Shown here: one piece after another, positions 1 through 64,000 of the stretch
How positions within the stretch are numbered: the first letter of the stretch is position 1
How the letters are laid out: each line of letters opens with the position of its first letter
Assembly: GCF_006345805.1 (NCBI RefSeq)
Contig: NC_043023.1
Location: forward strand, 13,268,001 to 13,332,000
Length of the DNA: 64,000 bases
DNA from: Octopus sinensis
Taxonomy: Eukaryota
Direction of reading: 5' to 3'
Notes under the pieces: generated by a model
Database searches by the model: none
What the model was told of the DNA's origin: nothing
Seen by the model: the letters and a program-made list of their open reading frames with translations, nothing else
Made by a program: the position numbers and the translations under genes

Positions 1-40
1 TATGTATATATATATATGTATGTGTGTGGATATGTTTGTG

Positions 41-1250
41 TGTGTGTTTGTCCCCCTAGCATTGCTTGACAACCGATGCTGGTGTGTTTACGTCCCCGTC
101 ACTTAGCAGTTCAGCAAAAGAAACCGATAGAATAAGTACTGGGCTTACAAAAGAATAAGTCCCGGGGTCGATTCTTGACAACCGATGCTGATGTGTTTAT
201 GTCCCCGTTACTTAGCAGTTCAGCAAAAGAGACCGATAGAATAAGTACTGGGCTTACAAAGAATAAGTCCCGGGGTCGAGTTGCTCAACTAAAGGCGGTG
301 CTCCAGCATGGCCGCAGTCAAATGACTGAAACAAGTAAAAGAGTAAAAGAGAGTATCTGCTAATTTCTGATATTTTAGTTTTTTTTTGTCTCAGTTAAAA
401 GACATTTCACTTCATGAAGTGACTACACCATGTAGCTGTACAAAACCATTTTCCTCCATGAATCAGTGACTTTGAAGTCTTTTGCTGAGCTCTTTGTTGG
501 CTTTTGCCCACAAAAGTGCACAAATGCGTATTTTATTTCCTGAAACAATGAATCCATTTTGACGCTGCTCACGGACCAAGTCTGCTACATGCTTCCCTAG
601 AATCGGCCAGTGTGCAGTACCTCCTCTCATGGTACATTTTGTCCTGCGTATACTCCTTAATAAATCTTTTATTATAAATATTAATTATATCTATATTTTT
701 TGTTATTTATGTATTGTTTTATGTCTATCACTGTTTGAGTTGCTTAATCGTGGTTTTATCTCTAATTTAATTTATATTTTTATTTTTATATTTATACTCT
801 CTTTTACTTGTTTCAGTCATTTGACTGCGGCCATGCTGGAGCACCACCTTTTAGTCGAGCAAATCGACCCTGGGACTTATTCTTTGTAAGCCCAGTACTT
901 ATTCTATAGGTCTCTTTTGCCGAACTGCTAAGTTTGCTCTTTTTACTTGTTTCAGTCACTTGACTGCAGCCATGCTGGAGCACCGCCTTTAGTCGAGCAA
1001 ATCGACTCCGGAACTTATTCTTTGTAAGCCCAGTACTTATTCTATCGGTCTCTTTTGCCGAACCGCTAAGTGACGGGGATGTAAACACACCAGCATCGGT
1101 TGTCAAGCAATGCTAGGGGGACAAACACACACATACATATATATATACACATATATACGACGGGCTTCTTTCAGTTTCTGTCTACCAAATCCACTCACAA
1201 GGCATTGGTCGGCCCGGGGCTATAGCAGAAGACACTTGCCCAAGATGTAA
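41..1250. mobile_element. SINE family A fragments (plus copy 41-353; minus copies ~785-1250)
   Basis: Same body (gtccccctagcattgcttgacaaccgatgctgg...ggtgctccagcatggccgcagtcaaatgactgaaacaagtaaaagag) recurs at more than 8 places in the window. Confidence 0.85.
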
Positions 1251-1275
1251 ATATTTTTCATACTTACATTAAATT

Positions 1276-1384
1276 CTCTGAAGAGGCCGTGAGACATTCT
1301 TGTTAATGTCTCATTTATACCTGCTTTATATGGCTAATAGGTTAAATGGGACATACCTGTCTTCACGGCCGAAACAGCTGTCAG
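1276..1384 (+). ncRNA. Hammerhead ribozyme motif, Penelope-like minimal type with enlarged helix II
   Basis: CTGAAGA 1278-1284; helix II GGCCGTGA 1285-1292 / TCACGGCC 1363-1370; GAAAC 1371-1375; palindromic helix III ACAGCTGT; GTC cleavage triplet 1380-1382; 2-bp helix I CT/AG. Confidence 0.6.
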
Positions 1385-1589
1385 CTACGATGTAATTGTA
1401 TTTTCTATTTCTATTTCTATGTCTAGTTATATTTGTAATATATTATGTATAATGTCATTGCTGTTGTGTAATGGTTTAATAAAGTATTGATTGGGTATTA
1501 TCTGATGGTTGATGATTGATTTAGGTATGTTTCTCCATTTTCTCATTTTGTATATATATATATATATGGCGATTTTTTTTCCTCTGTCT

Positions 1590-1934
1590 TCCTTTCTCTA
1601 GATCTTTCCTTATCCTATGTTTTCGATGAAGAGCTCCGCTCGAAACGTTAAACCCTCCTTCTTTCCTGAGCGTTCAATAATACTATATTTGTTCCATGTC
1701 CTCGCGTTGTTGTGTTTTTTTGTGCTTTCTTGTTTGGATTAACTATATATATATATATATATATACCTTTGAAACACCCATTGAGTCGAACCAGGGGCAG
1801 CCGATGAAGGGGAATATTCCTTGTATTGTTTGTCTTGTACTCTATTTTTTCGTTGTTAAAAAAAGTCCGCTTCCTTGTTTGTTTTTATATTTTCATTTCT
1901 CGTTGTGTTCTACGTTTATTTGTGGTGTCCTGTA

Positions 1935-1974
<40 letters not shown>

Positions 1975-2584
1975 TGTATATATACATATAGATGTAGGTA
2001 TGTACATATATGTATGTATGTATGCATATGTTTTATTTATTAAATTGTGTATATATATGTATATTAGAAGAAATGAGGTACTCAGAAATTCGGATGGTTT
2101 TATATTTACAGATATTTATTTGTATATTACATGTTTTTATTCATCATATAACTTATATATCATATATCATATATAAGCGCTTTTGTCCATTGTAGTGGAG
2201 TCGTCAAATTGAACTAAGTTCTTGCAGGAATTTGGACTCTTTTTATAGTGTTATTGAGTGTGTAGTGATGGGGAGAGATATAAGATAGTACCAGAGGGTG
2301 ATGAATGGGGAGAAAGTGAGAGAGAGCACGTGTGTTTTTGTATCTGAAGGAGGTGTTAAAGAAAGAAGAAAAAATTTTTTGTTGATCTCTTTGCAGCTGG
2401 TCAGGTTGACAATAACAATCAACTGTTTACTCCAAGGGGGGAAAAATGTCACTTTTTAAAAAATTGTCTGGATTTCTTTTTTATAACATACAAATAAATA
2501 TCTGTAAATATAAAACCATCTGAATTTCTGAGTACCTCATTTCTTCTAATATAAAATACCTGTACATCATCTCCGAACCTTCTA

Positions 2585-2600
<16 letters not shown>
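1590..2600. mobile_element. Probable Penelope-like element debris with inverted segment
   Basis: Degenerate core cgatgaa-gagc-tcc-gctc-gaaacgtt at 1624-1649; ~2063-2125 is inverted at ~2485-2552; related block at 16490-16660. Confidence 0.4.
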
Positions 2601-2655
<55 letters not shown>

Positions 2656-2676
2656 ATATATATATCAGTCAAAAAA

Positions 2677-3168
2677 TCAATGGCAATTGTAGTTGTGATA
2701 CCAGTGCCGGTGGCACATAAAAAGCACCATCCAAACATGGCTGTTGCCAGCACTAACTTGCCTGGCTTCCATGCCGGTGGCACGTAAAAAGCACCAACCA
2801 ATCGTGGCCATTGCCAGCCCCGCCTGGCACATAAAAAGCACCCACTACCCTCACGGAGTAGTTGGCGTTAGCAAGAACATCCAGCTGTAGAAACACTGCC
2901 AGATCAGACTGGAGCCTGGTGTAGCCTCCTGGCTTCCCAGACCCCGGTCGAACTGTCCAACCCGTGCTAGCATGGAAAACGATGATGATGATGCGTGCCA
3001 GTGGCATGTAAAAGCACCCACTACACTCTCACAGTGGTTGGCATTAGGATGGGCATCCACCTGTAGAAACCCTGCCAGATCAGATTGAATTCTGGTTCGC
3101 CAGACCTCAGTCAAATCGTTCAACCCATGCTAGCATGGAAAGCGGACATTAAATGATGATGATGATGA
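2677..3168 (+). mobile_element. RTE LINE 3'UTR fragments (two)
   Basis: Match the 3'UTR of the RTE copy at 63158-63859; end in catgctagcatggaaa...(gat)n. Confidence 0.85.
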
Positions 3169-3715
3169 TATATATATATAGATATGTGTAAATGTTGGTA
3201 TGTGTAAGCATATATATTTGTACAAAGGTATCTGTATATGTGTGCGTGTGTATATATATATATATGTATATATAATATTAGGGAGTAAATCCAAACTTAC
3301 AGGGAAAAATTAGATTTAGGATTAAGAGATAAAACCACTATTCAGCAAATCAAACATTGAAAATCATAAGCCAATACGTAGAAATAAAATTAATAAAATA
3401 TATAAAAAATATAAAATTAAAATATTGAAATTAAAAATTTAAAAAATTATTTAAATTAATAATTTAAACTTATAAATCTTAAATATATATATTTTATTAT
3501 TTATTTATTTAAAAATTTTTTTAAAATTATATAACTATCAAAAAGTATAAAAATTTAATACAGATAAAGAGTAAATATTTTAATTTGGAATTTTATATTT
3601 TATGTTTTTTATATATTTTATTAATTAATTTTATTTCTATGTATTGGCTTATGATTTTCACTGTTTGATTTGCCGAATAGTGGTTTTATCTCTAATTTAA
3701 TAATATATATATATA

Positions 3716-4103
3716 GGCGCAGGTATGGCTGTGTGGTAAGTAGCTTGCTTACCAACCACATGGTTCCGGGTTCAGTCCCATTGTGTGGCACCTTGGGCAA
3801 GTGTCTTCTACTATAGCCTCGGGCCGACCAATGCCTTGTGAGTGGATTTGGTAGACGGAAACTGAAAGAAGCCCGTCGTATATATGTATATATGTGTGCG
3901 TATGTGTTTGTCCCCCTAGCATTGCTTGACAACCGATGCTGGTGTGTTTACGTCCCCGTCACTTAGTGGTTCGGCAAAAGAGACCGATAGAATAAGTACT
4001 GGGCTTACAAAGAATAAGTCCCGGGGTTGATTTGCTCGACTAAAGGCGGTGCTCCAGCATGGCCGCATTCAAATGACTGAAACAAGTAAAAGAGTAAAAA
4101 GAG
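3716..4103 (+). mobile_element. Full-length tRNA-derived SINE family A
   Basis: Head ggcgcagg..tggctgtgtggtaag (A-box-like) and ggttcagtccc (B-box-like), internal (TA)n, 3' body ending aaaagag. Confidence 0.9.
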
Positions 4104-4346
4104 TATATATATATATATATATATGCACACATAAGCGATTGTTAGGTGGGTGTATTTACACGTATTTTAGGTGAATTAGCTATGTACATATGTGTGTTTA
4201 ATTAGATGTGAAGGTGTATATGACATTGCATATTTGGATGCACATATATTTGTACAAATATATATTCATACACAATTCCTTATTGTGTGTATGCGTATGT
4301 AGGTGTCTTATGTCTCTGCGCGTGTAACTTTATATACTAGTGTATA

Positions 4347-4950
4347 TCATTATCATCATCATTTAGCATCCGCTTTCCATGCTAGCATGGGTTGGACGGT
4401 TCGACCGGGGATCTGGGAAGCCAGAAGGCTGCACCAGGCTCCAGTCTTATCTGGCAGTGTTTCTACAGCTGGATGCCCTTCCTAACGCCAACCACTCCGT
4501 AAGTGTAGTGGGTGCTTTTTACGTGCCACCTGCACAGATGCCAGGTGAGGCTGGCAATGGCTACGGTCGGATTGGTGCATTTTATGTGCCACCGGCACGG
4601 AAGCCAGTCGAGGCGGCACTGGCTTCGGCCACGATTCGGTTGGTGCTTTTTACGTGCTACCAACACAGCTGGCAAACGGGCACGATCGGATGGTGCTTTT
4701 TACATGCCACTGGCACGGAGGCCAGACGAGGCTGGCAAACGGCCACAATCGGATTGTGTTTGTTACGTGCCACCAGCACAGAAGCCAGGCGAGTCTGGCA
4801 ACGGCCACGAACGGATGAGGCCTTTTTTTACGTGCCACCGGCACAAGGCCAGTCGGGGCGGTTCTGGCAACGGCCACATTCAGATGGTTCTCTTACATAC
4901 CACCGGCACTGGTATCACAGCTGCAATTTCCATTGATGTTGATCGATTTC
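4347..4950 (-). mobile_element. RTE LINE 3'UTR with internal ~60-bp repeats
   Basis: Reverse complement of the 63158-63859 3'UTR; (cat)n tail at 4347-4362. Confidence 0.85.
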
Positions 4951-4984
4951 AAGTAGTTATTTTGTCTGCTTGCTAATCCTCCTT

Positions 4985-5572
4985 AAGGCTATTTTTGTCT
5001 TCAAGGAACCGATACAGGTTGGCACCTGTGGCTTCACAACTCATTTCAACAGCTGAGTGAACAGGAGCAACATGAAATAAAGTGCCTTGCAGTGGAGGCG
5101 CAATGGCCCAGTGGTTAGGGCAGTGGACTCCGGTCATAAGATCGCGGTTTCGATTCCCAGACCGGGCGTTGTGAGTGTTTATTGAGCGAAAACACCTAAA
5201 GCTCCACGAGGCTCCGGCAGGGGATGGTGGTGATCCCTGCTGTACTCTTTCTCTCACTATTACTTCCCGTTTCTGTTGTACCTGTATTTCAAAGGGCCGG
5301 CCTTGTCACTCTCTGTGTCACGCTGAATATCCCCGAGAACTATGTTAAGGGTGCACGTGTCTGTGGAGTGCTCAGCCACTTACACGTTAATTTCACGAGC
5401 AGGCTGTTCCGTTGATTTGGATCAACCGGAACCCTCATCGTCGTAACCGACGGAGTGCTTCCATCCAAAGTGCCTTGCTCAAGAACATAACACGCAGCTC
5501 AGTCCAGGATTTGAGCTCACAACCTCGATCGTAAGGTCGAAGCTGTAATCACTGAGCCATGCGCCTCTCACA
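4985..5572 (-). mobile_element. SINE family H interrupted by a plus-strand SINE family B (5091-5466)
   Basis: 12-bp TSD aaagtgccttgc at 5079-5090 and 5467-5478; B head has TGGCCCAGTGG and GTTTCGATTCC boxes. Confidence 0.85.
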
Positions 5573-5669
5573 CGGACACACATATCTTATTGACATCTTT
5601 ATCATTTCAGAAACAAAGTAAATTGTATTTACAAACCTTAGTTTCATCCTATTGCCAGTTATAAGACAT

Positions 5670-5781
5670 AAGTAGTCCCACTGCGTGGCATCTTGGGCAG
5701 GTGTCTTCTGCTATAGCCCCGGGCCGACCAATACCATGTGAGTGGATTTGGTAGACAGAAACTGAAAGAAGCCTGTCGTTG

Positions 5782-5819
<38 letters not shown>

Positions 5820-6115
5820 CCTGCTCGCTTAGCCAGCGGGGTGGCGTTATTCGAAGGTTAAAACAATGCGAACGCATTGTGACCAGAGATGTGTAACAAC
5901 ATCTGATGGTCTGGTCGGTCACGTGATATATATATGTATGAGTCTGTGTGTATGTTTGTCCCCCTAGCATCGCTTGACAAACGATGCTGGTGTGTTTACG
6001 TCCCCGTCACTTAGCGGTTTGGCAAAAGAATAAGTCCCGTGGTCGATTTGCTCGCTTAAAGGCAGTGCTCCAGCATGGCCGCAGTCAAAATGACTGAAAC
6101 AAGTAAAATAGAGAA
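5670..6115 (+). mobile_element. SINE family A with an inserted SINE tail fragment (5817-5926)
   Basis: Family A head and body; insert is the reverse complement of 10210-10320. Confidence 0.75.
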
Positions 6116-6492
6116 AGAGATACCTTCCCCTATTTACTTCCTTCATTTTCTCTCACCTTGTCTCGTCTCCTACCCACCCACACATTCTAGCAGCCGTTTT
6201 AACGAGAGCAGGTACTACTCACTCATCTGGCAAAATCAGGTTGAGTCACCTGGATTTATGTTCTGTTTTCTGAGAAGTTCTAATTGCTAATTCTTACCTT
6301 TATTCACCTGATTGAAATGGTTGTCTTGCAGGATGTAGCACTTTTGTTCATCAGTAAAGAACATGTTTGAAACAGCTATAGTGAACCACAGACCGTCCGT
6401 GTTATTAATTACTCTTCACCATACTCAGAACATTCTTTTGGTTTATTTGCTTCTGAAGTCTACAGTGGAATACGGATGTATGCATAATTTAA

Positions 6493-6701
6493 CCCTTTAG
6501 TATTCAAACCGGCCATAATATTTAATCTGTTTTATGTTCAAACTGACCAGATCCAGGCTCTCACACCTACCCTACAATGTTATTCTACATTAAGTAATTA
6601 CACCATCAAGATCTTGAAGATATGAGATAATGCATGATTAATTCAAATCAATGTGAATCAATAAGCACTATGTTTGATAGAATAATCAGAACACTAAAGG
6701 G
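6493..6701. mobile_element. piggyBac-like MITE
   Basis: TTAA|ccctttagt ... actaaaggg|TTAA (TSDs 6489-6492, 6702-6705). Confidence 0.8.
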
Positions 6702-7101
6702 TTAAAGGACAAATCCGTAAATAATTTAGTAAGTATATATATGTCAGTGTACGCTGTGGGTACATAGGTGGGCTATCCACAACTCTACATTGATGTTTTA
6801 CTATTTAAACGAGGTAGGAGCATGAAGGTTAAAGGATGAAGATGATGATGAAAACACAAGACCAAATCAATGTCACTTAAATCTTTTATTCATTATTCTC
6901 TCACAAATTCTTAAAAACTCCAGCACAATCCTCTTCAAAAATCAAAGTTCTCACTGTGCTGATATATTTATGATACTGAAGTTGATATTCATGAAAGTGA
7001 ATTTCAATACATTAAGCTTGAAGAGGAATAAACCTTTTCTGGTAGAAGACGAAAAACTCATAATTGTTGATATATTGTAATAAATTTTGATGTTGATATA
7101 T

Positions 7102-8340
7102 TTACACTTGTGTATGAATACTCAAATGTCTACTTAAGCGACCTTTTTGAGGGAATGATTTACCACAGATACCACAATGATATGGCTTCTCTCCTGTATG
7201 AACACGTTTGTGAATAGTCAACTGACTATTTCTAAAGTATGATTTACCACAGACATCACAAGGATATGGCTTCTCGCCTGTATGTGTATATTTGTGTTTA
7301 GTTAAGTCATTAGAAAAAGAGAATGATTTACCACAGGTATCACAATGGTGTGGTTTCGCACCTGTATGTGTACGTAAGTGTCTAGTGAAGGTACACCTGT
7401 TAGAGAATGATTTACTACAGATATCACAATGATATGGCTTTTCTCCTGTATGTGTAAGTTTGTGGCGAGTCAAGTCATTACGTTTAGAGAATGATTTACC
7501 ACAGATATCGCAATGGTATGGCTTCTCTCCTGTATGAATATATTTGTGTCTAGATAATTGACTACTGTTAGAGAATGATTTATCACAGATATCACAATGA
7601 CAGGGCTTCTCTCCCGTATGTGTACGGATGTGCTTAGTCAAGGCATCACTTAGAGAGAAGGATTTACCACAGATATCACAATGATAGGGCTTCTCTCCTG
7701 TATGTGTACGTTTGTGTATAATCAAGGCACCACTTCGAGAGAATGATTTACCACAAATATCACAGAATGGCGTCTCGCCTGTATGTGTAAGCTTGTGTAT
7801 AGTCAACGAATAATTTTGAGCATATGATCTACCACAAATATCACAATGATACGCCTTCTCGCCTGTATGTGTAAGTTTGTGTTTCATCAAATGACCACTC
7901 TGGGAGAATGATTTATCACAAATGTCACAATCATATGGCCTCTCGCCCGTATGTGTAAGTTTGTGTTTAGTCAAGGTACCAGTTAGAGAGAAAGATTTCC
8001 CACAGATATCACAATGATAGGGCCTCTCTCCCGTATGTGTACGGATGTGCTTAGTTAAGTAAGTACTACGAGAGAATGATTTATCACAGATATCACAATG
8101 AAATGGCTTTTCTCCTGTATGTGTATGCTTGTGTTTCGTCAAGTTACTCTTTTCAGAGAATGATTTACCACAGATATCACATGGATATGGCTTCTCCTCT
8201 GTATGAGTATGTTCATCTATAATCAAGACATCACTATCAGAGAATGATACACTGCAGGTATTAGAGTGATATGGTTTCTCACCTGTATCAGGGTTATTTG
8301 CTTCAGTTAAAGGATTCATCATGAGAGGATAATTTGTCAT
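7102..8340 (-). CDS. C2H2 zinc-finger protein ZNF1: 13 intact fingers plus one degenerate N-terminal finger, no effector domain seen
   Basis: Open frame with CxxC-x12-HxxxH repeats and TGEKP-type linkers; the track starts at GTG 8349, first ATG at 8340. Confidence 0.92.
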   Translation of the reverse strand: MTNYPLMMNPLTEANNPDTGEKPYHSNTCSVSFSDSDVLIIDEHTHTEEKPYPCDICGKSFSEKSNLTKHKHTHTGEKPFHCDICDKSFSRSTYLTKHIRTHTGERPYHCDICGKSFSLTGTLTKHKLTHTGERPYDCDICDKSFSQSGHLMKHKLTHTGEKAYHCDICGRSYAQNYSLTIHKLTHTGETPFCDICGKSFSRSGALIIHKRTHTGEKPYHCDICGKSFSLSDALTKHIRTHTGEKPCHCDICDKSFSNSSQLSRHKYIHTGEKPYHCDICGKSFSKRNDLTRHKLTHTGEKPYHCDICSKSFSNRCTFTRHLRTHTGAKPHHCDTCGKSFSFSNDLTKHKYTHTGEKPYPCDVCGKSYFRNSQLTIHKRVHTGEKPYHCGICGKSFPQKGRLSRHLSIHTQV

Positions 8341-9110
8341 AAATATCACAATGATAGTGTTTATTTCATTTCTATGAGAGTGTTTCTGTTCTGTTTTGTC
8401 ACTATTTTTAGGGAATAATTTAATGCCGTTTCTTTCAGCTGAGATCTTGCTTAATATCTAAATCAGGAGGTGACAATTGTCTACCCCCTTGTAAAGTTAT
8501 CCAAGCTTAATTAACCTGGAAAACAATCATCTCCTCTATATTCCAGACAGCAAAGACTTCAAATTGTTGCTGTTAATTCCATCGTCCAGAAGAAATATTT
8601 TGCTGTTGTTTTTCACAGATTTCCTTTATAAGACGAGTTTGATGTATTGATGAATGCTCCTTATAAATATATCATCTTCCTTTGGTTGATGGGAGCTGAT
8701 AAAATATCAGAGGCACATCTGAATGAAGTAATTTCTTTCATATCAACAGGATGTAATATTCTGAAATAGAAAAAAAAAGAAGCAGTGAGATAAAGAGAAT
8801 CATTAAACGACATAGTAATTCAACATTGCAAATATTCTTTTCTACTCAAGCCCCAAGCCCATAATTTATGGGGAGGGGCCAGGCAATTAGATTGACCCCA
8901 GTATATAAATGGTAACAATTTATTGACCTCAAAAGGATGAAACACAAAGTCGGCCTTGGGGAAATCTGAACTCAAGGTATAAAGACAGACGAACTACCGC
9001 TAAGGATTTTGCCCAACATTGCAAATATTACAACATCGGCACTGTCATACATTTAATGTTCATGTTTCTAGGGGTCAGAATCCATTGAGGCATGGAAAGA
9101 TTTACTGCCT
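8341..9110 (-). other. Shared acceptor/5'UTR block of ZNF1
   Basis: Polypyrimidine tract + CAG at 8761-8763; homologous to 32600-33165 and 55190-55720. Confidence 0.7.
8837..9013 (-). mobile_element. Old SINE family C insertion
   Basis: 16-bp TSD caacattgcaaatatt at 8821-8836 and 9014-9029; site is empty in the ZNF2 and ZNF3 paralogous blocks. Confidence 0.8.
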
Positions 9111-9152
9111 GACTGCATCTTGTGCCAGTGGCACATAATAAGTAGATATTTA

Positions 9153-10159
9153 TAAGTTCAGCAACAATTTAGATTCAAATGAATATGGTACTTAATTTAG
9201 ATGCACCAGAATTTAGTATGGTGTTATCCATAAAAACTTGCAGGGTGATTATAATCAAAAATGAGCAACAAGAATGACTAAATCTAATCTAGTTTTAAAA
9301 TTAACCCTTTCGTTACCCACCTGGCTGAAATCGGCTCTGGCTCTGAGTACAAATATCTTGTTTTCATAAGTTCTGAATTAAAATCTTCCACCAAACCTTA
9401 GTCACAATTTATGTTCCTAACACCAGCTTAATGATAACTAAGTTATTTTACGAAATTCTTTGTTATATTTAAAGTAATTGAAAGAAACACAGAGCATCTC
9501 AAAATAAATACAGTAACGAAAGGGTTAATAAAGCTATCCCCCAATTATAAAATTCTATGTCTTCTCATAATAATATTTGATATTCCCCCCCCCACACTCT
9601 TTGTAAAGGAGGTAAATGACCTTTTGACATTGACCTAGTTTCTTCTCACCATATGGCTATAGCAGTAATTGGAATTTTGTTAGTGGCAACTTGAATTCCT
9701 TTTATGGTATTCTGAAACCATCCTTATCCTATTTCCTACAACTAACTTGAATTCGTTTTATGGTATTCTGAAAACCCCTCTTACCCTCACTCATACAACT
9801 AATTAAACACAACCATAGTTTAGTCAGTTATCGGCTGGACTTCACAATCTAATTCTACATCTTTATCTGTATAACTACCTTCTCTAAAATGTTACTACTT
9901 GATTTGAAAGCTTTTGTATAATTGGAAAACCTATATAATTGGCTGATGAGCACTCAGCATCTTAAATCTGCTGTAATACTTACAACTTTTAATAAAATGT
10001 TGTAGTATGAAACAATTGTACCAAATTACCGGAGTCATTCTTGTTACTCATTTTTTATTATAATCACCCCGCAAATTTTTATGGGTAACACCATACAAAA
10101 TTCTGGTGCATCTAAATTAAGTACCATATTCATTCAAATCTAAATTGTTGCTGAACTTA
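9153..10159. mobile_element. Non-autonomous TIR element with ~127-bp TIRs
   Basis: 9153-9279 is the near-exact reverse complement of 10033-10159; AT-rich interior without ORF. Confidence 0.75.
9305..9524. mobile_element. piggyBac-like MITE nested in the 9153-10159 element
   Basis: TTAA|ccctttcgttac ... gtaacgaaaggg|TTAA. Confidence 0.85.
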
Positions 10160-10172
10160 CACACACACACAC

Positions 10173-10211
<39 letters not shown>

Positions 10212-10477
10212 CACGTGACCGACCAGTCCATCAGATGTAGTTACACATTGCTGGTCACAATGCGTTCGCATTGTTTTAGCCTTCGAATGACGCCACCCCG
10301 CTGGCTAAGCGAGCAGGCCAACAGAAGAAAGAGTGTTGAAAGAGTATAGCAGGGATCACCACCCCCTGCTGGAGCCTCGTGGAGCTTTAGGTGTTTTCGC
10401 TCAATAAACACTCACAACGCCCGGTCTGGGAATCGAAACAGCGAGTCTGCTGCCCTAACCACTGGGCCATTGCGCCT

Positions 10478-10552
<75 letters not shown>

Positions 10553-10603
10553 ATAATATATTATATATATATATATATGTATGTATGTATGTGTGTGTGT
10601 GTG

Positions 10604-10669
<66 letters not shown>

Positions 10670-10670
10670 T
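10160..10670. repeat. Microsatellites (CA)n/(TA)n/(TG)n around a minus-strand SINE (10210-10458)
   Basis: Direct reading; SINE head is the reverse complement of the family B head. Confidence 0.85.
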
Positions 10671-10827
10671 ATATAAGGGTAAAAAATTAAGGAGTGTATT
10701 CATTATATAAATATTTTGAAGATGAGAGATAAGGATGTTAGGGGACGGACGAGGCAGAAAACATTAAAACATGATACACAATAAAACCTTAGGGCCACAC
10801 GAAGATAACAATTAATAATAATAATGT

Positions 10828-12117
10828 CCCTTTATCACCCACAAGGGGCTAAACATAGAGGGGACAAACAAGGACAGACATAGGTATTAAGTCGATTATA
10901 TCGACCCTAGTGCGTAACTGGTACTTAATTTATCGACCCCGAAAGGATGAAAGGTAAAGTCGACCTCGGCGGAATTTGAACCCAGAATGTAACGGCTGAC
11001 GAAATACGGCTACGCATTCCGTCCGGCATGCTAACGTTTATGCCAGCTTGCAATAATAATAATAACAATAATTTGGAAGCACTCCGTCGGTTACGACGAC
11101 GAGGGTTCCGGTTGATCCGAATCAACGGAACAGCCTGCTTGTGAAATTAACGTGTAAGTGGCTGAGCACTCCACAGACACGTGTACCCTTAACGTAGTTC
11201 TCGGGGATATTCAGCGTAACACAGAGAGTGACAAGGCCGGCCCTTTGAAATACAGGTACAACAGAAACAGGAAGTAAGAGTGAGAGAAAGTTGTGGTGAA
11301 AGAGTACAGCAGGGATCACCACCATCCCCTGCCGGAGCCTCGTGGAGCTTTAGGTGTTTTCGCTCAATAAACACTCACAACGCCCGGTCTGGGAATCGAC
11401 ACCGCGATCCTGTGACCACGAGTCCGCTGCCCTAGCCACTGAGCCATTGCGCCTCCAATAACAATAATAATACATATACAACAAAAAATGCCACAGGGCT
11501 GAAAACAAGACAAACATGGTTAACGCGAAAGAGAAATGAAAACTGTCCCAAAGGACTATAGACATCGGAAGAATAGAGCAAAAAGCACAGGATATCGTAA
11601 CCAGTCTCTCATTTTCCTATGTTGCAGTTCTGAGGTCGATTTATTCAGCTGAGAGTTCTCGAAAGCGGAGCTCCAGCATGGACGATGTCTAATGACCGAA
11701 ACAAATAAAAGGTATTAGATTTGTTTCGCTTACTCTGGATGCCCAAGCCTATTTTTCTATCTTTCTGTGGATTGTCTTAGTTTTTATAATCAATTTCACA
11801 GATATAAAGACCCCCTTCGGTCATGAATGACCATGGGATTGTACCTAGAAAGTTACCCTCCCAGGCACAAGTCCGAGCAATTTTGTTTATGGAAGACCAG
11901 CAGTCGCCCATGCATACCAGCCTCCCCTCTCCACGCCACCAGTGTTACAGCTTGGCACCTGTGACGTCGCAACTCATTTCTACAGCTGAGTGAACTGGAG
12001 TAAAGTGAAATAAAGTGCCTTGCTCAAGAACACAACACGCAGCCCGGTCCGGGATTCGAGCTCACAACCTCACGATCGTAAGCTCGACGCGCTAACCACT
12101 GAGCCATGCGCCTTCAC
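10828..12117 (-). mobile_element. SINE cluster: family C (10828-11050), B (11074-11456), H (11809-12117)
   Basis: Each matches other copies of its family in the window. Confidence 0.85.
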
Positions 12118-12329
12118 AGATAAATGTACCTAAAACTGAAGATCGCCTAGTTTATTATGTCACAGATCTTAGGATAAAAGCCATGTGGTGACTGCTACTA
12201 ACAGCATACTAAACGAGCAGGTGAGGATGAACTAATTAAATCCTATAAAATGTTTTAGCCCGAAGGCCGCGGCCATGCTGGGGCACCACCGCTGGATTTC
12301 TGAATTTCTTTAAAAGAGACAGCAAAAGA

Positions 12330-13290
12330 TTTCCATGTCAACTAACCGTTTTATCATTGCCATATAAGGAACAGAACAATATATACGAATGTGGAATTCT
12401 TCAATCGGACTCCTCACATTCTACTAATTAATTACGCTGTTTTATTCTCACTTAACCAATTAATTTCAGTTCTATCACATGTAACAGTCGGTCATTGTAT
12501 TTTATAAACAACAAATCAACATTTCAGCTTCAAAGTTATTAATTAAGTCGAAGAAATATATTTTCCTAATTTTGTTACGTTTTCGCTTCGAAAAATAATT
12601 ACTGTAACATCGCGAGTTCACATAATTCTATCATTTACATTATTATTATTATCATTACAGCCTTAAAGTAAATCTTTCTCAACTTACCGTTTTATCAATA
12701 CCTCATTAACAACGGGACAACGTTAATTAATGTGGTATTCTTCAATCGGTTTCTTCTCATACTGCTAATTAATTATGCCACATTACTCTCATTTTATAAA
12801 TTAATTTCCTTTATATCACATGTAGCTGTCGATCATCAGTTTTCATAAACGACCGACCAAAATTTCAGCTTGGAAGTTATTAATTAAGACGAGCAAATAT
12901 ATTTTCCTAATTGTTGTCAGGTTCCCGCTTCGAAAAATAATTACTGTAACATCGAGAGATTCACATAATTCTATTATTTACATAGCTATTAGTAATACTA
13001 TTATCACCATCACAGCCTTAAAAAAAATCTTTCTCGACTTACCACGTTAAGATATAAACAGCGAGTCAGCGATCAGTAATTAAGCACCTTAATTAAGAAT
13101 TTAAATTAACGATCGTTGAAGTGTAGAAGTTATTTCCCCTGGTGCGATTGTATTTCTTCAATTCTCCAATAGATGACACTAGTGTCTGTTTGGGTCCACT
13201 CCCGTTTTTGTTTTTGTCCCATTCTGTTTGTCCCATCTTCCCTTCAAGTTATTTCCAATTTTCACCAGATTATTTTAGCAAAGTCTACTC
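12330..13290 (-). repeat. ~350-bp tandem unit (~2.5 copies) upstream of ZNF1
   Basis: ACTTAC (minus-strand GTAAGT) at 12682-12687 and 13037-13042, period 355; homologous to 30020-30830 and 44040-44449. Confidence 0.8.
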
Positions 13291-13422
13291 ATATATTCTA
13301 CTGGGAGCTTCTCCAGACTCGCAACTCTCCAATTAAATGAAACGCAATGAAGAACAAAGCTTCTTTGAATTCTACATCTCATTCCTTTAATCCAGTTCTC
13401 ATTCCATTAATCTATTCCCTTA

Positions 13423-13954
13423 CGTTCAGAGTTCAAATTCCGTCGAGGTCGACTTTGCCTTTCATCCTTTCGGGGTCGATAAATTAAGTACCAGTTACGC
13501 AATGGGGTCGATGTAATCGACTTAATACCTATGTCTGTCCTTGTTTGTCCCCTCTGTATTTAGCCCCTTGTGGGTAATAAAGAAATAGGTATTTCGTCTG
13601 TCGTTACGTTCTGAGTTCAAATTCCGCCGAGGTCGACTTTGCCGTTCTTCCTTTCGGAGTCGATAAATTAAGTACCAGTTACGCACTGGTGTCGATGTAA
13701 TCGACTTAATACCTATGGCTGTCCTTGTTTGTTCCTTCTATGTTTAGCCCCTTGTGGGTAGTAAAGAAATAAGTATTTCGTCCGCTGTTATGTTGTGAGT
13801 TCAAATCCGCCGAGGTCGACTTTGCCTTTCTTCCTTTCGGGGTCGATAAATTAAGTACCAGTTACGCACTGGGGTCGGTGTAAACGACTTAATACCTATG
13901 TCTGTCCTTGTTTGTTCCCTCTATGTTTAGCCCCTTGTGGGTAATAAAGAAATA
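13423..13954 (+). mobile_element. SINE family C trimer
   Basis: Three ~183-bp units inside one 17-bp TSD attaatctattccctta (13406-13422, 13955-13971). Confidence 0.9.
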
Positions 13955-14085
13955 ATTAATCTATTCCCTTATTTTCCCTGAGTATCGCAAACTCTGGGAC
14001 GTCCCAGACATAGCTACAACATTTTCCCCAATAATAATAATAATGTATATGACATGAGACGTTTTCCTTGCGTTAACGTTTGTTG

Positions 14086-14362
14086 GGTACTACTTGAGAA
14101 CGGTGGTCCCGGTGCGCGCACTCACGTAGTCGCGCATCCGCGTAAGCTAGTCACGACTAGTCGATCCTTACTTTGCGTTTTTGTGTTATTTACTTTGTTT
14201 TTTTTTGTGTTTTATTTGCTTTGTTTAACAAAAATTATTTACTTTGTGCAAAAAAAATTACCTATTTTGTGTTTTATTTACTTTGCTAGAATCGACTAGT
14301 CACGACTAGCTAGCGCGACTACGCGAGTGCGCGCACCGGGACCACTGTTCGCTAGTAGTACC
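14086..14362. mobile_element. GG-terminated MITE family F (Merlin-like)
   Basis: TIRs ggtactact...agtagtacc (~75 bp, imperfect); 9-bp TSD cgtttgttg at 14077-14085 and 14363-14371. Confidence 0.85.
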
Positions 14363-14516
14363 CGTTTGTTGTCCTCTTTAACAATTATATATCCGCTATA
14401 TCAGTAATCTATTACAGCACTTACCTAGCCTTAATTAGTCATGCACCCCACCTGTGTATTAAATATCTATATTATGTGTGTGTTGTTACGACCAGGCAAA
14501 TTTCTTATGTATAAAA

Positions 14517-15070
14517 GGAGTGGCTGTGTGGTAAGTAGATTGCTAACTAACCACATTGTTCCGGGTTCAGTCCCACTGCGTGGCATCTTGGGCAAGTGTC
14601 TTCTGCTATAGCCTCGGGTCGACTAATGCCTTGTGAGTGGATTTGGTAGACGGAAACAGAAAGAAGCCTGTCGTATATATGTATATATACATAGGTGCAG
14701 GAGTGGCTGTGTGGTAAGTAGCTTGCTAACCAACCACATGGTTCCGGGTTCAGTCCCACTGCGTGACATCCTGGGCAAGTATCTTGTGTTATAGCCCCGG
14801 GCCGACCAATGCCTTGTGAGTGGATTTGGTAGACGGAAACTGAAAGAAGCCTGTCGTATATATATGTATGTGTGTGTGTCTGTGTTTGTCCCCCTAGCGA
14901 TGCTGGTGTGTTTACGTCCCCGTCACTTGGCAGTTCGGCAAAAGAGACCGATAGAATAAGTACTGGGCTTACAAAGAATAAGTCCCGGGGTGTCGAGTTG
15001 CTCGACTAAAGGCGGTGCTCCAGCATGGCCGCAGTCAAATGATTGAAACAAGTAAAAAGAGTGAAGAGAG
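14517..15070 (+). mobile_element. SINE family A with duplicated head
   Basis: Head repeated at 14517 and ~14696, followed by one body. Confidence 0.85.
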
Positions 15071-15356
15071 TAAACTTCTGATGGCAACAACAGCAATTGT
15101 ACAAAAAGGGAATTAATACTCAAAGATTGAAAGTAAGTAACAACAGGTATAATACCGAAAGAATTCCATGTCCAGTCCTAGATTGCTCAAAGGTCGGTGG
15201 TAGATGGTCAGTTCCGCGTACAGCTGCCTCTGGTATTTCGTACTTTCCACGCCCTGCTGTACTCTGAACTCTCTTTTATAACAGGAAGTAAACGAGATTT
15301 ATCCGTCTCGTCTCTGACTCACTTCCCGTACGTACGTATTTATATACATATATATA

Positions 15357-15997
15357 TAAGCAATAATAAATCTCTGAACGAGTCGCTACGTTCTGAGTTC
15401 AAATTCCGCCGAGGTCAACTTTGCCTTTCATCCTTTCGGGGTCGATAAATTAAGTACCACTTACGCAGTGGGGTCGATGTAATCGACTTTATCCGTTTGT
15501 CTGTCCTTGTTTAGCCCCTTGTAGGTAATAAAGAAATAGGTATAAACAGTATTCTTCTGCGTTACGTTGTGAGTTCAAATTCCGCCGAGGTCGACTTTGC
15601 CTTTCATCCTTTCGGGGTCGATAAATTAAGTACCACTTACGCAGTGAGGTCGATGTAATCGACTTAATCCGTTTGTCTGTCCTTGTTTGTCCCCTCTGCG
15701 TGTAGCCCCTTGTGTGTAATAAAGAAATAGGTATAAACAGTATGCTTAGCGGTATTTCGTCTGCCGCTACGTTCTGAGTTCAAATTCCGCCGATGTCGAC
15801 TTTGCCTTTCATCCTTTCGGGGTCGATAAATTAAGTACCAGTTACGCACTGGAGTCGATGTAATCGACTTGATCCGTTTGTCTGTCCTTGTTTATCCCCT
15901 CTGTGTTTAGCCCCTTGTGGGTAGTAAAGAAATAGGTATAAACAGTAACTGCACGACAATGTGAGGTATACTTGCCATATTGAGATGGCAAGTATAC
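15357..15997 (+). mobile_element. Fragment of element J interrupted by a SINE family C array (15383-15934)
   Basis: aataataaatctctgaacgag and (g)taaacagtaac match 61976-62012; ends in a perfect 13-bp hairpin 15966-15997. Confidence 0.6.
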
Positions 15998-15999
15998 AT

Positions 16000-16388
16000 C
16001 GTATATCTATATCTATATATATATACACACACATATATATATATATACAAACACACACACATATATATATGTTTGTGTGTGTATGTATGTATATATATGT
16101 GTGTGTGTGTATGTATATATATGTGTGTGTGTGTGTATGTATACATATATATATATGTGTGTGTGTGTATATATATATATATGTGTGTGTATGTATGTAT
16201 ATATATATGTGTGTATGTATGTATATATGTGTGTGTGTGTGTATGTATATATATGTATATATATTGATTGATTCCAGTTTCAGCTCATGAGCTGTGGCCA
16301 TGCTGGGGCACCGCCATTTATGTGTGTATGTATGTATATATATGTGTGTGTATGTATATATATGTATATATATATGTGTGTGTGTATG

Positions 16389-16468
<80 letters not shown>

Positions 16469-16480
16469 TATATATCAAGA
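16000..16480. repeat. Compound (TA)n/(TG)n/(TATG)n microsatellite
   Basis: Direct reading; explains the I/Y/C/V-rich ORFs in the track. Confidence 0.95.
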
Positions 16481-16685
16481 ACAATCTTACTTAGAAGGGA
16501 TGCGTGCGTTCCGTCAGTTCCTTGTGTTCGTGTCTATGTTTTCGTTTCTCATTGTGTTCGACGTTTTTTTGGTGTCCTGTACTCATATACGCGTGTATAT
16601 ATACATGTAGAGGTAGGTACATACATATATGTTTATATGTTTTATTTATTAATATATTATATATATATATGTGTGTGTGTGTGTG

Positions 16686-16717
<32 letters not shown>

Positions 16718-16930
16718 CCCACCTATGTCGTTTCAATTCTGCCATAAGATCATATCCCTCCTCATTCAGAAAACATTGTTAGTTCTCCCCCTTCATTATA
16801 TTTTCTCGTTATTTTCAGTTTATAGATATACATAACATTCTCCCCCTCAAACGAAGAAAGTTGATCGCAGTAAAAACTTTCCTATTTACAATGACAAATT
16901 ATGAGAACTGCATAAGGGATAAAAAAAATT

Positions 16931-19900
16931 GGATCTTTTCGGTTTGACCGGCAGTTTTTAAAAAATAATTTCCACGTAACTAAACACTTTAAAACTTCGT
17001 ATACTGGTAGAATGTGTTTATAAGACATCTTTTTCTCTTGGCTTTATTGAGAAAATTCTATAGTTTGTAAGATATTTGGGTCTTTTCGGTTTGACCGGCA
17101 GTTTTTAAAAAATAATTTCCACGTAACTAAACACTTTAAAACTTCGTATACTGGTAGAATGTGTTTATAAAACATCTTTTTCTCTTGGCTTTATTGGAAA
17201 AATTCTATAGTTTGTAAGATATTTGGGTCTTTTCGGTTTGACCGGCAGTTTTTTTAAAATAATTTCCACGTAACTAAACACTTTTAAACTTCGTATACTG
17301 GTAGAATGTGTTTATAAAACATCTTTTTCTCTTGGCTTTATTGAGAAAATTCTATAGTTTGTAAGATATTTGGGTCTTTTCGGTTTGACCGGCAGTTTTT
17401 AAAAATAATTTCCACGTAACTAAACACTTTTAAACTTCGTATACTGGTAGAATGTGTTTATAAAACATCTTTTTCTCTTGGCTTTATTGAGAAAATTCTA
17501 TAGTTTGTAAGATATTTGGGTCTTTTCGGTTTGACCGGCAGTTTTTTAAAAAATAATTTCCACGTAACTAAACACTTTAAAACTTCGTATACTGGTAGAA
17601 TGTGTTTATAAGACATCTTTTTCTCTTGGCTTTATTGAGAAAATTCTATAGTTTGTAAGATATTTGGGTCTTTTCGGTTTGACCGGCAGTTTTTAAAAAA
17701 TAATTTCCACGTAACTAAACACTTTAAAACTTCGTATACTGGTAGAATGTGTTTATAAGACATCTTTTTCTCTTGGCTTTATTGAGAAAATTCTATAGTT
17801 TGTAAGATATTTGGGTCTTTTCGGTTTGACCGGCAGTTTTTAAAAAATAATTTCCACGTAACTAAACACTTTAAAACTTCGTATACTGGTAGAATGTGTT
17901 TATAAGACATCTTTTTCTCTTGGCTTTATTGAGAAAATTCTATAGTTTGTAAGATATTTGGGTCTTTTCGGTTTGACCGGCAGTTTTTAAAAAATAATTT
18001 CCACGTAACTAAACACTTTAAAACTTCGTATACTGGTAGAATGTGTTTATAAGACATCTTTTTCTCTTGGCTTTATTGAGAAAATTCTATAGTTTGTAAG
18101 ATATTTGGGTCTTTTCGGTTTGACCGGCAGTTTTTAAAAAATAATTTCCACGTAACTAAACACTTTAAAACTTCGTATACTGGTAGAATGTGTTTATAAA
18201 ACATCTTTTTCTCTTGGCTTTATTGAGAAAATTCTATAGTTTGTAAGATATTTGGGTCTTTTCGGTTTGACCGGCAGTTTTTAAAAAATAATTTCCACGT
18301 AACTAAACACTTTAAAACTTCGTATACTGGTAGAATGTGTTTATAAAACATCTTTTTCTCTTGGCTTTATTGAGAAAATTCTATAGTTTGTAAGATATTT
18401 GGGTCTTTTCGGTTTGACCGGCAGTTTTTAAAAAATAATTTCCACGTAACTAAACACTTTAAAACTTCGTATACTGGTAGAATGTGTTTATAAAACATCT
18501 TTTTCTCTTGGCTTTATTGGAAAAATTCTATAGTTTGTAAGATATTTGGGTCTTTTCGGTTTGACCGGCAGTTTTTTTAAAAATAATTTCCACGTAACTA
18601 AACACTTTTAAACTTCGTATACTGGTAGAATGTGTTATAAAACATCTTTTTCTCTTGGCTTTATTGAGAAAATTCTATAGTTTGTAAGATATTTGGGTCT
18701 TTTCGGTTTGACCGGCAGTTTTTAAAAAATAATTTCCACGTAACTAAACACTTTTTAAACTTCGTATACTGGTAGAATGTGTTTATAAAACATCTTTTTC
18801 TCTTGGCTTTATTGAGAAAATTCTATAGTTTGTAAGATATTTGGGTCTTTTCGGTTTGACCGGCAGTTTTTAAAAAATAATTTCCACGTAACTAAACACT
18901 TTTAAAACTTCGTATACTGGTAGAATGTGTTTATAAGACATCTTTTTCTCTTGGCTTTATTGAGAAAATTCTATAGTTTGTAAGATATTTGGGTCTTTTC
19001 GGTTTGACCGGCAGTTTTTAAAAAAATATTTCCACGTAACTAAACACTTTAAAACTTCGTATACTGGTAGAATGTGTTTATAAAACATCTTTTTCTCTTG
19101 GCTTTATTGAGAAAATTCTATAGTTTGTAAGATATTTGGGTCTTTTCGGTTTGACCGGCAGTTTTAAAAAATAATTTCCACGTAACTAAACACTTTAAAA
19201 CTTCGTATACTGGTAGAATGTGTTTATAAAACATCTTTTTCTTGGCTTTATTGAGAAAATTCTATAGTTTGTAAGATATTTGGGTCTTTTCGGTTTGACC
19301 GGCAGTTTTTTAAAAAATAATTTCCACGTAACTAAACACTTTTAAACTTCGTATACTGGTAGAATGTGTTTATAAAACATCTTTTTCTCTTGGCTTTATT
19401 GGAAAAATTCTATAGTTTGTAAGATATTTGGGTCTTTTCGGTTTGACCGGCAGTTTTTTTAAAATAATTTCCACGTAACTAAACACTTTTAAACTTCGTA
19501 TACTGGTAGAATGTGTTTATAAAACATCTTCTTCTCTTGGCTTTATTGAGAAAATTCTATAGTTTGTAAGATATTTGGGTCTTTTCGGTTTGACCGGCAG
19601 TTTTTAAAAATAATTTCCACGTAACTAAACACTTTTTAACTTCGTATACTGGTAGATGTGTTTTATAAAACATCTTTTTCTCTTGGCTTTATTGAGAAAA
19701 TTCTATAGTTTGTAAGATATTTGGGTCTTTTCGGTTTGACCGGCAGTTTTTAAAAAATAATTTCCACGTAACTAAACACTTTAAAACTTCGTATACTGTG
19801 TAGAATGTGTTTATAAGACATCTTTTTCTCTTGGCTTTATTGAGAAAATTCTATAGTTTGTAAGATATTGGGTCTTTTCGGTTTGACCGGCAGTTTTAAA

Positions 19901-22900
19901 AAATAATTTCCACGTAACTAAACACTTTAAAACTTCGTATACTGGTAGAATGTGTTTATAAGACATCTTTTTCTCTTGGCTTTATTGAGAAAATTCTATA
20001 GTTTGTAAGATATTTGGGTCTTTTCGGTTTGACCGGCAGTTTTAAAAAATAATTTCCACGTAACTAAACACTTTTAAACTTCGTATACTGGTAGAATGTG
20101 TTTATAAGACATCTTTTTCTCTTGGCTTTATTGAGAAAATTCTATAGTTTGTAAGATATTTGGGTCTTTTCGGTTTGACCGGCAGTTTTTAAAAAATAAT
20201 TTCCACGTAACTAACACTTTTAAAACTTCGTATACTGGTAGAATGTGTTTATAAGACATCTTTTTCTCTCTTGGCTTTATTGAGAAAATTCTATAGTTTG
20301 TAAGATATTTTGGTCTTTTCGGTTTGACCGCAGTTTTTTAAAAAAATATTTCCACGTAACTAAACACTTTAAAACTTCGTATACTGGTAGAATGTGTTTA
20401 TAAAACATCTTTTTCTCTTGGCTTTATTGAGAAAATTCTATAGTTTGTAAGATATTTGGGTCTTTTCGGTTTGACCGGCAGTTTTTAAAAAATAATTTCC
20501 ACGTAACTAAACACTTTAAAACTCGTATACTGGTAGAATGTGTTTATAAGACATCTTTTTCTCTTGGCTTTATTGAGAAAATTCTATAGTTTGTAAGATA
20601 TTTGGGTCTTTTCGGTTTGACCGGCAGTTTTTAAAAATAATTTCCACGTAACTAAACACTTTAAAACTTCGTATACTGGTAGAATGTGTTTATAAAACAT
20701 CTTTTTTCTCTTGGCTTTATTGAGAAAATTCTATAGTTTGTAAGATATTTGGGTCTTTTCGGTTTGACCGGCAGTTTTTAAAAAATAATTTCCACGTAAC
20801 TAAACACTTTAAAACTTCGTATACTGGTAGAATGTGTTTATAAGACATCTTTTTCTCTTGGCTTATTGAGAAAATTCTATAGTTTGTAAGATATTTGGGT
20901 CTTTTCGGTTTGACCGGCAGTTTTTAAAAATAATTTCCACGTAACTAAACACTTTAAAACTTCGTATACTGGTAGAATGTGTTTATAAGACATCTTTTTC
21001 TCTTGGCTTTATTGAGAAAATTCTATAGTTTGTAAGATATTTGGGTCTTTTCGGTTTGACCGGCAGTTTTTAAAAAATAATTTCCACGTAACTAAACACT
21101 TTAAAACTTCGTATACTGGTAGAATGTGTTTATAAGACATCTTTTTCTCTTGGCTTTATTGAGAAAATTCTATAGTTTGTAAGATATTTTGGTCTTTTCG
21201 GTTTGACCGGCAGTTTTTAAAAATAATTTCCACGTAACTAAACACTTTAAAACTTCGTATACTGGTAGAATGTGTTTATAAGACATCTTTTTCTCTTGGC
21301 TTTATTGAGAAAATTCTATAGTTTGTAAGATATTTGGGTCTTTTCGGTTTGACCGGCAGTTTTTAAAAAATAATTTCCACGTAACTAAACACTTTAAAAC
21401 TTCGTATACTGGTAGAATGTGTTTATAAAACATCTTTTTCTCTTGGCTTTATTGGAAAAATTCTATAGTTTGTAAGATATTTGGGTCTTTTCGGTTTGAC
21501 CGGCAGTTTTTTTAAAATAATTTCCACGTAACTAAACACTTTTAAACTTCGTATACTGGTAGAATGTGTTTATAAAACATCTTTTTCTCTCTTGGCTTTA
21601 TTGAGAAAATTCTATAGTTTGTAAGATATTTGGGTCTTTTCGGTTTGACCGGCAGTTTTAAAAAATAATTTCCACGTAACTAAACACTTTTAAACTTCGT
21701 ATACTGGTAGAATGTGTTTATAAAACATCTTTTTCTCTTGGCTTTATGAGAAAATTCTATAGTTTGTAAGATATTTGGGTCTTTTCGGTTTGACCGGCAG
21801 TTTTTAAAAAAATTTCCACGTAACTAAACACTTAAAACTTCGTATACTGGTAGAATGTGTTATAAGACATCTTTTTCTCTTGGCTTTATTGAGAAAATTC
21901 TATAGTTTGTAAGATATTTGGGTCTTTTCGGTTTGACCGGCAGTTTTTAAAAATAATTTCCACGTAACTAAACACTTTAAACTTCGTATACTGGTAGAAT
22001 GTGTTTATAAGACATCTTTTTCTCTTGGCTTTATTGAGAAAATTCTATAGTTTGTAAGATATTTGGGTCTTTTCGGTTTGACCGGCAGTTTTTAAAAAAT
22101 AATTTCCACGTAACTAAACACTTTAAAACTTCGTATACTGGTAGAATGTGTTATAAAACATCTTTTTCTCTTGGCTTTATTGGAAAAATTCTATAGTTTG
22201 TAAGATATTTGGGTCTTTTCGGTTTGACCGGCAGTTTTTAAAAAAATATTTCCACGTAACTAAACACTTTAAAACTTCGTATACTGGTAGAATGTGTTTA
22301 TAAGACATCTTTTTCTCTTGGCTTTATTGAGAAAATTCTATAGTTTGTAAGATATTTGGGTCTTTTCGGTTTGACCGGCAGTTTTTTAAAAAATAATTTC
22401 CACGTAACTAAACACTTTAAAACTTCGTATACTGGTAGAATGTGTTTATAAGACATCTTTTTCTCTTGGCTTTATTGAGAAAATTCTATAGTTTGTAAGA
22501 TATTTGGGTCTTTTCGGTTTGACCGGCAGTTTTTAAAAAATAATTTCCACGTAACTAAACACTTTAAAACTTCGTATACTGGTAGAATGTGTTTATAAGA
22601 CATCTTTTTCTCTGGCTTTATTGAGAAAATTCTATAGTTTGTAAGATATTTGGGTCTTTTCGGTTTGACCGGCAGTTTTTAAAAAAATTTCCACGTAACT
22701 AAACACTTTAAAACTTCGTATACTGGTAGAATGTGTTTATAAGACATCTTTTTCTCTGGCTTTATTGAGAAAATTCTATAGTTTGTAAGATATTGGGTCT
22801 TTTCGGTTTGACCGGCAGTTTTTAAAAAATAATTTCCACGTAACTAAACACTTTAAAACTTCGTATACTGGTAGAATGTGTTTATAAGACATCTTTTTCT

Positions 22901-25900
22901 CTTGGCTTTATTGAGAAAATTCTATAGTTTGTAAGATATTTGGGTCTTTTCGGTTTGACCGGCAGTTTTTAAAAAAATTTCCACGTAACTAAACACTTTA
23001 AAACTTCGTATACTGGTAGAATGTGTTTATAAGACATCTTTTTCTCTTGGCTTTATTGAGAAAATTCTATAGTTTGTAAGATATTTGGGTCTTTTCGGTT
23101 TGACCGGCAGTTTTTAAAAAATAATTTCCACGTACTAAACACTTTAAAACTTCGTATACTGGTAGAATGTGTTTATAAAACATCTTTTTCTCTTGGCTTT
23201 ATTGGAAAAATTCTATAGTTTGTAAGATATTTGGGTCTTTTCGGTTTGACCGGCAGTTTTTTTAAAATAATTTCCACGTAACTAAACACTTTAAACTTCG
23301 TATACTGGTAGAATGTGTTTATAAAACATCTTCTTCTCTTGGCTTTATTGAGAAAATTCTATAGTTTGTAAGATATTGGGTCTTTTCGGTTTGACCGGCA
23401 GTTTTTAAAAATAATTTCCACGTAACTAAACACTTTTAAACTTCGTATACTGGTAGAATGTGTTTATAAAACATCTTTTTCTCTTGGCTTTATTGAGAAA
23501 ATTCTATAGTTTGTAAGATTTTGGGTCTTTTCGGTTTGACCGGCAGTTTTTAAAAAATAATTTCCACGTAACTAAACACTTTAAAACTTCGTATACTGGT
23601 AGAATGTGTTTATAAGACATCTTTTTCTCTTGGCTTTATTGAAAAATTCTATAGTTTGTAAGTTATTTGGGTCTTTTCGGTTTGACCGGCAGTTTTTTAA
23701 AAAATAATTTCCACGTAACTAAACACTTTAAAACTTCGTATACTGGTAGAATGTGTTTATAAGACATCTTTTTCTCTTGGCTTTATTGAGAAAATTCTAT
23801 AGTTTGTAAGATATTTTGGTCTTTTCGGTTTGACCGGCAGTTTTTAAAAAATAATTTCCACGTAACTAAACACTTTAAAACTTCGTATACTGGTAGAATG
23901 TGTTTATAAGACATCTTTTTCTCTTGGCTTTATTGAGAAAATTCTATAGTTTGTAAGATATTTGGGTCTTTTCGGTTTGACCGGCAGTTTTTAAAAAATA
24001 ATTCCACGTAACTAAACACTTTAAAACTTCGTATACTGGTAGAATGTGTTATAAGACATCTTTTTCTCTTGGCTTTATTGAGAAAATTCTATAGTTTGTA
24101 AGATATTTGGGTCTTTTCGGTTTGACCGGCAGTTTTTTAAAAATAATTTCCACGTAACTAAACACTTTAAACTTCGTATACTGGTAGAATGTGTTTATAA
24201 AACATCTTTTTCTCTTGGCTTTATTGAGAAAATTCTATAGTTTGTAAGATATTTGGGTCTTTTCGGTTTGACCGGCAGTTTTTAAAAAAATTTCCACGTA
24301 ACTAAACACTTTAAAACTTCGTATACTGGTAGAATGTGTTTATAAGACATCTTTTTCTCTCTTGGCTTTATTGAGAAAATTCTATAGTTTGTAAGATATT
24401 TGGGTCTTTTCGGTTTGACCGGCAGTTTTTTAAAAATAATTTCCACGTAACTAAACACTTTAAAACTTCGTATACTGGTAGAATGTGTTTATAAAACATC
24501 TTTTTTCTCTTGGCTTTATTGAGAAAATTCTATAGTTTGTAAGATATTTGGGTCTTTTCGGTTTGACCGGCAGTTTTTTAAAAAAAATTTCCACGTAACT
24601 AAACACTTTAAAACTTCGTATACTGGTAGAATGTGTTTATAAGACATCTTTTTCTCTTGGCTTTATTGAGAAAATTCTATAGTTTGTAAGATATTTGGGT
24701 CTTTTCGGTTTGACCGGCAGTTTTTAAAAATAATTTCCACGTAACTAAACACTTTAAAACTTCGTATACTGGTAGAATGTTTATAAGACATCTTTTTCTC
24801 TTGGCTTTATTGAGAAAATTCTATAGTTTGTAAGATATTTGGGTCTTTTCGGTTTGACCGGCAGTTTTTAAAAAATAATTTCCACGTAACTAAACACTTT
24901 AAAACTTCGTATACTGGTAGAATGTGTTTATAAAACATCTTTTTCTCTTGGCTTTATTGAGAAAATTCTATAGTTTGTAAGATATTTTGGTCTTTTCGGT
25001 TTGACCGGCAGTTTTTAAAAAATAATTTCCACGTAACTAAACACTTTAAAACTTCGTATACTGGTAGAATGTGTTTATAAGACATCTTTTTCTCTTGGCT
25101 TTATTGAGAAAATTCTATAGTTTGTAAGATATTTGGGTCTTTTCGGTTTGACCGGCAGTTTTTAAAAAATAATTTCCACGTAACTAAACACTTTAAAACT
25201 TCGTATACTGGTAGAATGTGTTTATAAAACATCTTTTTCTCTTGGCTTTATTGAGAAAATTCTATAGTTTGTAAGATATTTGGGTCTTTTCGGTTTGACC
25301 GGCAGTTTTTTAAAAAATAATTTCCACGTAACTAAACACTTTTAAACTTCGTATACTGGTAGAATGTGTTTATAAGACATCTTTTTCTCTTGGCTTTATT
25401 GAGAAAATTCTATAGTTTGTAAGATATTTGGGTCTTTTCGGTTTGACCGGCAGTTTTTTAAAAAATAATTTCCACGTAACTAAACACTTTAAAACTTCGT
25501 ATACTGGTAGAATGTGTTTATAGACATCTTTTTCTCTTGGCTTTATTGAGAAAATTCTATAGTTTGTAAGATATTTGGGTCTTTTCGGTTTGACCGGCAG
25601 TTTTTAAAAAATAATTTCCACGTAACTAAACACTTTAAACTTCGTATACTGGTAGAATGTGTTTATAAAACATCTTCTTCTCTTGGCTTTATTGAGAAAA
25701 TTCTATAGTTTGTAAGATATTTGGGTCTTTTCGGTTTGACCGGCAGTTTTTAAAAATAATTTCCACGTAACTAAACACTTTTTAAACTTCGTATACTGGT
25801 AGAATGTGTTTATAAAACATCTTTTTCTCTTGGCTTTATTGAGAAAATTCTATAGTTTGTAAGATATTTGGGTCTTTTCGGTTTGACCGGCAGTTTTTAA

Positions 25901-28811
25901 AAAATAATTTCCACGTAACTAAACACTTTAAAACTTCGTATACTGGTAGAATGTGTTTATAAGACATCTTTTTCTCTTGGCTTTATTGAGAAAATTCTAT
26001 AGTTTGTAAGATATTTGGGTCTTTTCGGTTTGACCGGCAGTTTTTAAAAAATAATTTCCACGTAACTAAACACTTTAAAACTTCGTATACTGGTAGAATG
26101 TGTTTATAAGACATCTTTTTCTCTTGGCTTTATTGAGAAAATTCTATAGTTTGTAAGATATTTGGGTCTTTTCGGTTTGACCGGCAGTTTTTAAAAAATA
26201 ATTTCCACGTAACTAAACACTTTAAAACTTCGTATACTGGTAGAATGTGTTTATAAAACATCTTTTTCTCTTGGCTTTATTGGAAAAATTCTATAGTTTG
26301 TAAGATATTTGGGTCTTTTCGGTTTGACCGGCAGTTTTTAAAAATAATTTCCACGTAACTAAACACTTTAAAACTTCGTATACTGGTAGAATGTGTTTAT
26401 AAGACATCTTTTTCTCTTGGCTTTATTGAGAAAATTCTATAGTTTGTAAGATATTTGGGTCTTTTCGGTTTGACCGGCAGTTTTTTAAAATAATTTCCAC
26501 GTAACTAAACACTTTAAAACTTCGTATACTGGTAGAATGTGTTTATAAAACATCTTCTTCTCTTGGCTTTATTGAGAAAATTCTATAGTTTGTAAGATAT
26601 TTGGGTCTTTTCGGTTTGACCGGCAGTTTTTAAAAATAATTTCCACGTAACTAAACACTTTTTAAACTTCGTATACTGGTAGAATGTGTTTATAAAACAT
26701 CTTTTTCTCTTGGCTTTATTGAGAAAATTCTATAGTTTGTAAGATATTTGGGTCTTTTCGGTTTGACCGGCAGTTTTTTTAAAATAATTTCCACGTAACT
26801 AAACACTTTTAAAACTTCGTATACTGGTAGAATGTGTTTATAAAACATCTTTTTCTCTTGGCTTTATTGAGAAAATTCTATAGTTTGTAAGATATTTGGG
26901 TCTTTTCGGTTTGACCGGCAGTTTTTTAAAAAATAATTTCCACGTAACTAAACACTTTTAAACTTCGTATACTGGTAGAATGTGTTTATAAAACATCTTT
27001 TTCTCTTGGCTTTATTGGAAAAATTCTATAGTTTGTAAGATATTTGGGTCTTTTCGGTTTGACCGGCAGTTTTTTTAAAAATAATTTCCACGTAACTAAA
27101 CACTTTTAAACTTCGTATACTGGTAGAATGTGTTTATAAAACATCTTCTTCTCTTGGCTTTATTGAGAAAATTCTATAGTTTGTAAGATATTTGGGTCTT
27201 TTCGGTTTGACCGGCAGTTTTTAAAAAATAATTTCCACGTAACTAAACACTTTAAAACTTCGTATACTGGTAGAATGTGTTTATAAAACATCTTTTTCTC
27301 TTGGCTTTATTGAGAAAATTCTATAGTTTGTAAGATATTTGGGTCTTTTCGGTTTGACCGGCAGTTTTTAAAAATAATTTCCACGTAACTAAACACTTTA
27401 AAACTTCGTATACTGGTAGAATGTGTTTATAAAACATCTTTTTCTCTTGGCTTTATTGAGAAAATTCTATAGTTTGTAAGATATTTGGGTCTTTTCGGTT
27501 TGACCGGCAGTTTTTAAAAAATAATTTCCACGTAACTAAACACTTTTAAAACTTCGTATACTGGTAGAATGTGTTTATAAAACATCTTTTTTCTCTTGCT
27601 TTATTGAGAAAATTCTATAGTTTGTAAGATATTTGGGTCTTTTCGGTTTGACCGGCAGTTTTTTAAAAAATAATTTCCACGTAACTAAAACTTTAAAACT
27701 TCGTATACTGGTAGAATGTGTTTATAAAACATCTTTTTCTCTTGGCTTTATTGGAAAAATTCTATAGTTTGTAAGATATTTGGGTCTTTTCGGTTGACCG
27801 GCAGTTTTTTTAAAAATAATTTCCACGTAACTAAACACTTTTAAACTTCGTATACTGGTAGAATGTGTTTATAAAACATCTTCTTCTCTTGGCTTTATTG
27901 AGAAAATTGTATAGTTTGTAAGATATTTGGGTCTTTTCGGTTTGACCGGCAGTTTTTAAAAATAATTTCCACGTAACTAAACACTTTTAAACTTCGTATA
28001 CTGGTAGAATGTGTTTATAAAACATCTTTTTCTCTTGGCTTTATTGAGAAAATTCTATAGTTTGTAAGATATTTGGGTCTTTTCGGTTTGACCGGCAGTT
28101 TTTTAAAAAATAATTTCCACGTAACTAAACACTTTAAAACTTCGTATACTGGTAGAATGTGTTTATAAAACATCTTTTTCTCTTGGCTTTATTGAGAAAA
28201 TTCTATAGTTTGTAAGATATTTGGGTCTTTTCGGTTTGACCGGCAGTTTTTTAAAAAATAATTTCCACGTAACTAAACACTTTAAAACTTCGTATACTGG
28301 TAGAATGTGTTTATAAAACATCTTTTTCTCTTGGCTTTATTGGAAAAATTCTATAGTTTGTAAGATATTTGGGTCTTTTCGGTTTGACCGGCAGTTTTTT
28401 TTAAAATAATTTCCACGTAACTAAACACTTTTAAACTTCGTATACTGGTAGAATGTGTTTATAAAACATCTTCTTCTCTTGGCTTTATTGAGAAACTTCT
28501 ATAGTTTGTAAGATATTTTGGTCTTTTCGGTTTGACCGGCAGTTTTTTAAAATAATTTCCACGTAACTAAACACTTTTTAAACTTCGTATACTGGTAGAA
28601 TGTGTTTATAAAACATCTTTTTCTCTTGGCTTTATTGAGAAAATTCTATAGTTTGTAAGATATTTGGGTCTTTTCGGTTTGACCGGCAGTTTTTTAAAAT
28701 AATTTCCACGTAACTAAACACTTTTAAACTTCGTATACTGGTAGAATGTGTTTATAAAACATCTTTTTCTCTTGGCTTTATTGAGAAAATTCTATAGTTT
28801 GTAAGATATTT
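16931..28811. repeat. Satellite array, 147-bp monomer, ~81 copies
   Basis: Monomer gggtcttttcggtttgaccggcag...gtttgtaagatattt counted as 147 nt; period checked (17081 to 17228); 11881/147 is about 81. Confidence 0.97.
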
Positions 28812-28952
28812 GTTGGTCCTTTTCGTCAATTTCTGCAATTTCAACCAATCAATGACGTCTATTGAGGTAAAAAAAAACATTCTGTGCCGTATGAAAATGT
28901 CCCTCGTTTAAGAAACAGATTGGGTTTATTTACATTTGTGAAGAAAAAAATA

Positions 28953-29525
28953 TACCTATTTCTTTACTACCCACAAGGGGCTAAACACAGACAAACGGAT
29001 TAAGTCGATTACATCAACCCCTGTGCGTAACTAGTACTTAATTAATCGACCCCGAAAGGATGAAAGGCAAAGTCGACCTCGGCGGAATTTGAACTCAGAA
29101 CGTAACGGTAGACGAAATACCTATTTCTATTTCTTTATTACCCACAAGGGGCTAAACACAGAGGGGACAAACAAAGACAGACATAGGTATTAAGTCGATT
29201 ACATCGACCTGAGTGCATAACTGGTACTTAATTTATCGACCCCGAAAGGATGAAAGGCAAAGTCGACCTCGGCGGAATTTGAACTCAGAACGTAACGCAG
29301 ACGAAATACCGCTAAGCATTTCGCCCGGCGTGCTAACGTTTCTGCCAGCTCGCCGCCTTCTTAAAGGGATTAAGTCGATTACATCGACCCCAGTGCGAAA
29401 CTGGTACTTTATTTATCGACCCCGAGGCAGAGTCGACCTCGGCGGAATTTGAACTCAGAACGTAACAGCAGACGAAATACGGCTACGCATTTCACCCGGC
29501 GTGCTCACGTTTCTGCCAGCTCGCA
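28953..29525 (-). mobile_element. SINE family C multimer inserted in element E
   Basis: 3-4 partial units, reverse complement of 13423-13954. Confidence 0.85.
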
Positions 29526-29739
29526 CCGTTCCCCCCACCTCTAACCCTAAAACAGATTGAAATGCAATAGATCGATTCTAGGGTCATAATTATGGGTGAC
29601 AATTTCATTTGACACCGCTAGAAAAAACTGCCGTTCAAACCGAAAAGATCCGAATGGAGGACTATGAAACGGAATAAAGAAGCAGTCACCTATTTCTTTA
29701 CTACCCACAAGGGGCTAAAATAGAGAAGCAGTCACCGTT

Positions 29740-29850
29740 AGATCAGTGGGTGCGCATGCAAAAGGGATAGTGACCGGAAGGAGAAGCAGTCACGCCAGGA
29801 AGGGACCGGAAGCTGGATGACATGACGTCAAGTAAGGAAGCTACAGGTTG
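29740..29850 (+). promoter_or_regulatory. Candidate ZNF2 promoter
   Basis: TGCGCATGCA 29751-29760 (NRF1-like), ACCGGAAG 29773-29780 and 29805-29812 (ETS-like), TGACGTCA 29823-29830 (CRE), in a GC-richer patch ~250 bp upstream of a GTAAGT donor. Confidence 0.45.
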
Positions 29851-30019
29851 TAGAAGGTCTTGGTCCTTATGGGGTCTGGGACGTGGTCAATTTATGAGCT
29901 GGAAACGGTTGTAGAGCGGAATATATGAGTACACATTGTGAAGATTATATTGTGAAAAACTGAAAAAACTTCAAGAAAACCACTTGAACGAATCCAGCCA
30001 TTCCGCCTGTGTTTAATGA

Positions 30020-30830
30020 AATAATTAATTAAGGTGCTTAATTAGCGGTCGCTGACTCGCAGTTTGTATCTGAACAGGGTAAGTTGACAAAGATTGACTT
30101 TAAGGCTGTAATAGTGTTGATAATACTACTAATAATAAGGTAAATAATAGAATTATGTGAACCTCTCGATGTTACATTAATTATTTTTCGAAGCGGGAAC
30201 CTGACAACAATTAAGAAAATATATTTACTCGTCTTAATTAATAACTTCCAAGCTGAAATTTTGGTCGGTCGTTTATGAAAACTGATGATCGACTTTTATA
30301 TGTGATATAAAGTAAATTAGTTGGTAAAATGAGAGTAATGTGGTATAATTAATTAGTAAAATGAGAAGAAACCGATTGAAGAATACCACATTAATTAACG
30401 TTGTCCCGTTGTTAATGAGGTATTGATAAAACGGTAAGTTGAGAAAGATTTACTTTAAGGCTGTAATGATAATAATAATAAGGTAAATAATTGAATTATG
30501 TGAACCTCTCGATGTTAGAGTAATTATTTTTCGAAGCGAAAACAGAATAGCATTAGGAAAATATATTTTCTCGTCTTAATTAATAAATTCTAAACTTAAA
30601 TATTGATATATTGTTTATGGGAACTTATATGATTGCCTGTTACGTGTGATATAAAGGAAATTAATTGGTATAATGAGAGTATAGCGCCGTAATTAATTAG
30701 TAAAATGAAACCGATTGAAGAATACCACATTAATTAATGTTATCCTTGTCCTGTTGTTTATGAAATACTGATAAAACTATAAGTTGATGATTTACTTTAA
30801 GGTTATATTAATATTTGTAATGATGATGAT
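30020..30830 (+). repeat. ~350-bp tandem unit upstream of ZNF2
   Basis: GTAAGT at 30079-30084 and 30434-30439 (period 355); inverted homologue of 12330-13090. Confidence 0.8.
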
Positions 30831-31039
30831 GGTTTCAAATTTTGGCCGGGGACCAGCATTATTTGAGGCGAGGGGGAAGTCGATTACAGGTAACCCAATT
30901 TTCTGTTGCTTCCTATTTCAACGATGTTGAAAGGATGATGGACAAATTCGACCTCGTTGGCTTTTGAACTTGCATATCTAAGATGGGCATTTTTGGATTA
31001 TGTGAGTCCTTCGTAGTTACAGTAATTATGTAGAAGTTA

Positions 31040-31610
31040 GGTACTATTTAAGAAGAGTGGTCCCGGTGCGCGCAGTCGCGTACTTGCGCATCTGCGCTAG
31101 CTAGTCGTGACTAGTCGATCCTACAACGATTACCTAGCAAAGTAAATAAAACACAAAATAAATAATTGGATCTTTTCCTTTTGAACGGCAGTTTGTAACA
31201 TAATTTCTAGGTAACTAAAAAATTTTAAACTTCGTATTCTGGTAAAATGTGTTTATAAAACATCTTTTTATCTTGGCTTTATTGAGAAAATTATGTTACA
31301 AACTGCTGTTCAAAAGGAAAAGATTCCGTTTTTGTACACGCGTAACAATTAAATTAATTTAACAATTAAGAAAAAAAAATTTAGGGTTAGGGTTAGGTTG
31401 AGGGTTAGTGACAGGATGTTGTCTCAGTTTTAGACGCAGTAAATGATTTTAGTTGAATGGAGGTAATCGATTGGTTAAAATTGCCAAAATGCTCGGATTT
31501 TCAGACGAAATATCTTACAAACTATAGAATTTTCTCAATAAAACCAAGAGAAAATGATGTTTTATAAACACATTCTACCAGTATACGAAGTTTAAAAGTT
31601 TTTCTTAATT
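31040..31610. mobile_element. Family F arm plus family E variant fragments carrying TTAGGG-like repeats
   Basis: ggtactat..ggtcccggtgcgcgc at 31040; ggatcttttccttt TIR at 31168; ttagggttagggttagg at 31381. Confidence 0.7.
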
Positions 31611-31613
31611 GTA

Positions 31614-31690
<77 letters not shown>

Positions 31691-32570
31691 GGCGCAGGAG
31701 TGGCTGTGTGGTAAGTAGCTTGCTTACGAACCACATGGTTCCGGGTTCAGTCCCACTGCGTGGCACCTTGGGTAAGTGACTTCTACTATAGCCTCGGGCT
31801 GAACAAAGCCTTGTGAGTGGATTTGATAGACGGAAACTAAAAGAAGCCCGTCGTATATATGTATATATATATATGTGTGTGTTTGTCCCCCTAGCATTGC
31901 TTGGCAACCGATGCTGGTGTGTTTATGTCCCCGTCACTTAGCAGTTCGACAAAAGAGACCGATAGAATAAGTACTGGGCTTACAAAAGAATAAGTCCTGG
32001 GGTCGATTTGCTCGACTAAAGGTGGTGCTCCAGCATGGCCGCAGTCATATGAATGAAACAAGTAAAAGGAAGAGAGTAAAGACTAAGCCACACCATGGGA
32101 AAGCAAAGAGTGGAAAGAGATAAATAATTAGACAAAGGTAGAAACATCATCATCATCATTTAGCGTCCGCTTTCCATGCTAGCATGGGTTGGACGGATCA
32201 ACTGGGGTCTGGGAAGCCAGAAGGCTGCACCAGGCCCAGTCTGATCTGGTGGAGTTTCTACGGCTGGATGCCCTTCTTAACGCCAACCACTCCAAGAGTG
32301 TAGTGGGTGCTTTTTACGTGCCACCGGCACAGGGGCCAGGCAGGGCTGGCAAACGACCACAGTTGGATGGTGCTTTTTACATGCCACTGGCGAGGCTGCA
32401 ACGGCCACCAGCATGGGGGCCAGATGAGGCTGGCAACGGCCACGTTCAGGTGGTTTGCTTACGTGCCACCGGCACTGGTATCGATTTCGATTTTGATTTC
32501 CATTTGCCTCAACAGGTCTTCACAAGTAGAGTTTTGTGTACCAAGAAGGAAAGGTTTGCATAAGCCAAGT
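31691..32570. mobile_element. SINE family A (plus, 31691-32080) and RTE 3'UTR (minus, 32147-32570)
   Basis: Match other copies in the window. Confidence 0.85.
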
Positions 32571-32599
32571 GATTCCTTTATATACAGAATGCTGTAAAA

Positions 32600-33165
32600 G
32601 TTTCAATGCCTCAATGGATTCTGACCCCTGCAAACATAGACATTAAATGGATGACAGTGTTGATGTTGTAAGATTTGCAATGTTGAATTACTATGTCGTT
32701 TAATGATTCTCTTTATTTCACTGCTTCTGTTTTTCTATTTCAGAATATTACATCCTGTTGATATGAAAGAAATTACTTCATTCAGATGTGCCTCTGATAT
32801 TTTATCAGCTCCCATCAACCAAAGGAAGATGATATATTTATAAGGAGCATTCATCAATACATCAAACTCATCTTATAAAGGAAATCTGTGAAAAACAACA
32901 GCAAAATATTTCTTCTGGACGATGGAATTAACAGCAACAATTTGAAGTCTTTGCTGTCTGGAATATAGAGGAGATTATTGTTTTACAGGTTAATTAAGCT
33001 TCGATAACTTTACAAAGGGTTAGACGATTGTCACCTCTTGATTTAGATATTAAGCAAAATCACAGATGAAAGAAGCATAGCATTAAATTATTCTCTGAAA
33101 ATATTAACTGAACAGAACACAAACTCATTCATAGAAATGGAGAAGACGCATTCATTGTGATACGC
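32600..33165 (+). other. Shared acceptor/5'UTR block of ZNF2
   Basis: tttttctatttcag acceptor ending at 32743; homologous to the ZNF1 and ZNF3 blocks. Confidence 0.7.
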
Positions 33166-34350
33166 ATGATAAATTATTCTCTCAAAATGCATCATTTAAC
33201 TAAACCAATAAACCCTGATGCAGGAGAGAAGCCATATCATTGTGACATTTGTGGTAAATCATTCTCTCAAAGTAGTCCCTTGACTAGGCACAAACGTACA
33301 CATACAGGAGACAAACCCTATCATTGTGATATCTGTGGTAAATCATTTTCTGAAAATAATACTTTAACTATTCACAAACGTATTCATACAGGAGAGAAGC
33401 CATTTTCTTGTGATATCTGTGGTAAATCATTCTCTCACAGTAGTAACTTAATTGGCCACAAACGTACACATACAGGAGAGAAACCATATCATTGTGATAT
33501 CTGTGGGAAATCATTCTCTGAAAGGAGTGACTTGACTAGACACAGACGTACACATACAGGAGAGAAACCATATCATTGTGATATTTGTGGTAAATCATTC
33601 ACTCAAAGTGGTTCCTTGACTGTACACAAACGTGTTCATACAGGAGAAAAGCCATATGATTGTGATATCTGTGGTAAATCATTCTCTGATTATAGTTACA
33701 TAACTGATCACAAACGTATTCATACAGGAGAGAAGCCATATCATTGTGATATCTGTGGCAAATCATTCTATCGTAATAGACAATTGGTTAATCACAAACG
33801 TACACATACAGGTGAGAAGCCATATCAGTGTGATATCTGTCGTAAATCATTCTCTCAAAGTGGGGACTTGAATAAACACAAACTTACACATACAGGAGAA
33901 AAGCCATATCATTGCGATATCTGTGGTAAAACATTTTCTGAAAAGAGTAACTTGACTAGACACAAACGTACACATACAGGAGAGAAACCATATCATTGTG
34001 ATATTTGTGGTAAATCATTCTCTGAAAGTGGTTCATTAGCCAAGCACAAACGTATTCATACAGGAGAGAAACCACATCACTGTGATATCTGTGGGAAATC
34101 ATTCTCTCACGGTAGTGATTTAACCAAGCACAAGCGGGTTCATACAGGAGAGAAGCCATATCATTGTGATATTTGTGGTAAATCATTCTCAGCAAGTAGC
34201 AATTTAACTTGTCACATACGTATTCATACTGGGGAAAAACCATATTTTTGTGGTATTTGTGGTAAATCATTTTCTAAAAATAGTGGTTTAACTAGTCACA
34301 AACGTGTTCATACAGAAGAGGCGCCATACCTCTGTGATGTCTTTGGTTAA
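33166..34350 (+). CDS. C2H2 zinc-finger protein ZNF2: 13 intact fingers
   Basis: Open frame of tandem fingers; track starts at GTG 33157, first ATG 33166; stop TAA lies in the inserted LINE tail. Confidence 0.92.
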
Positions 34351-36367
34351 GTTAAGTTAATTTTTTGGCTCAAAAAGCGAAAAGCAAGGCCATGTAGGGG
34401 GACATGGAATTATGTACAGGGTGGTGTTCATGCAAAGAGTTCAGGCCATTTCTGGTCAAGAGAGACCTTGAACCGAGCGGTTGTTGGCATTTTCACTATC
34501 TCGTCCGGCAGCTTATTCCACAGATCCGCAACCCGGACGGAGAAAGCCCCTCTATAGAGAATTAAGGTCGAGCGTCTTACCACACAGCCACCCCTATGCC
34601 TATATTTATATTTAGAAGGTCATTTGTTATAGTCATTTACCATCAGTCTTGCATTTATAAAGCGCTTAGCTGTACAGGTTAGTTAAGTTAAGTTAATTTT
34701 TTGGCTCAAAAAGTGAAAAGCAAGGCCATGTATGGGGACATGGAATTATGTACAGGGAGGGTGTTTATGCAAGAGTTCAGGCCATTTCTGGTCAAGAGAG
34801 ACCTTGAACCGAGCGGTTGTCGGCATCTTCACTATCTCGTCCAGCACCTTATTCCACGGATCCGCAACCCGGACAGAGAAAGCCCCTCTCCTTCGATTGA
34901 GATGAAATCATCACAGATAGAGCTTTATATATATATATATTCAATTCAATTCAATTTTATTGGCTCAAAAAGCAAAAGCAAGGCCATGTATGGGGACATG
35001 GAGTTATGTACAGGGAGGGTGTTCAAGCAAAGAGTTCAGGCCATTTCTGGTCAAGAGAGACCTTGAACCGAGCGGTTGTTGGCATTTTCACTATCTCGTC
35101 CGGCAGCTTATTCCACAGATCCGCAACCCGGACGGAGAAAGCCCCTCTATAGAGAATTAAGGTCGAGCGTCTTACCACACAGCCACCCCTATGCCTATAT
35201 TTATATTTAGAAGGTCATTTGTTATAGTCATTTACCATCAGTCTTGCATTTATAAAGCGCTTAGCTGTACAGGTTAGTTAAGTTAAGTTAATTTTTTGGC
35301 TCAAAAAGTGAAAAGCAAGGCCATGTATGGGGACATGGAATTATGTACAGGGAGGGTGTTTATGCAAAGAGTTCAGGCCATTTCTGGTCAAGAGAGACCT
35401 TGAACCGAGCGGTTGTCGGCATCTTCACTATCTCGTCCGGCACCTTATTCCACGGATCCGCAACCCGGACAGAGAAAGCCCCTCTCCTTCGATTGAGATG
35501 AAATCATCACAGATAGAGCTTTATATATATATATATTCAATTCAATTCAATTTTATTGGCTCAAAAAGCAAAAGCAAGGCCATGTATGGGGACATGGAGT
35601 TATGTACAGGGAGGGTGTTCAAGCAAAGAGTTCAGGCCATTTCTGGTCAAGAGAGACTTTGAACCGAGCGGTCATCGGCATCTTCACTATGTCGTCCGGC
35701 AGCTTATCCAACGGATCCGCAACCCGGACGGAGAAAGCCCCTCTATAGAGAATAAAGGTCGAGCGTCTTACCACACAGCCACCCCTATGCCTATATTTAT
35801 ATTTAGAAGGTCATTTGTTATGATCATTTACCATCAGTCTTGCATTTATAAAGCACTTAGCTGTACAGGTTAGTTAAGTTAAGTTAAGTTAATTATTTGG
35901 CTCAAAAAGCAAAAACCAAGGCCATGTAGGGGGACATGGAATTATGTACAGGGTGGTGTTCATGCAAAGAGTTCAGGCCATTTCTGGTCAAGAGAGACCT
36001 TGAACCGAGCGGTCGTCGGCATCTTCACTATCTCGTCCGGCAGCTTATTTCACGGATCTGCAACCCGGACGGAGACAGCCCCTCTCCGATTGAGTTGAAG
36101 TCGTCGTAGATAGAGCTTTTCGGAGTGACCCCGCAGCCCACGCTCTCGAGTAGGAGTGAAGAACAGCTCTTTCGAGAGGTTACACTTTCCGCTTATGATG
36201 TTGTGAGCAAGAATGAGATCACCACGGCGTCATCGTTTTTCTGGAGAATAAAGGTCGAGCGTCTTCAGCCTTTCTTCATAAGATAAATGCTTGAGACCAA
36301 GAACCATGCGGGTAGCCAGCTTCTGGACTCTTTCGATATGATGTATGTCTTTGAGGAGATAAGGAGG
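34348..36367 (-). mobile_element. Tandemly amplified CR1-like LINE 3' ends
   Basis: Homologous to 40234-40710; spacer accacacagcc recurs at 34579, 35174, 35770 (period ~596). Confidence 0.85.
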
Positions 36368-36530
36368 TGGTAAATCATTCTCTGAACTGAGTGCTTCAGC
36401 TAAAGACATGTGGGCACATACAGGGGAGAAGCCATAACATTCCAACACATGTGGTAGTTTTCTTTTGAAGATGGTGTTTTAACTATTCCTGAACATGTTC
36501 ATGCTAGCGAGAAACTATGTACTTAGGATA
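36368..36530 (+). pseudogene. Degenerate finger tail of ZNF2 beyond the LINE insertion
   Basis: GKSFSELSASAKDMWAHTGEKP* continues the YLCDVF finger; homologous to 59478-59600. Confidence 0.75.
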
Positions 36531-37383
36531 TCTGTCATCATCATCATTGTTCGACCGTGGCCAAGACAATGGTATTTACCATGCTACGCCAGACTTCACA
36601 GTCCATCATGGCATTACGGAGGTCCTGTTGCTGGATGCCTGTATCCCTGGAGATTACATCAGGGTAGGAGAGAGTGCACCCTCTGGTATCACGACTGTGG
36701 TCGAGACAATGGAATTTACCATGCTACGCCAGACTTCATGGTCCATCATAGCATTACGGAGGTCCTGTTGCTGGATGCTTGTATCCCTGGAGATTACATC
36801 AGGGTAGGAGAGTGTGCGACCGTGGTCGAGACAATGGAATTTACCATGCTACGCCAGACTTCACGGTCCATCATAGCATTATGGAGGTCCTGTTGCTGGA
36901 TGCCTGTATCCCTGGAGATTACATCAGGGTAGGAGAGTGTGCGACCGTGGTCGAGACAATGGAATTTACCATGCTACGCCAGACTTCACGGTCCATCATA
37001 GCAGGGTAGGAGAGTGTGCGCCCTCTGGTATCGCGACCGTGGTCAAGACAATAGAATCTACCATGTTACGCCAGACTTCACGGTCCATCATAGCATTACG
37101 GAGGTCCTGTTGCTGGATGCCTGTATCCCTGGAGATTACATCAGGGTAGGAGAGTGTGCACCCTCTGGTATCGCGACCGTGGTCGAGACAATGGAATCTA
37201 CCATGCTACGTCAGACTTCACGGTCCATCATAGCATTACGGAGCGTCATTCAACCAAAATGCAAATATATGGGAAACTACCACCTGTATCATCTCTTGTG
37301 AAAGGTAGGAGAGTCCAGTTTGCTGGATATTGTTGTAGAGCTGAAAACGAGGTAATTTCTACTCTTCTCCTCTGGAAGCCATC
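36531..37383 (-). mobile_element. RTE-X-like LINE 3' end, tandemly repeated, with an inverted upstream segment
   Basis: Minus-strand units read ..RDTGIQQQDLRNAMMDREVWRSMV.. with a (gat)n tail at 36531-36546; plus strand 37243-37383 reads IYGKLPPVSSLVKGRRVQFAGYCCR..LLLWKPS. Confidence 0.7.
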
Positions 37384-37527
37384 TCACAAGGTTTTGGTCA
37401 GACCAAGACTATAGTGGAAGGCACACACTTCAGATGCCATGCAGTGGGATGGAACCCAGAACCATGCGGTTTGCAAAAAGATTTCTTATGACACAGACTA
37501 CTTACATTATTCTAGTTTTGTTACAAG

Positions 37528-38935
37528 TACTGTAAATCTTCAAGTATAATCTGCATTTTTCCAAAAAAATTTAAAGGTCAAAATTGCTCGTGCGTACTAT
37601 ATATGAGGTTAAAAATGAAACATATTTTCTAAGCAATGTCCGAGTCTCTATTTGCTGTCCGGCAATATTTATTCAGATGCATTTTGTGATGTCGGGCGCG
37701 AAAATACCTTAAGCTAAACCTGAAAGCAATGAAGTCATAAAAGAATCATCCATAACTTGCAGTAAGCAACATTTATTAAAATAAAAGTATTCAGAACACA
37801 GAATAACAAGTAACAAAAACAATTTGCAAACATATTTACATTCCCATATAACAGTTAAGAACATCACCATTATTGTATTACACATGCGCGGAAGTGTTTG
37901 TTTGACTAAGTGCTGCTGGCTTAATTACGCACGACTCAAGTTAGAGAAGGGGTGCGTATTATACACAAGGTTTAGGTTTTTCAGAGGTACAGCCCCCTAA
38001 ACTTGCAGTAAGCAACATTTATTAAAATAAATTCAGAACACAGAATAACATGTAACAAAAACAATTTGCAAACATTTACATTCCCATATAACAGTTAAGA
38101 ACATCACCATTATTGTATTACGCATGCTTGGAAGTGTTTGTTCGACTGGGTGCTGCTGGCTTAATTACACACAAATTATGCAAAATAGTTTATCCTGCAG
38201 TTTTTATTGGTACTCAGGATGACATTGTTTAGAAAGATGAAATAAATGAAAGTGAATCTTCTAATGATGACGGAGATTTGCATTACAATGATGCTGACAT
38301 GTTCACGGAGCAACAAACGGAACAGTTATTTGATGTTGAAAGTGATGTTGAATTTGAAGGATTTGAATAAATGTTTTTGCTTTTACTTTTGTAAAAAGGC
38401 AATTTACTTAATATTTATTTTTCACTGACATTATTACTGTTTTTCGTTATTTTCTGCAAACAAAATGCACAAAAAAGCTACACGTTTGCATTATGTTATA
38501 TTTATAATAATAAAGGATGATACTGTATATATTTTTACAAACCAAGGATTTTATATAGACCTCGTTGACTCATGTTAGAGAAGGGGTGCGCATTATACAC
38601 AAGGTTTAGGTTTTTCAGAGATACAGCCCCCTAAACTTGCAGTAAGCACCATTTATTAAACGTTATTACTGTTATTTCTTTATTTTCTGCAAACAAAATG
38701 CACAAAAAAGCTACACATTTGCATTATGTTATATATACAATAATAATAAAGGACGTTACCGTATACATTTTTACAAACCAAGGATTTTATATAGACCTCA
38801 TTGACTCATGTTAGAGAAGGGGTGTGTATTATACACAAGGTTTAGGTTTTTCAGAGGGACAGCCCCCTAAAAATCTTTATTAAACGTTATTACTGTTTTT
38901 CTTTATTTTCTGCAAACAAAATGCACAAAATAGCT
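37528..38935 (+). mobile_element. pogo/Tc2-like DNA transposon remnant with internal duplications
   Basis: Terminus tactgtaaatcttcaagtataa; acidic C-terminal remnant ..LFDVESDVEFEGFE* ending at 38370; ttagagaaggggtg block repeated three times. Confidence 0.55.
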
Positions 38936-38940
38936 ACGCG

Positions 38941-39151
38941 TTTTTACTCTTTTACATGTTTCAGTCATTTGACTGCGGCCATGCTGGAGCACCGCCTTTA
39001 GTCGAGCAAATCGACCCCGGGACTTATTCTTTGTAAGCCCAGTACTAATTCTATCAGTCTCTTTTGCCGAACCGCTAAGTGACGGGGATGTAAACACACC
39101 AGCATCGGTTGTCAAGCAATGCTAGGGGGACAAACACAGACACATAAACAT

Positions 39152-39182
<31 letters not shown>

Positions 39183-39350
39183 CATATATACGACAGGCTT
39201 CTTTCAGTTTCTGTCTACCAAATCCACTCACAAGGCATTGGTCGGCCCGGGGCTATAGCAGAAGACACTTGCCCAAGATGCCACGCAGTGGGACTGAACC
39301 CAGTACCATTTGGTTGGTTAGCAAGCTACTTACCACACAGCCACTCCTTC
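38941..39350 (-). mobile_element. SINE family A
   Basis: Reverse complement of 3716-4103. Confidence 0.85.
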
Positions 39351-39394
39351 GCCTATTACTTACTTTAAATAACACTTGTCCTGGAAGAACTCGG

Positions 39395-40010
39395 GGATCT
39401 TTTCCTTTTGAACGGCAGTTTTCAACACAATTTCTAGTTAACTAAACACTTTAAAACTTCGTATACTGGTAGAATGTGTCAAAATAAGACATTTTTTTCT
39501 CTTGGCTTTCTTGAGAAAATTGTAATAATGTTTGTTTAATGTAGTTTAATTTTTCAAATTTTAACCAATCCTATGCTCTCTTTTGAGCTAAAATCATTTG
39601 CTGTGTCTAAAACTGAGACAACACCCTGTAACTAACCCTAAACCTCCCCCCTAACCCTAACCCTAAATTTTTTTTTCCTTAATTGTTACGCGTGTAAAAA
39701 AAACTAAAGCAATGAAATTAAATTAATTTAACAATTAAGAAAAAATAATTTAGGTTTAGGGTTAGTTACAGGATGTTGTCTCAGTTTTAGACGCAGCAAA
39801 TGATTTCAGTTGAATGGAGGTAATCGATTGGTTAAAATTGCAAAAAATGCTCGGATTTTCAGACGAAATATCTTACAAACTAGAATTTTCTCAATAAAAC
39901 CAAGAGAAAATGATGTTTTATTTTGACACATTCTACCAGTATACGAAGTTTAAAAGTGTTTAGTTACCTAGAAATTGTGTTGACATCTGCCGTTCAAAAG
40001 GAAAAGATCT
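39395..40010. mobile_element. Family E variant with (CTAACC)n core
   Basis: TIRs ggatctttttccttttgaacggcag / ctgccgttcaaaaggaaaagatct; imperfect 8-bp flanks gaactcgg / gcactcag. Confidence 0.75.
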
Positions 40011-40233
40011 GCACTCAGTTGGCTGAATGCTACACGAGGCAGTGTAAGCACAGCAGATCCTGGGACCTGGCTGAACGGGCTGATTGTTTACGTTTGCTGT
40101 GCTGTTAATTTAATATCATCTTACTATTACTCCAGCTTCCCAAATATGGGATCTTTACGGTTTGAACGGCAGATTTTTTCTAGCAGTGTCATATGAAATT
40201 GTCACCCATAATTATGACCCTACTGTCGATCTA

Positions 40234-43200
40234 GTTAGTTAGTTAATTTGGCTCAAAAGGAAATAGCAAGGCCATGGAGTTAAGTACAGGGTGGTGTTCA
40301 TGTAAAGAGTTCAGGCCACTTGAGGTCAAGGGAGGCTTTGAACAAAGCGGTCGTCGGCATCTTCACCATCTCGTCTGGCAGCTTGTTCCACGGATCCGCA
40401 ACCCGGATGGAGAAAGCTCCTGTCCTTCGATTGAGATGAAATCATCGCAGGTAGAGCTTTTCGGAATGACCCCCGCAGCCGACGCTCTGGAGCAGGAGTG
40501 AAGAACAGCTCTTTTAAGAGGTTACACTTTCCGCTTATGATGCTGTGGGCGAGAATGAGATCACCACGGCGGCGGCGTTTTTCAAGAGAATAAAGGTCGA
40601 GCGTCCTGAGCCTTTCTTCATAGGACAAATTTTTGAGACCATGAACCATGCGGGTAGCCAGCTTCTGGACTCTTTCGAGATGCTGTATGTCTTTGAGGAG
40701 ATAAGGAGAAGAGGCTTGAATCCCGTACTCCAATATGGGTCTCACCAGCGTGACATAGAGTGGTAGGAATATGGCTGCTGTAAGCATTCCAAATGACCAT
40801 CGAATCAAGAACAGAATTCCGTGTGCTTTGTTGGCAGCATGGACGCACTGGGCCGAAGGCGAAAAGGAGGAATCCACCAAGATACCCAGGTCCTTTACCT
40901 GATCGGTCCTCTCCAGCAGCAGACAACCCGGCTCGAAATCAAGTTGAGTTGCAGGAGGAGAGCCAACAGGCAGATGACAGCACTTTGACACGTTCAGACA
41001 CAGGTCCCATTCGTTAGACCACTTCCAAATTTGGTGGAGGCATCGACGAAGATCCTCTATATCACCGCGGGGAGCGACCAATTTGATATCGTCGGCAAAT
41101 AGAAGGGTGTGTTGCGTGAGGTCGTCGGGCAAGTCATTTATGAAGACTAAGAACAATAAGGGCCCAAGCACTGAACCTTGAGGCACGCCACTGCTCGCAC
41201 TGGAGACGTCGGACCGCGAACCATTAACTTGGACTTGGAAGGAGTGATCTGAGAGGAAGGCACCAACCCAACGTACAATATCTGGATGGAAACTATATGC
41301 TTGAAGCTTGACAAGTAATAGGCGGTGGTTTACCGAGTCAAAAGCTTTGGCAAAGTCCAATAAAACGATGTCAACAGCATCACTATCATCGAGGATGCGC
41401 GTCACTAATTCTTCCATTACCAGTAAGTTGGTCAAGCATGATCTCTTCGGCACGAAGCCGTGTTGGGAATCAGAGATAGAGGCTGTGTTTTGGAGGTGGA
41501 GCATCATACTTTTCTTAAGGATGGTTTCGAACATCTTGCTGATTATTGATGTAAGGGAAACCGGTCGGTAGTTAAGCGGGTCTTCGCGGCTCCCTTTCTT
41601 GAAAATTGGGCAGATTATCGCTGTTCTCCAGTCCGCAGGTATAACACCCGTCGCCAATGACATATTGAATAGACGTGTTAAGGGCTCGCAGATGACCGGA
41701 GCCAACGCTTTGATAACCCATGGGTGTATGCCGTCAGGGCCATGACCCTTGTTGACATCGAGGCCTTGAATAACACGTTTGACTTCGTCCCGCGTGATGA
41801 CTAATCTAGGCATTGGAGGTACCGATCTATCAAATGGAGGGTGTTCACGACCATCATCTTGTTTGAAAATAGTTGAAAAAGCCTCGGCAAATAATTGACT
41901 CTGTTGATAAGGGTCCTCAATCGATACGCCTGTTGAGTCTACCAACGTTGCAATCTGGTTGTTCAAGTGGGAATTCCGTTGGACATGGGCAAAGAAGGTT
42001 TTTGGATTGCTACTGGCATTGGCCGCGATTTTGTATTCATAACTGAAGCGTTCTTCCTTTTCAATTTTCACGGCTCGGTCTCGTTGAGTTTTGTACACCT
42101 CAAAAGCTGCAGTCGAATCCAGATTTTAGAATTCAGCCCAAGCAATATCTCTGAGTCGACGTTCTCGTTTAACCTTCTTCGTCACCCAGGGCTTGTGTTT
42201 CTTCTTATTGGGAAACCCAACGGGAACTGCCTGGTCAGTCAACCAGATTACATATGCTTTGAGGGATGACCATAGTTCGTCAACTGAGGACAACGTCATC
42301 AGGGATCGCCAGTCCAGAAGCGCGGAAGCCTCGGTTAGAATTTCAAGATTAATTGCAGAGAAGACTCTACGTGGCAGCGAAGTAGTCGTGGGCGTAGAAA
42401 AAGTTGTGTGCATGACGAACTTCAGGACCGCATGATCACTCTTGGCAAGAGGGGCGCACACAGATACGTCTGACACTGATCTTGGATAGCGGGAGAATAC
42501 CAGATCCAGCATAGATGGCTGCTGCCCAGACCGATGCCTTGTCGGATATTCAACATGTTGCGATAGAAAACAATCTTCAGCCACGTCAAGAAGGGCCTGG
42601 CCGAACCGGGAAGATGTACAAATTGATGCGGGCCAATCGATCGTGGGAGCGTTGAAGTCTCCTAGTACCAAACAGTCATGCGGAGCTGAAACGAATCTTA
42701 TCGCTTCGAGTAAATGAGCATCGTCCTGGGGGTCGGCAAGAGGCGGCCTGTAGACAGCTAACACGGGCAGGCAAAACTCGGATAGGCTCAGCTTGCAATA
42801 GACGGCATCGAATTTTGTTGTAGGTTGAGCATTAGTGGGTAGAATACCGCTGGACGGTTTGTGCTCAGATTTGACATACACAGCAACACCTCCACCTCGC
42901 CTTTTTTCTCTGTCACATCTGAAAAGGACGTAGCCCTGTAGGTGGATTTCTGAGTCCTTTACTTCTGGAGTCAGCCAAGTCTTGGTGATAGCTATCACAT
43001 CAGGGGAGTCATGTATGGCCAGTGTAAATAGTTCGCTGAACTTTGGGAATAAGGAGCACGAGTTGGTATAGACGATGCTGAGCTGTGAAGTTTGAGGGGC
43101 GGGAGTTGGGGAACAAGCAGAATAAGGGGTATCAGAGATAGCATCGTTGACGGGGGTATCAACTTCACTTCGATTTGCCCTCACTTCACTTTCCCTGTCA

Positions 43201-43310
43201 GTACTACAGCATGCGACCAGAGGTAGGACTTGATTATTTGTCCATCTTGGATGCGTAAACCCTTCTCTACCATCTGTTTCCTCATCTTTAGTTCGGATAT
43301 TAGGTTTCTC
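40234..43310 (-). mobile_element. CR1-like LINE ORF2 (APE endonuclease + reverse transcriptase), 5'-truncated and inactivated
   Basis: EN motifs (GGGVAVYVK, GDFNAP, LDLVFS, SDH) and RT motifs (GVPQGSVLGP, LFADD); ORFs 42126-43328 and 40326-42098 are in one frame split by one TAA; (taac)n tail; 7-bp TSD cgatcta at 40227-40233 and 43311-43317 inside a family E copy. Confidence 0.93.
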
Positions 43311-44019
43311 CGATCTATTGCATTTCAATCTGTTTTAGGGTTAAGGTTAGGGGGAAGAGCATCTTTTTTTCTTCACAAATGTAAATAAACCCAATCTGTT
43401 TCTTAAACGAGGGACATATTCATACGGCACAGAATTTTTTCACCTTAATAGACGTCATTGGTTGGTTGAAATTGAAGAAAAAAAACAACAACTGGATCTT
43501 TTCGGTTTGAACGGCATTTTTTCTAGCGGTGTCATATGAAATTGTCACCCATAATTATGACCCTAGTATCAATCTATTGCATTTCAATCTGTTTTGGGGT
43601 TAGGGGTGGAGTGAAGGGTATCGTTTTTTCCTTCAGAATGTTTTTACCTCAATAGATGTCATTGATTGGTTGAAATTGTCACCCATAATTATGACCCTAG
43701 TATCGATCTACTGCATTTCAATCTGTTTTAGGGTTAGGGGTGGAGGGAAGGGTATCGTTTTTTTCTTCAGAAATGTAAATAAACCCAATCTGTTTCTTAA
43801 ACGAGGAACATATTCATACGGCACAGAATGTTTTTTACCTCAATAGATGTCATTGATTGGTTGAAATTGAAGAAAAAACAACAACGAATATCTTACAAAC
43901 TATAGACTTTTCTCAATAAAGCCAAGAGAAAAAGATGTTTTATAAACACATTCTACCAGTATACGAAGTTTAAAAGTGGAAATTATTTTAAAAATCTGCC
44001 GGTCAAACCGAAAACATCC
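43311..44019 (-). mobile_element. Family E copies with partial tandem duplication
   Basis: Reverse complement of 51544-52321 segments; TIR at 43494 and end at 44019. Confidence 0.8.
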
Positions 44020-44039
44020 TACGTGTGTGTGTACTCTTT

Positions 44040-44449
44040 GTAAAAAGAATCTGGTGTAAATTTGAAAAAGGTGAAGTGGTTGACAGAATAGGACAAAGAC
44101 AATCACTGGAACATAATTCAACCAGTCAGTAGAGCCATCTGTTGGAGATTTGAAGAAATACAATCAAATAAAGGGAAATAACTTGTACAACATTTCAACT
44201 TATGGCCATTTGAATTATTAATTAGTGTGATTAATTATCGACCACGGACTCGTTGCTTATTTGTGAATACGGTAAGTTGACAAAGATTTACTTTAAGGCT
44301 GTAATAGTGTTGATAATACTACTAATAATGAGGTAAATAATAGAATTCTGTGAACCTCTCGATGTTACAGTAATTATTTTTCGAAGCGGGAACCTGACAA
44401 CAATTAAGAAAATATAATTTGCTCGTCTTAATTAATAATTTCCAAACTG
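44040..44449 (+). repeat. ~350-bp unit upstream of ZNF3; continues at 46368-46450, 48093-48180, 51413-51540
   Basis: GTAAGT at 44272-44277; homologous to 12330-13290 (inverted) and 30020-30830. Confidence 0.75.
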
Positions 44450-46359
44450 GGTTAATATAGGGCGTAACAAATATCAGAAAATCAAAAAAAAAATGTGTGT
44501 AATAGGTGTAAAACAACTTCCTATGAACGAATATGAAAAAAAAAATTCGCGCACGCGAAAGGGGGGTGGGGGAGAGGCTTCGGAAAATTCACATCGGGAA
44601 GTTCCGAAAGCGTCTGAGGGGCTGACCCGGGCACCAAAACAAAAAAAAAATAGTGTAATATGTGTAAAACAACTTGCTCTAAACGAATATGAAAAAAAAA
44701 ATGTGCTCTCGAGAAAGAGGGGTGGGGGAGAGGCCTCGGAATATTTATATCGGGAATTTCCGAAAGCGTCTGAACCGGGCACAAAAACAAAAACAAAAAC
44801 AGCGTAATAGGTGTAAAACAACTTGCTCTAAACGACTATCATGAAAAAAATGCGCGCTCGCGAAAGGGGGGTGGGGGAGAGGCTTCGGAAATTTCACATC
44901 TTCAGTCCACGGCCTTTAAACTAAGAAAAAATAGTGTAATTGGTGTAAAACTACTTGTTCTAAACGAGTATCAAGAACACACACTCACACATGAATCATA
45001 AACTCCGTATTTCGCAAAAAAAAAAAATAAAGAGAAGAAATTCTGGAAAAAGTGAAGAAATGTTGGATCTCCGCCATGTGAATCAAAATACGTGTCAGAA
45101 ACATCTTGAAATACTACAGAAATTATGTTACGAAAATGATAATGTATACATACCTCTTTGAGTGGTCCATCGATAATGATGATAAAGAAATGAGTTGGAT
45201 TTGAACTCAGAATATTGACTAACACAACTACATACTACAAGACTCAAAATATTCAGCCAAGTCACCACCCTTTAACTAGCAATAATAATAACATCAATAA
45301 CATAACAGCCAAAAGATTTATTTGTTCTGAAAATAACAATCATAGTAAATAAATATGTTCTTTAATATTCACATTCATGTGCACAGTTAAACACACTTAC
45401 ATACAAACAGTCACGCATGCATAATACAAAACGGAACACATAAATGAAGGATGCATTACTTAGTATATATTACATCTAGAGAATTTTGATTAATAAGTCA
45501 AATATGCAAATTATAAAGATAATTAATTGCTTTACTAAACAGTGTTGTAAAGGTGAAAAAATAAATTTGGGAAAAAAATACACGCCAAAACTAATTAATA
45601 AAGGATAATTAGGGAAGGATTGACACAAAATAATAATTTTTTCTGTCTCTTTTTTTCTGATAAATGCATCTTAATAAGTGAGAAGAATTGCATATATCTG
45701 AACTATTTCAAAGAAAAGCATAAATTTAATGTTTAAAATAGCTTTAACCAAGGAATGAGATCCAACATTTCTTCACTTTTTCCAGAATTTCTTCTCTTTA
45801 TTTTTTTTTTTGCGAAATACGGAGTTTATGATTCATGTGTGAGTGTGTGTTCTTGATACTCGTTTAGAACAAGTAGTTTTACACCAATTACACTATTTTT
45901 TCTTAGTTTAAAGGCCGTGGACTGAAGATGTGAAATTTCCGGAGCCTCTCCCCCACCCCCCTTTCGCGAGCGCGCATTTTTTTCATGATAGTTGTTTTAC
46001 ACCTATTACGCTGTTTTTGTTTTTGTGCCCGGTTCAGACGCTTTCGGAAATTCCCGATATAAATATTCCGAGGCCTCTCCCCCACCCCTCTTTCGCGAGA
46101 GCGCATTTTTTTTTGTCATATTCGTTTAGAGCAAGTTGTTTTACACATATTACACTATTTTTTTTTTTGTTTTGGTGCCCGGGTCAGCCCCTCAGACGCT
46201 TTCGGAACTTCCCGATGTGAATTTTCCGAAGCCTCTCCCCCACCCCCCTTTCGCGTGCGCGAATTTTTTTTTTCATATTCGTTCATAGGAAGTTGTTTTA
46301 CACCTATTACACACATTTTTTTTTTGATTTTCTGATATTTGTTACGCCCTATATTAACC
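44450..46359. mobile_element. Foldback element with ~600-620-bp TIRs
   Basis: Arms 44450-45071 and 45757-46359; GG/CC termini; 8-bp TSD ccaaactg (44442-44449, 46360-46367); empty site near 49523. Confidence 0.92.
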
Positions 46360-46450
46360 CCAAACTGAAATGTCGATCTGTTGTTTAGGAAAACCTATGA
46401 TTGACTGTTACATGTGTTATAAAGTAAATTAGTTGGTAAAAATGAAAGTA

Positions 46451-47322
46451 CTACTAGCGAAGACTAGACCCGGTGCGCGCAGTCGCAAGTAGTCGATCCT
46501 ACAACGACACGTATATACACATACACACGCACACACATATATATATATACATATACATATATATATATATAGGCGCAGGAGTGGCTGTGTGGTAAGTAGC
46601 TTGTTTACCAACCACATGGTTCCGGGTTCAGTCCCACTGCGTGGCACCTTGGGCAAGTGTCTTCTACTATAGCCTCGGGCCGACCAAAGCTTCGTGAGTG
46701 GATTTGGTAGACGGAAAATGAAAGAAGCCCGTCGTATATATGTATATATACATGTGTTTGTCCCCTAGCATTGCTTGACACCCGATGCTGGTGTGTTTAT
46801 GTCCCCGTTACTTAACGGTTCAGCAAAAGAGACTGATAGAATAAGTACTGGGCTTACAAAAGAATAAGTCCCGGTGCTCCAGCATGGCTGCAGTCAAATG
46901 ACTGAAACAAGTAAAAGAGTATATACCTGTATGATGTACCTGTATGATGGATGTTGTCCAAAAACTAAAAACTAGTAAAAGAATATATCACACATAAACA
47001 CATATAATATCTATTTGTATCGGTGTATATACACACACACACACACACATGATTAAAAACAATAGAATTTGAAAACTAAAAGAATATATCACACACATTT
47101 TATTTGATTTGTGTAAAAAAATCATATACATTGTTCTAAGAAATAATTTACTCGTTTACTTGTTTCAGTCATTCTTTGTTTCAGTTATTCTTTGTAAGCC
47201 CAGTACTTATTCTATCGGTTTCTTTTGCCGAACTGCTAAGTGACGGGGACATAAACACACCAGCATCGGTTGTCAAGCAATGCTAGGGGGACAAACACAC
47301 ACACACGAACAAATGCACACAC

Positions 47323-47353
<31 letters not shown>

Positions 47354-47356
47354 CAT

Positions 47357-47394
<38 letters not shown>

Positions 47395-48092
47395 CATATA
47401 TATATAATATATATATATACATATATACGACGGGCTTCTTTCAGTTTCCGTCTATCAAATCCACTCACAAGGCTTTGGTCGGCCCGAGGCTATAGTAGAA
47501 GACACTTGCCCAAGGTGCCACGCAGTGGGACTGAACCCGGAACCATGTTGTTTGTAAGCAAGCTACTTACCATACAGCCACTACTACGCCTATATATATA
47601 TACATATATACGACGGGCTTCTTTCAGTTTCCGTCTACCAAATCCACTCACAAGGCTTTGGTCGGCCCGAGGCTATAGTAGAAGACACTTGCCCAAGGTG
47701 CCACGCAGTGGGACTGAACCCGGAACCATGTGGTTTGTAAGCAAGCTACTTACCACACAGCCACTCCTGCACCTATATACGACTGGCTTCTTTCAGTTTC
47801 CATCTACCAAATCCACTCACAAGGCTTTGGTCGGCCTGAGGCTATAGTAGAAGACACTTGCCCAAGGTGCCACGCAGTGGGACTGAACCCGGAACCATGT
47901 GGTTTGTAAGCAAGCTACTTACCACACATCCACTCCTATTACTTCCTTTAAAAAATTCTTTTATTTTATTCTGTAAAATCAACTCATTTGCGTACGCGCA
48001 AGTCGTTGCACGATCGACTACTTACGACTAGCCAGCGCGGACGTGCGACTGCGCATGTGCACGCACCGGGTCCAGTCTTCGCTAGTAGTACC
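46451..48092. mobile_element. Family F MITE stuffed with SINE A copies; duplicate at 49614-50966
   Basis: 9-bp TSD atgaaagta at 46442-46450 / 48093-48101 and 49605-49613 / 50967-50975. Confidence 0.8.
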
Positions 48093-48404
48093 ATGAAAGT
48101 AATGTGGCATAATTAATTAGTAAAGTGAGAGGAAACCGATTGAAGAATACCACATGAATTCTGTCCTGTTGTTCACGAGATAAAGTGAAAAACGCCGACG
48201 CCGTGGTGATCTCATTCTCGCCCACAACATCATAAGCGGAAAGCGGAAAATTAATTAATATTAATAATATTTTTGAACAAAGTAAATAATTTATAAAACT
48301 TGGTTAATAATTTTTTTTACACAAACGCGAACGTATATAATTGTGAAACTTTTTTTTTTTTACAGACGTATATATTTGGTAAACTTAATGAATTAATTTC
48401 TTCT

Positions 48405-48810
48405 CATCATCATCATCGTTTAACGTCCGTTCTCCATGCCAGCATGGGTTGGACGGTTCGACCGGGGATCTGGGAAGCCAGAAGGCTGCACCAGACTCCA
48501 GTCTTATCTGGCAATGTTTCTACAGCTGGATGCCCTTCCTAACGCCAACCACTCCGAGAGTGTAGTGGGTGCTTTTTACATGCCAGGCGAGGCTGGCAAC
48601 GGCCACGGTCGGATTGGTGCCAGTCGAGGCGGCTCTGGCATCGGCCACGATTCGGATAGTGCTTTTTACATACCACCAGTCCAGGGGTCCTGGCATTTGC
48701 CGGGTACCACACTTGCTCCAACATGTCTTCGCAAGCAAAGGGGGTTGGCATGGGTGCCTGTCGTGGGATGAGGTTCGATATCAACTTCGCTTGCCTCAAC
48801 AGGTCTTTGT
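48405..48810 (-). mobile_element. RTE LINE 3'UTR fragment
   Basis: Matches the RTE 3'UTR; (cat)n tail. Confidence 0.8.
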
Positions 48811-49261
48811 GTATAAATGTATAAATTTTTCGCACTAAATTCTTTCCGTAGAATTTATCAAAAAACGTGCAAAATTATTCCGTAGAATTTATCAAATTAA
48901 AAAACGCAAAATTAATATATTTTTTGAAATTGCAAATTATTTAGAATATAAAACAAATGAAGTTAAATTTTAAAAATAAATGTCATATACTTATACTCTG
49001 TAAGGTGCTGTGTTCACACTTCAATTTACTATTTTCTAGAAATGTTGCTTTTCTAATTGAAACAATTTTTCTCAATCTCCATTTAAAAGTCCATAATGCC
49101 TCTTGAGCCATATCAAAATGAACAACTTTGAATTTTCAAGAATTATTTAATTTATATAATTAATTCATTAATTTTATTCTGTAAAATAGTAATTAATTCA
49201 TTTATCTGTAAATCCGCGAGGAAAGCGACTATGTAATTATTTTGTGTAAAATTGAAAATGT

Positions 49262-49304
<43 letters not shown>

Positions 49305-51057
49305 TTTTAGTGAAATCCAACACCTTTTTTTTTTAGGGGGGGGGTTAACGTGCATGCGCAAATTCTGCACTGTGCATGCTCAAGTCACCTCGTAGGATCT
49401 CGAGTATCGAGTACCTATGTCTGGCGCGCGAATTCGCGTGTGCGAAACCGGGACCACGACAATAGACAAGTACCCTGACAACAATTAAGAAAATATAATT
49501 TGCTCGTCTTAATTAATAATTTCCAAACTGAAATATCGATCTGTTGTTTAGGAAAACCTATGATTGACTGTTACATGTGTTATAAAGTAAATTAGTTGGT
49601 AAAAATGAAAGTACTACTAGCGAAGACTAGACCCGGTGCGCGCAGTCGCAAGTAGTCGATCCTACAACGACACGTATATACACATACACACGCACACACA
49701 TATATATATACATATACATATATATATATAGGCGCAGGAGTGGCTGTGTGGTAAGTAGCTTGTTTACCAACCAAATGGTTCCGGGTTCAGTCCCACTGCG
49801 TGGCACCTTGGGCAAGTGTCTTCTACTATAGCCTCGGGCCGACCAAAGCTTCGTGAGTGGATTTGGTAGACGGAAAATGAAAGAAGCCCGTCGTATATAT
49901 GTATATATATACATGTGTTTGTCCCCTAGCATTGCTTGACAACCGATGCTGGTGTGTTTATGTCCCCGTTACTTAACGGTTCAGCAAAAGAGACTGATAG
50001 AATAAGTACTGGGCTTACAAAAGAATAAGTCCCGGTGCTCCAGCATGGCTGCAGTCAAATGACTGAAACAAGTAAAAGAGTATATACCTGTATGATGTAC
50101 CTGTATGATGGATGTTGTCCAAAAACTAAAAACTAGTAAAAGAATATATCACACATAAACACATATAATATCTATTTGTATCGGTGTATATACACACACA
50201 CACACACATGATTAAAAACAATAGAATTTGAAAACTAAAAGAATATATCACACACATTTTATTTGATTTGTGTAAAAAAATCATATACATTGTTCTAAGA
50301 AATAATTTACTCGTTTACTTGTTTCAGTCATTCTTTGTTTCAGTTATTCTTTGTAAGCCCAGTACTTATTCTATCGGTTTCTTTTGCCGAACTGCTAAGT
50401 GACGGGGACATAAACACACCAGCATCGGTTGTCAAGCAATGCTAGGGGGACAAACACACACACATATATATATATATACATATACGACAGGCTTCTTTCA
50501 GTTTCTGTCTACCAAATCCACTCACAAGGCATTGGTCGGCCCGGGGCTATAGTAGAAGACACTTGCCCAAGGTGCCACGCAGTGGGACTGAACCCGGAAC
50601 CATGTGGTTTGTAAGCAAGCTACTTACCACACAGCCACTCCTGCACCTATATACGACGGGCTTCTTTCAGTTTCCGTCTACCAAATCCACTTACAAGGCA
50701 TTGGTCGGCCCGAGGCTATAGCAGAAGACACTTGCCCAAGGTGCCACGCAGTGGGACTGAACCCGGAACCATGTGGTTTGTAAGCAAGCTACTTGCCACA
50801 CAGCCACTCCTATTACTTCCTTTAAAAAATTCTTTTATTTTATTCTGTAAAATCAACTCATTTGCGTACGCGCATGTCGTTGCATGATCGACTACTTACG
50901 ACTAGCCAGCGCGGACGTGTGACTGCGCATGTGCACGCACCGGGTCCAGTCTTCGCTACTAGTACCATGAAAGTAATGTGGCATAATTAATTAGTAAAGT
51001 GAGAGGAAACCGATTGAAGAATACCACATGAATTCTGTCCTGTTCACGAGATAAAGT

Positions 51058-51413
51058 GAAAAACGCCGCCGCCATGGTGATCTCATTCTCGCCCACAACA
51101 TCATAAGCGGAAAGTGTAACCTCTCGAAAGAGCTGTTCTTCACTCCTGCTCCAGAGCGTCGGCTGCGGGGTCATTCCGAAAAGCTCTACCTGCGACGATT
51201 TCATCTCAATCGAAGGAGAGGAGCTTTCTCCGTCCGGGTTGCGGATCCGTGGAACAAGCTGCCAGACGAGATGGTGAAGATGCCGACGACTGCTTTGTTC
51301 AAAGCCTCCCTGAACTCTTTACATGAACACCGCCCTGTACTTAACTCCATGTCCCCCTACATGGCCTTGCTATTTGCTTTTGAGCCAAATTAACTAACTA
51401 ACTAACTAACTAA
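51058..51413 (+). mobile_element. CR1-like LINE 3' end
   Basis: Encodes RLRGHSEKLYLRRFHLNRRRGAFSVRVADPWNKLP; (taac)n tail ~51390-51413. Confidence 0.88.
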
Positions 51414-51543
51414 GATATTGATAAAACGGTTGACAAAGAATTAAAGGTTATATTAATAATTAATGATGATGATGATGGTTTCAAATTTTTGCCAGAACCA
51501 GCAATTTTTTATGCAAGCGGGAAGTCGATTATAGGGAATCCAG

Positions 51544-52321
51544 GGATCTTTTCGGTTTGAATGGCAGTTTTTAAAAATAATTTCCACTTAACTAAAAAAT
51601 TTTAAACTTCGTATACTGGTAGAATGTGTTTATAAAACATCTTTTTCTCTTGGCTTTATTGAGAAAATTCTATAGTTTGTAAGATATTTGTTGTTTTTTT
51701 TCTTCAATTTCTGCAATTTCAACCAGTCAATGACGTCTATTGAGGTAAAAAAAAACATTCTGTGCCGTATGAATATGTCCCTCGTTTAAGAAACAGATTG
51801 GGTTCATTTACATTTGTGAAGAAAAAAAGATACCCTTCCCCCTAACCCTAAAACAGATTGAAATGTAATAGATCGATACTAGGGTCATAATTATGGGTGA
51901 CAATTTCAACCAATCAATGACATCTATTGAGGTGAAAACATTCTGTGCCGTATGAATATGTTCCTCGTTTAAGAAACAGATTGGGTTTATTTACATTTGT
52001 GAAGAAAAAAAGATACTCTTCCCCCTAACCCTAAAACAGATTGAAATGTAATAGATCGATACTAGGGTCATAATTATGGGTGACAATTTCAACCAAACAA
52101 TGACGTCTATTGAGGTGAAAACATTCTGTGCTGTATGAATATGTCCCTCGTTTAAGAAACAGATTGGGTTTATTTACATTTGTGAAGAAAAAAAGATACT
52201 CTTCCCCCTAACCCTAACCGTAAAACATTGAAATGCAATAGATCGATACTAGGGTCATAATTATGGGTGACAATTTCATATGACACTGCTAGAAAAAATG
52301 CCGTTCAAACCGAAAAGATCT
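51544..52321 (+). mobile_element. Complete family E element with internal ~185-bp triplication
   Basis: Both TIRs present; caatttcaac at 51714, 51901, 52084; imperfect 8-bp flanks gaatccag / gaacccag. Confidence 0.88.
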
Positions 52322-52509
52322 GAACCCAGTATTTCTCGAATGGGAGGAAAGGCAAAGTCAAGCTCGGCCCTATTTGCCGAGGTCAACTTAGACGGCAACC
52401 AATCGATTTGAGTCTCCTTTGATTGTACTTGCTCTCACAGTGTGTCACTGATTGAAGCAAAATAAACAACACACCGACACACTCCTTTTCTTGGTTATTC
52501 TTATGCATA

Positions 52510-54311
52510 GCCATATTTCGTCTGTTGTTATGTTCTGAGTTCAAATTCCACCAAGGTCGACTTTGCCTTTCATCCTTTCGGGGTCGATAAATAAAGTACC
52601 AGTTTCACACTGGGATCGATGTAGCCGACTTAATCCCTTTGTCTGTTCTTGTTTGTCCCCTCTGTGTTTAGCCCCTTGTGGGTAGTAAAGAAATAGGTAT
52701 TTCGTCTGTCTTTACGTTCTGAGTTCAAATTCCGCCGAGGTCGACTTTGCCTTTCATCCATTCGGGGTCGATAAATAAAGTACCAGTTTCACACAGGGGT
52801 CAATGTAATCGACTTAATCCCTTTGTCTGTCCTTGTTTGTCCCCTCTGTGTTTAGCCCCTTGTGGGTAGTAAAGAAATAGGTATTTCGTCTGTCTTTACG
52901 TTCTGAGTTCAAATTCCGCCGAGGTCAAATTTGCCTTTCATCCTTTCGGGGTCGATAAATAAAGTACCAGTTTCACACTGGGATCGATGTAGCCGACTTA
53001 ATCCCTTTGTCTGTTCTTGTTTGTCTCCTCTATGTTTAGCCCCTTGTGGGCAGTAAAGAAATATATTCTTATGTATAGCTTAACAAAGTGGAGGTGCAAT
53101 GGCCCAGTGGTAGGGCAGTGGACTCGCGGTCGTAGGATCGCAGTTTTGATTCCCAGACCGGGCGTTGTGAGAGTTTATTGAGCGAAAACACCTAAAGCTC
53201 CACGAGGCTCCGGCAGGGGGTGGTGGTGAACCCTGCTGTACTCTTTCACCACAACTTTCTTTCCTGTTTCTGTTGTACCTGTATTTCAAAGGGCCAGCCT
53301 TGTTACACTCTGTGTCATGCTGAATCTCCCCAAGAACTATGTTAAGGGTACACATGTCTGTGGAGTGCTCAGCCATTTGCACGTTAATTTCATGAACAAG
53401 CTGGGACCCTCATCATCGTAACTGATGGAGTGCTCATCTTGTGAAGGTGCAATGGCCCAGTGGTTAGGGCAGCGGACTTGTGGTTGTAGGAACGCGGTTT
53501 CGATTCCCAGACCTGGCGTTGTGTGTGTTTATTGAGCGAAAACACCTAAAGCTCCACGAGGCTCTGGCAGGAGATGGTGGTGATCCCCGCTGTACTCTTT
53601 CGCCGCAACTTTCTCTTACTTCCTGTTTCTGTTGTACCTGTATTTCAAAGGCCAGCCTTGTTACACTCTGTGTCATGCTGAATCTCCCCAAGAACTATGT
53701 TAAGGGTACACATGTCTGTGGAGTGCTCAGCCATTTGCACGTTAATTTCATGAACAAGCTGGGACCCTCATCATCGTAACTGATGGAGTGCTCATCTTGT
53801 GAAGGTGCAATGGCCCAGTGGTTAGGGCAGCGGACTTGTGGTTGTAGGAACGCGGTTTCGATTCCCAGACCTGGCGTTGTGTGTGTTTATTGAGCGAAAA
53901 CACCTAAAGCTCCACGAGGCTCTGGCAGGAGATGGTGGTGATCCCCGCTGTACTCTTTCGCCGCAACTTTCTCTTACTTCCTGTTTCTGTTGTACCTGTA
54001 TTTCAAAGGGCCAGCCTTGTCACTCTCTGTGTCACGCTGAATCTTCTTGAGAACTACGTTAAGGGTACACGTGTCTGTGGAGTGCTCAGCCACTTGCACG
54101 TTAATAAATGAGCTGTGACGTCACTGGTGCCAAGCTGTACCGGCCCCTTTGCCTTTCCCTTGGATAACATTGGTGGTGTGGAGAGGGGAGTCTGGTATGC
54201 GTGGGTGACTGCTGGTCTTCCATAAACAACCTTGGCCAGACTTGTGCCTGGGAGGGTAACTTTCTAGGTGCAAGCCCATGGTCAGTGTCGTGACCGAAGG
54301 GGGTCTCAATC
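52510..54311 (+). mobile_element. SINE family C trimer (52510-53063), then SINE B trimer + SINE H tail (53088-54311)
   Basis: B heads at ~53095, 53447, 53805; 13-bp flanking repeat atagcttaacaaa at 53075-53087 and 54312-54324. Confidence 0.85.
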
Positions 54312-54493
54312 ATAGCTTAACAAAAATATAGAAGAACGATATACTGTTAAGCATTTTCTCCAGCAAGCTAATGATTCTGCCAGCACATAATAGAATTATG
54401 TGAACCCTTCGAAGTTACAGTCATCACATAGAAAGATTGAGAAAATATGCTCCCTCGTCTTAGATATATCAGACATGGATTTTTCTGAAATGT

Positions 54494-55145
54494 ATCATCA
54501 TCATCATCATTATCGTTTAGCGTCCGCTTTCCATGCTAGCATGGGTTGGACAGTTCAACTGGGGTCTGGGAGGCCAGAAAGCTGCACCAGGCCCAGTCTG
54601 ATCTGGCAATGTTTCTACGGCTGGATGCCCTTCCTAACGCCAACCACTCGGTGAGTGTAGTGGGTGTTTTTTATGTACCACTGGCACAGGTGCCAGACGA
54701 GGCTGGCAAACAGCCATGATCGGATGGTGCTTTTTATGTGCCACCAGCACGGGGGCCAGGCGAGGCTGGCAACGGCCACGAACGGATGGTGCTTTTTACA
54801 TGCCACCGGCACGAGGCCAGTCAGGGCGGCGCTGGCAACGGCCAAGATCGGATGGTTCTCTTATGTACCACCGGCACTGGTATCACAGCTGCAATTTCCA
54901 TTGATGTTGATCGATTTCGATTCTCGCTTGCCTCAACAGGTCTTCACAAGTAGAGTTTTGTGTCCCCAGAAGGAAAGGTATGCATAAGTGAACTGGCACA
55001 TCCCGGGTTATGGTCTCACTTGTCCTGCTGGGTCTTCTCACGCACAGCACACTTCCAAAGGTCTCAGTCTCTAGTCATTTCCTCAGTGAGACCTAAAGTT
55101 TCAAGGTCTTTAGGTCTCACTGGGGAAATGACTAGAGACCGGAGA
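54494..55145 (-). mobile_element. RTE LINE 3' end with small 5' foldback
   Basis: 3'UTR plus ORF2 C-terminus; 55069-55097 is inverted at 55109-55137. Confidence 0.8.
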
Positions 55146-55189
55146 AAACAAATTTAGGGTGTAGCACACTTGTGTAGGTATACCAGTCT

Positions 55190-55888
55190 TTCAATGCCTC
55201 CATGAACCCTGACCCCTGCAGACATTGACATTAAATGGATGACAGTGTTGATGTTGTAAGATTTGCAATGTTGAATTACTATGTCGTTTAATGATTCTCT
55301 TTATCTCACTGCTTCTTTTTTTTTTCTATTTCAGAATATAACATCCTGTTGATATGAAAGAAATTACTTCATTCAGATGTGCCTCTGATATTTTATCAGC
55401 TCCCATCAACCAAAGGAAGATGATATATTTATAAGGAGCATTCATCAATACATCAAACTCATCTTATAAAGGAAATCTGTGAAAAACAACAGCAAAATAT
55501 TTCTTCTGGACGATGGAATTAACAGCGATAATTTGAAGTCTTTGCTGTCTGGAATATAGAGGAGATGATTGTTTTACAGGTTAATTAAGCTTGGATAACT
55601 TTACAAAGGGTTAGACAATTGTCACCTCTTGATTTAGATATTAAGCAAAATCACAGATGAAAGAAGCATAGCATTAAATTATTCTCTGAAAATAGCAACA
55701 CAAATATATTCATAGAAATGAATTTTTTTCCTATTTCAGAATATCATACCATGTTGATTGAAAAGAAATTTCTTCATTCAGAGGTGTGTCTGATATTTTT
55801 ATTGACTTTCATCAATTAAAGGAAGACCATATATTCATAAGACACATTCATCAATACATCAGCCTCTTTATATAAATATTCTGTCATT
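55190..55888 (+). other. Shared acceptor/5'UTR block of ZNF3, with a second diverged acceptor module
   Basis: Acceptors ending at 55334 and 55739; 55740-55875 is a diverged copy of 55335-55470. Confidence 0.7.
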
Positions 55889-57460
<1,572 letters not shown>

Positions 57461-57462
57461 AT

Positions 57463-57694
57463 ATTTCTTTACTACCCACAAGGGGCTAAACACAGAGAGG
57501 ACAAACAAGAACAGACAAACGGATTAAGTCGATTATATCGGCCCCAATGCATAACTGGTACTTAATTTATCGACCTCAAAAGGATGAAAGGCAAAGTCGA
57601 CCTCAGCGGAATTTGAACTCAGAACGTAGCGGCAGTCGAAATACGGCTATGCATTTCGTCCGGCGTGCTAACGTTTCTGCCAGTTCGCCGCCTT
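57463..57694 (-). mobile_element. Full SINE family C inserted in a degenerate finger
   Basis: 16-bp TSD tatcactgttatatat at 57447-57462 and 57695-57710. Confidence 0.9.
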
Positions 57695-57826
57695 TATCAC
57701 TGTTATATATGTAAATCATTTTCTGGAAATAGCTTGTCACACACATATTCACACAGGTGAGAAGTCAGATTGTTGTGATACCTGTAGTAAATTATTCACT
57801 AAAAATGTTCATTTAACTAATCACAA

Positions 57827-58725
57827 TGGCACGTAAAAAGCACCAACTGATCGTGGCCGTTTGCCAGCCTCGTCTGGCACCTGTGCAGGTGGCACGTAAA
57901 AAGCACCAACTGATCGTGGCCATTTGCCAGCCTCGCCTGGCACCTGTGCAGGTGGCACATAGAAAGCACCAACTGATCGTGGCCATTTGCCAGCCTCGCC
58001 TGGCACCTGTGCAGGTGGCACATAAAAAGCACCAACTGATCGTGGCCGTTTGCCAGCCTCGTCTGGCACCTGTGCAGGTGGCACATAAAAAGCACCAACT
58101 GATCGTGGCCGTTTGCCAGCCTCGTCTGGCACCTGTGCAGGTGGCACATAAAAAGCACCCACTACACTCTTGGAGTGGTTGGCGTTAGGAAGGGCATCCA
58201 GCTGTAGAAACACTGCCAGATCAGACTGGGCCTGGCGCAGCCTTCTGGCTTCCCAGACCCCAGTTGAACCGTCCAACCCATGCTAGCATAGAAAACGGAC
58301 TTTAAACGATGATGAAGGCATTAGGAAGGGCATCAAGCTGTAGAAAAACTGCCAGATCAGACTGGGCCTGGTGCAGCCTTCTGGCTTCCCAGACCCCAGT
58401 TGAACCGTCCAACCCATGCTAGCATGGAAAACGGACTTTAAACGATGATGAAGGCGTTAGGAAGGGCATCCAGCTGTAGAAAAACTGCCAGATCAGACTG
58501 GGCCTGGCGCAGCCTTCTGGCTTCCCAGACCCCATTTGAACCGTCCAACCCATGCTAGCATGGAAAACGGACTTTAAACGATGATGAAGGCGTTAGGAAG
58601 GGCATCCAGCTGTAGAAAAACTGCCAGATCAGACTGGGCCTGGCGCAGCCTTCTGGCTTCCCAGACCCCATTTGAACCGTCCAACCCATGCTAGCATGGA
58701 AAACGGACGTTAAACAATGATGATG
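57827..58725 (+). mobile_element. RTE 3'UTR with 63-bp x ~5.5 and 136-bp x 4 tandem repeats
   Basis: 63-bp period 57827/57890/57953; 136-bp period 58181/58317/58453/58589. Confidence 0.88.
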
Positions 58726-58774
58726 TATTCATCCTAGGGAAAAACCATATCAGTGTGATATATGTGGTAAATTA

Positions 58775-59430
58775 CAGGCGGCGAGCTGGCAGAAACGTTA
58801 TCGCGCCGGGCGAAATACTTAGTGGTATTTCGTCTGTCGCTACGTTCTGAGTTTAAAAAAGTGGAGGCGCGTGGCTTAGTGGTTCGGGTGTTGAACTCAT
58901 GATTGTATGGTTGTGGTTTCAATTCCTGGGCCAGGCGGTGCGTTGTGTTCTTGAGCAAAACACTTCACTTCACGTTGCTCCAGTTCACTCAGCTGGCAAA
59001 AATGAGTAACGCTGCGATGGACTGGTGTCCCGTCCCAGGTGGGGAATTTCTATGCCACTGAAACCGGGAAACCAGCCCTTATGAGCCTGGCATGGCTTGA
59101 GAAGGAAAAGGCAGCGAGCTGGCAGAAACGTTAGCACGCCGGGCGAAATGCGAAGCCGTATTTCATCTGCCATTACGTTCTGAGTTCAAATTCCGTCAAG
59201 GTCGACTTTGCCTTTCATCCTTTTGGGGTCAATTAAATAAGTACTAGTTACGCACTGGGGTTGATATAATCGACTTAATCCCTTTGTCTGTCCTTGTTTG
59301 TCCTCTCTGTGTTTAGCCCCTTGTGGGTAATAAAGAAATAGGTATTTCGTCTGCCGTTACTTTCTGAGTTCAAATTCTGCCAAGGTCGACTTTGCCTTTC
59401 ATCCTTTCGGGGTCGATAGATAAAGAAACT
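58775..59430 (+). mobile_element. Nested SINE C and SINE H-like fragments
   Basis: Family C heads ggcgagctggcagaaacgtta at ~58780 and ~59113; tRNA-like head at 58863. Confidence 0.7.
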
Positions 59431-59809
59431 GGCCCTTATGAGCCAGGCATGGCTCGAGAAGGAACAAACAAACATATATACAGGAGAGAAACATAACATT
59501 ACAATACCTGTGGTAATTCAGATTTGAAAATGATGTTTTAACTATACATGAACATGTTCATACCAGAGAGAAAATATGCATTTTGATATCTGTGGTAAAT
59601 CATTCTCTCATAGACCTAACTTAACTGTACTTGGGCACATCCCTACAAGAGAGAAGCCACCTTGGTGTGACATCTGTGGCAAATCATTTTCTCGAAAAAG
59701 CCACGTCCGTACACAAGGTATTCACACATAAATGTAACTATCAATATCAAAATTTATTACATGACAATGACGGAGACTATTTTGTCTGCTAAAACACAGG
59801 GTTTTTCCC

Positions 59810-60786
59810 CCTTCAATAACAATAACTCTGACCACCTTTTCAAACTCCACGCATCTAACACCTATGGACATGTTTACAAAGTCAGAAAACAGCACAACTC
59901 CCACAACTTTTGGAAACATTTTAGAATACCCTCCATCAGGCATTTGCCATATTCTGAACGCCTTGCTTCTCTGGACATGGATACATTGAAACTCCGACGT
60001 CTGGCATCTGACTTGGCAGACACCCATAAAATTATTAACCATCTTACAAACAATAACTCTGAGCACCTTTTCAAACTCCACCTGTCTAACACCCGTGGAC
60101 ATATTTACAAAGTTAGAAAACAGCACAGCTCCCATGACTTTTGGAAACATTTTTTCCCGCTGAGAGTTGCTGAAGCATGGAACAAACTGCCGGCATCAGT
60201 TGTTAGTTGTCGGAGCACTGCATCCTTCAAAACTTCCATGCTTCCTGAGATTCGCCAACACTACACCTGATCTTTCTCCCCTCCATACACACGCAAGCAT
60301 GTATCTGACTCATACACTGTTCACTTTCCAGACATTTCTACATTACTGCATATACTTTATATGCACTGTTTGACAAGTTGTGGTGCACCTGAGCACTGTA
60401 TACAATAATTTCAATATTATTATTATTTAAAATCTCCACCTGTCTAACACCCATGGACATCTTTACAAAGTCAGAAAACAGCACAGCTCCCATGACTTTC
60501 GGAAACATTTATTTCACGCTAAGAGTTGCTGCACCATGGAACAAACTGCTGGCATCAGCTGTTAGTTGTCGGAGCACTGCATCCTTCAAAACTTCCATGC
60601 TTCCTGAGATTCGCCAACACTACACCTGATCTTTCTCCCCTCCATACACACGCAAGCATGTATCTGACTCCTACACTGTTCACTTCCCAGACATTTGTAC
60701 ATTACTGCATAGGCTTTATACGCACTGTTTGACAAGTTGTGGTGCACCTAAGCACTGTATACAATAATTTCATTATTATTATTATT
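59810..60786 (+). mobile_element. Second CR1-like LINE family, tandem 3' fragments
   Basis: YSERLASLDMDTLKLRRL..TRGHIYKV..RVAEAWNKLP; (att)n tails at ~60420 and ~60780. Confidence 0.8.
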
Positions 60787-60787
60787 T

Positions 60788-61126
60788 CAACACAACGTGA
60801 CAGTCCCGTAAGGGAATTACACCACCGCTGTTTAGCCCTAGGAAGCATCGACGCTTCCTGCCGGCTTTGATACATTTCCCGTGTCCTTATATTTGCGAAG
60901 GCTAGACAGGCATCTCAGCTAGCAGGGCTCACTATCCCGGACTGATGACGGGTTAAGACCCAGAAACATGCATGTCTTCAGGTGTGATTCCTAGCTGGTG
61001 GGGGTGCTTGCCTCCCCTTTGCAGATATGACACAGGAAATGTGTCAAAGCCGACTGGAAGCGTCGATGTTTCCTAGGGCTAAACAACGGTAGTGTAATTC
61101 CCTTACGGGTCTGTCACGTTAAGTTG
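60788..61126. mobile_element. Element K: 339-bp self-complementary foldback
   Basis: 60788-~60900 pairs with ~61020-61126 with few mismatches; weaker pairing continues inward. Confidence 0.8.
60939..60979 (+). ncRNA. Hammerhead ribozyme motif at the apex of element K
   Basis: CTGATGA 60942-60948; helix II GGGT-taag-ACCC; GAAAC 60963-60967; palindromic helix III ACATGCATGT; GTC 60974-60976; helix I gga/ttc; 10.1-11.1 pair is a C-A mismatch. Confidence 0.55.
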
Positions 61127-61239
61127 ACAGTATACAACCACTCTATTTGTCCACCACCGCTCATGTCTCTCTGAGACATTTAGAAATTCAATATTTCTAA
61201 TTATTATTATTTCAATATCAATACTGTCAATGTAAACCT

Positions 61240-61585
61240 CTAATTTGTTTTCTGCAAACGATCCCTAGTCTGGTGGTACGTAAAAAGCATTATCCGACTC
61301 ATGGCCGATGCCAGCGCCGCCTCCACTGGCTTCTGTGCCGGTGGCACGTAAAATACACCAATCCGACCGTGGCCGTTGCCAGCCTCGCCTGGCACCAGTT
61401 CAGGTGGTACGTAAAAAGCACCCACTACACTCACGGAGTGGTTGGCGTTAGGAAGGGCATCCAGCTGTAGAAACATTGCCAGATAAGACTGGAGCCTGGT
61501 GCAGCCTTCTGGCTTCCCAGATCCCCGGTCGAACCGTCCAACCCATGCTAGCATGGAGAACGGACGTTAAACGATGATGATGATG
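61240..61585 (+). mobile_element. RTE 3'UTR fragment
   Basis: Matches the RTE 3'UTR; (gat)n tail. Confidence 0.85.
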
Positions 61586-61664
61586 TATTGACTCCAAAAT
61601 AACTTGATTACTGGAAATACCTGCAGTTTGAGGAATTTGTTATAAAAAAATAATGAATAAAAAC

Positions 61665-62235
61665 GTAAAGTATACTAGCCATCTCAAGATGGCTAACCAC
61701 TAAGGGTGAGTGTTACTGTAGCTTTTAGCCCCAGGAGATCATCGTCTCCAGCTGGCTTTAGGCACCCTTTCTGTGCCCTTATGATACTTGAAAAGGGAGG
61801 TTATCCCTCTCTCGTAAACCTAAGTGATACGCATGGACTGCAGTTTCGAGGTATTTGCCTCTTGTCAACGTACGGTAATCACCGGTTTTCGATAAAGAGA
61901 GACCTGTTTGCAAATATCTATTTAATGTTTTTCCCAGTAACCACTGTCACTGATTTCGAAAAACTGTCTGAAAGCAATAATAAATCTCTGAACGAGATGT
62001 AAACAGTAACCGCTCGAAAATGTAAAGTATACTAGCCATCTCAATATGGCTAACCACTAAGGGTGGGTGTTACTGCAATCCGTGCGTATCACTTAGGTTT
62101 ACAAGAGAGGGGATGACCTCTCTTTGCAAATACCATAAGGGCACAGAAAGTGTGCCTAAAGCCAGCTGGAGACGATGATCTCTTGGGGCTAAAAGCTACA
62201 GTAACACCCACCATTAGTGGTTGGCCATATTGAGA
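61665..62235. mobile_element. Element J: ~160-bp inverted repeats plus an internal direct copy of the left end
   Basis: 61682-61843 inverted at 62073-62235; 61665-61718 repeated directly at 62022-62075. Confidence 0.7.
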
Positions 62236-62967
62236 GGGACATATTCATACGGCACAGAATGTTTTCACCTCAATAGACGTCAGTAATTGGTTGAAATTGC
62301 AGAAATTGAAGAAAAAAAACAACAAATATCTTACAAACTGTAGAATTTTCTCAATAAAGCCAAGAGAAAAAGATGTTTTATAAACACATTCTACCAGTAT
62401 ACGAAGTTTAAAAGTGTTTAGTTACGTGGAAATTATTTAAAAAAAACTGCCGGTCAAACCGAAAGGTCCTATTTCTTAAATGAGGGACATATTCATATGG
62501 TACAGAATGTTTTTTACCTCAATAGACGTCACTGATTGGTTGAAATTGCAGAAATTGAAGAAAAAAAAACAACAAATATCTTACAAACTATAGAATTTTT
62601 CTCAATAAAGCCAAGAGAAAAAGATGTTTTATAAACACATTCTACCAGTATACGAAGTTTAAAAATATTTAGTTACGTGGAAATTATTTTAAAAGACTGC
62701 CGGTCAAACCGAAAGGTCCTATTTCTTAAATGAGGGACATATTCATATGGTACATAATGTTTTTTACCTCAATAGATGTCATTGATTGGTTGAAATTGCA
62801 GAAATTGAAGAAAAAAAACCAACAAATATCTTACAAACTATAGAATTTTCTCAATAAAGCCAAGAGAAAAAGATGTTTTATAAACACATTCTACCAGTAT
62901 ACGAAGTTTAAAATTTTTTAGTTACCTAGAAATTATGTTAAAAATGCCGTTCAAACCAAAAAGATCC
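62234..62967 (-). repeat. Family E terminus in 3 tandem ~250-bp units
   Basis: gagggacat at 62234, 62482, 62732; TIR end aagatcc at 62967. Confidence 0.88.
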
Positions 62968-63157
62968 TCTTTCTCTCTTGTTTTATTTCTTCCTTTTCTC
63001 TTCAGGTGGCTTCAAAGGTTTTGGTTCCAATGGTGACAAACACTACTCATTGGTATAGTCCCAGGTTTCTATTTCAAACAATTTAGGCTCAAGCCTAGTC
63101 GTTTTCAGTGTTATTGGTCGTTGTATCTTCAAAGAAGGTAACCCCATAATATTTTAC

Positions 63158-63859
63158 CTCAATGAAGATTGTTGTGTGAAAAAGTGCCACACCCTAGCGG
63201 TTGAGGGAACCCGTGGAAGAGGCAGACCCAGGAAAACCTGGGACGAGGTGGTGAAGCACGACCTTCGAACTTTAGGTCTCACTGAGGAAATGACTAGAGA
63301 CCGAGACCTTTGGAAGTATGCTATGCGTGAGAAGACCCAGCAGGACAAGTGAGACCATAACCCGTGGCCTCTACATGGGATGTAGCCAGTCCACTTATGC
63401 ATACCTTTCCTTCTTGGGACACAAAACTCTACTTGTGAAGACCTGTTGAGGCAAGTGAGAATCGAAATCGATCAACAACAATGGAAATTGCAGCTGTGAT
63501 ACCAGTGCCAGTGGTATGTAAGAGAACCATCTAAACGTGGCCGATGTCAGCGTCGCCCCAACTGGCCTCGTGCCGGTGGCATGTAAAAAGCACCATCCGA
63601 TCGTGGCCGTTTGCCAGCCTCGCCTGGCCCCCGTGCCAGTGGTACGTAAAAAGCACCATCTGATCGTGGCCGTTTGCCAGCCTCGCCTGGCACCTTTGCC
63701 GGTGGCATGTAAAAAGCACCCACTACACTCACGGAGTGGTTGGCGTTAGGAAGGGCATCCAGCTGACTGGGCCTGATGCAGCCTTCTGGCTTCCCAGATC
63801 CCAGTTGAACCGTCCAACCCATGCTAGCATGGAAAGTGGACGCTAAACGAAGATGATGA
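63158..63859 (+). mobile_element. RTE LINE: ORF2 C-terminus and complete 3'UTR
   Basis: 63158-63352 reads ..RGRGRPRKTWDEVVKHDLRTLGLTEEMTRDRDLWKY..*; (gat)n tail. Confidence 0.88.
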
Positions 63860-63879
63860 GTGAGCCTGCTGGATAAAAC

Positions 63880-64000
63880 TTATGAAATTGTCACCCATAA
63901 TTATGACCCTAGTATCGATCTATTGCATTTCAATCTATTTTAGGGTTAGGGGTGGGGGGAAGGGTATCTTTTTTTCTTCAGAAATGTAAATAAACCCAAT
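63880..64000 (-). mobile_element. Family E fragment running off the window
   Basis: Matches 43530-43800. Confidence 0.8.

What the first reader, a model, noticed from the sequence alone, without database searches (positions are those of the whole stretch)
16931..29651. A 12-kb, 147-bp satellite caught being born inside one TIR element
The monomer is the first 147 bp of family E. The array starts at the left TIR (ggatc), and after ~81 units the sequence runs into the E interior (28812) and ends at the right TIR (29651). An unexpanded parent sits at 51544-52321. Each monomer carries a left-TIR copy, so the array is ~80 tandem potential transposase sites. The monomer equals the nucleosome core length and carries several A/T tracts. 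TE-borne satellites are known in bivalves; whether this family is described in cephalopods I cannot check.
Basis: partly seen in the sequence, partly recalled or inferred. Interest (0 to 1): 0.85.

Follow-up and report, generated by a model that had tools for sequence, protein, structure and literature searches.

The report
Transposon-end tandem array, 81 copies
The first 147 bases of a small non-coding transposon have been copied head-to-tail 81 times inside one copy of that transposon, a clean local example of a known way in which mobile DNA turns into satellite-like DNA.

Summary
TRF finds a 147-bp array of 81.0 copies at 16929-28812. It starts on a genuine element end (GGATC, 16931), runs into the element interior at 28812, and ends at the right inverted repeat (29651).

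The monomer is the left-terminal module of a non-coding TIR family with at least 8 further copies or fragments in the window. A relative at 39395-40010 is a full foldback whose outer arm is this module. The direction is therefore transposon to array, not satellite capture.

The array is young: about 2% pairwise divergence, against 5-7% between dispersed copies, and all 324 CpGs are intact. Its variant pattern fits repeated unequal exchange.

The family duplicates readily. It also holds a 183-bp internal repeat flanked by an 8-bp direct repeat, and a 250-bp repeat that also starts at the terminus.

- The "parent" is a 4.8%-diverged paralogue.
- 80 of 81 monomers carry a mutated terminus (GGGTC or TGGTC).
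- The array-bearing copy has no target-site duplication.
- The nucleosome-length argument is unsupported.

This is a new member of a known kind (Tetris/TIR-220, Xstir, miDNA4). Genome-wide status, read support and host species could not be tested.

The parts
16931..28812 (+). Tandem array of 81 monomers (consensus 147 bp, 29% G+C). Each monomer is the left-terminal module 'A' of element family E, including the 28-29-nt TIR.
   Evidence: TRF; monomer split and alignment; divergence and variant pattern; CpG status.
16931..17077 (+). Monomer 1, the only one with the genuine element terminus GGATC. It marks the left end of the element.
28813..28825 (+). Distal junction patch TTGGTCCTTTTCG. It is 12/13-14 identical to a monomer start, whereas four other E copies read TTGTTTTTTTTTCT here. 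It looks like a partial 82nd monomer, a conversion tract, or the direct repeat that seeded the duplication.
   Evidence: Alignment; match counts and rough probability of about 0.003.
28826..28956 (+). Interior module B of the array-bearing element. It carries the proximal CAATTTCA direct repeat at 28836.
28957..29528 (-). Secondary insertion of a SINE-like unit in about 3 tandem copies (period about 184), at the B/C boundary.
   Evidence: (hits to the 52503-52621 repeat).
29529..29622 (+). Interior module C (contains CCCTAA-like motif), plus the distal CAATTTCA at 29600.
29623..29651 (-). Right terminal inverted repeat, with 0 mismatches to the TIR core.
51544..52321 (+). Unexpanded paralogue of E: one A module, then B, then a 183-bp internal tandem repeat x3 (51714-52278), then the right TIR. 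TIR is 28 nt at 93% complementarity. The 8-bp TSD is GAATCCAG/GAACCCAG.
   Evidence: paralogous empty site at about 30880-30905.
39395..40010 (+). E2 relative, a 616-nt full-length foldback. Its outer arms (129 nt, 92% complementary) are the same module as the array monomer. The 8-bp TSD is GAACTCGG/GCACTCAG.
   Evidence: (dG -203 kcal/mol, z -26.6).
31168..31603 (+). Second E2-type copy: A module, then an inverted 35-nt TIR copy (to 31325), then interior, then the inverted A arm cut off by a (TA)n tract.
43494..44019 (-). E copy 'Ea' (A-B-C-B-C-R). Its right terminus abuts the B-start of the next copy with only 2 nt between them.
40149..43491 (-). E copy 'Eb', which lacks the A module (B-C at 43491-43311, C-R at 40233-40149). 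It is split by a CR1-like LINE at 40234-43310.
62234..62967 (-). E copy with a 250-bp tandem repeat x3 (A plus about 103 bp of B). The unit again starts at the left terminus. The inner units start GGACC, and the copy is truncated at 62234.
63881..64000 (-). Fragment of a further E copy running off the window.

Best explanation
Element family. The region holds a non-coding TIR transposon family. Its ends read GGATC, its TIR is 28-29 nt, and it makes an 8-bp target duplication. It is related to a foldback element whose long arms are the same 147-bp module.

Origin of the array. In one copy the left-terminal 147-bp module was duplicated in place. The duplication ran between two short imperfect direct repeats. 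One is the flank-plus-terminus sequence TT|GGATCTTTTCGG. The other is the T-rich start of the interior, now reading TTGGTCCTTTTCG. The mechanism would be replication slippage or a microhomology-mediated unequal exchange. The resulting dimer then grew to 81 copies by repeated unequal sister-chromatid exchange and gene conversion.

Stability and function. The internal copies carry a mutated terminus (GGTC instead of GATC). This probably makes them uncuttable by the transposase and so lets the array persist. The array is most likely a neutral by-product with no cellular function.

Shown: the structure, the homology, the direction (transposon to array), the relative youth, block-wise variant patterns, and a clean microhomology signature for the family's 183-bp repeat.

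Inferred: the mechanism of the first duplication, the role of the mutated terminus, and neutrality.
For: - Array geometry and boundaries.
- The module is single-copy at the ends of at least 6 other family members and forms both arms of the foldback relative. It is therefore native to the transposon.
- Relative age: monomers differ by 2.05% pairwise and about 1.3% from the consensus. There are only 24 private substitutions in 11.9 kb, and all 4 CpGs are intact in 81/81 monomers. Dispersed copies differ by 4.8-6.9%.
- Unequal exchange: variant G96 (36/81) is clustered (runs test P=0.008) and absent from monomers 66-81. 'GA'-type monomers are followed by the T30/T62 type in 7/10 cases against an 18.5% background (P=5e-4). 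This indicates repeated duplication of multi-monomer blocks.
- Family precedent for microhomology: the 183-bp unit is bounded by CAATTTCA in the unduplicated copy (28836 and 29600). Chimeric junctions GGGTGA-CAATTTCA-ACCAATCA occur in duplicated copies (51901, 52084, 43671).
- The distal junction patch at 28813-28825 is 12 matches to a monomer start against 9 to the ancestral sequence.
- The 250-bp repeat at 62234-62967 also starts where flank plus terminus (GAGAAAGA|GGATC) resembles an internal site (AAGAAACA|GATTGG).
- Literature: microhomology-flanked repeats in MITEs (miDNA4) and expansion inside TEs (Tetris). Persisting DNA-transposon tandems tend to have damaged TIRs because intact TIRs attract breaks.
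Against: - The direct repeat proposed for the first 147-bp duplication is weak in the ancestral sequence (9/14). The better match seen now could be a consequence (conversion) rather than the cause.
- Two independent duplications anchored within a few bases of the same terminus is more than random slippage predicts. It hints at a break at the terminus.
- The array-bearing copy has no TSD (2/8), so an extra rearrangement is needed.
- There is no lag dependence of divergence and no regular higher-order repeat.
- Read support, other genomic arrays and population variation could not be examined.
Confidence: 0.62

Rival explanations
1. Self-insertion (double insertion). A second E copy inserted into the first at the A|B boundary in the same orientation, giving A-[A-B-C-R]-B-C-R. 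Unequal exchange or deletion then left A-A-B-C-R, which expanded.
For: - The repeat unit starts at the element terminus.
- The same nested structure would also yield A-B-C-R-B-C-R. That is what is seen at 44019-40149, where a right terminus is joined to the B-start with 2 nt between them.
- The model is documented for P, hobo and R1, with later expansion of a hobo dimer to 13-19 copies and frequent small deletions at junctions.
Against: - There is no 8-bp target duplication in the junction, which reads ...GATATTTG|GGTC....
- The terminus in the junction is altered.
- The A|B site does not resemble the two known target sites (GAAYYCAG-like).
- For Ea/Eb the expected outer A module beyond 44019 is absent.
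Confidence: 0.12
2. Break-induced origin. Transposase nicked or cut the left terminus, and repair by synthesis-dependent strand annealing re-invaded the sister copy at the terminus, possibly repeatedly. This laid down extra terminal modules, and later growth was by unequal exchange.
For: - Two independent tandem repeats (147 bp and 250 bp) both have one boundary within a few bases of the left terminus. A third rearrangement joins the right terminus to the A|B boundary. By chance this is about (6/780)^2 x 3.
- The family shows many rearranged forms typical of abortive gap repair.
- The missing TSD of the array copy fits an aberrant transposition event.
Against: - There is no transposase gene in the window and no evidence that the family is currently active.
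- Microhomology that includes flank bases explains the anchoring without a break.
- This cannot be told apart from slippage on sequence alone.
Confidence: 0.13
3. Capture. The 147-bp repeat is an older satellite that the E element picked up.
For: Captured tandem repeats are proposed for some MITEs and Helitrons.
Against: - Each monomer contains the element's own TIR.
- The module occurs singly at the ends of dispersed copies and as both arms of the foldback relative.
- The array is younger than the dispersed copies.
- No E-free array is present in the window.
Confidence: 0.03
4. Assembly artefact. The array, or its copy number, was created or inflated by the assembler.
For: - Most length variation lies in homopolymer runs, as expected from long-read error.
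- There are slightly more transversions than transitions among the differences (87 against 70).
Against: - There are 61 distinct monomers and structured shared variants. The longest exact internal repeat is only 510 bp.
- Both junctions read cleanly into unique sequence.
Confidence: 0.07
5. One-step rolling-circle amplification of an excised 147-bp circle, followed by reintegration.
For: Proposed in the literature for some TE-derived arrays.
Against: - A variant at 44% frequency is interspersed in clusters, and dimer-type linkage recurs at 7 places. These require many exchange events rather than one concatemer.
- The array sits exactly in register within its own element.
Confidence: 0.03

Closest known systems
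Tetris foldback transposon and its TIR-220 repeats, Drosophila virilis (Dias et al. 2014, PMC4079207)
   Same: - Non-autonomous, with a foldback-type relative.
- A short-TIR derivative exists (DAIBAM, comparable to E against E2), along with many rearranged forms.
- TSD is 8-10 bp.
- Tandem repeats belonging to the TIR region vary in copy number and expand into kb-size arrays (up to 66 copies) still inside the element.
   Different: - Here the monomer is the outermost 147 bp and includes the terminal TIR itself. In Tetris the repeat is a subterminal TIR domain.
- The expansion is seen on one arm of a short-TIR derivative.
- The sequence is unrelated and the host is different.
- No cytology or abundance data are available.
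Xstir and miDNA4 MITE-satellite systems of Xenopus (as summarised in PMC12628747)
   Same: - MITE, tandem array and composite MITE-plus-array forms coexist.
- For miDNA4, short direct repeats flanking the unit are proposed to drive copy-number change.
   Different: - For miDNA4 the authors propose capture of a pre-existing repeat, whereas here the unit is the element's own end.
- Xstir repeats derive from internal MITE sequence through a stem-loop model.
- The superfamily differs (Tc1/mariner for miDNA4).
hobo, Bari1 and P-related tandem arrays in Drosophila (McGurk & Barbash 2018, PMC5932611)
   Same: - A DNA-transposon end lies at every junction.
- Growth is by unequal exchange.
- Junction TIRs are damaged in arrays that persist.
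   Different: - Those arrays repeat whole or nearly whole elements and often keep an 8-nt TSD in the junction.
- Here only the first 147 bp repeats and no TSD lies in the junction.
Bivalve tandem-repeat-carrying elements (DTC84 MITE of Donax, PMC3879986; Helentron-borne repeats of Crassostrea gigas, PMC7492417)
   Same: A mollusc-type setting of satellite-like repeats carried inside non-autonomous mobile elements.
   Different: - Their repeats are central modules between conserved flanks, and many belong to Helitron/Helentron elements.
- E has a 28-nt TIR and an 8-bp TSD, and the repeat is its terminal module.
- Their arrays inside elements are short.

Membership tests
TE-derived tandem array inside its source element (Tetris/TIR-220 type) | The monomer is homologous to part of a dispersed transposable element. 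| tested here: met
   The array consensus is 93-95% identical to the terminal module of at least 5 dispersed E copies and 88% identical to the E2 arms.
TE-derived tandem array inside its source element (Tetris/TIR-220 type) | The array is still flanked by the remaining parts of the element. | tested here: met
   True left terminus at 16931; interior B/C and right TIR at 28826-29651.
TE-derived tandem array inside its source element (Tetris/TIR-220 type) | Copy number of the module varies among element copies. | tested here: met
   1 copy (51544, 44019, 39395, 31168), 3 copies within 250-bp units (62967), and 81 copies (16931).
Satellite DNA in the classical sense | Long arrays at several loci, appreciable genome fraction, typical chromosomal location. 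| not testable with these tools
   Only one 64-kb window is available. Two metagenome scans and a protein-space search found nothing.
Non-autonomous TIR transposon (MITE-like) | Terminal inverted repeats. | tested here: met
   28 nt at 93% complementarity in the 51544 copy. 11 genuine ends share RGATCTTTTCGGTTTGA.
Non-autonomous TIR transposon (MITE-like) | Target-site duplication of fixed length. | tested here: inconclusive
   8 bp at 7/8 (51544 copy, with a paralogous empty site) and 6/8 (39395 copy). Only 2/8 for the array-bearing copy and 1-4/8 for Ea and Ea+Eb.
Non-autonomous TIR transposon (MITE-like) | No coding capacity; multiple dispersed copies. | tested here: met
   Only short chance ORFs are found. 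At least 8 copies or fragments lie outside the array in 64 kb.
Foldback elements | Long inverted arms making most of the element a hairpin. | tested here: met
   Met for the E2 relative at 39395-40010. Not met for the array-bearing E type, whose TIR is only 28-29 nt.
Merlin superfamily (features as quoted in PMC8101967) | 8- or 9-bp TSD and TIRs with conserved terminal 5'-GG. | tested here: met
   An 8-bp TSD in two copies. 9 of 11 ends start GG and 2 start AG. This is compatible with Merlin but not specific to it.
Merlin superfamily | An autonomous partner encoding a DDE_Tnp_IS1595 transposase with the same TIRs. | not testable with these tools
   No transposase ORF is present in the window, and no access to the rest of the genome.
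hAT superfamily | 8-bp TSD plus short TIRs starting YARNG (the motif is recalled from memory). | tested here: not met
   The TSD length fits, but the ends read GGATC/AGATC and the preceding bases are not conserved.
Helitron/Helentron-borne satellites of bivalves | No TIRs, no TSD, rolling-circle type ends (recalled from memory). | tested here: not met
   E has a 28-nt TIR and an 8-bp TSD.
Nucleosome-positioning satellite | Phased A/T tracts at about 10 bp; unit length under selection. | tested here: inconclusive
   The 10.5-bp AA/TT signal has P of about 0.02 and ranks behind the 6.7-bp and 29-bp peaks. Sister units of 183 and 250 bp argue against length selection. MNase data would be needed.

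The most novel reading that the evidence does not exclude
Terminus-anchored tandem duplication may be a regular product of this transposon's own chemistry. A break at the TIR end would be repaired by re-invasion, so the family seeds satellite arrays at its ends. Only arrays whose internal termini have lost the GATC cleavage site would survive. The surviving array would keep about 80 transposase-binding sites and could act as a sink that titrates the transposase. The whole 12.7-kb unit keeps intact outer ends and could still be moved to seed the repeat elsewhere.
Probability: 0.12. Interest if true: 0.6.

Novelty: new member of a known kind. Interest (0 to 1): 0.35.

Why it matters
It is an unusually legible snapshot of the step from transposon to satellite. 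The source element, a foldback relative, an unexpanded paralogue, two smaller duplications with readable junctions, and an 81-copy array still bounded by both element ends all lie within 64 kb.

If the host is a cephalopod, no TE-derived satellite was found described for that group in the searchable literature.

The locus gives concrete, testable predictions on three points:
- how the first duplication arises (microhomology, self-insertion, or break repair);
- whether damaged termini are needed for array persistence;
- whether such arrays are moved by transposition.

It does not change the general picture, which is already established in Drosophila, Xenopus and bivalves.

Tried and rejected
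- Species distribution through protein space. The recurrent 43-aa array ORF found no candidate. The CR1-like RT (best 53% identity) and a C2H2 zinc-finger ORF (top hits vertebrate) did not identify the organism. All three searches are spent, and the host stays unconfirmed.
- External DNA. Two exact-pattern scans of metagenome contigs, one with the TIR core and one with the most conserved module core, found 0 hits.
- Known RNAs. Rfam and tRNA scans of the window found nothing.
- Higher-order repeat. There is no lag dependence of divergence, only irregular block duplications.
- TSD for the array-bearing copy. None was found at any offset, and flank BLAST found no shared host repeat that would reveal the empty site.
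- Nucleosome reading. The periodicity is weak and sister unit lengths differ, so it was rejected as evidence.
- Satellite capture and one-step rolling circle. Both were rejected on structure and variant pattern.
- Superfamily. hAT was rejected on the termini. Merlin is compatible (GG ends, 8-bp TSD), but Mutator or P cannot be excluded without a transposase.

Full report
**Observation**

Tandem Repeats Finder reports one dominant array at 16929-28812, with period 147, 81.0 copies, 97% matches and 1% indels. The region is AT-rich, at 29% G+C.

Splitting on a conserved anchor gives 81 monomers of 143-149 bp, 35 of them exactly 147. The array starts at GGATCTTTTCGG (16931). The last full monomer ends at 28812 and reads straight into non-repeated sequence. 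That sequence ends with ...CCGAAAAGATCC at 29651, the reverse complement of the array's first bases.

A 23-nt TIR core occurs 89 times in the window with up to 3 mismatches, against 0 expected. Of these, 79 are in the array and 10 are element ends elsewhere.

**The element family**

BLAST of the 51544-52321 copy against the window, and reading of the hits, show a non-coding family, here called E. Its modules are:
- A, 147 bp, starting with the TIR;
- B, about 144 bp;
- C, about 70 bp, with a CCCTAA-like motif;
- R, the right TIR.

Besides the array-bearing copy, the window holds these copies or fragments:

| Coordinates | Strand | Notes |
|---|---|---|
| 51544-52321 | + | Unexpanded copy |
| 43494-44019 | minus | Ea |
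| 40149-40233 plus 43311-43491 | minus | Eb, split by a CR1-like LINE |
| 62234-62967 | minus | 250-bp repeat |
| 63881-64000 | minus | Fragment running off the window |
| 31168-31603 | + | E2 subtype |
| 39395-40010 | + | E2 subtype |

The copy at 39395-40010 is a 616-nt full-length foldback. Its outer arms are 129 nt and 92% complementary, with dG -203 kcal/mol and z -26.6. Those outer arms are the same module as the array monomer.

The 51544 copy has only a 28-nt TIR. Eleven genuine ends read GGATC (9) or AGATC (2).

Two copies have 8-bp target duplications: GAATCCAG/GAACCCAG and GAACTCGG/GCACTCAG. The first is supported by a paralogous empty site near 30880-30905.

No ORF of note lies in the element, and the window has no transposase gene. 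GG ends plus an 8-bp TSD fit the Merlin superfamily as described in PMC8101967. That paper also notes many Merlin sequences in Octopus bimaculoides. Without a transposase this is only a lead.

**Direction of origin**

The module occurs once at the ends of dispersed copies and forms both arms of the foldback relative. Every monomer also contains the element's own TIR. The array is therefore derived from the transposon, not a captured satellite.

Monomers differ from each other by 2.05% in substitutions. There are 61 distinct sequences and only 24 private substitutions in 11.9 kb. All four CpGs are intact in all 81 monomers.

The array consensus differs from the A module of other E copies by 4.8-6.9%, and from E2 by about 12%. 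The B and C-R modules of the array-bearing copy differ from other copies by 3-8%. So the expansion is younger than the dispersal of the family, and the 51544 copy is a paralogue rather than the parent.

If the host is an octopus and the rate quoted in PMC13282606 applies (JC 0.09 for about 25 My), the array coalesces within a few million years. This conversion is conditional on the host identity, which I could not confirm.

**How the array grew**

There is no regular higher-order repeat and no decline of similarity with distance. The variants are nevertheless structured:
- G96 (36/81) is clustered (runs test P=0.008) and missing from the last 16 monomers.
- 'GA'-type monomers are followed by the T30/T62 type in 7 of 10 cases, against an 18.5% background (P=5e-4).

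This is what repeated unequal exchange of one- to few-monomer blocks produces. It argues against a single rolling-circle concatemer. The longest exact repeat inside the array is 510 bp, which speaks against a trivial assembly duplication. Homopolymer-length noise is present, and reads could not be checked.

**How it started**

The family is duplication-prone. An internal 183-bp unit is present once in the array-bearing copy, where it is bounded by CAATTTCA at 28836 and 29600. It is present two to three times in other copies, with chimeric junctions GGGTGA-CAATTTCA-ACCAATCA. This is a textbook slippage or unequal-exchange signature.

The copy at 62234-62967 has three 250-bp units that also begin at the left terminus. 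There, flank plus terminus (GAGAAAGA|GGATC) resembles the internal breakpoint (AAGAAACA|GATTGG).

In the 147-bp array the internal junction reads ...GATATTTG|GGTCTTTTCGG. The distal junction carries a 13-nt patch, TTGGTCCTTTTCG (28813-28825). The patch matches a monomer start at 12 positions. Four other copies read TTGTTTTTTTTTCT at this place (rough chance about 0.003).

I read this as a first duplication between short imperfect direct repeats, one of them straddling flank and terminus. Conversion of the patch after the fact cannot be excluded.

Two alternatives remain open.
- Self-insertion of E at the A|B boundary. This would also explain the Ea/Eb arrangement, where a right terminus abuts a B-start. 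However, the junction lacks a TSD, unlike the hobo and P cases in PMC5932611.
- Repair of a transposase-induced break at the terminus. This would explain why three rearrangements involve a terminus.

**The terminus**

All 80 internal monomers have GGTC where 10 of 11 genuine ends have GATC (GATG in the eleventh). The inner 250-bp units have GACC. These are only two independent events.

They do fit the argument of McGurk and Barbash that tandems with intact TIRs attract breaks, while those with damaged TIRs persist. The array is thus better described as about 80 possible binding sites with disabled cleavage ends. The outermost ends, 16931 and 29651, are intact.

**Open problems**

- The array-bearing copy has no TSD: AAAAAATT against GAATGGAG. 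Either a flanking rearrangement occurred, or the two ends come from different insertions.
- The host species was not identified.
- No external sequence could be recovered.

**Nucleosome idea**

The consensus is 147 bp and has seven A/T runs of at least 4. The 10.5-bp AA/TT signal is weak, with P about 0.02 and third-ranked. The same family makes 183- and 250-bp units. The length is set by where the breakpoints fell, and there is no evidence for selection on it.

**Comparison and novelty**

The closest described case is Tetris/TIR-220 of Drosophila virilis. It is a non-autonomous foldback with a short-TIR derivative, an 8-10-bp TSD, and TIR-associated repeats that expand to arrays of up to 66 copies inside the element.

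Xstir and miDNA4 in Xenopus, hobo and Bari1 arrays in Drosophila, and repeat-carrying MITEs and Helentrons in bivalves are further relatives of the phenomenon.

What is particular here is that the unit is the very end of the element, TIR included. All intermediate forms also sit side by side.

Searches of the held literature found no described cephalopod satellite or foldback family.

Verdict: real, well explained, a new member of a known kind, and of moderate interest.

Noticed in passing
44449-46360: A second, unrelated foldback-type element. Its arms are about 620 bp and 99-100% complementary, and are built of about 156-bp tandem subrepeats with unequal copy number (2.8 against 1.8). This is the classic FB/Tetris architecture and the element looks very young.
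   Followed up: partly
13420-13955, 15384-15947, 28957-29528, 52514-53063: A SINE-like unit of about 184 bp appears at four loci, each time as about 3 tandem copies. One of them sits inside the array-bearing E copy. This suggests a composite trimeric element or a recurrent triplication.
   Followed up: no
40234-43310 (minus): A CR1-like LINE inserted into an E copy. It has an endonuclease ORF at 42126-43328 and an RT ORF at 40326-42098. The flanking E sequence overlaps by about 7 bp. The best database relative is only 53% identical.
   Followed up: partly
43491-43494: The right terminus of one E copy is joined, with 2 nt between, to the start of module B of the next copy, which lacks module A. 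This is the same internal boundary as the array's unit end.
   Followed up: partly
31168-31325: A 158-bp mini-element: module A (125 bp) followed directly by an inverted 35-nt copy of its own TIR, sitting at the left end of an E2 copy.
   Followed up: no
29540-29552, 39645-39665, 39750-39765, 31380-31410, 51845-51860: Two to three units of the telomere-like motif CCCTAA/TTAGGG lie inside the interior of E and E2 copies.
   Followed up: no
7102-8349 (-), 33157-34350 (+), 55889-57288 (+): Three C2H2 zinc-finger arrays (84-bp period). The third is split into two ORFs, probably by a frameshift. E copies are interspersed among them.
   Followed up: no
4511-4861, 54663-54877, 57827-58163, 63562-63720: A 63-bp tandem repeat recurs at four loci in both orientations, next to a 136-bp repeat at 58181-58723. 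This is likely another repeat-carrying element.
   Followed up: no
46924-47938 and 50085-50811: A duplicated block about 3.2 kb apart, with identical short tandem repeats and a 169/183-bp SINE-like tandem in both copies.
   Followed up: no
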